A stretch of DNA of 57,135 nucleotides from a virus (IMGVR_UViG_3300035180_004116:1-57135); one strand, 5' to 3'. Shown: positions 1-57,135, counted from the first letter of the stretch. Made by a program: numbers and translations. Notes: a model not told the origin generated them from the letters alone.

Positions 1-306
1 TCAGTTGCCGGGGATCGCGACGCTTAGGCGATCGATGGCGCAGTGCATGTCGAGCAGGCGGTCGATCGATGTTGATGCCATGTCGTGCAGGATGCCGAAG
101 AGGCCGCTGCCCGCAGTGGGGGGAGTTACAACGGACTTGTCGACTGTGGGTGATGGGCCAAGGATGCGGTCGACGAGAGGGAGCAGGCGAGCGTGCAGGC
201 GATCGAGTTCGGCATGCAGGCTTGCGAGCTGGTCGAATGAGGGATGGGCGGACGACATGACGTGTTTGTCGAGAGATGTGACGCCGGCTGGTTGAGTGTA
301 GTTCAT
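1..306 (-). CDS. Hypothetical protein (101 aa)
   Basis: ORF preceded by the ACACGGAGAC RBS motif at 313-322. Confidence 0.7.
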   Translation of the reverse strand: MNYTQPAGVTSLDKHVMSSAHPSFDQLASLHAELDRLHARLLPLVDRILGPSPTVDKSVVTPPTAGSGLFGILHDMASTSIDRLLDMHCAIDRLSVAIPGN

Positions 307-334
307 TGATCGGTCTCCGTGTGGTTAGGTTGAT

Positions 335-355
335 GGGGTGCAGGACGCACCCCAT
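335..355. terminator. Intergenic hairpin, possible terminator or processing site
   Basis: TGGGGTGC-aggac-GCACCCCA inverted repeat; no clear U tract. Confidence 0.35.
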
Positions 356-375
356 CCAAGAGCGTCAGAGGTGCG

Positions 376-420
376 TCAGCACTTCTTGCCGCCCTTACCC
401 TTCATGGGCTTCTTTGCCAT
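376..420 (-). CDS. Tiny Lys-rich peptide MAKKPMKGKGGKKC (14 aa)
   Basis: Read manually; AAGGAGA RBS upstream of ATG; not in the ORF track. Confidence 0.6.
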   Translation of the reverse strand: MAKKPMKGKGGKKC

Positions 421-447
421 GGTCTGGGGTCTCCTTGTGATGGCGGG

Positions 448-588
448 CTATTTTGATTTGCTGCCGCGCGCCTTGGCAGTTGGTCTGGACTTGGGGCCGG
501 CAGCCTTGCGGTTGCCTTCGGGGTTGCCGGGCAGGATCTTCTTGTTGGATTTGATGGCGGCTTTGGAGCCTGGGAGTGATTTGGCCAT
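448..588 (-). CDS. Small Lys-rich protein (46 aa, MAKSLPGSKAAIKSNKK...ARGSKSK)
   Basis: Read manually; AAAGGAAA RBS; starts 2 nt after the upstream stop. Confidence 0.7.
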   Translation of the reverse strand: MAKSLPGSKAAIKSNKKILPGNPEGNRKAAGPKSRPTAKARGSKSK

Positions 589-590
589 GG

Positions 591-755
591 TCAGTTTCCT
601 TTGAGATGGTTGGTGAGGTGGCGTCGTTTTGGATTACCGCTGCCTTTGGCGCGGGTCTTCTTGAGGGCGGAGCGGAGCAGGCGCGAGGCGCCGGTCCGAC
701 AGGACATGGAGGCGGAGCATTTGAAGGGCGTGCGGCAGGTGTCACAGGGGATCAT
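591..755 (-). CDS. Small basic Cys-rich protein (54 aa, MIPCDTCRTPFKCSASMSC...)
   Basis: Read manually; exactly fills the gap between neighbours; C-x2-C-x5-C-x5-C. Confidence 0.55.
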   Translation of the reverse strand: MIPCDTCRTPFKCSASMSCRTGASRLLRSALKKTRAKGSGNPKRRHLTNHLKGN

Positions 756-996
756 GGCGAGTGTGTCCTTCGATCTTCCATTCGATCATGCGCAGAAGGC
801 CGAGCGATTCCATCGTGTTGCAGTTGTATGGGATGTAGTTGATGGTGATCTCGCCGTCGACGTCGAGGCCATGCCAGCCGATGACGACGCGCTCGAAGCG
901 TTCGGGGTGGAGTTCGGCCCAGGTGGCAAGTTCGCGGAAGCGTTCGGCCACGGTGACGTTCTCTTTCCAGATGGGCAGCATGACGACGTTGCTCAT
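742..996 (-). CDS. Hypothetical protein (84 aa, MSNVVMLPIW...)
   Basis: AAGGAGG RBS and ATGA overlap with the resolvase stop; 3' part of track ORF 742..1425. Confidence 0.75.
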   Translation of the reverse strand: MSNVVMLPIWKENVTVAERFRELATWAELHPERFERVVIGWHGLDVDGEITINYIPYNCNTMESLGLLRMIEWKIEGHTRHDPL

Positions 997-1568
997 GTGG
1001 CCTCCTTGTCGATGGTGGTGTTCAGCCAATCGACCATGTCCAGTTGGGCAGTGTCGTCCGATGCGATCGCGTGTGGATCGTGAACCTCGGGAGTGGCGGG
1101 TATTGTGTTGGGGGAGGCGGCTGGCAGTTCGGTTTTGATGCCGATGGAATGGAGGAAGGCCCGGTAGAGGTCGAGCCATTCGTGGAGGCGCATGATGACA
1201 AGGGAGTCGGAGATGTCGACGTTGGACTTGCGCGAGATGATGGCCATTCGGTCGGGCGAGTTCTTGCCGCGGATCGAGCGGGTGGCTTGACGGATGGCAT
1301 CGTCGAGCTTGAGACGTTCGGTGCGCTTGCATTCGGCCCAGATGCCAGGGACGCCGGTCAGGTCGGCCCAGCCACCATGACCGAAGGCAGAGGATGCGCC
1401 GCCGCCGGAGAGGGGCGTGCGCCAAGCCACGTTGCGGCCACCATGGAGCATGTCGTTGAGGTACTTGGCCACCTCCAGCTCGTACTTGTCGCCCTTGCGC
1501 TTGGCGCCTTTGAGGCGACGCAGCAGCTTGGTCTTTTCAGCAGGGGTGAGCTTGGTTTTGCGGGGCAT
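993..1568 (-). CDS. PD-(D/E)XK Holliday junction resolvase-like endonuclease
   Basis: KRKGDKYELEVA...ADL...WAECKRTERL pattern of Hjc-like phage resolvases. Confidence 0.75.
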   Translation of the reverse strand: MPRKTKLTPAEKTKLLRRLKGAKRKGDKYELEVAKYLNDMLHGGRNVAWRTPLSGGGASSAFGHGGWADLTGVPGIWAECKRTERLKLDDAIRQATRSIRGKNSPDRMAIISRKSNVDISDSLVIMRLHEWLDLYRAFLHSIGIKTELPAASPNTIPATPEVHDPHAIASDDTAQLDMVDWLNTTIDKEAT

Positions 1569-1569
1569 G

Positions 1570-1887
1570 TCAGATCCAGGAGGAGGGGAGGCCGTCATCC
1601 AGGGAGGAGCGGCAGGTGTCGCAGATGTATTGGTTCTTGGGGCGGGGTTCGGTCGAGCGGCAGTGGAGGCAGGGGCGCGACCATTTTGGGTAGGTGCTGT
1701 CCAGATGGGCGGCAGAGAGGACGTATTTGGCGCCGGGGAAGTAGGCGATGTCGTGGCGCATCATGAAGCGTTTGAGTGTATCGATGCAGACGCCGAGGTG
1801 ACGGGCCATCGAGTTGAGTGGCTTGCCGTCAGAGTAGGCTTGTCGAACCCAGTCGAGCTGGTCGAGGGGGATGATTGATTTGCTCAT
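1570..1887 (-). CDS. HTH plus Zn-ribbon protein, putative transcriptional regulator
   Basis: LNSMARHLGVCIDTLKRFM HTH; CLHC...CDTC zinc motif. Confidence 0.65.
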   Translation of the reverse strand: MSKSIIPLDQLDWVRQAYSDGKPLNSMARHLGVCIDTLKRFMMRHDIAYFPGAKYVLSAAHLDSTYPKWSRPCLHCRSTEPRPKNQYICDTCRSSLDDGLPSSWI

Positions 1888-1935
1888 CGCCAAGTCCGTG
1901 ACGTAGGGGCGTTGCGTCAGGAATCTTGGACGGAA

Positions 1936-1963
1936 AGCGTAGACGAAAGTTGTTATGTGTCAA
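1936..1963 (-). promoter_or_regulatory. Sigma70-like promoter with operator-like site in the spacer
   Basis: TTGACA-N16-TACGCT on minus strand; spacer holds TAACAAC-tttc-GTCTACG. Confidence 0.6.
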
Positions 1964-2034
1964 CAACTGCGCACAAGTGGCGGCGCGGAACGGGCGCGAA
2001 GCGGCCGGTCCGGGGAGGATCTATTGGATCGGAA

Positions 2035-2066
2035 GCCCCCACCCCCGGAGAGGGGTGGGGCGGGCT
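2035..2066 (-). terminator. GC-rich hairpin after the lipoprotein gene
   Basis: CCCCACCCC-tctcc-GGGGTGGGG on minus strand; weak U tail. Confidence 0.45.
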
Positions 2067-2073
2067 ATTCAGA

Positions 2074-2424
2074 TCAGGGGTAGACGGTGACGTTGCGGCA
2101 GTGGTCGTAGGCCAACGTGTAGTTGTTGCTGTCCGTGCTGTACCAGTGCATCGCTGCTTCAAAAGTCTCAGACGTTTTGTAGCCACCGAAGTATTGGATG
2201 GCGAGAACGCGTTGGTCAGTTGGGACTTCCGCATCCATGCGATCGGCCATGCAGGCGGCGCGGCTCCATGAGATGGAGGGGTCGTTGGCCACGATCCCGC
2301 GGGTCAGAGGGCTGCCCTTGTCGGCCTTGCCGGCGATGAAGCGGCTGCCGATGATATTGACCTGTGGCGGTATGGTGCAGCCGGCCAATGCGATCAGGGC
2401 CACGGTGAAGATGCGGAAGTTCAT
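2074..2424 (-). CDS. Lipoprotein (116 aa), moron-like
   Basis: Signal peptide with lipobox LAGC; own RBS, promoter-like upstream region and downstream hairpin. Confidence 0.75.
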   Translation of the reverse strand: MNFRIFTVALIALAGCTIPPQVNIIGSRFIAGKADKGSPLTRGIVANDPSISWSRAACMADRMDAEVPTDQRVLAIQYFGGYKTSETFEAAMHWYSTDSNNYTLAYDHCRNVTVYP

Positions 2425-2559
2425 GGTCGCCTCGCTGTCAGATAGACGTTGTCAGAGTTAGGCGTCGACTCGACAACGTCAAGACAAAAACGACAGACTC
2501 CGGTCAGGTGACGAGCGAATGGCAGTTGCAACCGACACGCTAAGTTGCTGAACTGTAAC

Positions 2560-2730
2560 GACTAAAGATAGGAAAATAAATGTACTTGACAACCTAAGTT
2601 GTTAGTCCCCCTACTACCCCCTATAGTATTATCGAATCGATGTAGCTTTCGGACGAGGGGGAGGGGGGTGTTACCCCCTCCCCTCAGTCGATCCAATCGA
2701 TTGTAATTATAAGACGCGCGCGTGCGTGTA
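2560..2730. other. Putative replication origin
   Basis: AT-rich intergenic stretch directly downstream of the primase-helicase; G-run/C-run hairpin at 2655-2685 flanked by ATC(G/C)AATCGAT repeats. Confidence 0.5.
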
Positions 2731-4722
2731 TCACGCGAGCCATGCGCGCAGAGTGTTGACGCTGACGTGCAACCGCTGGGCGATCTGGCGAATGTCGGCG
2801 CCCGCCGCCCGCATGATCAGGGCCTTCTGCTTCTTCGAAGCGGAGCTAACGATGTAGCGTGACCCGTCGTCGCGCTCCGCCCATCCGACATACTGCGTCT
2901 CATGATTCTCGGTGAACTGGCGGACCTTACCGAAGGCCAGTTCCTGCACCATCAGCAACCGGCTCTCCGGCTCCAGCCTGTTCTCCATGTAGGCCCACGG
3001 CGACCAGTCACGACCGGCGGCGTCTTCGATCGAGAGGTTGCTATCCAGCAGGCCGGCATGGCGCTTCGCATCCTCCTTCTTTTGATAGACGTTGGTCACA
3101 TAGACCTGGGTGTCGATGTCGGTAAGCTGCGCCGTGTTGCCGGCTTCGCGCCCTAGGCCGTCCTCGCCTGGCTTGTTCCTGTGATGCAGGGCCACCACGG
3201 CTGGGCCGCGCGATGAGATCCCCTTCATCAACTGGTTAACCGGCGCCCAGCCCTGTGGCTTGTTCTCCTCCAAGCCAGGCCAGGCCGATCGGATGGTGTC
3301 GATCACGACGACGTCTGGCTGCACCATGTTCAGGAGCCTGGCCAGCTTGTTCACGCCGGCCTGATCGTTGAGGCGCATATCCTTCAGCTCGTCATCGTCC
3401 ATGAGGCCGGGCGACCAGATCTGAAGCCGATCGCCTGGGTTGCCGAAGGCCGAAGCCATCTCCTTCATGCGCTGGATGATGGTGCGGGACGGGTTCTCAT
3501 AGTCGAGATAGAGCGTCCTGACCGGACGGCCGCAAAGATAGGGGCCGAAGTGGCTGGCGCCGGCCGTCATGGCGAACAGGGCGCCAAGGGTCGTAAAGCT
3601 CTTGGCGTGGCCGTTGAAGCCCACGATCTGGGTTATGGTACCTTTTGCCACAATCGGGTCCAGGACGAACTCCTGGGCCTTTAAACGGGCTTCTGCGGCC
3701 GGTACGTCGGAGAGCGTGAAGAGCCGGCCGGTGGGCGCAAGCGGCAGCGGCTCCGGGTCGGCCTCCGGTAATTGCGGGGTCGTGCGTTCAGGGTGGTTAC
3801 GTGCCTCCATTTGCAGCACGCTGTTGACCTTGGTCTTCAGCCACCGGTTCGTCGCGGGCAGGGCGTCATAGCCGCCCTCAAACATGGCATCGAGCATGTT
3901 CACGGCGAGATCGAACAATGTCTCCGGGTCGGTGACGCCGCGGCTCGCCTGCTCCCCGAGATACTTGACCATCCATGGGTCGGTGCCGTAGCCGGCATGG
4001 CGGGGGATCTTGCCGCCAAGGGAGGCGGCAAGCTTGGCAAGCTGGTCCCAGACAGGAATGCCGACGTCTGACTTTTCCGTCGATACTGTCGCCAGGCTCA
4101 TCTTCGAGAAGTTGAAGTCGTCGTCGACTTCCATGAGTGTCGGCTTCGACCCCGACCAGACGTCAAGTTCATCGAAGTCGATCATGGAAGGCAGCCAGGC
4201 ATACTGGTGAGTGGCCACCCCATCAGCATTGAACTTCACGGAAGGTGGGACCAGCACGTAGCCGCCGTCGCCACGGAAGTCGAGGCCCTTCACCTTCGGC
4301 CAGTCGTGCCCGACACCGCCGGCTTTGTTGGCGAAACGCTGACTGCTGCCTGGGTGCCGCCAATAATAGTGCTTGCCACGGGTCGTCTTGACTTGGATCT
4401 GCGATGCAAGGCCATTGGCCTCGGCGTAGGCAGACGCCACTTCGTTGTCGGCGTCCACCACGACAATGCCAGAGACGGCGCCGGTCGCGACGCCGAGATT
4501 AAATACCTGGACCATCTCGCCGCTCTCGGTCGCGACGCCATGGTGGAACCATTGCTCGATCTGGTCGAGGCTGGGCGGGCTGTCCTGGAAAGCCTTCCAG
4601 GGGATGAGGGGCTTTTTGTTCTCGATGCTGATGGGGATCAGCGACCAGCCACGGTCAAGATACTCAAGGGCTGCGGAATAGAGATTACTCTGGAACGCTT
4701 CCAGCGCACTGGTCACAGTCAT
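2731..4722 (-). CDS. Bifunctional primase-polymerase (PrimPol) fused to RecA-like AAA_25 helicase, with C-terminal HTH
   Basis: N-terminal KKPLIPWK, NLGVATG, VVVDAD, TTRGKHYYW, DFRGDGGYVLVPPS; Walker A variant GFNGHAKS, Walker B VVIDT, LHH; C-terminal IRQIAQRLHVSVNTLRAWL. Confidence 0.9.
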   Translation of the reverse strand: MTVTSALEAFQSNLYSAALEYLDRGWSLIPISIENKKPLIPWKAFQDSPPSLDQIEQWFHHGVATESGEMVQVFNLGVATGAVSGIVVVDADNEVASAYAEANGLASQIQVKTTRGKHYYWRHPGSSQRFANKAGGVGHDWPKVKGLDFRGDGGYVLVPPSVKFNADGVATHQYAWLPSMIDFDELDVWSGSKPTLMEVDDDFNFSKMSLATVSTEKSDVGIPVWDQLAKLAASLGGKIPRHAGYGTDPWMVKYLGEQASRGVTDPETLFDLAVNMLDAMFEGGYDALPATNRWLKTKVNSVLQMEARNHPERTTPQLPEADPEPLPLAPTGRLFTLSDVPAAEARLKAQEFVLDPIVAKGTITQIVGFNGHAKSFTTLGALFAMTAGASHFGPYLCGRPVRTLYLDYENPSRTIIQRMKEMASAFGNPGDRLQIWSPGLMDDDELKDMRLNDQAGVNKLARLLNMVQPDVVVIDTIRSAWPGLEENKPQGWAPVNQLMKGISSRGPAVVALHHRNKPGEDGLGREAGNTAQLTDIDTQVYVTNVYQKKEDAKRHAGLLDSNLSIEDAAGRDWSPWAYMENRLEPESRLLMVQELAFGKVRQFTENHETQYVGWAERDDGSRYIVSSASKKQKALIMRAAGADIRQIAQRLHVSVNTLRAWLA

Positions 4723-4942
4723 CGTCAACCTCAACGAAATATTTGTCCAGGTTGACGGGGAAGCTCGCCTTGATCTTGGCCAATAGCCGCATCGTGATGT
4801 TGCCGCTGGCAGCCATCCGGTAGAGATGGGTCCTATGGATACCCGTCCTGTAGGAGACGACGGTGCCTCCGCCACAGTCGCGGATCAGCATCATCAAATC
4901 AAACCTGAGAGTCTTGGGGCCTTTTCTCTTCGTCGTCTTCAT
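4685..4942 (-). CDS. Small Cro-like HTH protein
   Basis: GGGTVVSYRTGIHRTHLYRM HTH-like segment; first gene after a divergent promoter. Confidence 0.55.
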   Translation of the reverse strand: MKTTKRKGPKTLRFDLMMLIRDCGGGTVVSYRTGIHRTHLYRMAASGNITMRLLAKIKASFPVNLDKYFVEVDDDCDQCAGSVPE

Positions 4943-4973
4943 TGCCGCGCTCGCGGCTTCCCCGTCGCATCAA

Positions 4974-5041
4974 AAAAATAACATCTACGTTGTCATATAT
5001 CAACAACGATAGTTGACCTGTGACGACATCTACGGTACATC
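4974..5041. promoter_or_regulatory. Back-to-back divergent promoters with a central operator-like site
   Basis: Minus: TTGATA-N17-TATTTT; plus: TTGACC-N17-TACATC; ACAAC-gata-GTTGA between them; ACATCTACG direct repeat. Confidence 0.6.
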
Positions 5042-5151
5042 TGTCCTGGCCGGGGCTGCCGCCGACTGACCAGACCTCATATCGGCTTCCCCATCGTAGC
5101 CCCCAAGCACGACGCAGCCCCGGCGCCTTACCGACACGGAGACCAATAGCA

Positions 5152-5586
5152 ATGGCATTCGCCTGGGAAACGGACAAAGAGCGGGACGAACGGGAAGAGC
5201 TGATCCGCCGCATGATCCAGCTCAAAGAATCAATCAAGCGCGACAAGGAAGACCTCGATACCTGCCTGGATGTTCTGGAGCGGGACATCTTCAAGCAAGC
5301 CATCGAGGCCGAAGAGACGATCCGAATTGGCCGATACCTCATCACCAAGAAGCCACAGGCGCGCGTGACGTGGGATCAGAAAAAGCTGGTCGACATCCTT
5401 GATGCAAGGTTCCCGCACGGCGCCTTGCCGGCGGGGATCACGACCTCGACAACGATCGAAGTTGATGAAAACCTGATCACAACGCTGCCGTCGTCTGACT
5501 ATCACACCTTGCTCAACGCCAAGGTCGCGAAGCGCATCAAGCCCAAGTTCATCTTTCAAGAAGCAGCGGAGGAAGAGAAGGCATGA
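5152..5586 (+). CDS. Conserved phage protein of Sak4-type recombination operons
   Basis: ACACGGAGAC RBS; VTWDQKKL motif; ATGA overlap with the ATPase gene. Confidence 0.7.
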   Translation: MAFAWETDKERDEREELIRRMIQLKESIKRDKEDLDTCLDVLERDIFKQAIEAEETIRIGRYLITKKPQARVTWDQKKLVDILDARFPHGALPAGITTSTTIEVDENLITTLPSSDYHTLLNAKVAKRIKPKFIFQEAAEEEKA

Positions 5587-6404
5587 AGCCCAAGAACACG
5601 GCCGACCACACCACCAGCTATCGCAAGCTGCTGCTCTACGCACATCATGGGTGGGGCAAGACCACGCAGATGAAGCATTACCAGTTGGCCTACGGCCCTG
5701 GTCTGATCCTGAGCGGTGAGAGCGGCCTGTCGTCGATCCGTGGTGCCGGCATTGACTACTTGCCGTTCACGTCATGGGACGGAACGCATGACCCGGCCAA
5801 CGACAAGTATTCCTTCAAGGAGATTGTCCGGTGGATCGCAACGTCGAGCGAGTTCCGCGACGCGCAATACAAATGGATTGGTGTCGACTCCCTCACCGAG
5901 CTGAGCGATATGGCCCTTGCCGAGATGAAGGTCGAGGCTGAGCGCAAAGCTGCGATCGGCAAGGGCAAAGTCAACGGCTTCGAAGTCTGGGGCGACTATG
6001 CCGCCCAGATGATCGGCGCCTGTAAATGGGTCAGGGATCTGCCGATGCACGTCATCGTGACGGCACTCGCCAAGGAACAGACCGACGCAAACAACGACGT
6101 CGAGTACTGGCCGATGGTGGCAGGCAAGCAGGTCCAGCAGCAGCTTCCAGGCATTTTCGATTGCGTCCTGTGCGGCGTGCGCAAGACCAGCGGCGATCCT
6201 GAGAACGGTGCCGTCGTCGAACGGTACATCATCACCGACGAAGTGAAGGGCTGGCACGGCAAGGTCCGGGACGAAAACCATCGTCTCCGTACTGTCGAGC
6301 GTGCGTCAGACGTCACCAAGTTGTTCAAGCGCATGGACATGACCGACGTCGACTACGCCAAGTGGCTGGCCACGGCGGTCGCTGATCTGAAGAAGAAGGA
6401 CTGA
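5583..6404 (+). CDS. Sak4-like AAA_24 ATPase/recombinase
   Basis: Walker A HHGWGKT, ESGL, Walker B GVDSLTE; adjacent to an SSB gene. Confidence 0.85.
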   Translation: MKPKNTADHTTSYRKLLLYAHHGWGKTTQMKHYQLAYGPGLILSGESGLSSIRGAGIDYLPFTSWDGTHDPANDKYSFKEIVRWIATSSEFRDAQYKWIGVDSLTELSDMALAEMKVEAERKAAIGKGKVNGFEVWGDYAAQMIGACKWVRDLPMHVIVTALAKEQTDANNDVEYWPMVAGKQVQQQLPGIFDCVLCGVRKTSGDPENGAVVERYIITDEVKGWHGKVRDENHRLRTVERASDVTKLFKRMDMTDVDYAKWLATAVADLKKKD

Positions 6405-6408
6405 GCAG

Positions 6409-6909
6409 ATGAACTTTTCATTTCGCGATCTCAACTTGCGTGACATCGAAGTATCCGGTCCGTCTCTGACACCGGGTAGCCACATCGCCAAGGTTGCCAA
6501 AGCCACCGTCGAGAAGACCCGGAAGGGTGGTTTCCAAGTCGTCGTTATCTTCAAGGAGATTACGACCGGCGCCATGATCTCCGACTATATCAACGTGGCG
6601 GTGCCGTCGTCGGAGGAGGCCACCAACATCGGCCGTTCCCGCCTGAAGGCGCTGCTCACCTATGGCGGCCATCCGTCGCCGGATAAACCGGGGGACATCA
6701 CCTCCCTGGTCGGCCTGACGGTCGGCATCAAGGTGAATGAAGAAGAGTACGAAAAGGACGGCGTGAAGAAGAAGGGCGTCAAGCTGCTGCGCAGCGGCGC
6801 CTACTTCGATCCACGTCAGGCCGGCGGCAGCGATGCTCCCGAAGGTCGGTTCGCGGTATCGTCGCATCGCAACAATGCTTCTGAATTGGACGATGATTTG
6901 CCGTTCTGA
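6409..6909 (+). CDS. Single-stranded DNA-binding protein (DUF669-like)
   Basis: Acidic tail ELDDDLPF; position after Sak4. Confidence 0.8.
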   Translation: MNFSFRDLNLRDIEVSGPSLTPGSHIAKVAKATVEKTRKGGFQVVVIFKEITTGAMISDYINVAVPSSEEATNIGRSRLKALLTYGGHPSPDKPGDITSLVGLTVGIKVNEEEYEKDGVKKKGVKLLRSGAYFDPRQAGGSDAPEGRFAVSSHRNNASELDDDLPF

Positions 6910-7703
6910 TGAACATCGTCGAACTCATTGACCGAGCCTATGATAACGACGCGGAAGAAAAGCCGCGTCGTTACATCGGCGCTTCGATCGCCGGCAGCCC
7001 ATGCGACGCCTATCTGGAGCTGTCGTTACGCGGCTTCCCCGACAACAAGATCAAGCCGCGGCTGCGGCGGATCATGTCGCTTGGCCACAAGATCGAAGAC
7101 ATTGTGATCGCCGACCTGAAGAAGGCTGGCATCAATGTCATTGAGAAAGACTTTGCGACCGGCAAGCAGTTTACCTATCAAGCATTCGGTGGCCACGTCA
7201 CCGGCCATGCTGACGGCATCATCGACGCCGAAGGGGTGGCCATCCTGCTTGAGGTCAAGTCGATGGGTGAGAAGTACTTCGATCAATTCCTTAAGTTTGG
7301 GGTGAAGAAATCGCACCCAAAATATTTCGATCAGGTCCAAACGATGATGGGCCTGAGCGGGATGCGCGAGGCGATGTTGGTTGGCTACAACAAGAACACG
7401 TCTCAATACGGTTATGAGGTTGTGCCCTTCGATGAATTCCACTTCATGGCGCTGAAGGTCCGGTTCGAGAAAATCTTGAACGGTGGAGCGCGACGGGCGG
7501 CGTCTGACAATTCAGACTGGCGATGCCGTGGCTGCTTCAAGTCGGATGCCTGCTGGGGGAAGAAGGAGCCACCCGTGACTTGCGCATCCTGCAAGTTTGC
7601 GTCGCCGACATTGATCGGCGGATGGGATTGCGGGCAAGGGCAGTCGACGTTGTTTGGCCCATGCCGGCTCTACCAAAAATTCGAACCGCAGGAGAAGAAA
7701 TGA
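6909..7703 (+). CDS. Cas4-like PD-(D/E)XK exonuclease
   Basis: YIGAS...C, GHADG...LEVKS, QVQTMM, C-terminal CRGCFKSDAC and CASC cysteines. Confidence 0.85.
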   Translation: MNIVELIDRAYDNDAEEKPRRYIGASIAGSPCDAYLELSLRGFPDNKIKPRLRRIMSLGHKIEDIVIADLKKAGINVIEKDFATGKQFTYQAFGGHVTGHADGIIDAEGVAILLEVKSMGEKYFDQFLKFGVKKSHPKYFDQVQTMMGLSGMREAMLVGYNKNTSQYGYEVVPFDEFHFMALKVRFEKILNGGARRAASDNSDWRCRGCFKSDACWGKKEPPVTCASCKFASPTLIGGWDCGQGQSTLFGPCRLYQKFEPQEKK

Positions 7704-7972
7704 GCGAGCAGCGAATTTCGGTGAACCGCGCTTTGACATTGCTCGGCGTCGGGACCACGAAGCTTTACAGGATGTGCCGTGACGGCACGTTGAAGTTCCA
7801 TGAGTACGAGCGCAAAGAAACGCGCAAAGGTGGCTGCACCCCAGGCCGGTACTTCCTGATGAAGGATATCGAGGCGTGTGTGATGGAAAACAGCTTGCGA
7901 CCGACGCTCGCATTTCTGAACCGTCATCGCGTACGCGGTCCTCTGGTCGGCGGCAAGTCGAATATCAAATGA
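7700..7972 (+). CDS. Excisionase/AlpA-like HTH protein
   Basis: ISVNRALTLLGVGTTKLYRMCRDGTL...RYFLMKDIE winged-helix pattern; ATGA overlap. Confidence 0.65.
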   Translation: MSEQRISVNRALTLLGVGTTKLYRMCRDGTLKFHEYERKETRKGGCTPGRYFLMKDIEACVMENSLRPTLAFLNRHRVRGPLVGGKSNIK

Positions 7973-8220
7973 TCACCGACGACGAGCGTAAGAGCTTCGG
8001 GTGGCTCGGCCGCATACCGCCTGAGATTGTCGATGCGTCACGGGACATCGTCGAGAAGTGGAAGCTATTAGCGTCTGATGCAAAGCAAGTGGCCAAGATG
8101 CAGCAAAGTCAGAAGAAGATCGAGCGTGCCAAAGCGATCGAACGTAGGTACTACGATTTACTGGAGTATGCACGACATGCAAAGCGACAAGACACCGAGG
8201 GAAGATCTGACGGAACTTGA
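7969..8220 (+). CDS. Hypothetical protein
   Basis: ATGA-coupled ORF within the operon. Confidence 0.6.
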   Translation: MITDDERKSFGWLGRIPPEIVDASRDIVEKWKLLASDAKQVAKMQQSQKKIERAKAIERRYYDLLEYARHAKRQDTEGRSDGT

Positions 8221-8482
8221 ATGCCACATCTCATTTCTGCGCCACAGCATTGAGTCGTGCCGTGACCGGATCGCGGAGATCGAATTCAACACCAGCATTT
8301 GTGATGAGCGTGAGATCTCCGCCCTTGCCAAGGACAGGCACAAGGCAATGGACAAGCTCCGCCACCTTCGCCGGGAGCTGAATGAGTACGACATGAAAGC
8401 CATCAAGCTAAAAGGAGAGATCGATGCCGATGTTGATCGCGCTCGACGGTCTGAGTGGGTCGGGCAAAACGACGGTCGCTAA
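8177..8482 (+). CDS. Hypothetical coiled-coil protein
   Basis: GGAG RBS; helical heptad pattern. Confidence 0.55.
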   Translation: MQSDKTPREDLTELECHISFLRHSIESCRDRIAEIEFNTSICDEREISALAKDRHKAMDKLRHLRRELNEYDMKAIKLKGEIDADVDRARRSEWVGQNDGR

Positions 8483-8939
8483 CTATCTGACCGAAAACCA
8501 CTGCTTCATTCGCTATCGCTTTGCTGAGCCGCTGGTGCCGATGCTGAAGCTCATCGGTCTGACTGATGCGGATCTGTCTGAACCAAAGCGCCGGCAACCG
8601 CACGATCTGCTGGGCGGCAAGACGCCGCTTGATGCGCTGCGTTCGCTCGGCATTGATTGGGCGCGTGACATGATCGACAAGAATTTCTGGGCACGCCACT
8701 GGCTGCGCACCACCCCGACGAGTGTGCGCGTGGTGGCGGACAACTGCCGATTTGATAACGAGGCCGAAGCGGCGATGTCCATAGGCGGCAGCGTCTACCG
8801 AATCATTCGTCCCGGCATTACACGCGAGAACCACCCGGCCGAAGCTGGCGTGTCTGACAGCTACATCGATGGCATCATCGAGAATGATGGGTCGCTGGAA
8901 GATCTCTACGACAAGATCGACAAGATCGTCGGGGTTTAA
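8424..8939 (+). CDS. Deoxynucleoside monophosphate kinase
   Basis: GLSGSGKTT, FAEPL, LRSLG.DWAR, DNCRFDNE, HPAE, IENDGSLEDL. Confidence 0.88.
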   Translation: MPMLIALDGLSGSGKTTVANYLTENHCFIRYRFAEPLVPMLKLIGLTDADLSEPKRRQPHDLLGGKTPLDALRSLGIDWARDMIDKNFWARHWLRTTPTSVRVVADNCRFDNEAEAAMSIGGSVYRIIRPGITRENHPAEAGVSDSYIDGIIENDGSLEDLYDKIDKIVGV

Positions 8940-8963
8940 TGGCGTTGCTCCCTGACGTAGACT

Positions 8964-8993
8964 GGCGACGGGTTAACCCCCGTCGCCTTTTTT
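8964..8993 (+). terminator. Rho-independent terminator between convergent operons
   Basis: GGCGACGGG-ttaacc-CCCGTCGCC followed by T6. Confidence 0.85.
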
Positions 8994-9204
8994 ATGACGA
9001 CGGGCAGTCGTTCTCACACGAGCAGACCCAGATCCCGTTATGTCGGTCTATCTGGTCTGCCAGACGTTTTGGCGTTGCCGACCGGTCGAAGTAGATCGCC
9101 ATGTCTACCTGGCAAAGCGGGTCAGCTTGGATCGCCTTTGTCATTGCCGAATCTGTCGCGCACGCGCTGAGACCAGACGCCAGCATCAGCACCATGAGGC
9201 GCAT
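8992..9204 (-). CDS. o-spanin (Rz1-like lipoprotein)
   Basis: Lipobox LSAC; overlaps the i-spanin; last gene of the lysis cassette. Confidence 0.7.
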   Translation of the reverse strand: MRLMVLMLASGLSACATDSAMTKAIQADPLCQVDMAIYFDRSATPKRLADQIDRHNGIWVCSCENDCPSS

Positions 9205-9373
9205 CCATGGCATCTGCTGCCTGCTTCGATTTGGCCAATCGATCGAGAATCGCATCGGTTCCCTCCGCGATAGCTTGGGCTTCACCGGCTTTGATGAGTT
9301 GGCGATCGCCGAGCCACTTGGCAAAGGCGCCAAGCAGCTTGACGAGGCCAGTGGCGACCGCGAGCCATTCCAT
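9122..9373 (-). CDS. i-spanin (Rz-like)
   Basis: N-terminal hydrophobic helix and Ala-rich helical body after the holin. Confidence 0.65.
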   Translation of the reverse strand: MEWLAVATGLVKLLGAFAKWLGDRQLIKAGEAQAIAEGTDAILDRLAKSKQAADAMDAPHGADAGVWSQRVRDRFGNDKGDPS

Positions 9374-9552
9374 CAGGAGGCCGGCGCGGTCTTCTTCTTG
9401 GCGAGAACCGACCAGACGACGCCAGCGATGGCGATCAGGCCACCAACGGCGGTCTGAAGCATGCCGTCATCGAGGTAGCCCTTGGTCACAAGAACGCCGC
9501 CGACGCCGGTCAGGACATGGCGAACGATACCCAGGATTTGATCTTGGTTCAT
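9373..9552 (-). CDS. Holin (2 TM, 59 aa)
   Basis: Two hydrophobic segments and a basic C-terminal tail; adjacent to the endolysin. Confidence 0.75.
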   Translation of the reverse strand: MNQDQILGIVRHVLTGVGGVLVTKGYLDDGMLQTAVGGLIAIAGVVWSVLAKKKTAPAS

Positions 9553-9938
9553 TTGTAGGTTTCCCATGGAAGTTGGTAGTGGGGTCCATCCTTCAACGAC
9601 GTCCAGTCCCCGCCCCACTCGATGGGGACCTTCACGTTTGCCGCAGCCTGCTTCATGACGTGGCTGAACTTCTCATAGAGAGGCCAGTCCCAGCGCACTT
9701 CACCGCTGACCTTGATCGCGACGTCGATGGCGTGGCCATCCAGATGACGTGACTTCATGGTCTGGCTGGCACCGGCAGCGACAAGCTGCTTTTGTCGTTC
9801 GACTGAACGCAGACCTTCGGTGATGATGAAGTCGACGTCTGAGATGTTGGCGGCTTCCTTCACTACCCGGACAAGATCCGGGTGGACGCCGATCAGCTTG
9901 CCTTCGCTACGCATGTCGAGATTCACAGCCATAGTCAT
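9549..9938 (-). CDS. Endolysin, M15 L-Ala-D-Glu peptidase
   Basis: GVHPDL, EGLRS.ERQ, SRHLDGHAID, WGGDW, DGPHYQL. Confidence 0.92.
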   Translation of the reverse strand: MTMAVNLDMRSEGKLIGVHPDLVRVVKEAANISDVDFIITEGLRSVERQKQLVAAGASQTMKSRHLDGHAIDVAIKVSGEVRWDWPLYEKFSHVMKQAAANVKVPIEWGGDWTSLKDGPHYQLPWETYK

Positions 9939-12900
9939 CGCTCCCACGGGTCAGAGTTGGTAGCCGTCTTGTCACCGGCAATCGATTTCACGATGGCTTC
10001 ACGGATATCCTTCTGGCCACCGATGAACGGGATGCGTTGAGCTATCTCACGAACGGCCTGGCGCTGTCGTCCTGTCCCATCCGCGCCGCCGATCGCTGCT
10101 TCCGCGCCGGAAGCGATGTTCATTGCCCCCGTAAAGTCGCCGACCGACGGGCCGAAGATGTAGGAGAGAACCCGCATCTGCCCGTAGGCACCGTTGTCGA
10201 TCTGCGCGGCCTGGTTGTAGAGCAGGTCGCCGATCATGCCGAGGCCACCCGAAGAGATCAGACCCTCGACATACCAGGACAGGAAGTCCTGGCTGGTCGT
10301 GCCGCTGTCTTTCTTCCAGCCGAACTCCGCCGCCATTGCGTCGGTATTGTGGATGCGGAACTGGCGGCTCTGCTGGTCCTGGCCACCCCGAGATTGGGCG
10401 ATGTCGCGGACGGCAGACGTCCCGGCGCCGAAAGCGGCACCCGCGCTGAGCAGGTAGAGCAGGGGCTTCGGATTATTTGGGAACTCCTTGACGGTCCAGG
10501 CCGCCAGCTTCGCCGCCATCAGCGGATAGCTCTTGAGCTGGAAGATAATCGAGCCGACCGGCGTCTGCGCCCAGAGCGGAATGTCGTTGTGGTTCGGTGC
10601 GAACACCGCCTCGTTGGCGAACTTGATGATCGCCATACGGATGCGATCGTCGTTGGCCACAACGTCTTGGTCAGAGATCAGCTTGGCGCCAGGCCGGGCA
10701 TAATCATCGAGGCCGTAGTACCGAAGGTAGCGCATCGCCTGGCGGTACTGGCGGGTGTTGGTCTGACCGTTAACGATCATCCGCATCGCCCGCTCCTGTT
10801 CGGCGATCAACGATTGGTGGCCAACAGCCCCGGCGATCTGGCGGGTCATATCGGTCCAGGGATTGAGCAGGTTGGCGTGGAACATGGCGTTCGAAATGCC
10901 GCTGCCGTCCGTACCGTGGATGGTGGCCAACGAGTCATGAACGATGTTCTCGATCGAGACGCCGACATTGCGCATCATCTTGCGATAGGCGTCGTCGCCG
11001 GCAAATTTCGCAAAGCCTGACAGCCAAGCCTTCATGTTGCCGCTACGGATAAGCGGCATCACCAGGTCGGGGAAGCTGGCCACCGTGGCATAAGGCAGCA
11101 GGGTGACGGCGTTGAAGTTTCGGAGGAACTTCGAAGTGTGGGCCAGCGGCCGGTGGAATGCACCGCGGGCGAAGGGGCGACCCTGGTAGGACGCCATCAT
11201 GTCGTCCGTCCATTCGCGCTCGGACTGGCTGATGGCATTCCCTTGGTCGCCGAAATCGGCCAATCCCTCAACGATCATCTTGGCCCGAAGCTGGGTGTCC
11301 TTCAGGGTGTCGAGATCGGTCCGAGAATAGCTCATGAGCTGGTCGAACGCCGCACGCTTGGCTTCTTCCGTACCGCCACCATCCTTGATAATGCCGAAGA
11401 TCTCATCTGCGATACGCCGAGCTTCCGCCGGGTTGGATGTGATGCGGTCATAGATCCGGCCAACCAGCTCGTTGTCTTCCATGCCGCCGCCGAGACCTGG
11501 CGCCATGAACCGGCTGCGCAGGATCTTGTTCGACATGAGCGTCTGGGCCACCCCATCGATGCCAAAGTCGCGCACCAGCTTGTAGGTGTCGAAGCCGAAG
11601 TTCCGGGTTCCGAACCAACGTTGGTTCACGATCCTTCGGTTGGCAGCGTCTGAGTATTTGGCGACGATGCCCATCAGATTGTGATGGACGAAGTCGTAGA
11701 GGCCAGCCTTGTCCATCTCCTCCGGCGTGAAGGCCAGGACGCGCTGGAACGCCATGTCGATCTGGGCGTTACCTAGACTGCCATGCTCGTCGAGGTGGCT
11801 GATGGCATCGTCGTCGATCAGCTTGAGGACCAGCTTCTTGGCGCGGGCCTGTGCTTCGGCGGGGTCGATCGCCTTGGTGACTTGCCCGTCCTTTACCATC
11901 CGATCCCATTCCATCGTGAACGCCTTGGCGAAAGCGGAGATCGCCGCTTCAGGCTTCTCCTCCATGGCCTTGTTGTTCCAGACGATGGTGACGTAGCCGC
12001 CGCCGCGCTTCTTGCGGATGTCGCCGATCTTCACGCCGGCATCGCGCATTTGGCTGAGCTTCGCGTCGAAGAAGCTGGCAATCTTCTTGGCCGCCGCGGC
12101 TTCCTCTGGCTGGAGCTTTGTGAAATCACCGCTATCGAGCGCCCGGAAGATGCGGTCGTGGCTTGCCGGCTGACCAACGTCCATGTAGCCGAGGGTGAAG
12201 AACGGCCGGCTGTGGCGGAACCACTTCTTGAAGAAGCCGCCGGCATCCGGGAGCTTGCCCAAGATGTCATAGATGTCGGCGATGTCGCGGCCGGTCATCT
12301 GATGGACCATGGGGTACAGTTCTTCGCCGTATTTGGCGAGGACGTTCTGGTTGGTCTTGCGCAACCGGCCACTGTTGTTGACCAGTTGGAGTGGTGCCCC
12401 GAACCGGGCGGGCGTCTGCATGTCGTCGACGGTTGGCTGTTCCTGACGAAGCATCTTCTTCATCAGGCCGACAAGATCGGCCGGCACGCCGAAGTTCTGT
12501 CCGTCGACAGCCAATGGGTAAGTGGCCTTGGGATTGATCGGGTGGCTGGTGTCCATGATGGCGCTGGTGAACTCGCCACCGAACTTTGGCGCTCCGTCTG
12601 GTGCGTCTTCCGGTTGGTCGGGTAGATCGAGGAAGTCGTCGTCGACCGGGCGGACATCGGCTTCGTTGAAGACCAGGGTAGCGCCGTGGCTGCCATGGTC
12701 GAGATTGACGCCGTGGTAGCCGTTCTCCTTCAGGATGCCGGTGATCACGCGCTGCGCCCCTTCGCGGCTGACGCCGGTACGGGCGGAGATCGCGTTGGCG
12801 AGGACGTCCCGGAGAGCGGCGCCAGAGATCGTGGAGCCGGAGACCCGGCTGGCGGCGTCTGGTGACACCAGCCCTTCGGCTACCAGGCTGTCAGTCAGAC

Positions 12901-15900
12901 GTCGGACAAAAGAGTCGCCTGGCTGATAGGTGGCTAGGCTGGACAAGTCGGCAAAGTTGCCGTCCTTGACGAGGACGTTTTGGACGGCAGAGGGAATATC
13001 GACTCCGACGCTGGTGCGGAGGTCGCTCATCACGCCGTCGATCTGCCCATTCAGGAAGCGGATTGTCCCGACAGCCTCCGGCGACCGGGTCGACCTGAAG
13101 GTGCGGTAGGCTTGGGCAAGCTGGCTGTTCAAATCTTCGAGGGCCGAGATCTGGTCAAGTAGGCGTGACTTCTCGGGGATGTCCTTGCCACTGGCCATGA
13201 CGTCCGAGCGCAGGGTGTCCACGTCGACCAGGGTCTCAGGCGAGGCGATCTCGGCGCTGTCCAGAAGGTAAACGCCGTCCGGGCTGCGCGCCAGCTCGCC
13301 GTCAACCGGCCGCGACATGATGTGGCGGTTCAGCTCCTCGATCGATACGCCGGCCCAGTTCGACAGGCGAGCGAGCTGCTGGCCAGTCTTGGTGGTCAGC
13401 GCCTCGTGCCCGGTATCCGATGCGAAGATCGGGGGCACAACACCATCGACCATGGAGACCACGTCAGAGACCGGCCGGGTGCGACGAATGTTGCTGAACA
13501 TATCGCCGTACCAGGAGGTATGGCGGAACGCCCGGCGGGCGCTGTCATTGCCGAGAAGGCCATTGAGCAGATAGGCAGCTTGCTCCGTCATTGTGTCGAG
13601 CTGCGCGCCGAGCTTGGCTGCCAGGATCGGGTTGGTTCGCTCCAGGTTTCCGGCGGCATCGATTGCCTTGGCGCGTCCAACATTGTCTGCGACATAGTTG
13701 GCCCAGGCATTCCCGAACCAATCGATGGCGTCCTTCTCTGTTCCGGTGCCGCCATTGGCCAGGAGAGCGCGTGTGATGTTGGCCACGTCGGCGTCGTTCA
13801 TGGTCAGGCGGGTCATAAGCGAACCGACTTGGGCGCTAACTTCGGGTGATACCGAACGGCCGGCGGTTAGCGAGGTGGCGATGACGCGCAGGAGATCGCG
13901 CATCGAATTGAATTCGGCACTGTCAGACGTTGCAAGCTTGCCATGTTCTCCATCGGTACCGGCGATCTTCATCAGGTCGCTGGAGGTGACGGCATTCGGT
14001 GCGTCGAGAGTGCCAGGCTCCGCCCGGCCGATCATGTTGAACAGGCGGTAGGCCAAGGTCTTGGCGATGGCGTCTGTACGGGCGTCGCGGTTGGTCACCT
14101 TGCTGACCAGGTCGGCCAGGTCGGGACGGGTGGAGGCTGGTATGCCACCGCCATTGCCGACCCCGTGGCTATCGCTGATCTCTTGGCCAAGCCACCGCAA
14201 CGTCGACATATTGCTGGGGCTGAGGAGCGGCGTGGCGTTCTGTCCATTGCCGATCGCAGTCGCCGCGCGGCGATTGTATTCGATCGCAATAGCCCGGACT
14301 CGGGTTCCGTCGCCCTTCTTCACGGCATCGAAGAAGGCTTCCGACAGTGCGGAATTGGTCTTGTCTTTGATCGTGTTGTAGGCGCTCGCCAGCTCGGGGG
14401 ACATCTCGGGGCTGACATTGATCTTGCCGGCCTGTAGCCGCTGGCGCAGTTCAACGATCGCCGCCTTGCCACCATTGCCATCGCGCACGCGCTGGAAGAG
14501 CTGGGCATTGGTCGCAGTCTTGGCGTTGAAGGCGGCAGCCTTGGGGGCAGCCGCCGGCTTCGGATCGTTCTTGTGGCCAACATTGGAGATCTCGGCGGCG
14601 ACCTGCTTTGCCTCGCGCTCAAGGCGGGCGTTCCGCTGTTTATGGGCGGCGGCTGCCTTGCCGCGCGCGGCGCCACGCTTCATGCGTTCTTCTGGCGTGC
14701 CGATGCGGACGATGTTGCCAGCGTCGGCATCGACCTGTGGGTCGACACGCAGCGACCGGCCCTCTGCCTTCTGCCATTCCCTGGCCACGGCGACCTGGGC
14801 GTCATGCAGCTCGCGCGACAGGTCAGACGACAAAATATACAGTTGTGTGTGCTGCTCTGGTGTGTAGTCGCGGCGATCGAGGTTGATGCCGGTCAATGCC
14901 TCAGTCAGGCTCTTGGCTTCGCCGTCCAGACTGCCGGTCGATAGCGACAGGGCATTCTCGATATCGGCGACACCCTTCTGCTGGCGGAAGTGGACACTAT
15001 TTTCCTGCATCCACTTATGGACGATGTCGAGGGTCTGGAACAGGTTTTCGCGGCTGAGGCCCTGGATGAAGTCCTCGTCGGTCGGCCGTTTGTTTTTCCA
15101 GCCGAAGAGGTATCCCTTCATGTCACGGCTGACGTCGTTGAGCGTCTGATCAAGGCGCTCCGGCGATGCGTCGCGCATGGCCAGATAGAGCTGCTTGCGC
15201 CAGTCATCCATGCGGGAGATCGCCGATGTCAACAGCTTCCCACGATTGGTCTTGAACTCCATCGTGCTGAGATCTGGGTTCAACTTCCAGATCGAGGCGA
15301 TGCCCTTGTCGTCTTCGGACGGCAGCAGCGCGTCGAGGATCGGGACAAGATCTCGGTCAAAGAGTTCTAGTGCTGCTTCACTGTTGCTGTCGAGATACTG
15401 GAGGCGGAACAGCCCCATGATCTTCTTGGCAGCGTCCTTGATCAGCTCGGACATACGGTTGGCCCAAGAGCCGAACAGGCCCTGGATGCCTGGCACATCG
15501 CGCGGCGTGACGTCGCCTCGCCAATAGAGTTCGTTGTCCGCGTCGATACCGACGCGGCCATTCTTCATGAAGTACATGGTGTACTGGTCGGCCCAAAGCT
15601 CGGCCGGTGACTTGGTAACGCCACCATGGCCAGGCGTGATGTTTCGGCCGGTCAGACGTCCGGCCATCAGGGCGTCCTTGCCGTAGTAGTTCTGGAGCAT
15701 GATGTTCCAGAAGTCCCGACGCTGGTCGATCGACAGCAGGTTGGCGTAGCTCCAGTGACCCAGCTCATGGATGAGGCGCATGCTGACCGGTTGAGCTGCG
15801 ACGCCTGGTGTGATCTCGGCATCCCGGTTCGAGATGCCGATCGCATTGGCCAAGGTTTGGTCGCTTTTGGCGCCGATCTGTTCAGTGACCGAGCTGAGGC

Positions 15901-18900
15901 GGGTCGCCGCGTTGTTGCTGTCGGGGAAGAAGAACTTGCCGATCGTGTTAGAGCCGTCGTCAGCCAGCTCGACGATGGGCGGGATAGTCTCGCCCATGCC
16001 GGTGACGCGGCCGATGATGTCCATCACCGCCAGCCGTTCCTCTTCAGAATAGCTGGAGAAGATCGACTTTCCACGGCGCATACCCTTGGCGACGCGATCG
16101 GTTGATACCTTGAGCGGACCGGCCACCCGGTCATAGAAGACACGCTTGCGCCAAGACGGATACTTGATACCGTTGGGCGCGTACTTCTGAATGATGTCGT
16201 AGATCTGGTTGAGGCGCTGCACATGCTGCACCATCTCGGCGGTGCGGTCGGGCCACCCCGTATTCTCCATCTGCCACATGCGATCGTGGACGGCCTGGAG
16301 CGTGTTGAGGCTGCGGTCCCACTCAGGCACATCCAGCGGGTCGATGACCACGTCCTTGATGTTATCGAGGGTCAGAACCTTCCGTTCCGGCTGGCTCTCT
16401 TGCTTGACCCGGACTCGATCTTCCGGCGCGGCGTTCATGTAGTCGGGCAGTTCGCCGATCGGGCGGAACAGCTCAGACGCCGTCTTCGAATTGGATGGCG
16501 TACCCTCCGGCACGAAGCCGATTTCGTGGTTGCCCCATTTACCAACCATGTCGGCCACGGTCTGAGGTTGCCCAGACTTGACCTTCTTTACTGCTTCGAC
16601 CCTGACCTGGCGTTCGACGCGCGACTCATTCTTGTTGCGCACGGCGAGCAGTGTGCCTTCCGGCAGATTGAAGGAGTTGCGATCGGCGGTCGGCACTGGC
16701 TTGGCCTGGACCGGCTTGGCAACCGACGCTTCCGCAGGAACAGCGGCTTGCTCACGATACTTGTTGGTCTGGCGCCAATTCAGCGGGTGTTCGTTGGTCG
16801 GCTTGTCGCTGACGGCGCGGGTGAGCTGGCCGTTATCGGCCGCTTCCTTGATCAGGCTGTCATAGATCTTGGGAAGCGCGCGCTTCAGTTCTTCGCGGCT
16901 TTGGAAGTTGGCCGTGGACTGGACGCCAAACTCCTTGGCCCAAGCCAGCGTGAGGCTGCCGTCTTTATTGATGGAGATGTGGCCGACCGGCGCACCGAGG
17001 AACTTCACGCCAACCCGACCTTCTGGCAGTTGGGTGTAGCTGAAGTCGCCATTGAGATCGACTTCGATACCGCCATGGTTCACAACCATTGGCGGGTTTT
17101 TAGCCTTCATCGGCATGTCGGGGCCGGTGACGCTGGGCGTTGCGTACTTCTGATTGATCTCTTCAAGCTGCTTGGTCAGGACACCAATGTCGCCGTGCTG
17201 CTTGAAGGCATCGACGGCTTGCAGGATCTCCTGTTGCTTCTGAGGCGCTGACTCACGGGCGCGCTCGGCTTCCGCCATACGGGCGGCTTCGGCATCCACG
17301 TCGGCAACCGTGGGTGGCACGGTCTCGATAGCTGGCGCGACGTCCTTGCGCTTCTCCAGCCGCAGCTCCTTGGCACGGCGGCGGATCTTGCGGCGCAATG
17401 CGCGGCGCTCCTTCGGCGTCGTCGGGTGTTCATGGCCGAACTCGGCGATGATCTGCGACGGGATGTGGCCGCGCAGCAGACGGGCTTCTTCGGCGACGAG
17501 GCCAGCCTCTTCTTTCTTGGTGGCGCTCTTATAGGTGGCGAGCAGCGCGCGGCGAACCTTCAGTTCTTCGTTGATCCGGGCGCGCGTGGCCAGTGGCCCG
17601 CCTTCATGGACAAGGCCGATCTCATAGGGGTGGCCAACGATCTTCGCCAGTTCATCCCGGTTGTTCTTTTCCAGGATGCCGATCATCTTCTCTCGGATCT
17701 TAGTCAGACGCCGATATTCTGGGTCGGCAGTGACGGCGTTCTCATCGCCGAGCTTTGCCTTGGCGGCGAAGACCTGGAGTTGTCGTTCGACTTCGTCGAG
17801 CTGGGATTGGGCATCGACGGCGCGGTTGTAGCCGGCGAGTGCGTCAGTGATTTCCTTGACGCGCGCTTCCTGCTTGGCGATCTGTCCAGCATATTTAACG
17901 CGCTTGACGTCTGACTTAACGATCTGGCCACTGGCCGCATCGATGTTCGATTGCTCGATGCCACGCGCGGCGGCTTCTTCACTGCTGTCGAACAGACGGA
18001 CAAAGGAGTTGAGGAGGCCGAGATCGCTTTGCTCGGATTTCGGGAACAGCCGGCCGAAAAAGCCGCGCTCGTTCGACCGCAGGAAGGACTGCTCCTTGCC
18101 GCTTACCTTCCAGGAATTGTCGAGGCCGCGTTCCCAGATGCGGCCGGAGATGATGTCTTTGACCAAGACGACATGGCCGGTAGCCGGGTCGACACGGGTC
18201 ACCTCGCCGACATAGATCGGCGTGTCGGAGTTGATGTTGGTCAGGGCCTCAGCATCGACGCCGGGGAACTCACCGGTCAGGCGGAAGTTGGAGCCAAGGG
18301 CATAACTCGCCGTCGGCTCGTAGTCTGGAATGTCGGTGAACTCAGAGATCTTGCCGGTGCTGTCGCCAGAAAGGCCAACGCCAAGTCCGATCGATTTGGG
18401 GTTTCCACCCAGACGTTCGGTCTCACGGCGGATGAAGTCTGAGACGTTGGTCTCCGCCAGGGAGACAATCCGGTTCCAGCTCTTATTGGTCTGCGGTGCG
18501 CCCTGCCACAGACGGTCGATGATGTTGTCATACATCTCCCCGGCTTTGACACGGACGTCGTTGGGGATGACGTTGCTCAGGAAGAAGCGGTACTTCCGCG
18601 GCTTCTCGCCGGTCTTGAGGCCGTTGACGGTAACGTCAGAGCCAACGCCAACTTCCATCCCTTGGCCGGTCGGTTCGCCATAGACGCTGCGGACCACCTC
18701 GCGGCGGAAATTCTCGCCGTAGTCTTGCTCGATCTTCTGGAAGATCTCGTCGATGCTGGCGCCAGGGTTGGCGCTGAACACCGAATAGAAGACATTGGTG
18801 ACGCGCTGTTTCAGCCACTTGGCATGCTTGCGCATGACCCGATCATAGAGATCGCCGGCCTTGCCACTGGCCTTCACATAGGGGCCGAACTTGCCGAGAT

Positions 18901-21079
18901 CGTAGGCGGCATCCATGCCGATATCGGCAATGGCCTCGTCCATGATGTTGCCGGCTTCGATGTCGAGCGCATGCTCGATCATGATCTGGTTGATCATCGC
19001 CTGGGTATCGACGTTGCCGCCGGCTTCTCGGGCCGCTTCGATGCTGGCCTCAAGCTGCGCCTGCACAACTTCTGGCGACAGATCGTTCTCACGTGCGAAA
19101 TCTTCCAGACCTTCCGGGGTCGGGTCATATTCTTGGGTGACGTCGTTGGCCACCTGCTCGGTGAGCGCGGATGCTTTTGGCGTGGTACGCGGTTCGGCCG
19201 GGACGGCCACCAGGTTTGGAGCTGGTGCGGGGGTCGCCGCAGGTTCTGCCTGGCTCTTGATCGCGCGCAAGCTCGCCATATCGGCGCGCGCCTGGTTGAC
19301 GGCGGCCGTGTCCCCAGCGCGGCGGGCACGCTTGACCTCGTTCACCAATCCCTGCTGGACTGCCTTGTGATCATAGGCGGCGTCGGCCAGGCGCTGATGC
19401 AGTGTCGGGCTGAGGTGTTCCTGCTCCGGGTTGGCCACCTCCGGCAGGACATCATGCAGCGAGGCGTCCTGTTCGATTTGCGACGGGACATCGACGCCGG
19501 TCTTTTCCTGGAGGGCGGCGACGGTCTGGGCGATCTTCGCGTCGAGCTGGTCCGGCTGGACATCGACCGGGTTCTCTAGGGTGACGCCAAACTCGTTGGC
19601 CGCCTTCTGCCCCTGGAGAGCGTTGAGATGTTCCTGGAGCTGATCCGGATCAAGGAAATCCGCCGGCACGACGCCGGGGGCAGGCGTTTCAGTTGGCGCG
19701 GTCGTAGCAGGCGTCTCAGGCGTCTGGGTCGCCGCCTGGTCAGGATTGGCTGGTGCCGCTTCCGGTGCCTGGCCGTCTGGGTTGGCCTGGTTGGTCTCGG
19801 CTTTGGCATCGGCGGTCAGCGGTTCGCTGAGGCGGCCACCATCCTTGACGGCATCGACCACGTCTTCGGTCGGGATCGTGCGGTCAATGTTCCGCTTGAT
19901 CCGATCGAACATGAGCTGCCGGCGCTGGAGTTCCGACTGAAGGGCTTCCAGGCGCGATCGTGTTGCAGTGCGGGATTTGGCGTCGGCTGCCGGGCTGGCA
20001 TGCTCGGCCTGAAGATCGCTGATCTCCGATTCGGTTTTGGCGCGCAGCTCGTCCCAATTGCGGACGGTATTGAGGGCGTCGAGGTTCTGGTTGAGTGCGT
20101 CGAGCTTAATCTTCCAGGCGCGGGCGTTGCTGATCTTGGCGGCCGTGTCGCCCTGGTGCCTGTTGATCTCGTCTTCGAGATAGGTCTTCGCCGCCTCCAG
20201 CTTTTCGACCTGCTGGTCGTTCAGGCTGCCAAGGCTGGATGTCGGCACCGCCGGGGCGGCCGGTGGTGTGTCAGCGGGCGGCGTCGGCGGCGGTTCACTG
20301 GCGACCTGGGCGGCCTTCTCGGCGGCAAGTGCCTGTTCTTTGCGGATGACGTCGCGCTCGGCCATGCCACTGAAGGCGCCACCGACGCCGCCGGTAACGC
20401 CACCAAGGGTGCCACCAAGGAGAGCGCCAGTGCCGGCAGCCTCCAAGCTGCGCATCGGGCTATAGCCGTCTTGCAGGCCGATCTCGGTATCGCGCGCCTG
20501 GAGCAGGGCGTCTTGGGCGGTCGAGACCGCGGCGTTGCTCAGACCCTCGGAAATGATGCCGTGCTTGATGCCGGCCTTGATGGAAGCGCCAAGGGTGAGA
20601 TCCACGCCTTCCTTGGCCAGGCCGCGCATCGCCACCTTACCGGCGGCGCCACCTGCACCGAAGCCGATGAGGTTCAGCGGGTCGGCGACGAGACCAGGTA
20701 CTGTATCGAGGATGACCTTGCCGAGGTCGTCGCGCTGAGGCAGAGCGTCGAAGAGAACTTGCATCCGGGCCATGCGGCCGGCTTGCTGCGGATCAGCATG
20801 GTAGGCATCCCAGACGTCCTTGCCCATACCGACGGTATTGGAGCCACGGAAGTTGCGGTCTTTGTAGAAGTAGTCGAGAAGCTGGGAGCTGTTCTGGAAG
20901 CTCGCACCATCGCGCGTCTTGTAGAACTGTTCCATGTCCGCCAAGACCTGCGGGTCTTTAAGCGCGGCAGCGGCAGATTCTTGATTGAGTCCTTCAGCCC
21001 AGCCGAGCGTGGGAGCCGCAGGGCCGGTCTCCTGCCCAGGGACAATTGCTTGGGACAGGATCTTATCGAGGCTTTCCAT
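9935..21079 (-). CDS. Giant internal virion/ejection protein (3714 aa), polyvalent-type
   Basis: Last of the ejection-gene cluster; zincin HELGH...AELWA; degenerate ADP-ribosyltransferase-like motifs; C-terminal PLWAQTPVGSIIFQLKSYP region. Confidence 0.8.
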   Translation of the reverse strand: MESLDKILSQAIVPGQETGPAAPTLGWAEGLNQESAAAALKDPQVLADMEQFYKTRDGASFQNSSQLLDYFYKDRNFRGSNTVGMGKDVWDAYHADPQQAGRMARMQVLFDALPQRDDLGKVILDTVPGLVADPLNLIGFGAGGAAGKVAMRGLAKEGVDLTLGASIKAGIKHGIISEGLSNAAVSTAQDALLQARDTEIGLQDGYSPMRSLEAAGTGALLGGTLGGVTGGVGGAFSGMAERDVIRKEQALAAEKAAQVASEPPPTPPADTPPAAPAVPTSSLGSLNDQQVEKLEAAKTYLEDEINRHQGDTAAKISNARAWKIKLDALNQNLDALNTVRNWDELRAKTESEISDLQAEHASPAADAKSRTATRSRLEALQSELQRRQLMFDRIKRNIDRTIPTEDVVDAVKDGGRLSEPLTADAKAETNQANPDGQAPEAAPANPDQAATQTPETPATTAPTETPAPGVVPADFLDPDQLQEHLNALQGQKAANEFGVTLENPVDVQPDQLDAKIAQTVAALQEKTGVDVPSQIEQDASLHDVLPEVANPEQEHLSPTLHQRLADAAYDHKAVQQGLVNEVKRARRAGDTAAVNQARADMASLRAIKSQAEPAATPAPAPNLVAVPAEPRTTPKASALTEQVANDVTQEYDPTPEGLEDFARENDLSPEVVQAQLEASIEAAREAGGNVDTQAMINQIMIEHALDIEAGNIMDEAIADIGMDAAYDLGKFGPYVKASGKAGDLYDRVMRKHAKWLKQRVTNVFYSVFSANPGASIDEIFQKIEQDYGENFRREVVRSVYGEPTGQGMEVGVGSDVTVNGLKTGEKPRKYRFFLSNVIPNDVRVKAGEMYDNIIDRLWQGAPQTNKSWNRIVSLAETNVSDFIRRETERLGGNPKSIGLGVGLSGDSTGKISEFTDIPDYEPTASYALGSNFRLTGEFPGVDAEALTNINSDTPIYVGEVTRVDPATGHVVLVKDIISGRIWERGLDNSWKVSGKEQSFLRSNERGFFGRLFPKSEQSDLGLLNSFVRLFDSSEEAAARGIEQSNIDAASGQIVKSDVKRVKYAGQIAKQEARVKEITDALAGYNRAVDAQSQLDEVERQLQVFAAKAKLGDENAVTADPEYRRLTKIREKMIGILEKNNRDELAKIVGHPYEIGLVHEGGPLATRARINEELKVRRALLATYKSATKKEEAGLVAEEARLLRGHIPSQIIAEFGHEHPTTPKERRALRRKIRRRAKELRLEKRKDVAPAIETVPPTVADVDAEAARMAEAERARESAPQKQQEILQAVDAFKQHGDIGVLTKQLEEINQKYATPSVTGPDMPMKAKNPPMVVNHGGIEVDLNGDFSYTQLPEGRVGVKFLGAPVGHISINKDGSLTLAWAKEFGVQSTANFQSREELKRALPKIYDSLIKEAADNGQLTRAVSDKPTNEHPLNWRQTNKYREQAAVPAEASVAKPVQAKPVPTADRNSFNLPEGTLLAVRNKNESRVERQVRVEAVKKVKSGQPQTVADMVGKWGNHEIGFVPEGTPSNSKTASELFRPIGELPDYMNAAPEDRVRVKQESQPERKVLTLDNIKDVVIDPLDVPEWDRSLNTLQAVHDRMWQMENTGWPDRTAEMVQHVQRLNQIYDIIQKYAPNGIKYPSWRKRVFYDRVAGPLKVSTDRVAKGMRRGKSIFSSYSEEERLAVMDIIGRVTGMGETIPPIVELADDGSNTIGKFFFPDSNNAATRLSSVTEQIGAKSDQTLANAIGISNRDAEITPGVAAQPVSMRLIHELGHWSYANLLSIDQRRDFWNIMLQNYYGKDALMAGRLTGRNITPGHGGVTKSPAELWADQYTMYFMKNGRVGIDADNELYWRGDVTPRDVPGIQGLFGSWANRMSELIKDAAKKIMGLFRLQYLDSNSEAALELFDRDLVPILDALLPSEDDKGIASIWKLNPDLSTMEFKTNRGKLLTSAISRMDDWRKQLYLAMRDASPERLDQTLNDVSRDMKGYLFGWKNKRPTDEDFIQGLSRENLFQTLDIVHKWMQENSVHFRQQKGVADIENALSLSTGSLDGEAKSLTEALTGINLDRRDYTPEQHTQLYILSSDLSRELHDAQVAVAREWQKAEGRSLRVDPQVDADAGNIVRIGTPEERMKRGAARGKAAAAHKQRNARLEREAKQVAAEISNVGHKNDPKPAAAPKAAAFNAKTATNAQLFQRVRDGNGGKAAIVELRQRLQAGKINVSPEMSPELASAYNTIKDKTNSALSEAFFDAVKKGDGTRVRAIAIEYNRRAATAIGNGQNATPLLSPSNMSTLRWLGQEISDSHGVGNGGGIPASTRPDLADLVSKVTNRDARTDAIAKTLAYRLFNMIGRAEPGTLDAPNAVTSSDLMKIAGTDGEHGKLATSDSAEFNSMRDLLRVIATSLTAGRSVSPEVSAQVGSLMTRLTMNDADVANITRALLANGGTGTEKDAIDWFGNAWANYVADNVGRAKAIDAAGNLERTNPILAAKLGAQLDTMTEQAAYLLNGLLGNDSARRAFRHTSWYGDMFSNIRRTRPVSDVVSMVDGVVPPIFASDTGHEALTTKTGQQLARLSNWAGVSIEELNRHIMSRPVDGELARSPDGVYLLDSAEIASPETLVDVDTLRSDVMASGKDIPEKSRLLDQISALEDLNSQLAQAYRTFRSTRSPEAVGTIRFLNGQIDGVMSDLRTSVGVDIPSAVQNVLVKDGNFADLSSLATYQPGDSFVRRLTDSLVAEGLVSPDAASRVSGSTISGAALRDVLANAISARTGVSREGAQRVITGILKENGYHGVNLDHGSHGATLVFNEADVRPVDDDFLDLPDQPEDAPDGAPKFGGEFTSAIMDTSHPINPKATYPLAVDGQNFGVPADLVGLMKKMLRQEQPTVDDMQTPARFGAPLQLVNNSGRLRKTNQNVLAKYGEELYPMVHQMTGRDIADIYDILGKLPDAGGFFKKWFRHSRPFFTLGYMDVGQPASHDRIFRALDSGDFTKLQPEEAAAAKKIASFFDAKLSQMRDAGVKIGDIRKKRGGGYVTIVWNNKAMEEKPEAAISAFAKAFTMEWDRMVKDGQVTKAIDPAEAQARAKKLVLKLIDDDAISHLDEHGSLGNAQIDMAFQRVLAFTPEEMDKAGLYDFVHHNLMGIVAKYSDAANRRIVNQRWFGTRNFGFDTYKLVRDFGIDGVAQTLMSNKILRSRFMAPGLGGGMEDNELVGRIYDRITSNPAEARRIADEIFGIIKDGGGTEEAKRAAFDQLMSYSRTDLDTLKDTQLRAKMIVEGLADFGDQGNAISQSEREWTDDMMASYQGRPFARGAFHRPLAHTSKFLRNFNAVTLLPYATVASFPDLVMPLIRSGNMKAWLSGFAKFAGDDAYRKMMRNVGVSIENIVHDSLATIHGTDGSGISNAMFHANLLNPWTDMTRQIAGAVGHQSLIAEQERAMRMIVNGQTNTRQYRQAMRYLRYYGLDDYARPGAKLISDQDVVANDDRIRMAIIKFANEAVFAPNHNDIPLWAQTPVGSIIFQLKSYPLMAAKLAAWTVKEFPNNPKPLLYLLSAGAAFGAGTSAVRDIAQSRGGQDQQSRQFRIHNTDAMAAEFGWKKDSGTTSQDFLSWYVEGLISSGGLGMIGDLLYNQAAQIDNGAYGQMRVLSYIFGPSVGDFTGAMNIASGAEAAIGGADGTGRQRQAVREIAQRIPFIGGQKDIREAIVKSIAGDKTATNSDPWER

Positions 21080-21107
21080 CCGGTTCTCCAGTTTTCCGAA
21101 TGGCGCG

Positions 21108-21138
21108 ATTCTAGGTGTGGCCGGAGAGCCGGTCGTCC
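21108..21138 (-). promoter_or_regulatory. Putative late promoter
   Basis: GGACGAC-N18-TAGAAT. Confidence 0.6.
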
Positions 21139-23237
21139 TACCTGATCTTGTTGTAGAGCAGTAGGTTCATCGGCACGGTGTAGCTCTGGTCCATCAGCAG
21201 CTTGCCGGTCTTCGGGTCCGCCGCGGCAGTGTTCGGATTGGTGAGAAGACGCATCAGACCCTGCTCCGAAATCTGGACACCCTGGCTGGCGGCGCGCTGC
21301 TTGATCTCCGCCGCTTTGGCGGCGATGAGTTGCGACTTCTGCGCATCGGTCAGGCCACCGAACGGATCACCGTAGGAGCCGGTCTGGCTCTTGATGGCCA
21401 TCGCCCAGGTGTTGATGTCGTCGATGATGGCCTGCGCTTTGGCGTATGGCGTCTGGCGAGCGGCCTGCGCGTTTGTGCTGAGCATGTCACTGACGGACTG
21501 GCCGACCTGTTCGCTAGGCGACCCCTGGAACGACGGGCCGACCTTGGCAGGGTTGTAGGTGTAGGAGTCAAGGCGCTGGGCTTGCGCTTCCAACGCCGCG
21601 ACGAGTTGGTCGGCGCTCATGTCGTCAGGCCGGGGCGGCAACAGTACATCGCTCTGCGGCAGGCTGATCTCGTTCTTGATCGTACTGGCCATCTGACGAA
21701 TGACGGCTGCGTTGTGGCGCGCGGCCTGGGTGACGTCTGACGTGGCGCCCGGCAGCAGCGTGCTATCGGTGATGGCCTTCGCTTTGTCCAGGTAGTGATT
21801 GGCGAAGTTGCCCCACGGCTTGCCGTACCATTGCTGTTCAAATGTTGAGCCGGCCTCAACCTGATCGGCGACGCGCTGGGTGGCATCCTGGTTGAACGTC
21901 TTCAGATGGAAGTTCGTGATTGCATTGTTGACGGCTGCTTGCTCGTTTACACCCGCGCCGATGTCGTTGGCGATGGCCTCGCGAATGGCGATGCCAGCTT
22001 CCTTCGACGGGATGACGTAGTCTTTCGACAGTTCCTTGAGATGGTTGGCCGCCGCCTTTGCAACCTTGTCGTTGATGCCTGGTGTCTGGAACGGATAGTT
22101 GTTGGCCGCCTCTGCCGTGTCGGCAGACGTCCGCTGGATCTCGTTGAGGTCGATGCTCTTTGTCGCCTGGGCTGTCAGGCCGGCGATCGTTGACGGGATC
22201 GACTGGATGCGACGGTTGCGCGCTTCCGCGTAAAGATTGTCCAGCTCGGGTTTGGTCGGCGGCGTGCCGCGGGCCGCGATATAGTATTGTTTTACGAGGT
22301 TGTCGAAGGAACCGCGGTCCTGCACGTTCAATGCCTGGACGATCGCCGGGTCTTGCGAGATGGTGGCAGCCGTGGCAGCGGCGACCTTGTTCTGGCCGGC
22401 GGCGATGAATGGCGCCTGGTGCTGGCTCCAGGCCGACACGGCATTAGCCGGCGGGGAGAAGCCATTGGCGATGGCGGAAGCAGCAGACGATGCGGCGATC
22501 GGGTCGAACGGCAACCCGGTCTGCTGCGCCATCGTGGCGGCGTTGTTCATGTATCCCCAATACGCCTGCTCGTTGGCCTGGCGCTGCTGGAACTCGCGGC
22601 CGGCATTCGCGTCGGCGCGCGCCTGCTGCTGCTTTTGGAGATTACGGATCACATATGGTTTGAGAGCTTCCTGTGCCTGGGGGCTGATATACGGATATGC
22701 CTGCGGGATGTCAGCCGGGCTGGTGAGTTCGTCGAACTTCGGATTTTGCAGCGCGGACGTGACTTCGTTGTCCAGCATCTGGCTGCTCCAGTTGTCGTAG
22801 AATTTGGAATTTGCCAGGAACATTTGGTCGCCGATCTGCTGGCCGAAGCGATCGACAAGGGCGCCGTGCCACTTGTCGCGATCGTAGCCAGCATCCTTGA
22901 TGGCGTCCTTGGCGTATTGCTGCATCTTGTTCTTGCCGTCGAGGTCGGCAAGTTGTTGCTGGAACGTGGCAGCGTCGGCCGCCTTGTTCTGTGAACTGAG
23001 ATAGCTCTGAAGCGCCTGGCCAGCGGGGAAGGCGCCCTGCATGTAACCGTCATTGCCTGCCAGGTCGTACATCATTTTCTGGGCGTCAGCCGGCGTCAGC
23101 TTCACACCGCGGGCTGCCGCGTCGTCAATCATCTTGGTGAAGAGCTGGGCGTTCTGGAGACGCTGCTGGCGAGCCTTGTCCCAGGCATTGTCGAATGAGT
23201 CGTATTGTGCGCCGAGGCCCGGATTAAAGGTCATCAA
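21138..23237 (-). CDS. Internal virion/ejection protein (699 aa)
   Basis: Ala/Gln-rich helical protein in the ejection cluster. Confidence 0.65.
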   Translation of the reverse strand: MMTFNPGLGAQYDSFDNAWDKARQQRLQNAQLFTKMIDDAAARGVKLTPADAQKMMYDLAGNDGYMQGAFPAGQALQSYLSSQNKAADAATFQQQLADLDGKNKMQQYAKDAIKDAGYDRDKWHGALVDRFGQQIGDQMFLANSKFYDNWSSQMLDNEVTSALQNPKFDELTSPADIPQAYPYISPQAQEALKPYVIRNLQKQQQARADANAGREFQQRQANEQAYWGYMNNAATMAQQTGLPFDPIAASSAASAIANGFSPPANAVSAWSQHQAPFIAAGQNKVAAATAATISQDPAIVQALNVQDRGSFDNLVKQYYIAARGTPPTKPELDNLYAEARNRRIQSIPSTIAGLTAQATKSIDLNEIQRTSADTAEAANNYPFQTPGINDKVAKAAANHLKELSKDYVIPSKEAGIAIREAIANDIGAGVNEQAAVNNAITNFHLKTFNQDATQRVADQVEAGSTFEQQWYGKPWGNFANHYLDKAKAITDSTLLPGATSDVTQAARHNAAVIRQMASTIKNEISLPQSDVLLPPRPDDMSADQLVAALEAQAQRLDSYTYNPAKVGPSFQGSPSEQVGQSVSDMLSTNAQAARQTPYAKAQAIIDDINTWAMAIKSQTGSYGDPFGGLTDAQKSQLIAAKAAEIKQRAASQGVQISEQGLMRLLTNPNTAAADPKTGKLLMDQSYTVPMNLLLYNKIR

Positions 23238-24058
23238 AGCACTCCGTTGAAGCGGTCATACCGGTGGTCGACGTCGCTGCTCCCAGCAAGCAAGGTAGAG
23301 AGATTGGTTCCCTTGACCGTTTGGTCGATACCTTGCAGCGTCTTGCCGACCGCCGAGTTGAGGCCATCGATGTTGAGATTGCCCTGCTGATTGCCGATCT
23401 GATTGCCAAGCTGGTTCCAGATGCCGGAGCCACCCTTGCCGAAGCCAAGCGCCAGCGCATTGATCGGCTGGCCGTAGACATTGTTGACCTCTGAGAGAAT
23501 GTCGCTGCGGTTCTTGGTCGTCAGGTCATTCTGATTAGTGAGGCGAGAGACGGCGTCTGACCACGAAGTATCGCGCGCAGCCTGATAGGCAGGTGCAATG
23601 TTGGCGGTGAAGACGTCGGCGAGCCGCTTCGGTGCGATCATTGAAGCATCCATGCCACGTTCGATATCGCCAGCAGTGGACTGGCTTGAGACCATCTTGG
23701 CATAGCGATCGAGATCGTTCATCTTCGATGCCATCAACTGGTCCGAGTAACCCTTAACTTCGTCTGGCGTGATGATGTCGCGTGGGCCAAGCTGGCCATA
23801 AGCATCACGAATGGCCTTCTCATATTCGTTGACGCGGGTGACGAGATCGTTGCGCAGGCTCTCATCATACTGCCCGGCATTCATCTGCTGGGCAATGATC
23901 TGAGACATCTGTTGCGACAGTCCGCTGTTCTTGTCCAGGGCCTGATTGAGATTGTCGTTGGCGTTATACCAATCGAAGAGCTGGCCACCCAACTTACCAA
24001 TGTTGGAGTTGCCGCCGAACTGGCCGACTAGATCACCAAGAATGCTGCCCCATCCCAT
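23234..24058 (-). CDS. Internal virion/DNA pilot protein (274 aa)
   Basis: Gly-rich amphipathic N-terminus MGWGSILGDLVG, Gln/Asn-rich helices. Confidence 0.6.
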   Translation of the reverse strand: MGWGSILGDLVGQFGGNSNIGKLGGQLFDWYNANDNLNQALDKNSGLSQQMSQIIAQQMNAGQYDESLRNDLVTRVNEYEKAIRDAYGQLGPRDIITPDEVKGYSDQLMASKMNDLDRYAKMVSSQSTAGDIERGMDASMIAPKRLADVFTANIAPAYQAARDTSWSDAVSRLTNQNDLTTKNRSDILSEVNNVYGQPINALALGFGKGGSGIWNQLGNQIGNQQGNLNIDGLNSAVGKTLQGIDQTVKGTNLSTLLAGSSDVDHRYDRFNGVL

Positions 24059-24065
24059 GTTGGCC

Positions 24066-25136
24066 TCACAACGTAATGATGTTCTGGCCCCAGCCTTGGG
24101 CCATCAGGAAAGAGGGATTGGTGAAGACGCCGCCGTTATATTTGTACTCGATCTGACCGCTGTCCCGGTTCTTGATCGGAAGCAGGTAGGTGACATTGGC
24201 CTTGGGAGTTTCGGCCTGCGTCTGTGTGGTCGTTGGTGTTGGCGATCCAGAAGGTGTTGGCGTTGTGCCAGGCTCATAGCCTCCAGAGCCACTGACATTG
24301 ACGATGCCGTTGCCGAAGCCATTGCCGCCGGCATCGTGATTGCCAGCGTTCGGAGCTGAGCCACCTAGCCCGGACGGCTGGTTCGCAAAGTCATGGCCGA
24401 CAATGTTGGTGCCGAGCGAGACATTCATGCCTTTCCACCCTGTAATGGCCTTGCCAATGCCATAGGCCGTACTGGCGAGGCCAATCCCTGGATTAAGGAG
24501 GCTACCGACCTTCAGGCCAAGACCGAGAACGTCTAGGTCGACGTTGGGCGTCGATGTGCCATTCCAACTGGTATATGGATCTGAATACGAGAGGCCAAGC
24601 ACGCGACCGAGCATGCCGCCGGGCGTCTGAGTAGTTGCCTTGCCCAGGGCTTCGCCGAAGCTCATAGCCTTGGACACAGGATCGGAAACGCTGTGGAGGC
24701 CAAGGCCATCCATCAGATCCTGGCTGACCTTCTGACTGACAGCAGATTCGCTGGCATTGGGTCCACCATTCCAGCCGCCGAAGTGGGCGCCCATGTCAGG
24801 AGATGTCGCGCCGTTGCTGAGGGCCTTGGTGCCATCTGGTGCGCGGCTGCCGCCATATCCACCAGTCGGAGGACCACCGCCGTCGCCGCCTTTGCCGCCG
24901 CCAGCACCACCGCCAGCCGCACCAGCGGTGTCAGCGTGGTCGGCTGCGCGGCCCCTGCCGGTTGCGCCAACGTCATAGAACTCCAGGGCGCCGTCATGCG
25001 GATTGACGGTGCCGGCTTTGCCGGCAGCGAGCAGGACCGCGATGTCTGCTGGCTGAATGTGAGCCATCATGCTGTCGCCGAAGCGCCCGTTCGCGGCAAG
25101 CTTTTGCATAACTTGAGGGGGAACTTTCCAGGCCAT
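24066..25136 (-). CDS. Gly-rich virion protein, paralog B (356 aa)
   Basis: GRFGDSMMAH...NPHDGALEF domain and C-terminal motif shared with the upstream gene. Confidence 0.7.
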   Translation of the reverse strand: MAWKVPPQVMQKLAANGRFGDSMMAHIQPADIAVLLAAGKAGTVNPHDGALEFYDVGATGRGRAADHADTAGAAGGGAGGGKGGDGGGPPTGGYGGSRAPDGTKALSNGATSPDMGAHFGGWNGGPNASESAVSQKVSQDLMDGLGLHSVSDPVSKAMSFGEALGKATTQTPGGMLGRVLGLSYSDPYTSWNGTSTPNVDLDVLGLGLKVGSLLNPGIGLASTAYGIGKAITGWKGMNVSLGTNIVGHDFANQPSGLGGSAPNAGNHDAGGNGFGNGIVNVSGSGGYEPGTTPTPSGSPTPTTTQTQAETPKANVTYLLPIKNRDSGQIEYKYNGGVFTNPSFLMAQGWGQNIITL

Positions 25137-25137
25137 A

Positions 25138-26361
25138 TTACACCATGATCACATTGCCCCAGCCTTGGTTGGCCAGGGGGCTTGAGGAGAGATTGGTCGA
25201 TACCGGCTTCAGACTGATCTGGCCGGTGTTGCGGTCCTTGAGCGGGGCGTAATAGGTCACACCCGAATTGTAAGGTGTTTGCTGTGACGACGGCGTCGGG
25301 TTGACGACCGAGTTGGCATCGACCGCGGCCGGCGTAGTCGAGCCAGACGTTTGACGATCGGGGTAAGCAGCCGCACTCGTGCCAAGGTTCACTCCGCTGG
25401 ATTTCGGTGGGTCGATAGTTTGTCCCAGCATGCCGCCGGCAATTCCACCAATCCCGGCGCCGATGACCGAGCCAATGCCTGCGTTCGCGATAGAACTGCC
25501 GAGGCCATTGCCGATGTAATCGCCAACTGTTCCCGTGGTGCCGAGCAGCTTGTCGCCATAGGTGCCACCAAGCCAGGTGCCGGCTGCTGTGCCGAGCGCC
25601 CCGCCGACGCTGTCACCACCCGCATAGTCAGCAAGGCCGCCGGCAAGGGCAGCGCCGGTTGCGCCGCCGACCCCTGCATAGTCACCCAATGCGCCGCCGG
25701 CAATCGTGGCGGCGATCTTGACGACTGGGTTCTTGAAGATCTTCTTGAGCGACTTGAAGAAGCCGTATTCCGGCAAGCCGGTACTTGGATTTGTTCCCTT
25801 GTTGCTGATGACGTAGTCCTGCGGGTCGATGCCTTCTTCGGCGAAGACCTTGGCGATCATGGCCTGAAGATCCGGGCGCTGCTGGATCAGCTCAGGCGGG
25901 ATGGCCACCTCGCCAGGCGTCATGTGCGCAAGCACGGTATCGTTGCCGCGTCCCATGGCGGCCAGGTCGCGGGCTGCATATGGCGCTGGAAGGTTCAAGG
26001 TTGCCTCCGGTTCCACACGCTGGAAGTAATTGCGCAGGGCATCTGCCGTCCGGTATTTGAGGTCGGCCGGGCTGGCATTGAATGTCCAGGTGTCATTGCC
26101 GTTGTCGACCCATTGGCCACCCGGATTGTCGGGCGTGCTGTATTGGCTTTCGTTCGAGAAGGTTGGGTGGTTCGGCTTTTTCCAGGTGTCGGGCAGATGG
26201 CCGCGCGGATCTTGCGCGATGCCAGCTTTCCAGGCGCCACGCAGATCGTAGTCGCGCAGATCGTCGAGCCGGCCATTCGCTTTGGCCCATGCGAGAAAGG
26301 CCGAGTCGAGGAACGGCGCGACGTCTGTATTGTATTGGCCGGTGAGATCTGCTGGGTCCAT
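25138..26361 (-). CDS. Gly-rich virion protein, paralog A (407 aa)
   Basis: Start MDPADL 1 nt after the upstream stop; N-domain DYDLRGAW...KKPNHPTFSNESQY; GRGNDTVLAH...NPSTGLPEY; glycine zippers. Confidence 0.75.
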   Translation of the reverse strand: MDPADLTGQYNTDVAPFLDSAFLAWAKANGRLDDLRDYDLRGAWKAGIAQDPRGHLPDTWKKPNHPTFSNESQYSTPDNPGGQWVDNGNDTWTFNASPADLKYRTADALRNYFQRVEPEATLNLPAPYAARDLAAMGRGNDTVLAHMTPGEVAIPPELIQQRPDLQAMIAKVFAEEGIDPQDYVISNKGTNPSTGLPEYGFFKSLKKIFKNPVVKIAATIAGGALGDYAGVGGATGAALAGGLADYAGGDSVGGALGTAAGTWLGGTYGDKLLGTTGTVGDYIGNGLGSSIANAGIGSVIGAGIGGIAGGMLGQTIDPPKSSGVNLGTSAAAYPDRQTSGSTTPAAVDANSVVNPTPSSQQTPYNSGVTYYAPLKDRNTGQISLKPVSTNLSSSPLANQGWGNVIMV

Positions 26362-26362
26362 A

Positions 26363-27898
26363 TCACGTGATTGACACTGCGGTTGCCAAGCCAACTTCAA
26401 GTCCGGTCGCCGACGAGGAGCCGGTAATAACGATCTGGATGAGACGGGACGTCGAGGTGGCGTCGACTTCGACGACGGAGCCGAAGTTCGCCTGGCCGAG
26501 GCTGGTGCTGACCGCCTGCGTCGAGCCAACGGTGGCGCCGTCAACAGCGAGCTGAATGGTGCAGGTGCCGGCCGAGAGCTTGTAGCCCCAGCCGGTGAAG
26601 CGCATCTTGCAGCCATAGATCCTGGCCACGTAGACGGTGGCGTTAGTGACGGAACCGCTGTTGAAGTAGTCCTTGGAGTTGACCGCCCAGATGGTCGGCA
26701 TCTGGGTGAGCGGCACTTTGGCCGTGCTGTCCAGGCTGGCAGCGCCGTTGGCCGCACCCAGATAGGTCTTCGGCACCAGGGTCGAGAAGTCGATGTTGCC
26801 ATATTCGAGCGCGGTGCCGGTGCCGTTGACCCGGAGATATTGGCTGGCATTGCTGGTCAAGAAGGCCGGCAGCGAACTGGCAGGGTTCGTCGCCAGCCAT
26901 TGGGTGCCGGTGTAGAACTTGAGCTGGTTAGGCGTCTGACTGGTGTCGAGCCAGAGATCGGTGACGGAGGGCGAAGAGGGTGTAGAGGCAGCAGCGGTGA
27001 TCTGGGCTTTGCCGATCAAGGTCGCGGCAAGGGCGTTAACCTTCGACTGCGGGATCTGATTGTCAGCAATCTGAAGCTTGGCGTAGTCGATGAAGCCGTT
27101 GGGGGCGTAGACGTCTTCCAACATCAGGCCGCCGACATTCTTGATGGCCGTGTTATCGACCGTCATGATCGTGACCTTGTCGCCTGAGCTGAGCGAGGTC
27201 ATGAAGGTGATGGTGTCTGAGTCCGGACTGTTTGTGTAGTCGGCGGCGCCGCCGGGACGCTGAAGCAGGCCATTGCGATACACGAGGAGACTTTCGTCGG
27301 CGGTGTGCGCAAACGGGAAGACGGCCTGTGCCGCTGCTGAAACCAGATCCGAGCGACGGTAGTCGGCCACCTGATTGACGCGGACGGAATAGATCGTGAC
27401 CTTGTCGTTGAGCGCGAGGCCACTCAGGAAGGTGACAGTGTTGTTGATGTCGGAGATGGTGTAGATGCCAGACGACGGCTGAAGCAGGCCGTTAACATAG
27501 ACCAGGATGTCGTCAGTGGTGCTGTCGATGTTGTAGCTGAAGACAGTCTGGCTGGCGGCGGCGGTGAAGTCCTGGCGGTTGTAGAAGAACGGGCCTTCGA
27601 TCAGGCCGAGATCCTTGCCGGCCGCACCGCGCAGGTCGCTTGCGGTGGCGACGTTGTTCCAGCCGTCACCGTCGTTGATCCACAGGCCGATGCGATATTG
27701 CAGGCCAAGGATTGGGTCGAAACGGAACTGGATCGGACCATCGAAGTCGCCGTTGTCATCGAAGATTTGGGCGAACAGCTCGCCAACCGTCTTGTCGCCA
27801 AGCTCAGCCACATTGAGGTAGCGAATGATGTTCTCGAACTCGGCATTGATGTTCGAGCTGGAGACATAGTTCTGGGAATTCAGTTGGCGCAGCCGCAT
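26363..27898 (-). CDS. Tail appendage/fibre-like structural protein (511 aa)
   Basis: N-domain homologous to the tail fibre; two VYxNGLLQ...Y...TxTF...DKVTI beta repeats. Confidence 0.7.
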   Translation of the reverse strand: MRLRQLNSQNYVSSSNINAEFENIIRYLNVAELGDKTVGELFAQIFDDNGDFDGPIQFRFDPILGLQYRIGLWINDGDGWNNVATASDLRGAAGKDLGLIEGPFFYNRQDFTAAASQTVFSYNIDSTTDDILVYVNGLLQPSSGIYTISDINNTVTFLSGLALNDKVTIYSVRVNQVADYRRSDLVSAAAQAVFPFAHTADESLLVYRNGLLQRPGGAADYTNSPDSDTITFMTSLSSGDKVTIMTVDNTAIKNVGGLMLEDVYAPNGFIDYAKLQIADNQIPQSKVNALAATLIGKAQITAAASTPSSPSVTDLWLDTSQTPNQLKFYTGTQWLATNPASSLPAFLTSNASQYLRVNGTGTALEYGNIDFSTLVPKTYLGAANGAASLDSTAKVPLTQMPTIWAVNSKDYFNSGSVTNATVYVARIYGCKMRFTGWGYKLSAGTCTIQLAVDGATVGSTQAVSTSLGQANFGSVVEVDATSTSRLIQIVITGSSSATGLEVGLATAVSIT

Positions 27899-27909
27899 CT
27901 CTATCCTCG

Positions 27910-29403
27910 TTACGCTCGAACCAGCACCGCGAAGCCAGTGACCTTGAGGAGCTTGTTGCCCTTGGCAGTCAGACGGAACTGGACGCCGCGATATCGGTGC
28001 TCAAATTTGCGTTCGTACTGACGTGATAGCGGGACGTCTGGGAAGTTGTCGTCCTCTGCCAGGTCATCCACGTCAAACTTGATGGCGCTGAGCTGGTGGC
28101 CCTGTTCGTCGAAGGCTTCGACGGTAATCTCGCCGGCCCCGGTCGCCTGAAGAACGATGTGGGTCGAATCCTTGATATCGTTGAGCGCGCCGTGCCAGAA
28201 GATCGGTGTGGTGACGACCATGTCAGGAGCGAACTGCGCGTCGTCCTCAGGATTGAAGCGTTGCCAGATGCCGCCGGACGTGCCGAGCAGGTAAGTGCCA
28301 CCCAGGCCGCAGCCGCAGCGGGCATTGAGATAGTCCGAGGTGGACCATTTGACTTCACCCTGGCCGTCCGGCGGCAGGGTCATGGTCAGCTCGGTCGAGA
28401 GCTGTTCGGTCTGGGGGAAATAGACGTGATACTGATAGTTGTCCTGGTCGAACCAGGCATTGATCATCTCGGGGTCGGGGACGTACTTGACCAGCCGGCG
28501 GTAGAGATACTGGATCTTCTGGCTGAGCGGGACCGAGAAGATCGTCAGGCCGTTCTGCTCGGAGCGGTGGATCGAATGGACACCTGAGCGCGAGCAGAAC
28601 AGCAGGTCGAGGCCGGCTTGGGCGATCGTGTTGTGACTGACAGTGCCAACCTTGATGTTGGACTTATCGTCGATTTCCCATTTCGTGTAGTCGGGGTTGA
28701 GGTTGTAGACCAGGGTGGCATCGTCGGTGAAGACGGCGAGCTTGTTCTGCTCAAAGGCGCCGATACCTTTGACCTTGTCAGACGTTCCAAGCAAGTTGCG
28801 GACGTCGATGTCAGACGCCTGGGTGACGGACTTCTCGTCCTTAGCCTCGTCGTCCGGGAAGAAGTCGGCATTGTCGACACGGGAGATTTGGACGCGCGTG
28901 TCTTCGCCAATCACGCCGGCAATGGCCAGGCGGCGCTGCACGGTGGCAAGATAGGCCGGTTTCGGGTTTGTGTTGGACTTGATCGCCTCGAAGGCGGCGC
29001 CGTTGTAGCGGTACATTTGCTCGCCGCGGGCGGCCAGATAGACCGATCCGTTGAAGATCTGGGAAGTGGGGATGGCGTTGCGCTGCCAGATTTCGGTCAT
29101 GACGGTGCCGTTCTCGGAGCGCAGGTTGGTGCCACCCCCACTGAATTCAGCCCAGACGGACCGGTCGCGGCCATAAAAGTTAATGTGCTTGATGGTGCGT
29201 TCGGTGGAAGTCGAGCGTGGCTGAACGCCTGGCGCCTTGACGATCGCGCCCTGGTAGTCACAGAAGCCGTTGACCAGGCCGACCAGGTGCTGTTGATCCG
29301 GCGTTTCGAGCGCGGCTTTGTCGCGAACGGTATCGAGGCCCATGAAGTTCTCATAGGCGTAGGGTTTGACGCTGATACCCTTCTTGGAAATATAGAGGCT
29401 CAT
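27910..29403 (-). CDS. Tail nozzle/head-stabilisation protein (P22 gp10/T7 gp12-like role)
   Basis: Beta-rich 497-aa protein; F.GL start and position after the adaptor. Confidence 0.7.
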   Translation of the reverse strand: MSLYISKKGISVKPYAYENFMGLDTVRDKAALETPDQQHLVGLVNGFCDYQGAIVKAPGVQPRSTSTERTIKHINFYGRDRSVWAEFSGGGTNLRSENGTVMTEIWQRNAIPTSQIFNGSVYLAARGEQMYRYNGAAFEAIKSNTNPKPAYLATVQRRLAIAGVIGEDTRVQISRVDNADFFPDDEAKDEKSVTQASDIDVRNLLGTSDKVKGIGAFEQNKLAVFTDDATLVYNLNPDYTKWEIDDKSNIKVGTVSHNTIAQAGLDLLFCSRSGVHSIHRSEQNGLTIFSVPLSQKIQYLYRRLVKYVPDPEMINAWFDQDNYQYHVYFPQTEQLSTELTMTLPPDGQGEVKWSTSDYLNARCGCGLGGTYLLGTSGGIWQRFNPEDDAQFAPDMVVTTPIFWHGALNDIKDSTHIVLQATGAGEITVEAFDEQGHQLSAIKFDVDDLAEDDNFPDVPLSRQYERKFEHRYRGVQFRLTAKGNKLLKVTGFAVLVRA

Positions 29404-29948
29404 ACGTCGTCCGGTCCGAAGTCGTTGGCGAGGGTGAGCGGGTCAGACGTGGACATGCCTTGGCCGGTGTTGTCGATGTCGTAGCCTTGCAGCTCAGGGC
29501 GGCCAGGACCTTTCCACCGGTTGTAGAGAGTGCGGTTCATGGTGCGGAAATAGCGCGGCCCCTTGGTCTGGACCTTCTGGGATTCCTGCTGGACGGCATA
29601 GTAATATTGGAGGCCGGCGATCATGATGGGGTCAGGGATCGGCCGGGTCTCGGATTGCGATCGGTAATAGTCGATGCTGCCGCCGGTCCAGTATGGGTGG
29701 TGGCGCATCTCCTCGACGATCTCATTGGCGAAATCGATGAACATCGACATGACGTCGCCATCGATGACGCCAGGATTTGACTCGCCGTATTGGCGAAGCG
29801 CCCGCATCACCAGATCATCCAGACTTGCGTATGGCGTATGGCGCTGTGGGCTGCTGGACGAAAAGCCGACGGCACGAACGCCGGAGCCGCGCGTTGGCCC
29901 CTCGCGTCGGTTCTCGGTGGCGTTGGCGGTGTCGACTTTGTCGCCCAT
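29400..29948 (-). CDS. Head-tail adaptor (tail tubular A-like)
   Basis: Size, helical LVMRALRQYGE pattern and synteny. Confidence 0.55.
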   Translation of the reverse strand: MGDKVDTANATENRREGPTRGSGVRAVGFSSSSPQRHTPYASLDDLVMRALRQYGESNPGVIDGDVMSMFIDFANEIVEEMRHHPYWTGGSIDYYRSQSETRPIPDPIMIAGLQYYYAVQQESQKVQTKGPRYFRTMNRTLYNRWKGPGRPELQGYDIDNTGQGMSTSDPLTLANDFGPDDV

Positions 29949-29951
29949 GGG

Positions 29952-30269
29952 TTACTCCGCGTCGATGATGCGGCCGGTCATGTAGAACTCGTGCATGCGG
30001 AAGCGATGCGCGATTTCGGCCGGGACAATCCAGGTCAGGTGGGTATGGTCGGGGTTCCAGCCGGAATGGATGACTTCGCCGGCACACAGGATCGGGATCG
30101 GGTGCGCCTCTGGATTGGCGCTGACGAAGACGACCGAGCTTTCGTCCTGCTTTTTGACCTTGGACCCGACGTCCTTGGCTTTGGTGATTGCGGCTTTCTT
30201 GGGAGCCGCCGCAACGATCTTATTAACGTCTGACTCTGGCGCCTGGTCTTGGGTGGGGGTGTCGTCCAT
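29952..30269 (-). CDS. Hypothetical protein after the capsid gene
   Basis: ACATGGAGAT RBS. Confidence 0.65.
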   Translation of the reverse strand: MDDTPTQDQAPESDVNKIVAAAPKKAAITKAKDVGSKVKKQDESSVVFVSANPEAHPIPILCAGEVIHSGWNPDHTHLTWIVPAEIAHRFRMHEFYMTGRIIDAE

Positions 30270-30285
30270 TGGGATCTCCATGTGG

Positions 30286-30310
30286 AAAAGGGGCCGGTTT
30301 CCCGGCCCCC
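30286..30310 (-). terminator. Rho-independent terminator after the major capsid gene
   Basis: GGGGCCGG-gaaa-CCGGCCCC-TTTT on minus strand. Confidence 0.85.
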
Positions 30311-30343
30311 GATCCTCGCTCTCGGTAAGGGCGATGTCGTCCC

Positions 30344-31531
30344 TTAGGACAGCTTGGTCCAGTTCTTCAGAACGTAGTGCGGCAACGCCGAGGTCAGCTC
30401 CAGACCGGCTTCGGTCTGGTAATAATGCTTGACGCCGTCGTAGTCGTTGTTCTGGACGTTCCGCTTCAACTGCGTGTCGCGGCCCGCCATGTAGCGATAG
30501 CCAATGTTGGCCATGTCCAGGATGATCGCGGTGCTATCGTAGCCCGGAAGCTGACGGAACATCGGATGGAGCTGGACCAGCAGGTCGCCGGCAAAGGTCG
30601 AGTAGCGGGTGAACTGGACGCCATAGGCGTTGCTCACCTGCATCGGCGACCACTTGTTCTTGGCGATCTGCATGAGGTTGGAGACCACACGCGGGCCGGC
30701 GAACATCACCTTCTCGCTGCTGCCCCAGGCGAAGAACTGTTCGATCAGGAGGCGATCGAACTCCGCTTCGGTGATGGCATTGGCGACGGTGAAGCCCGAG
30801 GCCGCGTCGACAACGTTGCTGATCAGGTTCAGCAGGCCGCCAGTGTAGCGGGTCGGGTTGGCCGAGGTGCCATTGATGATGTCGCGCTTGCCGAAGAAGA
30901 AGGCACGCTCGATGTCGCTCATGTGGAGCTTCAGCGCCTTCATCAGGGCTTCCTGCTCCTTCGACCCAGTACGCAGATAGGTGTTCTGCAAGGTGCCCGA
31001 AACCTGGACGGACGTCTTGAAGATCTGCGTGTAGTTGTAGTCGACGGTCGCATCGAACGAGATGGCGGTCGGGGCTGAACCAGCTTCCGTGTCGGCGAAG
31101 CCGGCGAAGAAGAGGTAATCAGACGCGCCAGACGAGGCAACACCAGTGCCGCCGTTACCGATGCCGCGGCTGACGGTGATCGAGGTGGCGCCAGCGGTGG
31201 AGTCGGCGGTGACGCGCATCAATTCGCCGGTCGCCGGGTCGAACAACAGGGTGCCGGCCATCAGGAGGGCAGTGTTGTCATTGGCGGTGACGGAGATCGT
31301 AGTCGCAACGTTGGTGAAGGCGGCCGAGGCACGCAGCACTTTGTCCGGGAGCTGGTCACGGAAGTGGTTGTACTTCGGGTCATCGGTGGATTGGGAATTG
31401 GCCATGGCCAACAGCGCCTGAAGCGGAGCCGAGCCATTCGGTTCCATCAGGGTAAACAGTTCGCGGTAGTTCGTGGGGCGGAAATCAGTGTTGAACTGAC
31501 CAGTGCCCCGAAGTCCAACGATAGCAGTCAT
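30344..31531 (-). CDS. Major capsid protein (DUF5309/SU10-like)
   Basis: NYTQIFKTSVQVSGT, LHMSDIERAFFFG, RYTGGL, YQTEAGLE; strong RBS, terminator, follows the scaffold. Confidence 0.88.
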   Translation of the reverse strand: MTAIVGLRGTGQFNTDFRPTNYRELFTLMEPNGSAPLQALLAMANSQSTDDPKYNHFRDQLPDKVLRASAAFTNVATTISVTANDNTALLMAGTLLFDPATGELMRVTADSTAGATSITVSRGIGNGGTGVASSGASDYLFFAGFADTEAGSAPTAISFDATVDYNYTQIFKTSVQVSGTLQNTYLRTGSKEQEALMKALKLHMSDIERAFFFGKRDIINGTSANPTRYTGGLLNLISNVVDAASGFTVANAITEAEFDRLLIEQFFAWGSSEKVMFAGPRVVSNLMQIAKNKWSPMQVSNAYGVQFTRYSTFAGDLLVQLHPMFRQLPGYDSTAIILDMANIGYRYMAGRDTQLKRNVQNNDYDGVKHYYQTEAGLELTSALPHYVLKNWTKLS

Positions 31532-31673
31532 TGCTATCTCCTTTCGGGATCAAAGACACACCAAGGGTTTTGGTGGACCTTCGGGCTGGGCCAGGGTTCA
31601 CACTGGTGAGGGCCTTACTTGTCCGGCGAGATCTGGTGCAGGCCGAAGCGTGCGGTTCGATCTCTCGACGCAA

Positions 31674-31705
31674 AAAGTAAGGGGTGAGACGAATACCTGT
31701 CGTCC
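31674..31705 (-). promoter_or_regulatory. Putative late promoter for the capsid gene
   Basis: GGACGAC-N19-TACTTT. Confidence 0.6.
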
Positions 31706-31732
31706 CACCCCTGCCATCGCAGGCAACTTTTT

Positions 31733-32761
31733 TTAGCGACCGATGTTGCGGCGGTCGTAGATTTGGTTGGTGACTGCGCCGATCAGATCCTGATCTGGGT
31801 TTGCCTGCGGCGTCACACCGCTGGTGCCAGGGGCGCCATCGACTGCTCCAGTGAAGGCTTGACGACGTTGGGCCACATGACGCAGACGGTCCATTTCTGG
31901 ACTTGCCATGTTGTTCTTGAAGTCCGTCACGACCGCCATGGTGAGCTTGGGGTCGATGAAGTCTTCGAAGGTGTAGCCACGGCTGAAGGCGAAGTTGTAG
32001 AAGTCCTGCTCCGCACTGTCGGGCAGGCCAAGCTTCTGCTGGGCGGCGTTCAAGTTGGCTGCCGCCTGTTGCTGAAGGGCGCTGGCCTGGGTGTTCTTGG
32101 CAGCATTAAGCTGACTGCCGGCGGCAGCGGTGACGCCAGCCTGGCCCTGGAGAACGCCCTTGAGCAGGTTGGCCAACTCAATCTGGTTCTGCTGGATCGA
32201 CTGGATGGCATTCATATTCTCGCGGTAGCCGGGCGGCAGGGAAGCGGCATTGTCCTCTTCCCACTTCTTGAACATGGCTTCCGGGTCGTTGGCGTTTGGT
32301 GCGGCCGGTGTCGGCTGGCGATCGGCGGCTGCACCTTCGACCGGATTCTTGGAGAATGCCTTCGCCGCGGCGCGCAGATAGTCGGCGATATCCTTGCCGC
32401 TGACGTCCTGGCCTGACTGCTTCATGGCAGCGGCGATTTCATGGGCGATCCCGAGAACGTCCTGGTAAGGGGCCACCTCCGTCTGGTGACGATAGTTGAG
32501 GTCGGCATACCGCTTGGCCGTCCCGGCGATTTGGCTGGCAGTCAGCTCGCGCTTCTGGCCATTGCCGAAATCGACGATATAAGTGACCGGCTCGGCTGCT
32601 TGCTGGCTGGCTTCGGTTGCCGGAGCCGTGGCGTCCTGGACCTGTTCGTTTTGGGTCGGCGGCGCATCGGCGGGGCGCGGCGGGGCGGCCGGTGGCTGGG
32701 GCGGTGCGCCCAGACGTTGGGCTGCAATGTCACTGATAGTCTGGGTGTCAATCGGGTCCAT
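31733..32761 (-). CDS. Capsid scaffolding protein
   Basis: Pro/Ala/Gln-rich helical protein directly upstream of the capsid gene. Confidence 0.75.
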   Translation of the reverse strand: MDPIDTQTISDIAAQRLGAPPQPPAAPPRPADAPPTQNEQVQDATAPATEASQQAAEPVTYIVDFGNGQKRELTASQIAGTAKRYADLNYRHQTEVAPYQDVLGIAHEIAAAMKQSGQDVSGKDIADYLRAAAKAFSKNPVEGAAADRQPTPAAPNANDPEAMFKKWEEDNAASLPPGYRENMNAIQSIQQNQIELANLLKGVLQGQAGVTAAAGSQLNAAKNTQASALQQQAAANLNAAQQKLGLPDSAEQDFYNFAFSRGYTFEDFIDPKLTMAVVTDFKNNMASPEMDRLRHVAQRRQAFTGAVDGAPGTSGVTPQANPDQDLIGAVTNQIYDRRNIGR

Positions 32762-33062
32762 GGTTATCCTCTCCGGCCATAGCGGGGTCTGGCATTGCTT
32801 GGGCTGCCTCCATCATCAGATCGTTCTCGATCTTTTGGGTCAGACGGTCAGGCACGTTCTTGAAGTTCTGTGCGGCGAATATTGCACCGCGACGGAAGTG
32901 CATTTCGTCCCCTGTCATTTGGGCTGAGACGGCCATGCCATAAGCGGCACGGACTACGTCCTGGTCGATCGCCTCGCAGAGGTACTGCCAGCCGGGGCTG
33001 GCCAAGAGGGATTTGAGCGCCGACAGCTTTTCGGCCTGGGCGCGGACCTCGCTTTCAGTCAT
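32748..33062 (-). CDS. Small conserved head-module protein
   Basis: LLASPGWQYL...FRRGAI pattern typical of the gene between portal and scaffold. Confidence 0.6.
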   Translation of the reverse strand: MTESEVRAQAEKLSALKSLLASPGWQYLCEAIDQDVVRAAYGMAVSAQMTGDEMHFRRGAIFAAQNFKNVPDRLTQKIENDLMMEAAQAMPDPAMAGEDNHGPD

Positions 33063-33766
33063 GTCTTGATGATCTTGTTGAAGATGATGACGGGGGGGAC
33101 GGTGTTATGCGGGAGGTCGGCGCCGGCAGAGTTGATGCCGAGTGGCAGGAGGTTGGTCCGACTTCCGTAAAGGGCGTTGCCATAGTAGCCATTCGTGCCA
33201 GTCGTGCCGTACTGGGGAGTCGTGCCAGAGAAGGTGTGGCTGTGGCTGGGCATTTCGTTGTAGGTGAGCTGATGGTTCTGCTCGCCACCCACGGCGCCAA
33301 GGGTAGTACCGACGACGGACCCGGTTGTTCCGGTCAGACGTGACGCGGCGGTGCCACCCATATCGTCCTTGCCGGCAGTAAAGCGGCCACGGCAATCGGG
33401 GATGCCGAAGGTGGTGGTGCCGTTGCCGGCGCCGTAAGTCGTGCCAATCGCCGTGAAGAGCGCAGCATAGGTGGTCCGGCTGACGGTCGATCCGTCGCAC
33501 AGAAGGTAGCCGGGTGGCGCGGTCGTACCGGCATAGTCGAAGACGGTCCCAGGATAGACCGTGGTGATGCCGGTGAGCTGGGAGCCGTCAACGGCGGGGA
33601 GGCGGCTGCTGCCGTCGAGCTTGACGAGCTGGTTGGGACCGGTGCCGATATTGGTGAGGTTCGATCCGTCGACGGCAGGCAGCTTCCCCGATCCATCCAA
33701 TTGGACGATCTTGAGAGCCGATGTACCAACGTCAATGACGTTGCCTGTCGCCTTCGAGATGGGCAT
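33059..33766 (-). CDS. Tail collar domain protein
   Basis: PGTVFDYAG..APPGYLLCDG...YAALFTAIGTTYG...TTFGIPDCRGR; two LDGSxxLPAVDGS repeats. Confidence 0.88.
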   Translation of the reverse strand: MPISKATGNVIDVGTSALKIVQLDGSGKLPAVDGSNLTNIGTGPNQLVKLDGSSRLPAVDGSQLTGITTVYPGTVFDYAGTTAPPGYLLCDGSTVSRTTYAALFTAIGTTYGAGNGTTTFGIPDCRGRFTAGKDDMGGTAASRLTGTTGSVVGTTLGAVGGEQNHQLTYNEMPSHSHTFSGTTPQYGTTGTNGYYGNALYGSRTNLLPLGINSAGADLPHNTVPPVIIFNKIIKT

Positions 33767-34068
33767 CAGATGCCGCCGTTACCTTCCGCGATGTAGAGGC
33801 TGGCCGTCTGGGTCGCGGCACAAATCGCCGCGATGGTGTCGGTGCTGATCGACTTCTTCAGATGGACAGAGGTGTTGGCCAAGATCGGCATGTCGGTGAG
33901 GACGGCTGTCTGGGCGCCCGTACCCATGCGGATGAAGGCGGTGTTGGGTCCGGTATTGGTGATGCGGACACTGCCTTCGTCTTTGTTGACGGTGGCACTG
34001 GCACTGGTCTGGGAGGCGGCCAGGATCTGGCAGCTACGGATCTGGAATGCCTGAAGGTTGGTGATCAT
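33766..34068 (-). CDS. Small beta-rich virion protein
   Basis: 100-aa ORF in the fibre cassette with a GAGGA RBS. Confidence 0.6.
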   Translation of the reverse strand: MITNLQAFQIRSCQILAASQTSASATVNKDEGSVRITNTGPNTAFIRMGTGAQTAVLTDMPILANTSVHLKKSISTDTIAAICAATQTASLYIAEGNGGI

Positions 34069-34445
34069 GGGTTCCTCTTTCGGGTCGGGTCGTCCTGGAT
34101 TCGATATTCGTTGAGCCGGTCAAGAAGTTCGGCCACCAGATCGTTGGTGCGTGACGTGTTGTCCTGGAGGTTCTTCAGGCGCTCTTCGAGGACAGCGAGG
34201 GACTTTTGCGTCGTCTTTATTTCGTCCTGCGCATGCTCAAAAGCGGCAAGCCTCGTTTCGACGTTCTGCATCTGTTGGTTGATGCCAGACGCCCACCAGG
34301 CGATGCAGACGATCTGGCCAATCATCAGCGCGACGCTGGCCACCGGGATATGTTTGTCGATGATCCAAGCGGACCCGGATTTGTTACTGGCCACGTCGTC
34401 AGCCTCGTCAATATGGTCATGCGGAATATTGTTGTGATGGTCCAT
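34065..34445 (-). CDS. Single-TM coiled-coil membrane protein
   Basis: One hydrophobic helix followed by heptads; AAAGGA RBS. Confidence 0.65.
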   Translation of the reverse strand: MDHHNNIPHDHIDEADDVASNKSGSAWIIDKHIPVASVALMIGQIVCIAWWASGINQQMQNVETRLAAFEHAQDEIKTTQKSLAVLEERLKNLQDNTSRTNDLVAELLDRLNEYRIQDDPTRKRNP

Positions 34446-34458
34446 GGCTGTCGTCCTT

Positions 34459-34893
34459 TCAGAACACCACAGCATCCGCGGCATCGCGGTCGCCACTGTT
34501 TGTCGCCTGGATGATTGCCGTGCGAGCGGTCCACTTGCGATACATGAGAGCTTCGAATGCAGCCTTGGCGAACTGTCCCATGGCGAGCATGTCGTCTGGG
34601 GTTGGGACGCTGAGTGGCATATTGTCACCCATCATCCAGATGGTTCCGGGATTCCAGGTCCCGGCGCCGAGCTTGACGGCCAAGGCGGATGCCGCGGCGC
34701 CATCGAGGTTCCGGCGATCCTGGTCGCGGATCTGGAGAGGGCGGCCGTTATAGTCGACCGGCTTTTCCAATTCGTTGTTCAAGCTGCATTCGATGCGCCA
34801 CAAATTCTGCTCGATGACTTGCGCATCCGTGCGCGTGTCGATGCGCGAAACGAACTTGCCTTCACGATCATAGATCTCAAGGACGTCGCCCAT
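34459..34893 (-). CDS. Tail fibre assembly chaperone (DUF4376-like)
   Basis: Q.RDQDRRNL, WMMGDN, C-terminal AVVF; directly after the fibre gene. Confidence 0.7.
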   Translation of the reverse strand: MGDVLEIYDREGKFVSRIDTRTDAQVIEQNLWRIECSLNNELEKPVDYNGRPLQIRDQDRRNLDGAAASALAVKLGAGTWNPGTIWMMGDNMPLSVPTPDDMLAMGQFAKAAFEALMYRKWTARTAIIQATNSGDRDAADAVVF

Positions 34894-37800
34894 TTACGTA
34901 CCGAATGCCATGTGTGGAACCATTGTCGTGACGACCGCACCACTGCCGGTGCTTGGCCAGGTGCCGAACGTCTGGGAAAGGGTCCAGCCGGCGAAGACAG
35001 AGCTGCGCAGCAGGGTTCCCACCGAGCTGGCGCCAGCAGCAGCGGGGCCAACGGTAGAGGTGATACTGCCGACTTGGACCGCCACGTCGAAATTGGCGGC
35101 AAGGAAGAAGCCGGGACCGGTCACATTGAAGTTGCCGCCGGACGGAACGCAGGTTTTGATCCCGGTTGTACCGGTGGAGACGGAGGCCGAGGCTGTGCCA
35201 AGCTGGCTGCCGGGAGCGCCGTTTGCGTTTGCGTATGCTGCCAACTGCACGTTGCCGGCAAGCAGGGTCGCAATGCGGACGTAGAAAGCCGCCAACGAGA
35301 TGTTCGAGGTCGTGGTGACCGGGACGTAATAGAAATAGATGGTGTTGGCGGTGACGTTGTTGGCCGACTGGCTGAGCGCCGGGCCTGTGTAGAACATGCT
35401 CGTCGTGTAGATGAGGCTCTGGCTTTCGGAGCCACTGCCAGATGGGGTGGCCCAGACGCCGTCGCCTCGCCAGAACGTGGTTGAACTGGCTGAGGTTCCG
35501 CTGTTGAGACGGCCGACCGGAATGTTCATTTCGGCGTCGTACAAGGTGACCGTAGCGCCACCTGGGATTGTTCCCTGGATGACGCCAGCAGTGCCTGTGC
35601 CGACCTTGTTGCCAGGAACCAGGATGATGTTGCCACCATTCTGGTTGGTGCCAACACCCGGCGAGCCAATAATTGTTACTGCGCCACCGTCACCAACTGT
35701 CGCCGTACCTCCCGCAAGCGCCAGAGTACCACCGTTGCCAGTGCCAACAGACGGGCCAGCGTTGATAGTTAAGGGGATGCCCGCACCACTGCTGTTCAGT
35801 GTCGTAATGATTGGGTTGACAGCGCCACCATTACCCAACTTCAGGGTGTTGTTGGCGTTGTCCCAGACGAAGTCGCCATCGCCACCGAAAGCGCCACTGT
35901 TGTTGAATTGGATCTGCTGGTTGGAGCCGCCAGGCGTGGCGCTACCGCCGGCAGGCGTTGCCCAGGTTCCGTCACCTCGCCAGAAGGTGCTGCTGGTCGC
36001 CGATGTGCCGCTATTCAGGCGGGACACCGGAAGATTCATGTTAGCGTCAAATAGGACAGACGTCGCGCCGCCGGGGGCTGTGCCCTTGATCTGGCCCTTG
36101 GTCCCAGACGTCGTGTTGCCAGGCTGGAGCAGGACATCGCCGCCCGTGCCAGTGCCGATGCCGGTGCCGCCGTTCAGACGAAGGACGCCGCCGGCACCGT
36201 TTGAAGTCCCACCCTGACCAGCAGTCAGGGTCATATTGCCGCCGGTTCCGGTTGTCCCGCCATTGCCGGAGGTCAGGGTAATCTGGCCACCGCCGAGATT
36301 GCCGAAGCTGTTGCCAGCAACCATGGTGATTTGGCCGCCGAGGGTATTGCCGCCCGTGCCCCCGTCGCCGGCCGTGAGGGAAAGGCCACCGCCATTGCCA
36401 GTGCCGCCACCGCCATTGCCGAAGGTCAGCACCCAACCAGAGCCAGCGTTGGTGCCAGAGCCAGAGACGCCATTGATGGTGAGGTTGGTGTTGGCAGCCC
36501 CCGTGGTCAGCGCACTGCCCGACCAGGTGAGGGCGCTGATGCCAGCAAAGGCGCCGGCATTGTTGTATTGGAGTTGGGTGGTGGAGCCGCCGGGGGAGCC
36601 GCCACCTGCCGGAGCGGTCCAGGTGCCGTCTGCCTTGAGGTACTTGCCGGCCGCGGCGTCGCCTGCGGCGGGGGCGGGGACCATGCCTTTGGTGCCACCC
36701 GATCCGCTGTCGCCGACCATGGCGTTGAGGAGGGCAGTGGCCTGGGTGGCAGTCAGATCGGTCGGGGCGGCAGAGCTGCCGGTGTTGTTTCCCTTGATCG
36801 TGTTGGCCGCCATGTTGGCCATGGAGATCGTGCCGGCGCCGGTGATCGGGCCACCGGTCAGGCCGGTGCCGGTCGCGACGTTGGTGACAGAGCCGCCGCC
36901 GGACGGCGCCGACCAGGTTCCATCGGCCCGGAGATAGTTGGTCGTGCCACCGCCAGACGCCGGGACCAGGCCCTGAAGGGAGCTGGTGAAGAGGGCGAGC
37001 ATGGCGGTGATCTGGGCGGTGGTCAGGTCGGCGACATTTGCCGTGCTGCCGGTATTGTTGCCCTTGATGGTATTGGCGGCCGCCTGGGCGAGCTTCGCAT
37101 TGGTGACGGCATTGGCTGCGATCGTGGCGGTGAAGCTGGCGGTGCCGGTGCCGGTCACGTCGCCCGTGAGGGTGATGGTCTGGTCGCCGGAATTGGTGCC
37201 GGTCAGGTTCAGCATCGTCTTGACGTTGGCGACGGTGAGGTCGGCAGCGTTTGCTGTTGAGCCGGTGTTGTTGCCTTTTAGGGTGTTCGCCGCCATCTGC
37301 GCGGCTTTGGCGTTGGTGACCGCGTTGTTGGCAATGGTGGTTGCGAAGGTGCCTGTGCCACTTCCGGTGACATCGCCGGTCAGGGTGACAGAGCCGCTGC
37401 CGCCACTCATGACGAGCGAGTACCAGGCGGTGCCGTCGCACCACAGGAAGAAGTCGCTAGTGAAGTTCTTCGAAGTGTTGGCGCCGTCGATCTGGTCGGT
37501 GCCGTTCGGGGTGAGGGTCGTGGTCCCCGTTACCTTGACGGCGATCATGAAGCCGTTGTTGGCCGAGGCCGCCGAGGGCAGCGTCTGAGTCAGGGTCGCC
37601 GTGTGGCGATGCAGGCTGAAGTTGTTGCCGATCGATAGGGTGTAGCTGGTGCCGTGGCTGACCACGGGCATCTGGTTGAGCGTGCCACCCAGGTTGCGGG
37701 CGGTGATCTTTGATCCGTTGGGTGGTGCGGCCGTGAAGGTGAGGGTAGTGCCGCTGGTGGTGTAGGCGACCGTCGGCTCTTGGGGGATGTTATCGATGGT

Positions 37801-38394
37801 GACGAAGATCGCCTGGACCGTGGTCGCGGCCACGCTCAGGGTGAACGCGGTCGTGGTGCCGTCGCCCGTGAACGTCTGATAGGGGATGTTGACCGCGCCG
37901 AGGACCGATCCGGCACTGGCGGCGGCCTGGTTGGCATAGGCTTGGGCCTGAGAAACGGCCGTATCGAGCGGCGTCTGGTCGAGGATCTTCGACCATTTGG
38001 TCGCATCGAAGGAGGCGGTCGAGAGGTGGGCGGTTTTGCAGGTGTAGTAGAGATTGTTGTAGGAGACGCAGTCGAGGTAGCCATAGGTCGTAGAGGCCGC
38101 CCAATTGCCGCGCGGCTGGAACATATCCTGGTTGGTGGCGGTCCAGCCGAGGTTGGGATCGCTGAAAAGGCCAACCCGGTATTCGAGATAGCCGGTCGTC
38201 TGGTTGACGCGAAACTGCCACAGGTCCGAATTGATGTTGCCCGTGCTGTCGAAGAGGATGTTGAGCAGATCGGGAATGGTTTTGTTCCCGAGTTCAGCCG
38301 CTTCCAGATAGTCGTCAAGGATGTGATCGCCGGTCTTCGACGACTTGAACAGGACTTGATCGGTAAGCGGGCGCGTCTGAGTCGTGTCGACCAT
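34894..38394 (-). CDS. Long tail fibre (1166 aa)
   Basis: Gly/Thr/Ala-rich with LTGDVTG, KGNNTG, QxQxNN and RxDGTW repeats. Confidence 0.88.
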   Translation of the reverse strand: MVDTTQTRPLTDQVLFKSSKTGDHILDDYLEAAELGNKTIPDLLNILFDSTGNINSDLWQFRVNQTTGYLEYRVGLFSDPNLGWTATNQDMFQPRGNWAASTTYGYLDCVSYNNLYYTCKTAHLSTASFDATKWSKILDQTPLDTAVSQAQAYANQAAASAGSVLGAVNIPYQTFTGDGTTTAFTLSVAATTVQAIFVTIDNIPQEPTVAYTTSGTTLTFTAAPPNGSKITARNLGGTLNQMPVVSHGTSYTLSIGNNFSLHRHTATLTQTLPSAASANNGFMIAVKVTGTTTLTPNGTDQIDGANTSKNFTSDFFLWCDGTAWYSLVMSGGSGSVTLTGDVTGSGTGTFATTIANNAVTNAKAAQMAANTLKGNNTGSTANAADLTVANVKTMLNLTGTNSGDQTITLTGDVTGTGTASFTATIAANAVTNAKLAQAAANTIKGNNTGSTANVADLTTAQITAMLALFTSSLQGLVPASGGGTTNYLRADGTWSAPSGGGSVTNVATGTGLTGGPITGAGTISMANMAANTIKGNNTGSSAAPTDLTATQATALLNAMVGDSGSGGTKGMVPAPAAGDAAAGKYLKADGTWTAPAGGGSPGGSTTQLQYNNAGAFAGISALTWSGSALTTGAANTNLTINGVSGSGTNAGSGWVLTFGNGGGGTGNGGGLSLTAGDGGTGGNTLGGQITMVAGNSFGNLGGGQITLTSGNGGTTGTGGNMTLTAGQGGTSNGAGGVLRLNGGTGIGTGTGGDVLLQPGNTTSGTKGQIKGTAPGGATSVLFDANMNLPVSRLNSGTSATSSTFWRGDGTWATPAGGSATPGGSNQQIQFNNSGAFGGDGDFVWDNANNTLKLGNGGAVNPIITTLNSSGAGIPLTINAGPSVGTGNGGTLALAGGTATVGDGGAVTIIGSPGVGTNQNGGNIILVPGNKVGTGTAGVIQGTIPGGATVTLYDAEMNIPVGRLNSGTSASSTTFWRGDGVWATPSGSGSESQSLIYTTSMFYTGPALSQSANNVTANTIYFYYVPVTTTSNISLAAFYVRIATLLAGNVQLAAYANANGAPGSQLGTASASVSTGTTGIKTCVPSGGNFNVTGPGFFLAANFDVAVQVGSITSTVGPAAAGASSVGTLLRSSVFAGWTLSQTFGTWPSTGSGAVVTTMVPHMAFGT

Positions 38395-38663
38395 CAGTCA
38401 ATCCCGAGCTTGTTCATGAGGCGGATGAGCTTGGGTTTGGTGAGGGCGTACTTGTCGTCTTCGACGTAGCGTTGTTCGAGGTTGGCCATCTGGGCAGCGA
38501 GGGTGGCTGCCGCATCCTGGAGTGCCGCCAGGCCCTGGCGCCGTTCGGTGATGAAGGCTTCGAGCTGGGTCGTGAGTGGAAGCATCGCTTCCGCGATGGC
38601 GATCTCGATATAGGCCCGCACCAGCGGGTCGATCATAGGATCGAGCTGTTCCTTGGTGGTCAT
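38394..38663 (-). CDS. Hypothetical helical protein
   Basis: Coupled to both portal and fibre genes. Confidence 0.65.
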   Translation of the reverse strand: MTTKEQLDPMIDPLVRAYIEIAIAEAMLPLTTQLEAFITERRQGLAALQDAAATLAAQMANLEQRYVEDDKYALTKPKLIRLMNKLGID

Positions 38664-40546
38664 CGCGCTGCCCTCATTGGGATCAAGTTGCCGCGCTCGA
38701 CTTGGCGCTGGACTTGGTCGTTGGGCATGGTCGTGGCACCACGCATCTTCTCCATGAGGGAGAGTTGCTGGCTGGGGGACATGCCCTGCTGTTGCTGTTC
38801 GGGGGAGATCTTGAACTGGTCGATGTCGCCGATACCCATCGAGCGGATGGCTTCTTCGACGATGCGGCCGGCGTTGTATTCCATGTTGAGGCCGGTCTGC
38901 TGGAGGATCTGGAGGATGTTCATCCAGGTCTCCGGGCTACGGGTCGGCTCGATCGGGAGGGTGCCGTCGACGACCATGTAGTTGATGTTGCCCTGAAGAT
39001 CGGCCACGTTGAAATCGAGGTAGCCGTCTTGCGCCATGCCGACGAGCTGCGGGTTGATTTCGTCGGGGTTGATGCGCAGCGAACCGTTGAAGGAGACGGC
39101 GTCCTGAAGGTTCTGGACGATCATGTGGATCATCGGCCGGATGGTCGTCGCCGAAAGAACCCGCGCGATGACGCCCAGACGCTGACTGCCGAGCTGGGAG
39201 AGGCGTTGGATCTCAGTGGCGGTGCGGACGCCGTCTGAGGTCGGCATGCCTTGCTGGGCGTCGCTTGCGGCGCTCAGGCGCTGCTTCAGCTCTGAGAGGG
39301 CTTGGATGTCTTGCCAATGACCGCGGGTGACGTCGGGAACTTGAGCGATGAAGACACCGTCTCCGGGCTTGGAACCGGGGAGGGTGCGAACCACCCCCCA
39401 TGGATTGCGGTCGACAAGATCGGGGACGGAGACTTGGGTGGGGTCGACGAAGATGAGGTTCGAGAGGGCCGCTTGGACATTGTCGATCCTTGAACGGAGG
39501 AGCCAGGTTGCGATGTTGTGAAGGGGCATCAAGACGTCGTAGAGCGATTGGCTGTAGGTCTTGTGCCGGTCGAAATAGAGGCCACCAATGGTGACGGGGA
39601 ACTGGCGTCCATAGGGGTTGAGCTGGGCGCGGATGACGTATTTCTCGTCGAGGATGGTGAAGACCATCCAGATCTGCTGAATGGACGGGACGCCAATCTC
39701 GTAGCCGTTGAGGCAGACCCAGGCTTCGTCGATGACGCGGGCCGGCGAGGTTGTGAAGAAGCGGCTCTCGCCGCGCTCGGCCGGTTCGGCGGGGTCGATG
39801 TTCAGGCCGTTGGCGTCGTCCTTGAAGAAGTGGTGGGAGAGCCACCCGAACTTGGAGAAGCCGGACTTGCGCAGCAGGGGATACTTGTTGAGCTTGGGAT
39901 AGAGGCCACTGCCAATGAGAGCGGAGGTCGAGGCATAGTCCGAGAAGACCATGTAGGCCATTTTCGACCAGTCCCCCCAGGCCACCCGTGGATCTGGGAA
40001 GGCCCGGCGCGGGTCGGAATTGACGATGATGTTGGTATTGGTGTTGCCGTCCCAGACCACCTTGGTCGGGGCAAAGCCGTAGCGGATAGAGTCGAGCGTG
40101 AGCTGGGCCAGGCGGGCTTCGCCTGCGGTCCGGCGCATGTGTTGATGGAGCAGACGTTCGAAGATCGCGGCCGCCTTGCGGCTATTGCGGTCCAGACCTT
40201 CGAGCTGGAACATCGGATTGCGGCCAGTGATGGCCGCCATCTGGTAGGTCAGGACCGTGTCGGCGATCGCGCGGGTATCGGCGATGACCGCCTTTTCGCG
40301 GAACTTGGTGGCCTGGGGCGGTACGTAGACGTCGTGTGCTCGGTCGGCTTCCAGCCAGGAATCGTACCGGCGGGAGATCTTGGAGTGAGACATCTCCGAG
40401 ATCTGTTTGACGAAGGCGACGATCTTTTGCTCTTGCTCGTCGGAGAGCATGTCGGAGACGTCGCTATAGTCCTGAAGGGGGGCCATCAGGTTTGCGAGGT
40501 CGACCACGATCTCGTCGTGGGATTGGCGTGTGTCGCGATAGTCCAT
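38660..40546 (-). CDS. Portal protein
   Basis: 628 aa directly after terL; RTATEI, QQGM motifs and Gln-rich tail of podoviral portals. Confidence 0.88.
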   Translation of the reverse strand: MDYRDTRQSHDEIVVDLANLMAPLQDYSDVSDMLSDEQEQKIVAFVKQISEMSHSKISRRYDSWLEADRAHDVYVPPQATKFREKAVIADTRAIADTVLTYQMAAITGRNPMFQLEGLDRNSRKAAAIFERLLHQHMRRTAGEARLAQLTLDSIRYGFAPTKVVWDGNTNTNIIVNSDPRRAFPDPRVAWGDWSKMAYMVFSDYASTSALIGSGLYPKLNKYPLLRKSGFSKFGWLSHHFFKDDANGLNIDPAEPAERGESRFFTTSPARVIDEAWVCLNGYEIGVPSIQQIWMVFTILDEKYVIRAQLNPYGRQFPVTIGGLYFDRHKTYSQSLYDVLMPLHNIATWLLRSRIDNVQAALSNLIFVDPTQVSVPDLVDRNPWGVVRTLPGSKPGDGVFIAQVPDVTRGHWQDIQALSELKQRLSAASDAQQGMPTSDGVRTATEIQRLSQLGSQRLGVIARVLSATTIRPMIHMIVQNLQDAVSFNGSLRINPDEINPQLVGMAQDGYLDFNVADLQGNINYMVVDGTLPIEPTRSPETWMNILQILQQTGLNMEYNAGRIVEEAIRSMGIGDIDQFKISPEQQQQGMSPSQQLSLMEKMRGATTMPNDQVQRQVERGNLIPMRAAR

Positions 40547-40552
40547 CCCCAG

Positions 40553-40584
40553 TTTCTATGGGGTGGTCGATTCGCGTGTCGTCC
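40553..40584 (-). promoter_or_regulatory. Putative late promoter for the portal gene
   Basis: GGACGAC-N19-TAGAAA, ending 6 nt before the ATG. Confidence 0.5.
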
Positions 40585-40591
40585 CTTTGGT

Positions 40592-42238
40592 TTATTCTCC
40601 CCAGCCTTTGAACATGGTGATGGGGGTCGATGTGAACGTCTGGGACATTTGGGAGTTGAGGGAGAGGGACGAGTTGAAGGGTTGATTGAGGATGGTTGAG
40701 TCGCCGATGTGCATCTTGGAGATGGCGTCGAGGGCGATGGTGACGGCGTCGACCTGGTCGTCGTTCTTGCCGGAAGGGAAGGCGACGGTCTCGGAGATGA
40801 AGTCGTCCAGCCAGGTGGCGTCCTTGGGCAGAAAGACCCGGCCACCCTCAATGAGGGGCGTGACGTTGTGGGCGCGGGCCACCTTGTCTTCGCGGACTTT
40901 GACGGGGATGACCGAGACGCCGGCCTCGGCGCGGAGCGTCTGGATCAGGGATTGGCCGGAAGCTTTGTCTTCGACGTAGAAACCGCGCAGGCCACGGCCC
41001 CGCCAGCGCAGGTTGATCGTGGTCGCCATCTTGGTCAGGGCCGGGAAGTCCCACTTGCCCCGGATGATGTCGAGGATGTCGATGTCGCCGTCGTGGCGGG
41101 CGCCAGCGATGGCAAAGACGGAGTAGTCGTTCTGGGTCTTGTCCTTGAAGGCGGTGTCGACGCCGATGACGATGCCGGCATAGGGGTTATCGGCCAGGTT
41201 CGGGACGGTCGCGCGATAGCGCCACCAGTTCGATTTGATGAGGTTGCCGCCCTTGATGAAGGGACGTTGCTGGTAGAGGGATTCGAACTCGCGGGGGTCG
41301 CGGGCCTTTCTTTTGAGGAGTTCGGATAGGGGGAAGCGATCGGGCCACAGGGCCGCGTCTACCGGGGCGTCGACATATTTGATGGGTTTGTTGAGGTGCT
41401 TGGGGATGTAGAGCGGGTCGGACGGGTCAAGGCGGTGACGCGGGCGTTTGAGGGACGATGGGACTTGGCGGATGGCGGGGATCGAAATGTGGACCCACTC
41501 GCCATTCTTCCATTCGTCGGTTTCCATGATGCGGCCGCACAGGTCGTCTGGGTGCCACCGGGTCAGACAGACGACTTCGATCGGGGGCTGGCCTTCGTCG
41601 TCGGGCTGTTTGCGGATGGCCACCGCGGACGTGTAGTCGGACCAGACCTTGTTGCGGACGGTGGCGGATTCGGCGTCGCTACGGTTCTTGATGGGGTCGT
41701 CGATGACGAGGAGGTTGGCCGGGCGGCCGGAGGTGGTGCCGTCCATGGAGATGGCGAAGTAGTTGCCGCCGTCCGTGGTAGTCCAATGGTCCGAGGCGGA
41801 GGTGTCGCGCAGGATGGCGAAGTCCGGGAAGGCTTGGAGGATGGAGGGTTCGGAAGAGAGGCGTTTGACTTCGCGGCCGAAGGTCTTGGCGAGTTCGGTG
41901 TTGTAGGAAACAGACATGGTGTGCCGGAACGGGCGCCGGGCCATGTAGTAGAGAGGGAACAGGACGGTGGCCAACCAAGATTTGCCGTGCCGGGGCGGCA
42001 TGTTGATCATCAGTTTGTAGCAGGGTTGGCCGGCGTCGTTAGTAAGGGTGCCCCGTTCCAGCCGATCGAGCTTGTCGATCAGGTCGAGCTGGAAGGGTTG
42101 GAGCTGGTATTTGGGGAAGAGGAGTTTGACGAAGCCAAGGAACGAGGATTCGGCTGCTTGGACGGCGAGCAGTTGGGCAGCGGCTTGGGCAGGCGTGACG
42201 ACGGCGGTCTTACGGGGCGTCGCTGGGGTCTGGGTCAT
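40592..42238 (-). CDS. terL: Terminase large subunit
   Basis: MPPRHGKS, LLVIDDPIK, TRWH.DDL.G, LYQQRP, VDTA, EDKASG, DDQVDA. Confidence 0.96.
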   Translation of the reverse strand: MTQTPATPRKTAVVTPAQAAAQLLAVQAAESSFLGFVKLLFPKYQLQPFQLDLIDKLDRLERGTLTNDAGQPCYKLMINMPPRHGKSWLATVLFPLYYMARRPFRHTMSVSYNTELAKTFGREVKRLSSEPSILQAFPDFAILRDTSASDHWTTTDGGNYFAISMDGTTSGRPANLLVIDDPIKNRSDAESATVRNKVWSDYTSAVAIRKQPDDEGQPPIEVVCLTRWHPDDLCGRIMETDEWKNGEWVHISIPAIRQVPSSLKRPRHRLDPSDPLYIPKHLNKPIKYVDAPVDAALWPDRFPLSELLKRKARDPREFESLYQQRPFIKGGNLIKSNWWRYRATVPNLADNPYAGIVIGVDTAFKDKTQNDYSVFAIAGARHDGDIDILDIIRGKWDFPALTKMATTINLRWRGRGLRGFYVEDKASGQSLIQTLRAEAGVSVIPVKVREDKVARAHNVTPLIEGGRVFLPKDATWLDDFISETVAFPSGKNDDQVDAVTIALDAISKMHIGDSTILNQPFNSSLSLNSQMSQTFTSTPITMFKGWGE

Positions 42239-42662
42239 TGGGTGGCACGTCGATTACAGGGGTGGCGGACGTGCGTTGCTTGGGTTGGGGCATCATTCCC
42301 CGCGCGATCTCTTCGAGTTGCGCCCTGGTCAGTTGATTGGCCGGGCGATCGTCGTGGATCGTCGTCATTTTGTGTTGGAGATCAGGCATGACTTTGCCCA
42401 GGAGGACCTGGAACAGCTTGATTTGCTGGTTCGACCAGGTCGATTTGCCGGCGAGAACGTCTTTGGCGTCCTTCATGTTGGCTTCGACTACCGAATAGAT
42501 GTCGTCGCGGAGCTTGTTTATCTTTTTGAGCGTGAGCTTTTGGTCAGACGTCGGCTCGATCGGGGCGGGCGCGATGACAGCCGTCGTCTTTTCGGGCGGC
42601 GGCGACGCGCGAAGGCTGATTTTCACGGAGGTCTGACTACGTTTGGGCGACGGAGTTTCCAA
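42210..42662 (-). CDS. terS: Terminase small subunit (start uncertain)
   Basis: Overlaps the terL start; LLGKVMPDL and LTRAQLEEI motifs. Confidence 0.65.
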   Translation of the reverse strand: METPSPKRSQTSVKISLRASPPPEKTTAVIAPAPIEPTSDQKLTLKKINKLRDDIYSVVEANMKDAKDVLAGKSTWSNQQIKLFQVLLGKVMPDLQHKMTTIHDDRPANQLTRAQLEEIARGMMPQPKQRTSATPVIDVPPNDPDPSDAP

Positions 42663-42904
42663 TTTTGCTCGCGCTATTGGAGGGGTTGGGGATGGCGATT
42701 GCGGATCTGAACGGCGGGGTCGGGGTGCCGCCCCCTATGTCGGTCTCGGTATGAAAAGAGTGTAGTTCCTGGCAGAAAATTGGCAGGTTTACAGCTAACT
42801 GTCTGGAAAAGCAGCATTTCCACTACCTCTCGGAGGGGTTAGTACCAGTTAAGACGTTAACTATTGTGTTCAGACTGTTAAATATATTGAACACTCAGAC
42901 TGTG

Positions 42905-42936
42905 ACTATCAATCATCTTCGACAACCCTGTCGTCC
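42905..42936 (-). promoter_or_regulatory. Putative late promoter heading the packaging operon
   Basis: GGACGAC-N19-GATAGT. Confidence 0.5.
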
Positions 42937-43019
42937 CTCCAAAGGAGGGGGGAGGCGAGTGGTCCTGGTGAGCTGGACAGATGGCGATCCCCGCCACGCA
43001 GCTCGCGGAGATCACGCAC

Positions 43020-43331
43020 ATGAACGCCACCAAGACCGCCTTCTCGATGACCCTCGACCAGATGCGCGCAGCCGCGCCGAACGCAAGCCCGGAGCTTCGC
43101 TCCGCGATGCTCGCTGAGATCGTCCGTCGGGGCGAGAAGCACGCGGCCAAAGGCCGCAATCCCGAATCCTACCGCGCAGCCTGGGCCTTCGTGAACGGCT
43201 CGGGCGTCTCTGCGCCCAAGCCCGTGAAGCGCACCAAGGCGCCCAAGGTCGCAGATGACCGTCTGACCAAGATCGAGCAGTCGATCGCCGCGCTCGCTCA
43301 GGCCGTCGCCGCTCTGTCGGCCGCGCATTGA
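43020..43331 (+). CDS. Early hypothetical protein (basic, Ala-rich)
   Basis: GCGGAG RBS; first gene of the rightward region. Confidence 0.7.
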   Translation: MNATKTAFSMTLDQMRAAAPNASPELRSAMLAEIVRRGEKHAAKGRNPESYRAAWAFVNGSGVSAPKPVKRTKAPKVADDRLTKIEQSIAALAQAVAALSAAH

Positions 43332-43332
43332 T

Positions 43333-43416
43333 CGCACGCCAGGGCAGCCGGATGCCAACGGCTGTCCGCACGTGCAATCCCGCACGGCTCTGCCCGCCAT
43401 GGGCAAACACGGAGAC
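43333..43416 (+). ncRNA. Structured intergenic RNA element, copy 1
   Basis: Conserved with copy 2; 9-bp stem with compensatory changes. Confidence 0.6.
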
Positions 43417-43422
43417 CAGACC

Positions 43423-43620
43423 ATGACCGACCTCAACAGCATCGTCGCACTTCGCTGCCTGCGCCTCGTCAAGCAGCAGGAAGCCACCAGCGCCATGCGC
43501 GAGGGTCAACGCCGTCTTGAACACGGCCAACCCAGCCGCTCGATGTACGAGCAAGCCTTCATCAGCGCCCATCAGATGATGGACCTCGATCGCATCATCT
43601 CCAGCGCATCGGGCGAATAG
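43423..43620 (+). CDS. Early hypothetical protein (65 aa)
   Basis: ACACGGAGAC RBS. Confidence 0.7.
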   Translation: MTDLNSIVALRCLRLVKQQEATSAMREGQRRLEHGQPSRSMYEQAFISAHQMMDLDRIISSASGE

Positions 43621-43624
43621 GGAA

Positions 43625-43694
43625 CGCACGCCAGAGCAACTGCCACAGCGGTTGCTCGCACGTGCGCTCTGCACGGCAACCCAAACATGGAGAC
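43625..43694 (+). ncRNA. Structured intergenic RNA element, copy 2
   Basis: Same layout as 43333-43416. Confidence 0.6.
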
Positions 43695-43698
43695 TAGA

Positions 43699-44304
43699 AT
43701 GACCACCACGTATGCACAGCTCACCCTCGTGAACCCGACCGTCAACCAGATCTCGATCTCGCCGCTGGCTGACGATAAGGGCCAACCACGTCTGTGGCTC
43801 AACCTCACGTCTGAAGAACTCCTGACCATCGCCCAGACGGGCAACACCGACGCGGTCGATATCCTGAAGCTGCGCTGGAACAAGAAGGTCGGCGCCGGCA
43901 AGAAGCCCAGCTTCGGCGCCCAGTCGGCCCTCGCCAAGCTCGGCATCGTTCCCGCCCGCGAATCGGCCATCGACAAGAAGCTGGCCGCTGTCGCTCCAGC
44001 GATCGACGCCATCAAGAACGCGGCCAAGGAAGCCGAGACCAAGCCGACCAAGACGACCGAAGACTACATCGCGCTCGGCCAGTCCAAGGGTATCGAATTC
44101 GTCCTGAACGCCCTGGCCAAGGCCAGGGCTGCCAAGTCTCCCAACCCGGCCACCGTGGCCAAGCTCGAAGGCGCCGTCAACTTCCTCACCTTCAACCCGA
44201 CCAAGCCCGCGCCGACCAAGCCATCGGCCGACGTGTCCAACCTGGCCAAGGCCCTGAAGGCCAGCGGCGTCGATGTCCAGGCGCTGATCAACGCCCTCCG
44301 CTAA
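43699..44304 (+). CDS. Early Lys/Ala-rich hypothetical protein
   Basis: ACATGGAGAC RBS; strongly biased codon use. Confidence 0.8.
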   Translation: MTTTYAQLTLVNPTVNQISISPLADDKGQPRLWLNLTSEELLTIAQTGNTDAVDILKLRWNKKVGAGKKPSFGAQSALAKLGIVPARESAIDKKLAAVAPAIDAIKNAAKEAETKPTKTTEDYIALGQSKGIEFVLNALAKARAAKSPNPATVAKLEGAVNFLTFNPTKPAPTKPSADVSNLAKALKASGVDVQALINALR

Positions 44305-44359
44305 CCGACCAGCCAGGCCAGGCGCAGACGGCGCCTGGTCGCCTGGCGTCTGATAGACG

Positions 44360-44389
44360 TTGACAACGAAAGTTGTCACAGGTAATCAT
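44360..44389 (+). promoter_or_regulatory. Sigma70-like promoter overlapped by a palindromic operator
   Basis: TTGACA-N17-TAATCA; TGACAAC-gaaa-GTTGTCA at 44361-44378. Confidence 0.7.
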
Positions 44390-44416
44390 CGAAAGACGCC
44401 TACGGAGACCCCTACC

Positions 44417-44674
44417 ATGACAACTCATCATTTCGGGTATCTGACCCACCAATCCATCACCGCCAACCGCGCTCTCGCCGACCGTCTGCCGAACGGCAAA
44501 CGTTTCGGCATCCCCTCGATCTCCAAGCGTCTCTCGCACCGCGCCGCCAAGGCGCTGATCGCCAAGATCGAGCTCACGCCCCAGGCGATCGACCCAACCC
44601 GGACCCTTCTGGTCCAGATCAACGGCATCCCGACGCCCATCAAGCTGGGCGCCCATGTCGACATCATCAGCTAA
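44417..44674 (+). CDS. Early hypothetical protein
   Basis: ACGGAGAC RBS. Confidence 0.7.
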   Translation: MTTHHFGYLTHQSITANRALADRLPNGKRFGIPSISKRLSHRAAKALIAKIELTPQAIDPTRTLLVQINGIPTPIKLGAHVDIIS

Positions 44675-44685
44675 CGGAGACTCAT

Positions 44686-45531
44686 ATGACCAAGCCCACC
44701 AAGCTCACCGACCCGATCCGCCGTGCCATCATGGATCTGGCGGTTACTCGTCTCGACGACCATTCGCTCGTCGCCGCCGAACTGGCCGCCGTCGAAGCCG
44801 TCCGCATCAAGCTGCCGCAAATCCTAGCCATTCCCGCCAAAGACCTGAAGGTGCTGGAGCGCCACTGCACCATCGCCAGCTCGACGAGCCTCGAAATCCA
44901 GACCGGCAACTACTACGGCGACAACAACAGTCCCAGCAACATCGCCGAATACGAGAACGAGCGGAGACATCCGCTCTTCGTGCCGCTCTCAATCACCGGC
45001 TACGCCGTCAACAAATCACGAACCAAATGGTACACGCCAACCATCTTTGAGATGCAGCCGCACAACATCAACAAGCTGATCCAGCCGGACAACCATGTCC
45101 TGCGCTTCAAACAGCCTGTCCGCTTTCTCGCTCATGCGCGTAGTCATCGGAATGACGTTCTCACTTTGGCGCGCTACACCAAGGAGGGCACGCAGCACGG
45201 CTGGTTAAATAACCATGGCTTCGGCATCGCCGAGAAGCTACCCGCCGAGGCCAACGCTTTGCTCAACGACATGATCGCCGCCGGCATGACTCGCCTCCGT
45301 GCCAAGGTCGCCCTGATCCGGGCCATCGCCGACATCAGCAAGAACAGCAAGACCCTCGAAGACGTCGAAGCCGTGTGGCCAGACGCCGCCGAGGTGCGCA
45401 GCGGCATCATCAAGAACCTGCCGGCCCTGCTGCCAACCACCAAGGCGAGCATCGAGCTGATCAAGAATCATCTCGCTGCCGCCAAGCCGGCCACCAAGAC
45501 CGCGACCAAGGCCACCAAGAAGGTCGCCTAA
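44686..45531 (+). CDS. Nmad5-like protein (nucleotide-modification-associated domain 5)
   Basis: N-terminal KLT..IR..I and C-terminal TLEDVEAVWPDA...LP resemble the family pattern as recalled. Confidence 0.5.
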   Translation: MTKPTKLTDPIRRAIMDLAVTRLDDHSLVAAELAAVEAVRIKLPQILAIPAKDLKVLERHCTIASSTSLEIQTGNYYGDNNSPSNIAEYENERRHPLFVPLSITGYAVNKSRTKWYTPTIFEMQPHNINKLIQPDNHVLRFKQPVRFLAHARSHRNDVLTLARYTKEGTQHGWLNNHGFGIAEKLPAEANALLNDMIAAGMTRLRAKVALIRAIADISKNSKTLEDVEAVWPDAAEVRSGIIKNLPALLPTTKASIELIKNHLAAAKPATKTATKATKKVA

Positions 45532-45542
45532 GAAGGACCACC

Positions 45543-45629
45543 ATGACTGCATACACCACCGCCATCAGCAAGTTGATGGCCAAATTCACCAAGCCCAGAG
45601 AACAGGAGAACAGCCCATGCTTAGCCTAA
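45543..45629 (+). CDS. Small peptide (28 aa)
   Basis: AAGGA RBS; fills the gap between neighbours. Confidence 0.4.
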   Translation: MTAYTTAISKLMAKFTKPREQENSPCLA

Positions 45630-46207
45630 TCGACATCGTCAATGCGTGCAGCGTCGACGCAGTCGTCACGCGCATCGAAGCTCTCGTCGCCGAGATCGTC
45701 GCCAAGGGCGGCATCGTTACCGGCGATCACCAGACCAGGCGCATGGTCGAGTCCTTCGTCGAGATCGTTAGAAAACAGACGCCGCTCCCGCACAAGATCG
45801 AAGATGGCGACCACATCCGCATGTTCAGCCACACCTGCAAGACGCATGGCCAACACAACGTCGTGACGCTCTGCGACAAGGACGGCATCGACTACGAGCT
45901 GAGCAACGTTCCGTCCGCCTTTCTCTGGGCGCTCCCCCTCAAGCTCGATGGTGAGTTTACACCCGACGACGTCGTCTTCGCCATCATCGAAGAATACGCC
46001 GGGTCAGTAGCGCACCGGCAGAATTCGGAGATGAACGCTGCCATGCAGCTTGCCCAGCAGATCCTGGCCGGCATGCCGGGAGACGCCAGCGTCAGCGACC
46101 TCAAACTCCAGCGCATCGGCGCCGAGCAATTGCGGGAACTGCTCGGTGATGACCCGATCGAGACCCTGGACAGGCTGGCCAACGCCAACAAGCCCACGGT
46201 CCACTAA
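45617..46207 (+). CDS. Early hypothetical protein
   Basis: AGGAG RBS; 196-aa ORF. Confidence 0.75.
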   Translation: MLSLIDIVNACSVDAVVTRIEALVAEIVAKGGIVTGDHQTRRMVESFVEIVRKQTPLPHKIEDGDHIRMFSHTCKTHGQHNVVTLCDKDGIDYELSNVPSAFLWALPLKLDGEFTPDDVVFAIIEEYAGSVAHRQNSEMNAAMQLAQQILAGMPGDASVSDLKLQRIGAEQLRELLGDDPIETLDRLANANKPTVH

Positions 46208-46209
46208 CC

Positions 46210-46449
46210 ATGGCTGACATCGAGGAGGTGATGGCTGCCATTACGGCGGCCGTCGCACCTACTCCAGAAACCGAAGAGCCGCCACCTCCGCCGCCACCTC
46301 CCGGCGAAGGGGCCTCTTCATTCTTTGGGCCACCGCCTGCGCCGCCGATCCCCGTATCGGAGGACATGGACGACCCAGACACTCCGCTCAAGGCACCAAC
46401 CGAAGTCATCGTCACCGACGAAGACTGGGACTTCAGCGAGGAAGCATGA
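46210..46449 (+). CDS. Acidic polyproline protein (79 aa)
   Basis: Starts 2 nt after the upstream stop; ATGA overlap with the next gene. Confidence 0.65.
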   Translation: MADIEEVMAAITAAVAPTPETEEPPPPPPPPGEGASSFFGPPPAPPIPVSEDMDDPDTPLKAPTEVIVTDEDWDFSEEA

Positions 46450-46670
46450 TCCGCATCCCCAACCTCAAGACATACATCAAATCGATCGTCAAAAGCCCGC
46501 CGCCGATCATCGATCTGGTGCCGGTCCCGATCCAACCGACCAAGCGCAAGCCGCTTGGTCCCAAGCAGATCGAGTGGCTCCGCAAGATCCCGTCATTCGA
46601 CGAACTGCGGTCAATCACTGAGCGCGTGCAGAAGGAGGGCGAAGCCACCCGCTCCAACGCTAACACCTAA
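46446..46670 (+). CDS. Small basic hypothetical protein
   Basis: GAGG RBS; coupled ORF. Confidence 0.6.
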   Translation: MIRIPNLKTYIKSIVKSPPPIIDLVPVPIQPTKRKPLGPKQIEWLRKIPSFDELRSITERVQKEGEATRSNANT

Positions 46671-46687
46671 CACGGAGACTAAGACTG

Positions 46688-48517
46688 ATGGCTACAACCA
46701 TTGACCCGTATGCAGCGGGTATTCTCCAGGTGATCCTCGACGCCTGGAACCAGAAGTCATACGAGGACCGGCGCAACAAACTCAAAGCCTGCATCACCGG
46801 CTTGGGCAAGGTCGTGCCGCTCACCTACGAGGCATTCGAAAAGCCCATCGTCGAAGCACTCTCGGCGTCTGGCACGACTGTCCCTAAAGCATTGCGGTCG
46901 TTCTGCGACCGCAACAACCGCCCCGAACTGCTGATGTGCATTGCCGGGTCGATCGCATTCGGTGCATTTGGCATCCACAACAGCGAACAGCTTGAATCGT
47001 CTATCTCCTGCCTGACAAGGGCCATCAAGGGGAGAGCGCCATGCGACAACGACCGTACCGGCAAGCCGATCTTCGGCCAGCCGATCAACACGAAGGGGTG
47101 GGCAAAGGCGATCGTCGATAAGATCGAAGTAGAGCTGACCCACCACACCCTCACCACCGGCCAACACATCGAAATCCCACCCGAGATGGGCGGTGCCATC
47201 ACCATCACCACTGTCGAACCAACAACGGAGACCAACGCCATGACCAATACCGCCACTGCCACGACCGAAGCCGTCATTGCTCCGGGCTTTGCCGACGCCA
47301 TCAACAGCCTGCTCAAGACCGCCACGGGCGGCAAGGTCGAGAGCATTACAGAAGTCCTCGAAAGCGTTGGCGTCCTGGCCAATGCCAACGACCGTCTGGC
47401 TGCTGCCACCAAGGCGGCGGAGGCCGAGATCATCAGCCTGAAGACCCGCCTCTCCACCGCTGCCGTGCCGACCACTGGTACGGTGGCCACGGTCGATGCC
47501 AAGACCCTGACCTACAGCGTCACGATGCAGCGAGCCGGCGACGTCTTCCTAGATCCCAAGGGCAAGCCGACCCCCGGCCTCGACATGATGATCCCGACCT
47601 TCACCTGGACCGATGACAGCGGCACGATCGTCGCCCATCCCAACGTGGCCACCCGCCACAGCGAAGGCGGCGAATTGGATGATCACTACCGCCCGGACAT
47701 CAAGATCCTGGTGAAGATGTTGCTCACTCTCTCGAACGGCAACAACGTCTGGGGCTACGGCATGCCTGGCACCGGTAAGACACAATGCGTCTACTACATC
47801 AGCCAGGTGCTTGGCTGGCCGGTGATCCGCGTCAACCTGGACAGCAGCATCGAGCCGTTCCAACTCATCGGCAGCACACAGATCATCAGCGATGGCGCGG
47901 GCGGCACCATCACCAAGTTCGTCGAGGGGATCATCCCGCAGGCTCTCCAGATGCCCTGCCTCATCCTCCTGGACGAGAACGACTACGGCAAATCGGAAGT
48001 GCTCTATGCCCTTCAGCGCCCGCTGGAAGGCCAGGGCAAGGGGATGATCCTGCCGGAGGATGGCGGCCGGGTGATCAAGCCGAACCCCTATGTCCGCTTC
48101 ATTGCCACCGGCAACACCCGTGGGCAGGGCGACGAGGTCGGCTGCTTCCCCGGCGTGCGGACGCAGTCCAGCGCCTACCTCAATCGCTTCACATCCTTCA
48201 TCGAGTTCAACTACATGGGCAAGGTACAGGAGAAGAAGCTGTTGCTTGATCAGGCACCAGGCCTGCCGGAAGACACCGCGGAAGCCCTCTCCATCTTCGC
48301 CCTGAAGGTGCGTGAAGCAGTGGTCAAGGGCGAGATCCTGTTCTTCGTGACGCCTCGTAACCTGATCCCCTGCGCCAAGTATGCGGTGCAGCTTACCCCA
48401 TCAGCAAGCTCTCCGAAGGAGGCTCTGCTGCTGGCGATGGAGATGACCATCTTCGACGCGGCCAGCAACATGGATCGGCAGAAGCTGCGCCAGATCGCCG
48501 ACGCCGTCTTCAAGTAA
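46688..48517 (+). CDS. MoxR-class AAA+ ATPase (CbbQ/NirQ/NorQ/CobS-like) with long N-terminal extension
   Basis: GMPGTGKT, LILLDEND, ATGNTRGQGD, YLNRF, TPRNL. Confidence 0.9.
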   Translation: MATTIDPYAAGILQVILDAWNQKSYEDRRNKLKACITGLGKVVPLTYEAFEKPIVEALSASGTTVPKALRSFCDRNNRPELLMCIAGSIAFGAFGIHNSEQLESSISCLTRAIKGRAPCDNDRTGKPIFGQPINTKGWAKAIVDKIEVELTHHTLTTGQHIEIPPEMGGAITITTVEPTTETNAMTNTATATTEAVIAPGFADAINSLLKTATGGKVESITEVLESVGVLANANDRLAAATKAAEAEIISLKTRLSTAAVPTTGTVATVDAKTLTYSVTMQRAGDVFLDPKGKPTPGLDMMIPTFTWTDDSGTIVAHPNVATRHSEGGELDDHYRPDIKILVKMLLTLSNGNNVWGYGMPGTGKTQCVYYISQVLGWPVIRVNLDSSIEPFQLIGSTQIISDGAGGTITKFVEGIIPQALQMPCLILLDENDYGKSEVLYALQRPLEGQGKGMILPEDGGRVIKPNPYVRFIATGNTRGQGDEVGCFPGVRTQSSAYLNRFTSFIEFNYMGKVQEKKLLLDQAPGLPEDTAEALSIFALKVREAVVKGEILFFVTPRNLIPCAKYAVQLTPSASSPKEALLLAMEMTIFDAASNMDRQKLRQIADAVFK

Positions 48518-48564
48518 ATCACGCAGAAAGTAAATCACGCAGACGCCGCCCCTTCGGGGGCGGC
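48512..48564 (+). repeat. 16-bp tandem duplication plus UUCG hairpin
   Basis: AAGTAAATCACGCAGA x2, then GCCGCCCC-ttcg-GGGGCGGC. Confidence 0.85.
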
Positions 48565-48584
48565 ATAACATATGGAGAACGACG

Positions 48585-50570
48585 ATGATTGAAGGAACAC
48601 TCGCCCGTGAATATGAAGCTGGCTTGGCATCGACCATCAGGGTCCTTGCCGAGAAGTACAACGTCACTGTCCAGTTCGTTGGGCAGGCGATGGAAGCCAA
48701 GACCAGCAGCAACAACGTCATCCTCCCCAAGCTGCCCGATGACACCATCATCAGTGCGGCCGATGGCGAGATCATCAGTGGCTTCGGTCTGCATGAGATG
48801 GGCCACCAGATCATGACGGACATGAAGTATGGCGAAGAGTGGTTCAAGAAGAATTCACAGCGCGCCCGCTACCTGGCCAACGCACTGGAAGATGTCCGGC
48901 TGGAACGGGCGATCACCGAGATCCTGCCCGGCACCAAGCAGAAGATCGAGGCCACCGTCAACAAGGTGGCCGAGCATACCCTGTCCCAGATCAGACCGGG
49001 CGATTTAAAGGATATCAACAAGATCGGTCCGATCGCGATCACCTGGATGGGCCGCAAACGTCTGGGCTATGAGAGCGAGTATCTCGATAAGTGTTTGGAT
49101 GCCCTGCCCAAGGACATCAAGGACAGGATCAATCCCTGGCTCGACAAGCTGTGGGATATACCGACGGGAGTAAAGGGACTGGCGACCGTCGATCAGGCTG
49201 TTGCCTATCAGGGCAGCCGCCGAGTCATGGAGATGGCCAGCGAGTTCGAGAAGGAGGAGAAGAAGGAGAACAAGGGCAAGGGCGGCGGTGCTCCGGCCCC
49301 AGGAAAAGGCGGTGCGCCGGGCGGTACTGGTGCTGGACCAGATGGCAAGGGCCTGCCCGAACAGACGCTAGAGCAAGAGATTCTGGACACCATGGACCGG
49401 GGCAAGGGTGACGATACGGAAGAGGGGCATGAGGTGATCGACCCCAACCTGTCCAGCACGGTTAACCAGCTTGTCAATAAGCTTACCAAGGGCGCCGTCA
49501 CCGGCATGGGCGCCTTCCATGGCTACCGTCCATTCACCACAGCCTGGGATACCTGGAATGATCGGCACATGACCAATCCGTGGGTGCCGGGCGGGTGCCT
49601 TGCCTTTAGGCGCATCAAGCACTCCGATGGCCAAGCCATGTACACAGACCTCTCAGGCAAGCTGCGGGGAACCATCTCGGTGATGCGCCGCAAGTTCGAG
49701 CGGTTGGTCGTCAGTCTAAACACGGCCGACTACGAGGGTGGCAAGCGCAATGGACGTCTGCATACACCACGTCTGAGCCGGGTGATGGTCGGTCATACGG
49801 ATGTGTTCAGGCACCGGGTCGAAGGCAAGCGCGTCAACACGGCGGCCACCCTGCTGGTGGATCTGAGCGGGTCGATGAATGGCGGGGTGCAGGACGACCA
49901 TGTTATTGGACTTCGGGTCAGCAAGGTGAAGATGGCGCAGCTTGCGGCCATCGCCTTGGCTGAGACGCTAGAGAATTGCGGCGTGGCGGTCGAGGTGTTG
50001 GGGTTCAATGCCACCGGTACTCATGACCCGTCGTGGTCGCAGGCAATAAACGCTGCCTGCGCGGCAGACGCCAACCTCCGCCTTAAGTTCGATCGGTTTG
50101 CACCGGTCGATATGCACATCTTCAAGGCGTTCGATGAGAGTGTAAGACAGGCGCAGACGGCGCTCGGCAATATTGCCAGGTGCGTTGATGGCAACAACCC
50201 GGACGGGGAGTCTATCCTGTATGCGGCTGACCGTCTGTTGAAGAGGGAGGAGCCGAAGAAGATCCTCATGGTCCTGAGCGATGGTCAGCCGGCTTACAAT
50301 CATGGCCACATGACCAACGTGCATCAGCACACAAGGGACTGTGTGCAGTGGTGCATCCAACAGAAGATCCACACGGTTGGCATCGGCATCATGAGCGATG
50401 CGGTGCAGCAATACTACCCGAAGTATGTGGTGCTCAAATCCATCTCCGAACTGCCTGGTCAGGTGATGGAGCAGATCAGCTCGCTGATCCTGGGTGACCG
50501 GGTGATCCTCGATAACTCCAAACTTCTTGCCAGCAATGTCCAGCAAGCCAAAGCGGCGCGGCCCGCCTAA
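48585..50570 (+). CDS. CobT/NorD-like protein: metallopeptidase-like N-domain plus vWA domain
   Basis: HEMGH...NALEDVRLE; MIDAS DLSGSM, VLSDGQP, VGIGI. Confidence 0.88.
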   Translation: MIEGTLAREYEAGLASTIRVLAEKYNVTVQFVGQAMEAKTSSNNVILPKLPDDTIISAADGEIISGFGLHEMGHQIMTDMKYGEEWFKKNSQRARYLANALEDVRLERAITEILPGTKQKIEATVNKVAEHTLSQIRPGDLKDINKIGPIAITWMGRKRLGYESEYLDKCLDALPKDIKDRINPWLDKLWDIPTGVKGLATVDQAVAYQGSRRVMEMASEFEKEEKKENKGKGGGAPAPGKGGAPGGTGAGPDGKGLPEQTLEQEILDTMDRGKGDDTEEGHEVIDPNLSSTVNQLVNKLTKGAVTGMGAFHGYRPFTTAWDTWNDRHMTNPWVPGGCLAFRRIKHSDGQAMYTDLSGKLRGTISVMRRKFERLVVSLNTADYEGGKRNGRLHTPRLSRVMVGHTDVFRHRVEGKRVNTAATLLVDLSGSMNGGVQDDHVIGLRVSKVKMAQLAAIALAETLENCGVAVEVLGFNATGTHDPSWSQAINAACAADANLRLKFDRFAPVDMHIFKAFDESVRQAQTALGNIARCVDGNNPDGESILYAADRLLKREEPKKILMVLSDGQPAYNHGHMTNVHQHTRDCVQWCIQQKIHTVGIGIMSDAVQQYYPKYVVLKSISELPGQVMEQISSLILGDRVILDNSKLLASNVQQAKAARPA

Positions 50571-50764
50571 GGCTCGGATTCATCGGCGGTGGTTCAGCTT
50601 GGCGCCGGGACACAGCATGACCTTCTGGTCGCATGTGGCCACGGTCGCCAAGCGGGAACACGTCAGGCCGAATGATATCCGGGGCATCGCTGCCATCGTT
50701 GGACGATTGGCACATAAGATGCAGTAACTACTTTGATAACGTCTGTTCAAACACGGAGAACATT

Positions 50765-51283
50765 ATGAGCAACGACACCAAGAAGCAGATCCAGGACCTG
50801 GCCAACAACGAACTGAAGAACCTCGGCCTCGGCAAGGAAGAACCGAAGCCAACCTACAGTGGCTACTCCACCTACAACTATGCGCGGAGCGGCACCGGCT
50901 ACGGCCGCAGCTATGGCCGGGGCGAAGATTACTTCGACCATCTGGACCGGCCGCGGCGCTTCGAGCCGATCAGCAAGGTCGAGCCGCTGACGACGCCGCG
51001 TCGCACCTACCTGAAGAGCGAGACAGAGGCACGGCTTGAAGGCTGGCGTGACCGGCAGCGCCCGAGTGGTGGCCACCTCATGATCACCAATGAGGAGTTC
51101 CAGGTCGTGCAAGAGGAACTGCACATGGCCATGGGCGATCTGTTGGAGCGGGCTGGCTTTACGTGGCGGACGCTCGGCAGCAATGGGCTGAAGGCTGCCA
51201 TCCGGCAGGCAATCGAGACGGCGTTCTTCGTCGAGCCACTGAGCGGCGAAATGTCAGACGTCGCGATTGAAGAGACGAAGTAA
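50765..51283 (+). CDS. Hypothetical protein with Tyr/Gly-rich segment
   Basis: ACACGGAGAA RBS; TTGGCA-N16-TACTTT promoter-like site at 50707-50734. Confidence 0.75.
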   Translation: MSNDTKKQIQDLANNELKNLGLGKEEPKPTYSGYSTYNYARSGTGYGRSYGRGEDYFDHLDRPRRFEPISKVEPLTTPRRTYLKSETEARLEGWRDRQRPSGGHLMITNEEFQVVQEELHMAMGDLLERAGFTWRTLGSNGLKAAIRQAIETAFFVEPLSGEMSDVAIEETK

Positions 51284-51307
51284 CCACTAACCTCACGGAG
51301 ACCGACC

Positions 51308-51430
51308 ATGAAGATGACCAAGAAAGCAGCGAAGGCCCTGGAGGGGTCGATCGATAAGTGGCAGACGATTGTTAATGAAAGGGGGGCATCTAACTTCCTG
51401 AAGGCTCTGCGGCCGGAGGTGCGGTCATGA
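51308..51430 (+). CDS. Small protein (40 aa), possibly an internally deleted remnant
   Basis: CACGGAGAC RBS; MKMTKKAAKALEGSIDKW; ATGA-coupled to the next gene. Confidence 0.55.
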   Translation: MKMTKKAAKALEGSIDKWQTIVNERGASNFLKALRPEVRS

Positions 51431-51804
51431 GCGAGGAGATGAAGTTCAAGACCGGGTCGTTCTATGTGACGAGCAGCCTGATCGAGGCGGTCCAGCCGGC
51501 GGCGGACGATACGGCGGAGGTGAATGATCTTAAGCATGAGATCGGGGAATGGGTCGCCGACTGCATGAAGCGGCATGTCACGGGCGATTGGGGTGACGCC
51601 AGTGACAATGACAAGGCGGCGAACGATGCGGCTTTGGTGGATGGTGGGCGCATCCTGTCGAGCTATAGGGCGCCGGAGAAAGCTGCCGCGTTCTTCGAGG
51701 GCAAGGGCTGCGACACCAGCATCTGGATCGTGACCGAGGCGGCATCGATTGATGGTGAAGAGGACGGCCGGGTCACCACCATCCTTTTCCCGTCTGACTA
51801 TTGA
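51427..51804 (+). CDS. Conserved plasmid/phage protein with RH..GDWG motif
   Basis: RHVTGDWGD...N..AL..G.RILSSY...IWIVTE...TTILFPSDY. Confidence 0.8.
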   Translation: MSEEMKFKTGSFYVTSSLIEAVQPAADDTAEVNDLKHEIGEWVADCMKRHVTGDWGDASDNDKAANDAALVDGGRILSSYRAPEKAAAFFEGKGCDTSIWIVTEAASIDGEEDGRVTTILFPSDY

Positions 51805-51816
51805 GGGGAAATCAGC

Positions 51817-52005
51817 ATGTTCAAGATCTTCCGTCTGGCTCACAAGCACAACACCGTCATGACGTTCGAGACGAATGGGGCGAGCCAGGAATTCCGGCTG
51901 AGGGATGAGAAGTCGTGGCTCTTCTTCTTATTCGGACGGTGTTGGTACATCAACGTTGGCAGGCCGTACCGGGTGTGGGGAGGCGGCGATGCAGCAGGCG
52001 TTTGA
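51817..52005 (+). CDS. Small hypothetical protein
   Basis: GAGGGG RBS. Confidence 0.5.
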   Translation: MFKIFRLAHKHNTVMTFETNGASQEFRLRDEKSWLFFLFGRCWYINVGRPYRVWGGGDAAGV

Positions 52006-52330
52006 AGCCTTTGATCGGAGCCACCCCGAAGTCTACGAGGCGATCAAGCGGTACGCCTTTCAGGCTGTGGCGGCTGGGCGCAAGAGGATCGGCATCGCGC
52101 TGATCTTCGAGCGCATCAGGTGGTATCACACCATCGAGCTGAGCGATGGCGACTTCAAGCTCAACAACAACTTCCGGGCGTTCTATGCGCGGAAGTTTGC
52201 CAAGGAGTTCCCGCAACATGCGGGACTCTTCAGCATGCGGAGCAGCGAGGCTGATGCGCCGCAGGCGGGGCGGCTTGCGGATGCCGGGTTGGCCACGTTC
52301 ATTCGGGACATGGAGAGGAGGGCGTCATGA
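51989..52330 (+). CDS. Conserved phage hypothetical protein
   Basis: HPEVY...ERIRW...FKLNNNFRAFYAR...P..AGLF..R pattern; GGAGG RBS. Confidence 0.75.
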   Translation: MQQAFEAFDRSHPEVYEAIKRYAFQAVAAGRKRIGIALIFERIRWYHTIELSDGDFKLNNNFRAFYARKFAKEFPQHAGLFSMRSSEADAPQAGRLADAGLATFIRDMERRAS

Positions 52331-52485
52331 GCAAGAGCGCACTGATCTTCATTATCTCCGTGATCTGGGTAATCCACCAGAACAAATACTTTGGATGGAA
52401 CCTTGAGCCGAAGTCAGACGCCGAGCTGCTGGCGGATGGCATCAGCTTCCTGATGGTGGCTCTGTCGTTTCTTGCAGGGGAGTGA
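52327..52485 (+). CDS. Small 2-TM membrane protein (52 aa)
   Basis: Read manually: MSKSALIFIISVIWVIHQNKYFGWNLEPKSDAELLADGI...; ATGA overlap. Confidence 0.65.
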   Translation: MSKSALIFIISVIWVIHQNKYFGWNLEPKSDAELLADGISFLMVALSFLAGE

Positions 52486-52492
52486 CCAACCA

Positions 52493-52810
52493 ATGGAACG
52501 CACTGACGAGAACTATAGCGGGCTGACGAATTGGCGCCTCGTTCACGACCTCATACATGCGTGTCTGGCCACCAGCTACGGGGCGCCTAACGCCCCTGAG
52601 TTGGTGGAAGCGGCGCTGGCGCAAGTCGATGAGGCGCATGCGTTGCGCGACAAGTACAAGCCGCAGGTGTTGCAGGTCATCGAACTCTGCATGGACGATG
52701 ACAGTGACGTCGAGGACGAAGGCTTCTACCCACTGATCAGTGAAAGCGAAGACTCCGGTGTCTGGATCAGCGTGAGTAAGTGGGTGCCGATGGATGAGGG
52801 GGATGAGTGA
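52493..52810 (+). CDS. Acidic hypothetical protein
   Basis: GGAG RBS; Asp/Glu-rich C-terminal half. Confidence 0.65.
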   Translation: MERTDENYSGLTNWRLVHDLIHACLATSYGAPNAPELVEAALAQVDEAHALRDKYKPQVLQVIELCMDDDSDVEDEGFYPLISESEDSGVWISVSKWVPMDEGDE

Positions 52811-52962
52811 TGCACGACTTCATGATGCTGGGCGGGTCGCTGATGTTGGGCGCGCTGATGTTGGGTGTGCTGATCTGGTGGATTGCTTGGTCAGACCAGA
52901 AGGATTGCGAGAGGATTGAACGGTACAGACAGAGCCACCCCGAAGATGAGGAGAGTGTGTGA
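52810..52962 (+). CDS. Small single-TM protein (50 aa)
   Basis: Read manually; TGATG coupling on both sides. Confidence 0.55.
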   Translation: MHDFMMLGGSLMLGALMLGVLIWWIAWSDQKDCERIERYRQSHPEDEESV

Positions 52963-53011
52963 TGGATGTGAGGCTGCATGACTTCGATGCGGAGAAGAAA
53001 GGAGTGGTGTC

Positions 53012-53245
53012 ATGAGCAAGTTCTGGGAGCGGAGTTGGATTGCGTGTGCCGTAGTGCATGCCTGCGCATGCGTCTTCGGTATTGTTGGTAATTATCTGGG
53101 CATTTGTTTTGTCAGCGCCATCTTCTTTGTGTGCAGCATCATCGCCTACTTCGATTCGAAGAATTATCGCATCGAGCTGGCGAAGTTGGACGCAAACGTT
53201 AAAGAGCTTGTAGCGGCAGCAGAGGGACATGGCCATGGGGAATGA
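53012..53245 (+). CDS. Small 2-TM membrane protein
   Basis: AAGGAG RBS; two hydrophobic segments. Confidence 0.6.
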   Translation: MSKFWERSWIACAVVHACACVFGIVGNYLGICFVSAIFFVCSIIAYFDSKNYRIELAKLDANVKELVAAAEGHGHGE

Positions 53246-53693
53246 TGGGGTGCGCGATGAAGAGGTCGAGGGCCGCAGGCCAGTCGACTTGCCGATGGGC
53301 CGGTATCGGACGGTGCTGTTCAACTACTACTTCGAGCAATTGAGGGGCGAGGATGATCGGATGGTGAAGGCGGCGGAGCGTGTCGCTGAAGTTGTGAAGA
53401 GCGTCAAGGTCGGGAAAGTTGGTGAGCCGTTGATGTCTGACGCTGAGAAGTTGGCCAAGGCGGAGAGGGCAATCGAGTCGCTGAGTTTGGTGGCGGCTAT
53501 CCTGATGTCGACGATCAATTGGTACATTAAGGGGAAGGAGTATCCAGAGGAAGACGATAAGATTTCATTAGACATTTATCAGCGAAACGGCGGTACGCTT
53601 TTCTATAGTGGCATCAGGGTAGGTCAAATCCTTGATGATGCTGGTTTGGCTCTCATCGAGCATGCGGGATATCCAGTGGAGGCATTCGAATGA
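53229..53693 (+). CDS. Hypothetical protein
   Basis: Overlap-coupled ORF. Confidence 0.65.
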   Translation: MAMGNDGVRDEEVEGRRPVDLPMGRYRTVLFNYYFEQLRGEDDRMVKAAERVAEVVKSVKVGKVGEPLMSDAEKLAKAERAIESLSLVAAILMSTINWYIKGKEYPEEDDKISLDIYQRNGGTLFYSGIRVGQILDDAGLALIEHAGYPVEAFE

Positions 53694-54022
53694 TCCCCGA
53701 TAAAGTGAAGGAGGTGGTCGAGCGTCTGAGAGCAGAGGCCGACCGCGAGAAGGTAGAACTCAAGTCTAGGGTCGCTGTCCTGGAGGAGATGGTGTCGGCC
53801 CTGATGGGTGGATTGAACATGATGCGGTCGTTGACCCAGGCGTATGTCGATACGGCGAAGATCGATACGGATAAGTCGGTCTTCGAGGCCACGGTGTCGG
53901 CGCCCGATGGGAGTGTCAGTAAGAAGCAGATCACGCTGACGGAAGTCCTGAAGAGGGCCGACATCTTGTTGATGATGAGGGACACGGAGAACGAAGAAGA
54001 AGCGGCGGAGGTGCGGCCATGA
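53690..54022 (+). CDS. Hypothetical protein with N-terminal coiled coil
   Basis: GGAGG RBS; ATGA overlap. Confidence 0.7.
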   Translation: MIPDKVKEVVERLRAEADREKVELKSRVAVLEEMVSALMGGLNMMRSLTQAYVDTAKIDTDKSVFEATVSAPDGSVSKKQITLTEVLKRADILLMMRDTENEEEAAEVRP

Positions 54023-54117
54023 AGATCGGCGCAAGCATAAATATCATGTGGCTGTGTCCGCATTGTCGGCGATATGCGCAGACGCAGGTGGACCTGGAGA
54101 ATTGGAGGGTGGGATGA
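54019..54117 (+). CDS. Small peptide with CPHC (32 aa)
   Basis: GGAGGT RBS; ATGA overlaps at both ends. Confidence 0.5.
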   Translation: MKIGASINIMWLCPHCRRYAQTQVDLENWRVG

Positions 54118-54455
54118 GTGATGATCGGGATGACACAGAAGTCGAGCGGCTGCGCAACGTCTGTGCGGAGGCGTATCAGTTGGCGGGTACGTTAGGTGGT
54201 TCGGTAGAGGCGATGGATAATCTCGCGGCTGCGGCGGCAGGGGAGCCGTTGCCGCATGAGAGCTTTCTTCCGGTTGGGATGGCGGTGCCGAAGGGGCAGA
54301 GCATCGAGAGGGGCACGGAGCTGTATCGGCGTCAGTTCGGACCGACGACGGAGATCGTGCTTGTGATGGCAGCGGTCGGTATAGTTTTGTCGACAGTTCT
54401 GTTGATCGGCGGTAGTGGCTGGTTGATTTGGTATCTGTGGCATTATCTGAGTTAG
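54114..54455 (+). CDS. Hypothetical protein with C-terminal TM helix
   Basis: GGAGG RBS; start MSDDRDD. Confidence 0.65.
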   Translation: MSDDRDDTEVERLRNVCAEAYQLAGTLGGSVEAMDNLAAAAAGEPLPHESFLPVGMAVPKGQSIERGTELYRRQFGPTTEIVLVMAAVGIVLSTVLLIGGSGWLIWYLWHYLS

Positions 54456-54528
54456 ATGGACCACAAGTGCCATGCACCATGGGTGCGACCGATGCGAAAG
54501 AGGGATTGTGAAACATGGAGACTGACCA

Positions 54529-55017
54529 ATGACCAAGGTGACGATTGAGTTTGATCCGGCCAAGCTGAAAGTTCGATGAGATGCGGAAGGTGGCGGAGAT
54601 TATGACGGGGCTTGAAGAGGTGGCGAAGGGTGGCCTCTTCAAGATGGTGGTGGATGAGACCCGCCTGTTGGCAAGGTCGGGCCTTCGAAGAAGTTGAAGA
54701 GGGCCATTGGGCATGCGGCCAAGGCGAGGGAGCGGCGCCGGTTGGGGATGCCGGAGTTCAAGATGGAGCGGGCCACCAATGTGAGGGAGGCGGAGGCGAT
54801 GATGACGCCGCCGATGCGGGCGGTGTGGGATGTCATCAAGGAGTATGGCGATTGGATTTTGGGGAAGGAGATTGGGGAACTGGTGAGCGATCGGTATCCG
54901 CATTTCCAGTCGTGTATCAAGGCGCTGGAGCGGACGGGGATGATCGTGAGCGAACAGCAGTTGGCCGATGGGTGGCGCAGGGTCAAACGGTATCGGGTGA
55001 ATGATGGACGAGATTAG
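54529..55017 (+). pseudogene. Winged-helix protein gene broken by two compensating 1-nt indels (or sequencing errors)
   Basis: ACATGGAGAC RBS; frames join at AAA 54568-70 and the C run near 54660; C-terminal wHTH MTPPMRAVWDVI...KALERTGMI. Confidence 0.55.
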
Positions 55018-55228
55018 GGTCAGGGCAGGGGATGCCGTGCTGATCTTGCATCAGGATCAGACGTATGAGGTGCATGTGCCGGTCAATCACAGGGATATGG
55101 CAGTGAACTGGGCGGGGCTGTTGGCCTTGGGGTTGGGGAAGTGTTTGGAGAATTCTGACTGGACGGACAAAGTTGTCAGGAAAATACACCGGGAGTTGGT
55201 GATAAAGGGAGCAGAGCCGGACGTCTGA
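55001..55228 (+). CDS. Hypothetical protein
   Basis: 75-aa ORF in the operon. Confidence 0.6.
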   Translation: MMDEIRVRAGDAVLILHQDQTYEVHVPVNHRDMAVNWAGLLALGLGKCLENSDWTDKVVRKIHRELVIKGAEPDV

Positions 55229-55282
55229 TTCGGGAGGGAGTGTGTAACGGAATGTGTCTGAGGGGAGCGAAGCAGAGTAAGG

Positions 55283-55309
55283 AAAAGGAGGGACGAATCC
55301 CTCCTTTTC
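55283..55309 (+). terminator. Terminator-like hairpin
   Basis: GAAAAGGAGGGA-cgaa-TCCCTCCTTTTC, symmetric A/T flanks. Confidence 0.65.
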
Positions 55310-55327
55310 ACACGGAGACCAACACCA

Positions 55328-55488
55328 ATGGCAACAATTTGAAGCAGTTGGTGAAGGAATATCCACCACCGACCAAAGTGGTGGATGGAGTAAATCTTAA
55401 AATACTTGCGGGGGTTGGGGAAGAGTATCATATTGGTGGCAACCCAGACAACTTTGGGCCAACAACGATACGGATACGGTCACAATGA
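55328..55488 (+). pseudogene. Small gene with a frameshift after codon 4
   Basis: ACACGGAGAC RBS and ATG give MATI-stop; the adjacent frame continues LKQLVKEYPPP... to an ATGA overlap. Confidence 0.45.
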
Positions 55489-56015
55489 AAAAACCGACAG
55501 GTAAGGGCCGGTCAGGCCCCAATGGCGACAAGCCTGAAGTCAGCGACAAAGAGAGGATAGCGTACTTAGAGGGACGTCTAAGTGCGCTTGAGAGCTTTGT
55601 GCAGGCGGGATTGATTGGGGGTCAGACGCAGCAGAGAACACAGGGATCTGCGGTCGGATTGTCGAGCGATGTCGTTAGGCTGCATGAGCAGATTTTGGAT
55701 GGGGCGTTTGGTCGGATGACGATCAAGCAGCATGCTGCTTATCAATTGGTCATGGCGGGAAAGAGCAATAGAGAAATTGCGGACGTGCTGCATGTGAGTG
55801 AGAGCACGGCGAAGACCTATGTGTACAGGTTGATGAAGCACTTTGAAGTGAACAATAGAGCGCAGCTCATGTTGAAGACGAAGTCGCATTGGGATGCACT
55901 GGATGCTGGCAAGTATCAGAGCATTGCGGGACTGAGGAAGGACTGGGCAAATTCGATTAGGGAGGATGAGCCGGTGCTGGGGATGTTGCGGAGCAGGAGA
56001 GGTGACGATGAGTGA
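55485..56015 (+). CDS. LuxR/GerE-family HTH regulator without receiver domain
   Basis: MTIKQHAAYQLVMAGKSNREIADVLHVSESTAKTYVYRLMKHFEVNNRAQL. Confidence 0.88.
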   Translation: MKKPTGKGRSGPNGDKPEVSDKERIAYLEGRLSALESFVQAGLIGGQTQQRTQGSAVGLSSDVVRLHEQILDGAFGRMTIKQHAAYQLVMAGKSNREIADVLHVSESTAKTYVYRLMKHFEVNNRAQLMLKTKSHWDALDAGKYQSIAGLRKDWANSIREDEPVLGMLRSRRGDDE

Positions 56016-57135
56016 CCTGAAGTTGAAGGTTGTGGATGGGGTGTATCACGTCCACGGAACCTTCATGGGTCAGAGGGTGAGGAAGAGTTTGAAGGTGCCG
56101 AAGGGGCCGGGCATGAAGGCGCTCGCCGAGGCGGAGGTACGGGATATCAAGAAGGAGATCATGGAGGGCGTGAGCAGGGGACCGGTCGCTCATGGCAAGA
56201 CGATGGTCGATGTTTGGTACGGGTATATGGAGTGGCGGAAAAGTCAGGGAAGGTTACAGCATCAGCAAGAGCGCGAGATGATGAACCAGATGGACTGGTG
56301 GGGAACGACGGCGGTGGCCAAGGTCACGACGTCGAAGATCATGGAGTGGGTGAAAGAGCAGAGGGTCAAGCCGGGTACGACGAAGCGACGGCTCAATGAT
56401 TTGAGTGCGGCGCTGAACTTGGCAAAGAGCATGGGGTGGATCAGGGATGTGCCGGAGATCCCGCGGCCGAAGGTCGATGATGCGAGGGACCGGTATCTGA
56501 ATATTGAGCAGATTGATCAGTTGTGGGCCGACTTCGAGAAGGAGAAGGTCGGGGTCAATCTTGGGTTATTGGTGGATGCTGGGCCACGTCTGAGTGAGGC
56601 GGTGGCCGTGCGGTGGGCAGACGTTGATCTTAAGGCGGGCGAGGTGACGATCAGGAGGAAGGTCAATGGGAAGCCACGGACTCGGAGTATCAAGCTGAGC
56701 GATAGGTTGTGGGTGGCGCTGGAGTGGGCCAAGGAGCAGGGCTGGAAGGTGCCGTTCGGGAATGCGGCAGGGGAACCCTTCAAGGACCGGTGGGAGGTGC
56801 AGGACTATGTGACCAAGGCGCTAGATGGCTGGCTTGAGAAGTATGGGATTGATGATTTTAGGTTGCATGACCTGAGGCATACCTTTGCGTTTCAGGCTGG
56901 TCACCATGGGGTGGACTTGGGCGATCTGATGGTGCTCATGGGGCATACGAATATCAGCATGACGATGCGGTATAGGGGGTTCATTAAGAGCAGGGCGCAG
57001 GTTGTCATTGGTGGATTTGGGAAAAGTGGGCAGGAAATTGGCAGGAAATTGACAAGTGAGGTTGTGGCTGAGGGCCGGAATTCTACCAGCGAGCGTGGCG
57101 AGTTGGTAGAAAATGATGATGAATCAATGATTTGA
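56008..57135 (+). CDS. int: Tyrosine integrase
   Basis: N-terminal arm-binding segment (GQRVRKSL); catalytic R (GPRLSE), HDLRH, MGH, TMRY. Confidence 0.95.
   Translation: MSDLKLKVVDGVYHVHGTFMGQRVRKSLKVPKGPGMKALAEAEVRDIKKEIMEGVSRGPVAHGKTMVDVWYGYMEWRKSQGRLQHQQEREMMNQMDWWGTTAVAKVTTSKIMEWVKEQRVKPGTTKRRLNDLSAALNLAKSMGWIRDVPEIPRPKVDDARDRYLNIEQIDQLWADFEKEKVGVNLGLLVDAGPRLSEAVAVRWADVDLKAGEVTIRRKVNGKPRTRSIKLSDRLWVALEWAKEQGWKVPFGNAAGEPFKDRWEVQDYVTKALDGWLEKYGIDDFRLHDLRHTFAFQAGHHGVDLGDLMVLMGHTNISMTMRYRGFIKSRAQVVIGGFGKSGQEIGRKLTSEVVAEGRNSTSERGELVENDDESMI
57029..57134 (+). promoter_or_regulatory. att arm: tandem arm-type repeats and IHF site within the int 3' end
   Basis: GGCAGGAAATT x2 at 57029-57050; AATCAAtgatTTG (WATCAANNNNTTR) at 57122-57134. 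Confidence 0.6.

Follow-up and report, generated by a model that had tools for sequence, protein, structure and literature searches.

What is the function of two alike, palindrome-containing sequences that occupy the spaces separating the first, second and third genes of an operon in a temperate phage? A first-pass annotation of this DNA had interpreted them as a duplicated RNA element with two mutually exclusive folds. The stretch analysed, hereafter called the window (57 kb; 57,135 nucleotides), is a near-complete virus record which is classed as a provirus.

The phage and its relatives

The window is a temperate phage of the CRP-810 type and marine-type. Its nearest cultured relative is Roseobacter phage CRP-810 (OR671924.1), with a TerL identity of 53%. 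CRP-810 has the same gene order as the window: divergent from the terminase genes, five small genes are followed by cobS, cobT and, further on, an integrase gene. In the window, the CobS-like and CobT-like genes lie on the plus strand and the integrase gene at the right end; a primase-polymerase/helicase is encoded as well. The minus strand harbors the packaging genes and also a structural block which includes an ORF of 3714 aa:

40592-42238, minus strand, large terminase gene
42210-42662, minus strand, small-terminase-like gene
38660-40546, minus strand, portal gene

According to the CRP-810 paper (PMC11288001), phages of this type form a widespread marine family, mostly temperate, with 251 uncultured related genomes, and most of the relatives possess an integrase.

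The stretch occurs, without any difference, in four DNA sequencing runs, and the list of runs containing it includes no RNA run. In three metagenome runs it is located on contigs of 52-55 kb, which is near the phage's own size, while the protein collection has it on a contig of 308 kb; the element may exist both integrated and free. The 3714-aa ORF (9935-21079, minus strand) is situated at the end of the structural block and revealed neither a Pfam nor a PHROG match. The corresponding region of CRP-810 contains two large hypothetical genes (gp34 and gp35) beside 'internal virion protein D', and the ORF probably encodes a fused internal or ejection protein. It had prompted the idea of an N4-like hairpin promoter for a virion RNA polymerase. 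This candidate was rejected because of the missing Pfam and PHROG matches, and also because of the integrase, the synteny with CRP-810, the position of the giant region beside 'internal virion protein D' in CRP-810 and the G.U pairs on the non-template sense.

The A-B-C operon and its candidate control signals

The operon, which diverges from the terminase genes, begins with the genes A, B and C, none of which revealed a Pfam or PHROG match. The two copies of the element fill the A/B and B/C gaps, copy 1 from 1 nt past the stop codon of gene A to the start of gene B and copy 2 from 4 nt past the stop codon of gene B to the start of gene C. The following features were identified:

42887-42916, plus strand, candidate sigma-70-type promoter of A-B-C (TTGAAC-18-AATCAT), read by eye, below the threshold of the scan
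42981-43331, plus strand, gene A, first gene of the operon (116-aa orphan from the ORF list, GC3 0.85; stop codon TGA 43329-43331)
43404-43416, plus strand, Shine-Dalgarno context of gene B, CAAACACGGAGAC (GGAG 43411-43414; ATG 43423)
43423-43620, plus strand, gene B (65-aa orphan; stop codon TAG 43618-43620)
43682-43694, plus strand, Shine-Dalgarno context of gene C, CAAACATGGAGAC (ATG 43699)
43699-44304, plus strand, gene C (201-aa orphan)
44316-44340, plus strand, GC-rich hairpin without U-run, directly past the stop codon of gene C and upstream of the next site
44360-44389, plus strand, promoter-like site after gene C (TTGACA-18-AATCAT), reported by the promoter scan
48545-48564, plus strand, GC-rich hairpin without U-run, directly past a stop codon, between the CobS-like and CobT-like genes

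A search with protein C against 5.8 billion proteins yielded protein C itself as the sole match. With protein A as bait, one match was obtained (L201), which was spurious (coiled-coil), and the CobS-like protein as bait for relatives gave none. The two candidate promoters have the second hexamer AATCAT in common. Since a promoter-like site lies after C, a weaker look-alike before A and none inside the copies, A-B-C has the appearance of a single transcription unit, whose RNA would thus contain the elements. A sigma-70 promoter within the element was rejected because the scan reported no promoter-like site inside either copy. Contexts resembling ACRYGGAGAC occur upstream of seven gene starts of the operon, including those at 44417, 44686, 46688, 48585 and 51308. 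The box CAAACAYGGAGAC, which the first-pass annotation had counted among the parts of the element, therefore is the general Shine-Dalgarno context of this operon and was removed from the element.

By its gene order, the operon can be regarded as putatively early. The products of genes A and C and of the first genes of two relatives (L206 and L210) are rich in Lys, Ala and Pro and have no family match; the L206 product contains repeated AKPK-like stretches. First-gene products may be nucleic-acid-binding early proteins. In the divergent control region (42860-42920), TCAGACTGT occurs twice within a near-palindrome of 19 nt, and the promoter-like site before gene D (44360-44389) overlaps the palindrome TGACAACGAAAGTTGTCA. 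The 5' flank of the hairpin at 48545-48564, ATCACGCAGAC, shows a faint likeness to box 1 of the element described below.

Sequence and conservation of the two copies

Each copy is composed of a box 1, an inner hairpin, a palindrome whose second part is box 2, and a box 3:

43333-43390, plus strand, copy 1
43333-43341, plus strand, box 1 of copy 1, CGCACGCCA (pairing part GCACG 43334-43338; partner 43371-43375 in the MFE structure, probability 0.985-1.0)
43342-43367, plus strand, inner hairpin of copy 1 (9-bp stem GGGCAGCCG 43342-43350 / CGGCTGTCC 43359-43367; 8-nt loop)
43368-43375, plus strand, palindrome of copy 1, GCACGTGC (box 2, CGTGC, 43371-43375; N6, then box 3)
43382-43388, plus strand, box 3 of copy 1, GCACGGC, alternative partner of box 2
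43625-43679, plus strand, copy 2
43625-43633, plus strand, box 1 of copy 2, CGCACGCCA
43634-43657, plus strand, inner hairpin of copy 2 (9-10 bp stem, GAGCAACTG 43634-43642 / CGGTTGCTC 43649-43657; 4-6 nt loop)
43658-43665, plus strand, palindrome of copy 2, GCACGTGC (box 2, 43661-43665; N5, then box 3)
43671-43677, plus strand, box 3 of copy 2, GCACGGC

The duplication reads exactly as it had been annotated. The boxes of both copies are identical and enclose a stem of 9-10 bp; the stems differ at four pairs, all of which are still paired, while no relation is seen between the loops. In both copies, each of the 14 pairs (28 cells) is a standard one, two of them having changed on both sides and two on one side via G.U, while only 21-39% remained paired when the partners were slid by one to three columns. 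A shuffle control on the pairing, which had just two sequences to work with, gave 131/500 and hence no discrimination. Between the copies, 24 of the 24 box positions are identical, and 6 of the 18 stem positions differ with every pair kept. On the minus strand, C.A mismatches would stand in place of the G.U pairs, and the structure is therefore one of plus-sense RNA. Together with the location in the gaps, this bears out the annotated structured plus-strand element between cistrons of one transcription unit.

The inner stems contain six to seven G-C pairs each and thus correspond to the GC-rich hairpin of an intrinsic terminator. A U-run is missing, since in both copies the stem is followed by GCACGTGC and GCA takes the place of the U-run; within the eight bases past the stem there is one U in copy 1 and there are two in copy 2. 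A scan for terminator-like sites reported neither copy. Canonical U-run terminators are present elsewhere in the window, at 8964-8987 (plus strand), 31712-31680 (minus strand) and 55513-55492 (minus strand), and the loss of the U-run is therefore specific to the two copies. Downstream of the palindrome, MAFFT aligns GCTCTGC in preference to GCACGGC. Of the palindrome core CACGTG, the window contains 4 occurrences, two of them in the elements, versus 19.8 +/- 4.1 expected; this roughly five-fold depletion suggests avoidance of a restriction site or of the palindrome.

The arrangement GCACGTGC-N(4-8)-GCACGGC was found twice in the window and 0.00 times in 100 shuffles. The sequence CGCACGCCAG occurs exactly twice; with up to two mismatches, there are 88 matches compared to 116 by chance. 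A covariance model was built from the two copies and the whole window was scanned with filters off. The copies scored 86.5 and 77.7 bits and their reverse complements 22 and 18 bits. Because nothing unrelated exceeded 11.4 bits among the 36 matches listed, there are two copies and no third. No Rfam family reached its gathering score anywhere in the window, and matches between 42500 and 44500 were at chance level (E above 1.7). In the main text of the CRP-810 paper (PMC11288001), the words terminator, promoter, hairpin and intergenic have 0 occurrences each, and a literature search returned no description of the element; both the Rfam result and the word count agree with the view that this RNA is undescribed. 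A comparison of the DNA with 50,697 phage records gave no match. An exact-box scan of IMG/VR returned 80 stretches, none with the element. In GTDB genomes, a first TerL scan found nothing; a scan with a TerL alignment found 80 loci, of which only L240-L247 encode a TerL with 45-54% identity, none with the element and only L244 with partial synteny.

Predicted folding and alternative pairing

Each copy is predicted to fold into a rod composed of a short base helix, which overlaps the stop-codon region, the box1:box2 helix (5-6 bp), a 3x3 internal loop (CCA/GCA) and the inner stem of 9-10 bp. The rod amounts to approximately 21-24 bp, with interruptions, and begins 1-5 nt past the upstream stop codon. 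Fold energies of -43.4 and -32.5 kcal/mol were calculated for copies 1 and 2, with z values of -2.4 and -3.1, respectively. At equilibrium, box1:box2 has pair probabilities of 0.935-1.0 and box2:box3 of at most 0.05, and the box2:box3 hairpin appeared in the MFE structure only if box 1 was masked or cut away. On the accessibility of the Shine-Dalgarno site, neither fold state had a consistent effect.

The 5' arm of the inner stem has a second, distal partner in each copy, GGGCAG/CUGCCC (43342-43347/43390-43395) in copy 1 and CAGAGC/GCUCUG (43632-43637/43666-43671) in copy 2, a perfect 6-nt complement to the start of the arm in both cases; this pairing co-varies between the copies. Enforcing it costs +11.0 kcal/mol in copy 1 and +9.3 kcal/mol in copy 2. 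In L210 and L368, two of the related phages described below, the pairing matching the distal one forms the base of the rod.

Terminator cassettes in related phages

Relatives were gathered from IMG/VR using TerL as bait. The best matches of the covariance model outside the window were weak (18.5 bits, E 0.038; 14.8 bits, E 0.4). They belong to L204, L203 and L210 and are situated exactly in the gap past the first gene of the syntenic operon. Model R1 was too narrow, as L380 and L368 were not found by it. In L202, L203, L204, L210 and L380, the cassette follows gene 1 of the TerS-divergent operon, and the products of these first genes are similar to each other; L368 and L370 carry it after a first gene of their own. 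The L210-type cassette consists of GCACA, a GC-rich hairpin, seven U, GUGC (the last U preceding it), GCUUUU, GCACA and then the ribosome-binding site. This corresponds to a canonical intrinsic terminator (z -4.0 to -5.2) in which the flanking sequences prolong the helix beyond the U-run. L380, a diverged relative of this type, has a wholly different stem and the 3' flank UUUGUGCGCUUCUGCACG. In L368, L370 and L371, the 15 nt comprising box 2, loop and box 3 are identical to those of copy 2 of the window and stand behind a U-run; the match is to a phage with a TerL identity of just 48%. The same layout was also found in L344/L363, L206 and L325. The U-runs of the relatives comprise four to eight U between the hairpin and box 2, with only four in L206, a genome of 65% G+C. 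The alignment of the 5' flank across lineages is ambiguous, since the flank of copy 2 can also be aligned to another part of the L210 and L368 flanks.

As the relatives possess an ordinary terminator with the same kind of boxes at the syntenic place, a terminator origin of the element is indicated. Judged by this comparison, the element belongs to a family of terminator cassettes located close to stop codons and is not an RNA class of its own: the relatives mark it as derived from an ordinary cassette of the intrinsic terminator kind, probably a terminator that has turned into a post-transcriptional control element.

Joint change of the three boxes

The pairing parts of boxes 1, 2 and 3 in the different lineages are as follows:

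Window: GCACG / CGUGC / GCACG
L210-type: GCACA / UGUGC / GCACA
L380: GCACA / UGUGC / GCACG (U.G pair)
L368-type: GCACA / CGUGC / GCACG (C.A mismatch in box1:box2)
L344: CGCAC / GUGCG / CGCAC
L206: CACCA / UGGUG / CACCA
L325: GACAC / GUGUC / GACAC

The frequency of this pattern was determined for hairpins on the early-operon side with a stem of at least seven pairs, a loop of 3-8 nt and a run of at least four T, identical hairpins being collapsed; the two window copies were added by hand, and the L368-type was missed (loop above 8). The exact three-box pattern of 5-mers was present in 7 of 76 early-side elements, compared to an average of 0.51 over 300 shuffles of the flanks, none of which gave more than 3, and in none of 37 elements elsewhere in the loci. 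The number of independent box sets among the seven is five, since L202 and L204 belong to a single lineage and both window copies to a single genome. Evidence against the module comes from the 69 early-side elements without the exact pattern, from the C.A mismatch in L368 and from L363, which has no box 1 any more and whose pairing register is shifted. A small hairpin of five pairs, starting no more than four bases from the U-run, follows 26 of 74 early-side terminators (8.3 +/- 2.6 expected; 0 of 300 shuffles reach 26) and 7 of 37 terminators elsewhere (5.2 +/- 1.9 expected).

The joint change of the three boxes in five lineages supports mutually exclusive pairings. Of the notion that the central CGTGC can choose between two partners, the exclusive pairing potential has thus been strengthened by the relatives, whereas a balance between two folds has not, since the long hairpin dominates and box2:box3 stays at or below 0.05. 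The annotated role as a switch of early expression is at most putative.

Proposed function and alternative explanations

Inner stems that diverge with their pairs kept, identical boxes, the loss of the U-run and the scarcity of CACGTG suggest that both the hairpin and the boxes are under selection and that termination is not efficient here. We tentatively propose, and give it somewhat less than an even chance, that each copy is a terminator-derived, bistable, cis-acting RNA module which works post-transcriptionally via processing, stability or coupling to upstream translation. Without a U-run, polymerase would mostly read through, and the element would act after transcription. The rod, with about two helical turns and an internal loop, could be a barrier to RNA decay or processing enzymes or a substrate of them, a double-strand-specific RNase of the RNase III kind being the candidate enzyme. 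A role as a pure 3'-exonuclease barrier fits poorly, since a hairpin 1-5 nt past a stop codon would be opened by ribosomes. Two events would make box 1 unavailable, namely its coverage by a ribosome that terminates at the neighboring stop codon, or a cut in the rod; box 2 could then re-pair with box 3 and form a small hairpin at the head of the leader of the next cistron. As a result, A, B and C might differ from cistron to cistron in stability, in translation or in both.

A wider proposal, which we consider possible but doubtful, is that CRP-810-type phages carry an undescribed bistable module at the first terminator of the terminase-divergent operon. In it, box 2 would be contested by box 1, next to the stop codon, and by box 3, ahead of the following ribosome-binding site. 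The module would thereby sense upstream translation, or read-through and cutting, and decide what becomes of the downstream cistrons; a duplicated, terminator-less and purely post-transcriptional version would be present in the window. If true, this conserved RNA module at the first gene boundary by the packaging genes would be the first handle on gene regulation in CRP-810-type phages, and would illustrate, in compact and natural form, how a terminator evolves into a post-transcriptional element.

The copies might instead be leaky terminators or attenuators, at which a fraction of the polymerases pauses or terminates even without a U-run, resulting in a gradient A > B > C, while the boxes only lengthen the stem. 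The canonical terminators of the relatives, the conserved position past the first gene and the reduction to four U already seen in L206 would suit such a function, which we nevertheless consider unlikely: the one or two U past the stems and the failure of the scan to report either copy contrast with the canonical terminators that the phage maintains elsewhere, and box 3 is left unexplained. Improbable, too, is a purely translational coupling switch, in which a ribosome at the stop codon of A or B melts box1:box2 and box 2 flips to box 3, so that the next initiation is altered without any cleavage. As expected for such coupling, the stop codon and box 1 are 2-11 nt apart in the window copies, the L210-type, L344 and L206, and masking of box 1 does bring the box2:box3 hairpin into the MFE structure. 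However, the distance between box 3 and the Shine-Dalgarno site ranges from 4 to approximately 40 nt, neither state consistently hides or frees this site, and a long distance separates box 1 from the apparent stop codon in L325. Recognition of the RNA by a trans-acting factor, either as a nut- or put-like antitermination signal or as the operator of a phage RNA-binding protein, would account for the identity of the boxes and of the CCA/GCA internal loop in both copies, which goes beyond the needs of pairing. The nearby encoded proteins are small, basic and unannotated, and the terminator after gene 1 in the relatives resembles the layouts of early-operon antitermination. Since there is no Rfam match, the boxes vary between lineages with the pairing kept, so that structure and not sequence would be recognised, and the small hairpin of the relatives follows the terminator instead of preceding it, we regard this explanation as very unlikely.

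Two further explanations dispense with a function of the RNA. Conserved flanks between genes without detectable homology across phages, a gene B that is bracketed by two copies as an inserted module would be, and the otherwise avoided CACGTG are what a feature of the DNA would predict, be it a boundary linker promoting module exchange or an operator on the palindrome. Such a feature is hardly probable, though, as the spacings vary (35-39 nt from box 1 to box 2, 4-11 nt in the loop between boxes 2 and 3), the G.U pairs exist on the plus strand only and compensatory changes are unexpected for a linker. Functionless remnants of decaying terminators, whose apparent compensation would stem from mutational correction of quasi-palindromes, likewise have a very low probability. 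The lost U-run and the mere two copies are in keeping with decay; the identity of all 24 box positions while 6 of 18 stem positions differ and all remain paired is not, and neither is the 15-nt identity with a phage whose TerL identity is as low as 48%. Our preferred explanation thus remains the terminator-derived module acting on the RNA.

Comparison with known systems

[quoted passage not shown] They differ in their U-run of four to eight U, by which they look like working terminators, while the window has GCA at this place and a duplication around an extra gene.

At the int terminator/sib retroregulation site of lambda, the sequences flanking the terminator extend its helix in read-through RNA only, and the longer duplex gives this RNA a fate other than that of terminated RNA. 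The same extension is found in the relatives, where box 2, located 3' of the U-run, pairs with box 1. In contrast to sib, the element of the window is placed between putatively early cistrons and not behind int, has a third box as alternative partner and lacks the U-run. The early RNase III sites of T7 and T3 occur singly in the gaps between cistrons, as irregular hairpins that span about two turns, contain an internal loop and are alike within a genome. An intercistronic hairpin of at least approximately 20 bp with an internal loop is also what the predicted rod amounts to. This likeness is one of predicted structure only; the internal loop of the window is a symmetric 3x3 loop and the host is not an enterobacterium. 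On these comparisons, the element may in its action come closest to the RNase III sites of lambda, which depend on read-through, or to the intercistronic ones of T7.

The put RNAs of HK022 act in cis on the early transcription units and are present in two copies per phage genome whose stems co-vary. The window differs by a single rod instead of two adjacent stem-loops, by the location of both copies in one operon and by the terminator that relatives have at this place. In an attenuator or riboswitch, an alternative pairing competes with the terminator stem, while box1:box2 and box2:box3 both lie outside the inner stem; a sensor domain upstream was not found by Rfam in the window. By the features that can be assessed on sequences, the element belongs to none of the known families compared.

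RNase III targets RNAs of T7, T3 and lambda (PMC5371410). Cluster K mycobacteriophages possess SAS/ESAS, a motif directly before many start codons of which a subset has an upstream inverted repeat with a variable spacer (PMC3203893). A start-associated context and an inverted repeat are superficially shared by the window. However, the SAS/ESAS repeats have conserved 17-bp arms with a spacer of 4-13 bp and occur at many genes, whereas the window has arms of 5-6 nt around a covarying hairpin of 24-26 nt at two sites, and its elements are thus no SAS/ESAS members (PMC3203893).

Further elements in the related phages

L206 possesses two copies of its cassette on the minus strand (4067-4154 and 3010-3105), whose 11-bp stems are identical and whose loops are UUCG and ACA; unlike the window, this duplication shows no divergence of the stems. 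In the L210-type operon there is a second terminator (L203 approximately 1690-1720 and L204 approximately 1030-1062, minus strand), which is followed by a small hairpin, AGUGCUGUUCUGGCACA, and then by a promoter-like TTGACA. CRP-810 (L237) harbors a duplicated intergenic element of its own at approximately 818-860 and 1740-1780, before gp04 and gp06, composed of a CA-rich run, the hairpin GUCCC-GAAG-GGGAC and UUC(A/C)UG. Its first copy begins with TAACGCACGC, directly past a stop codon.
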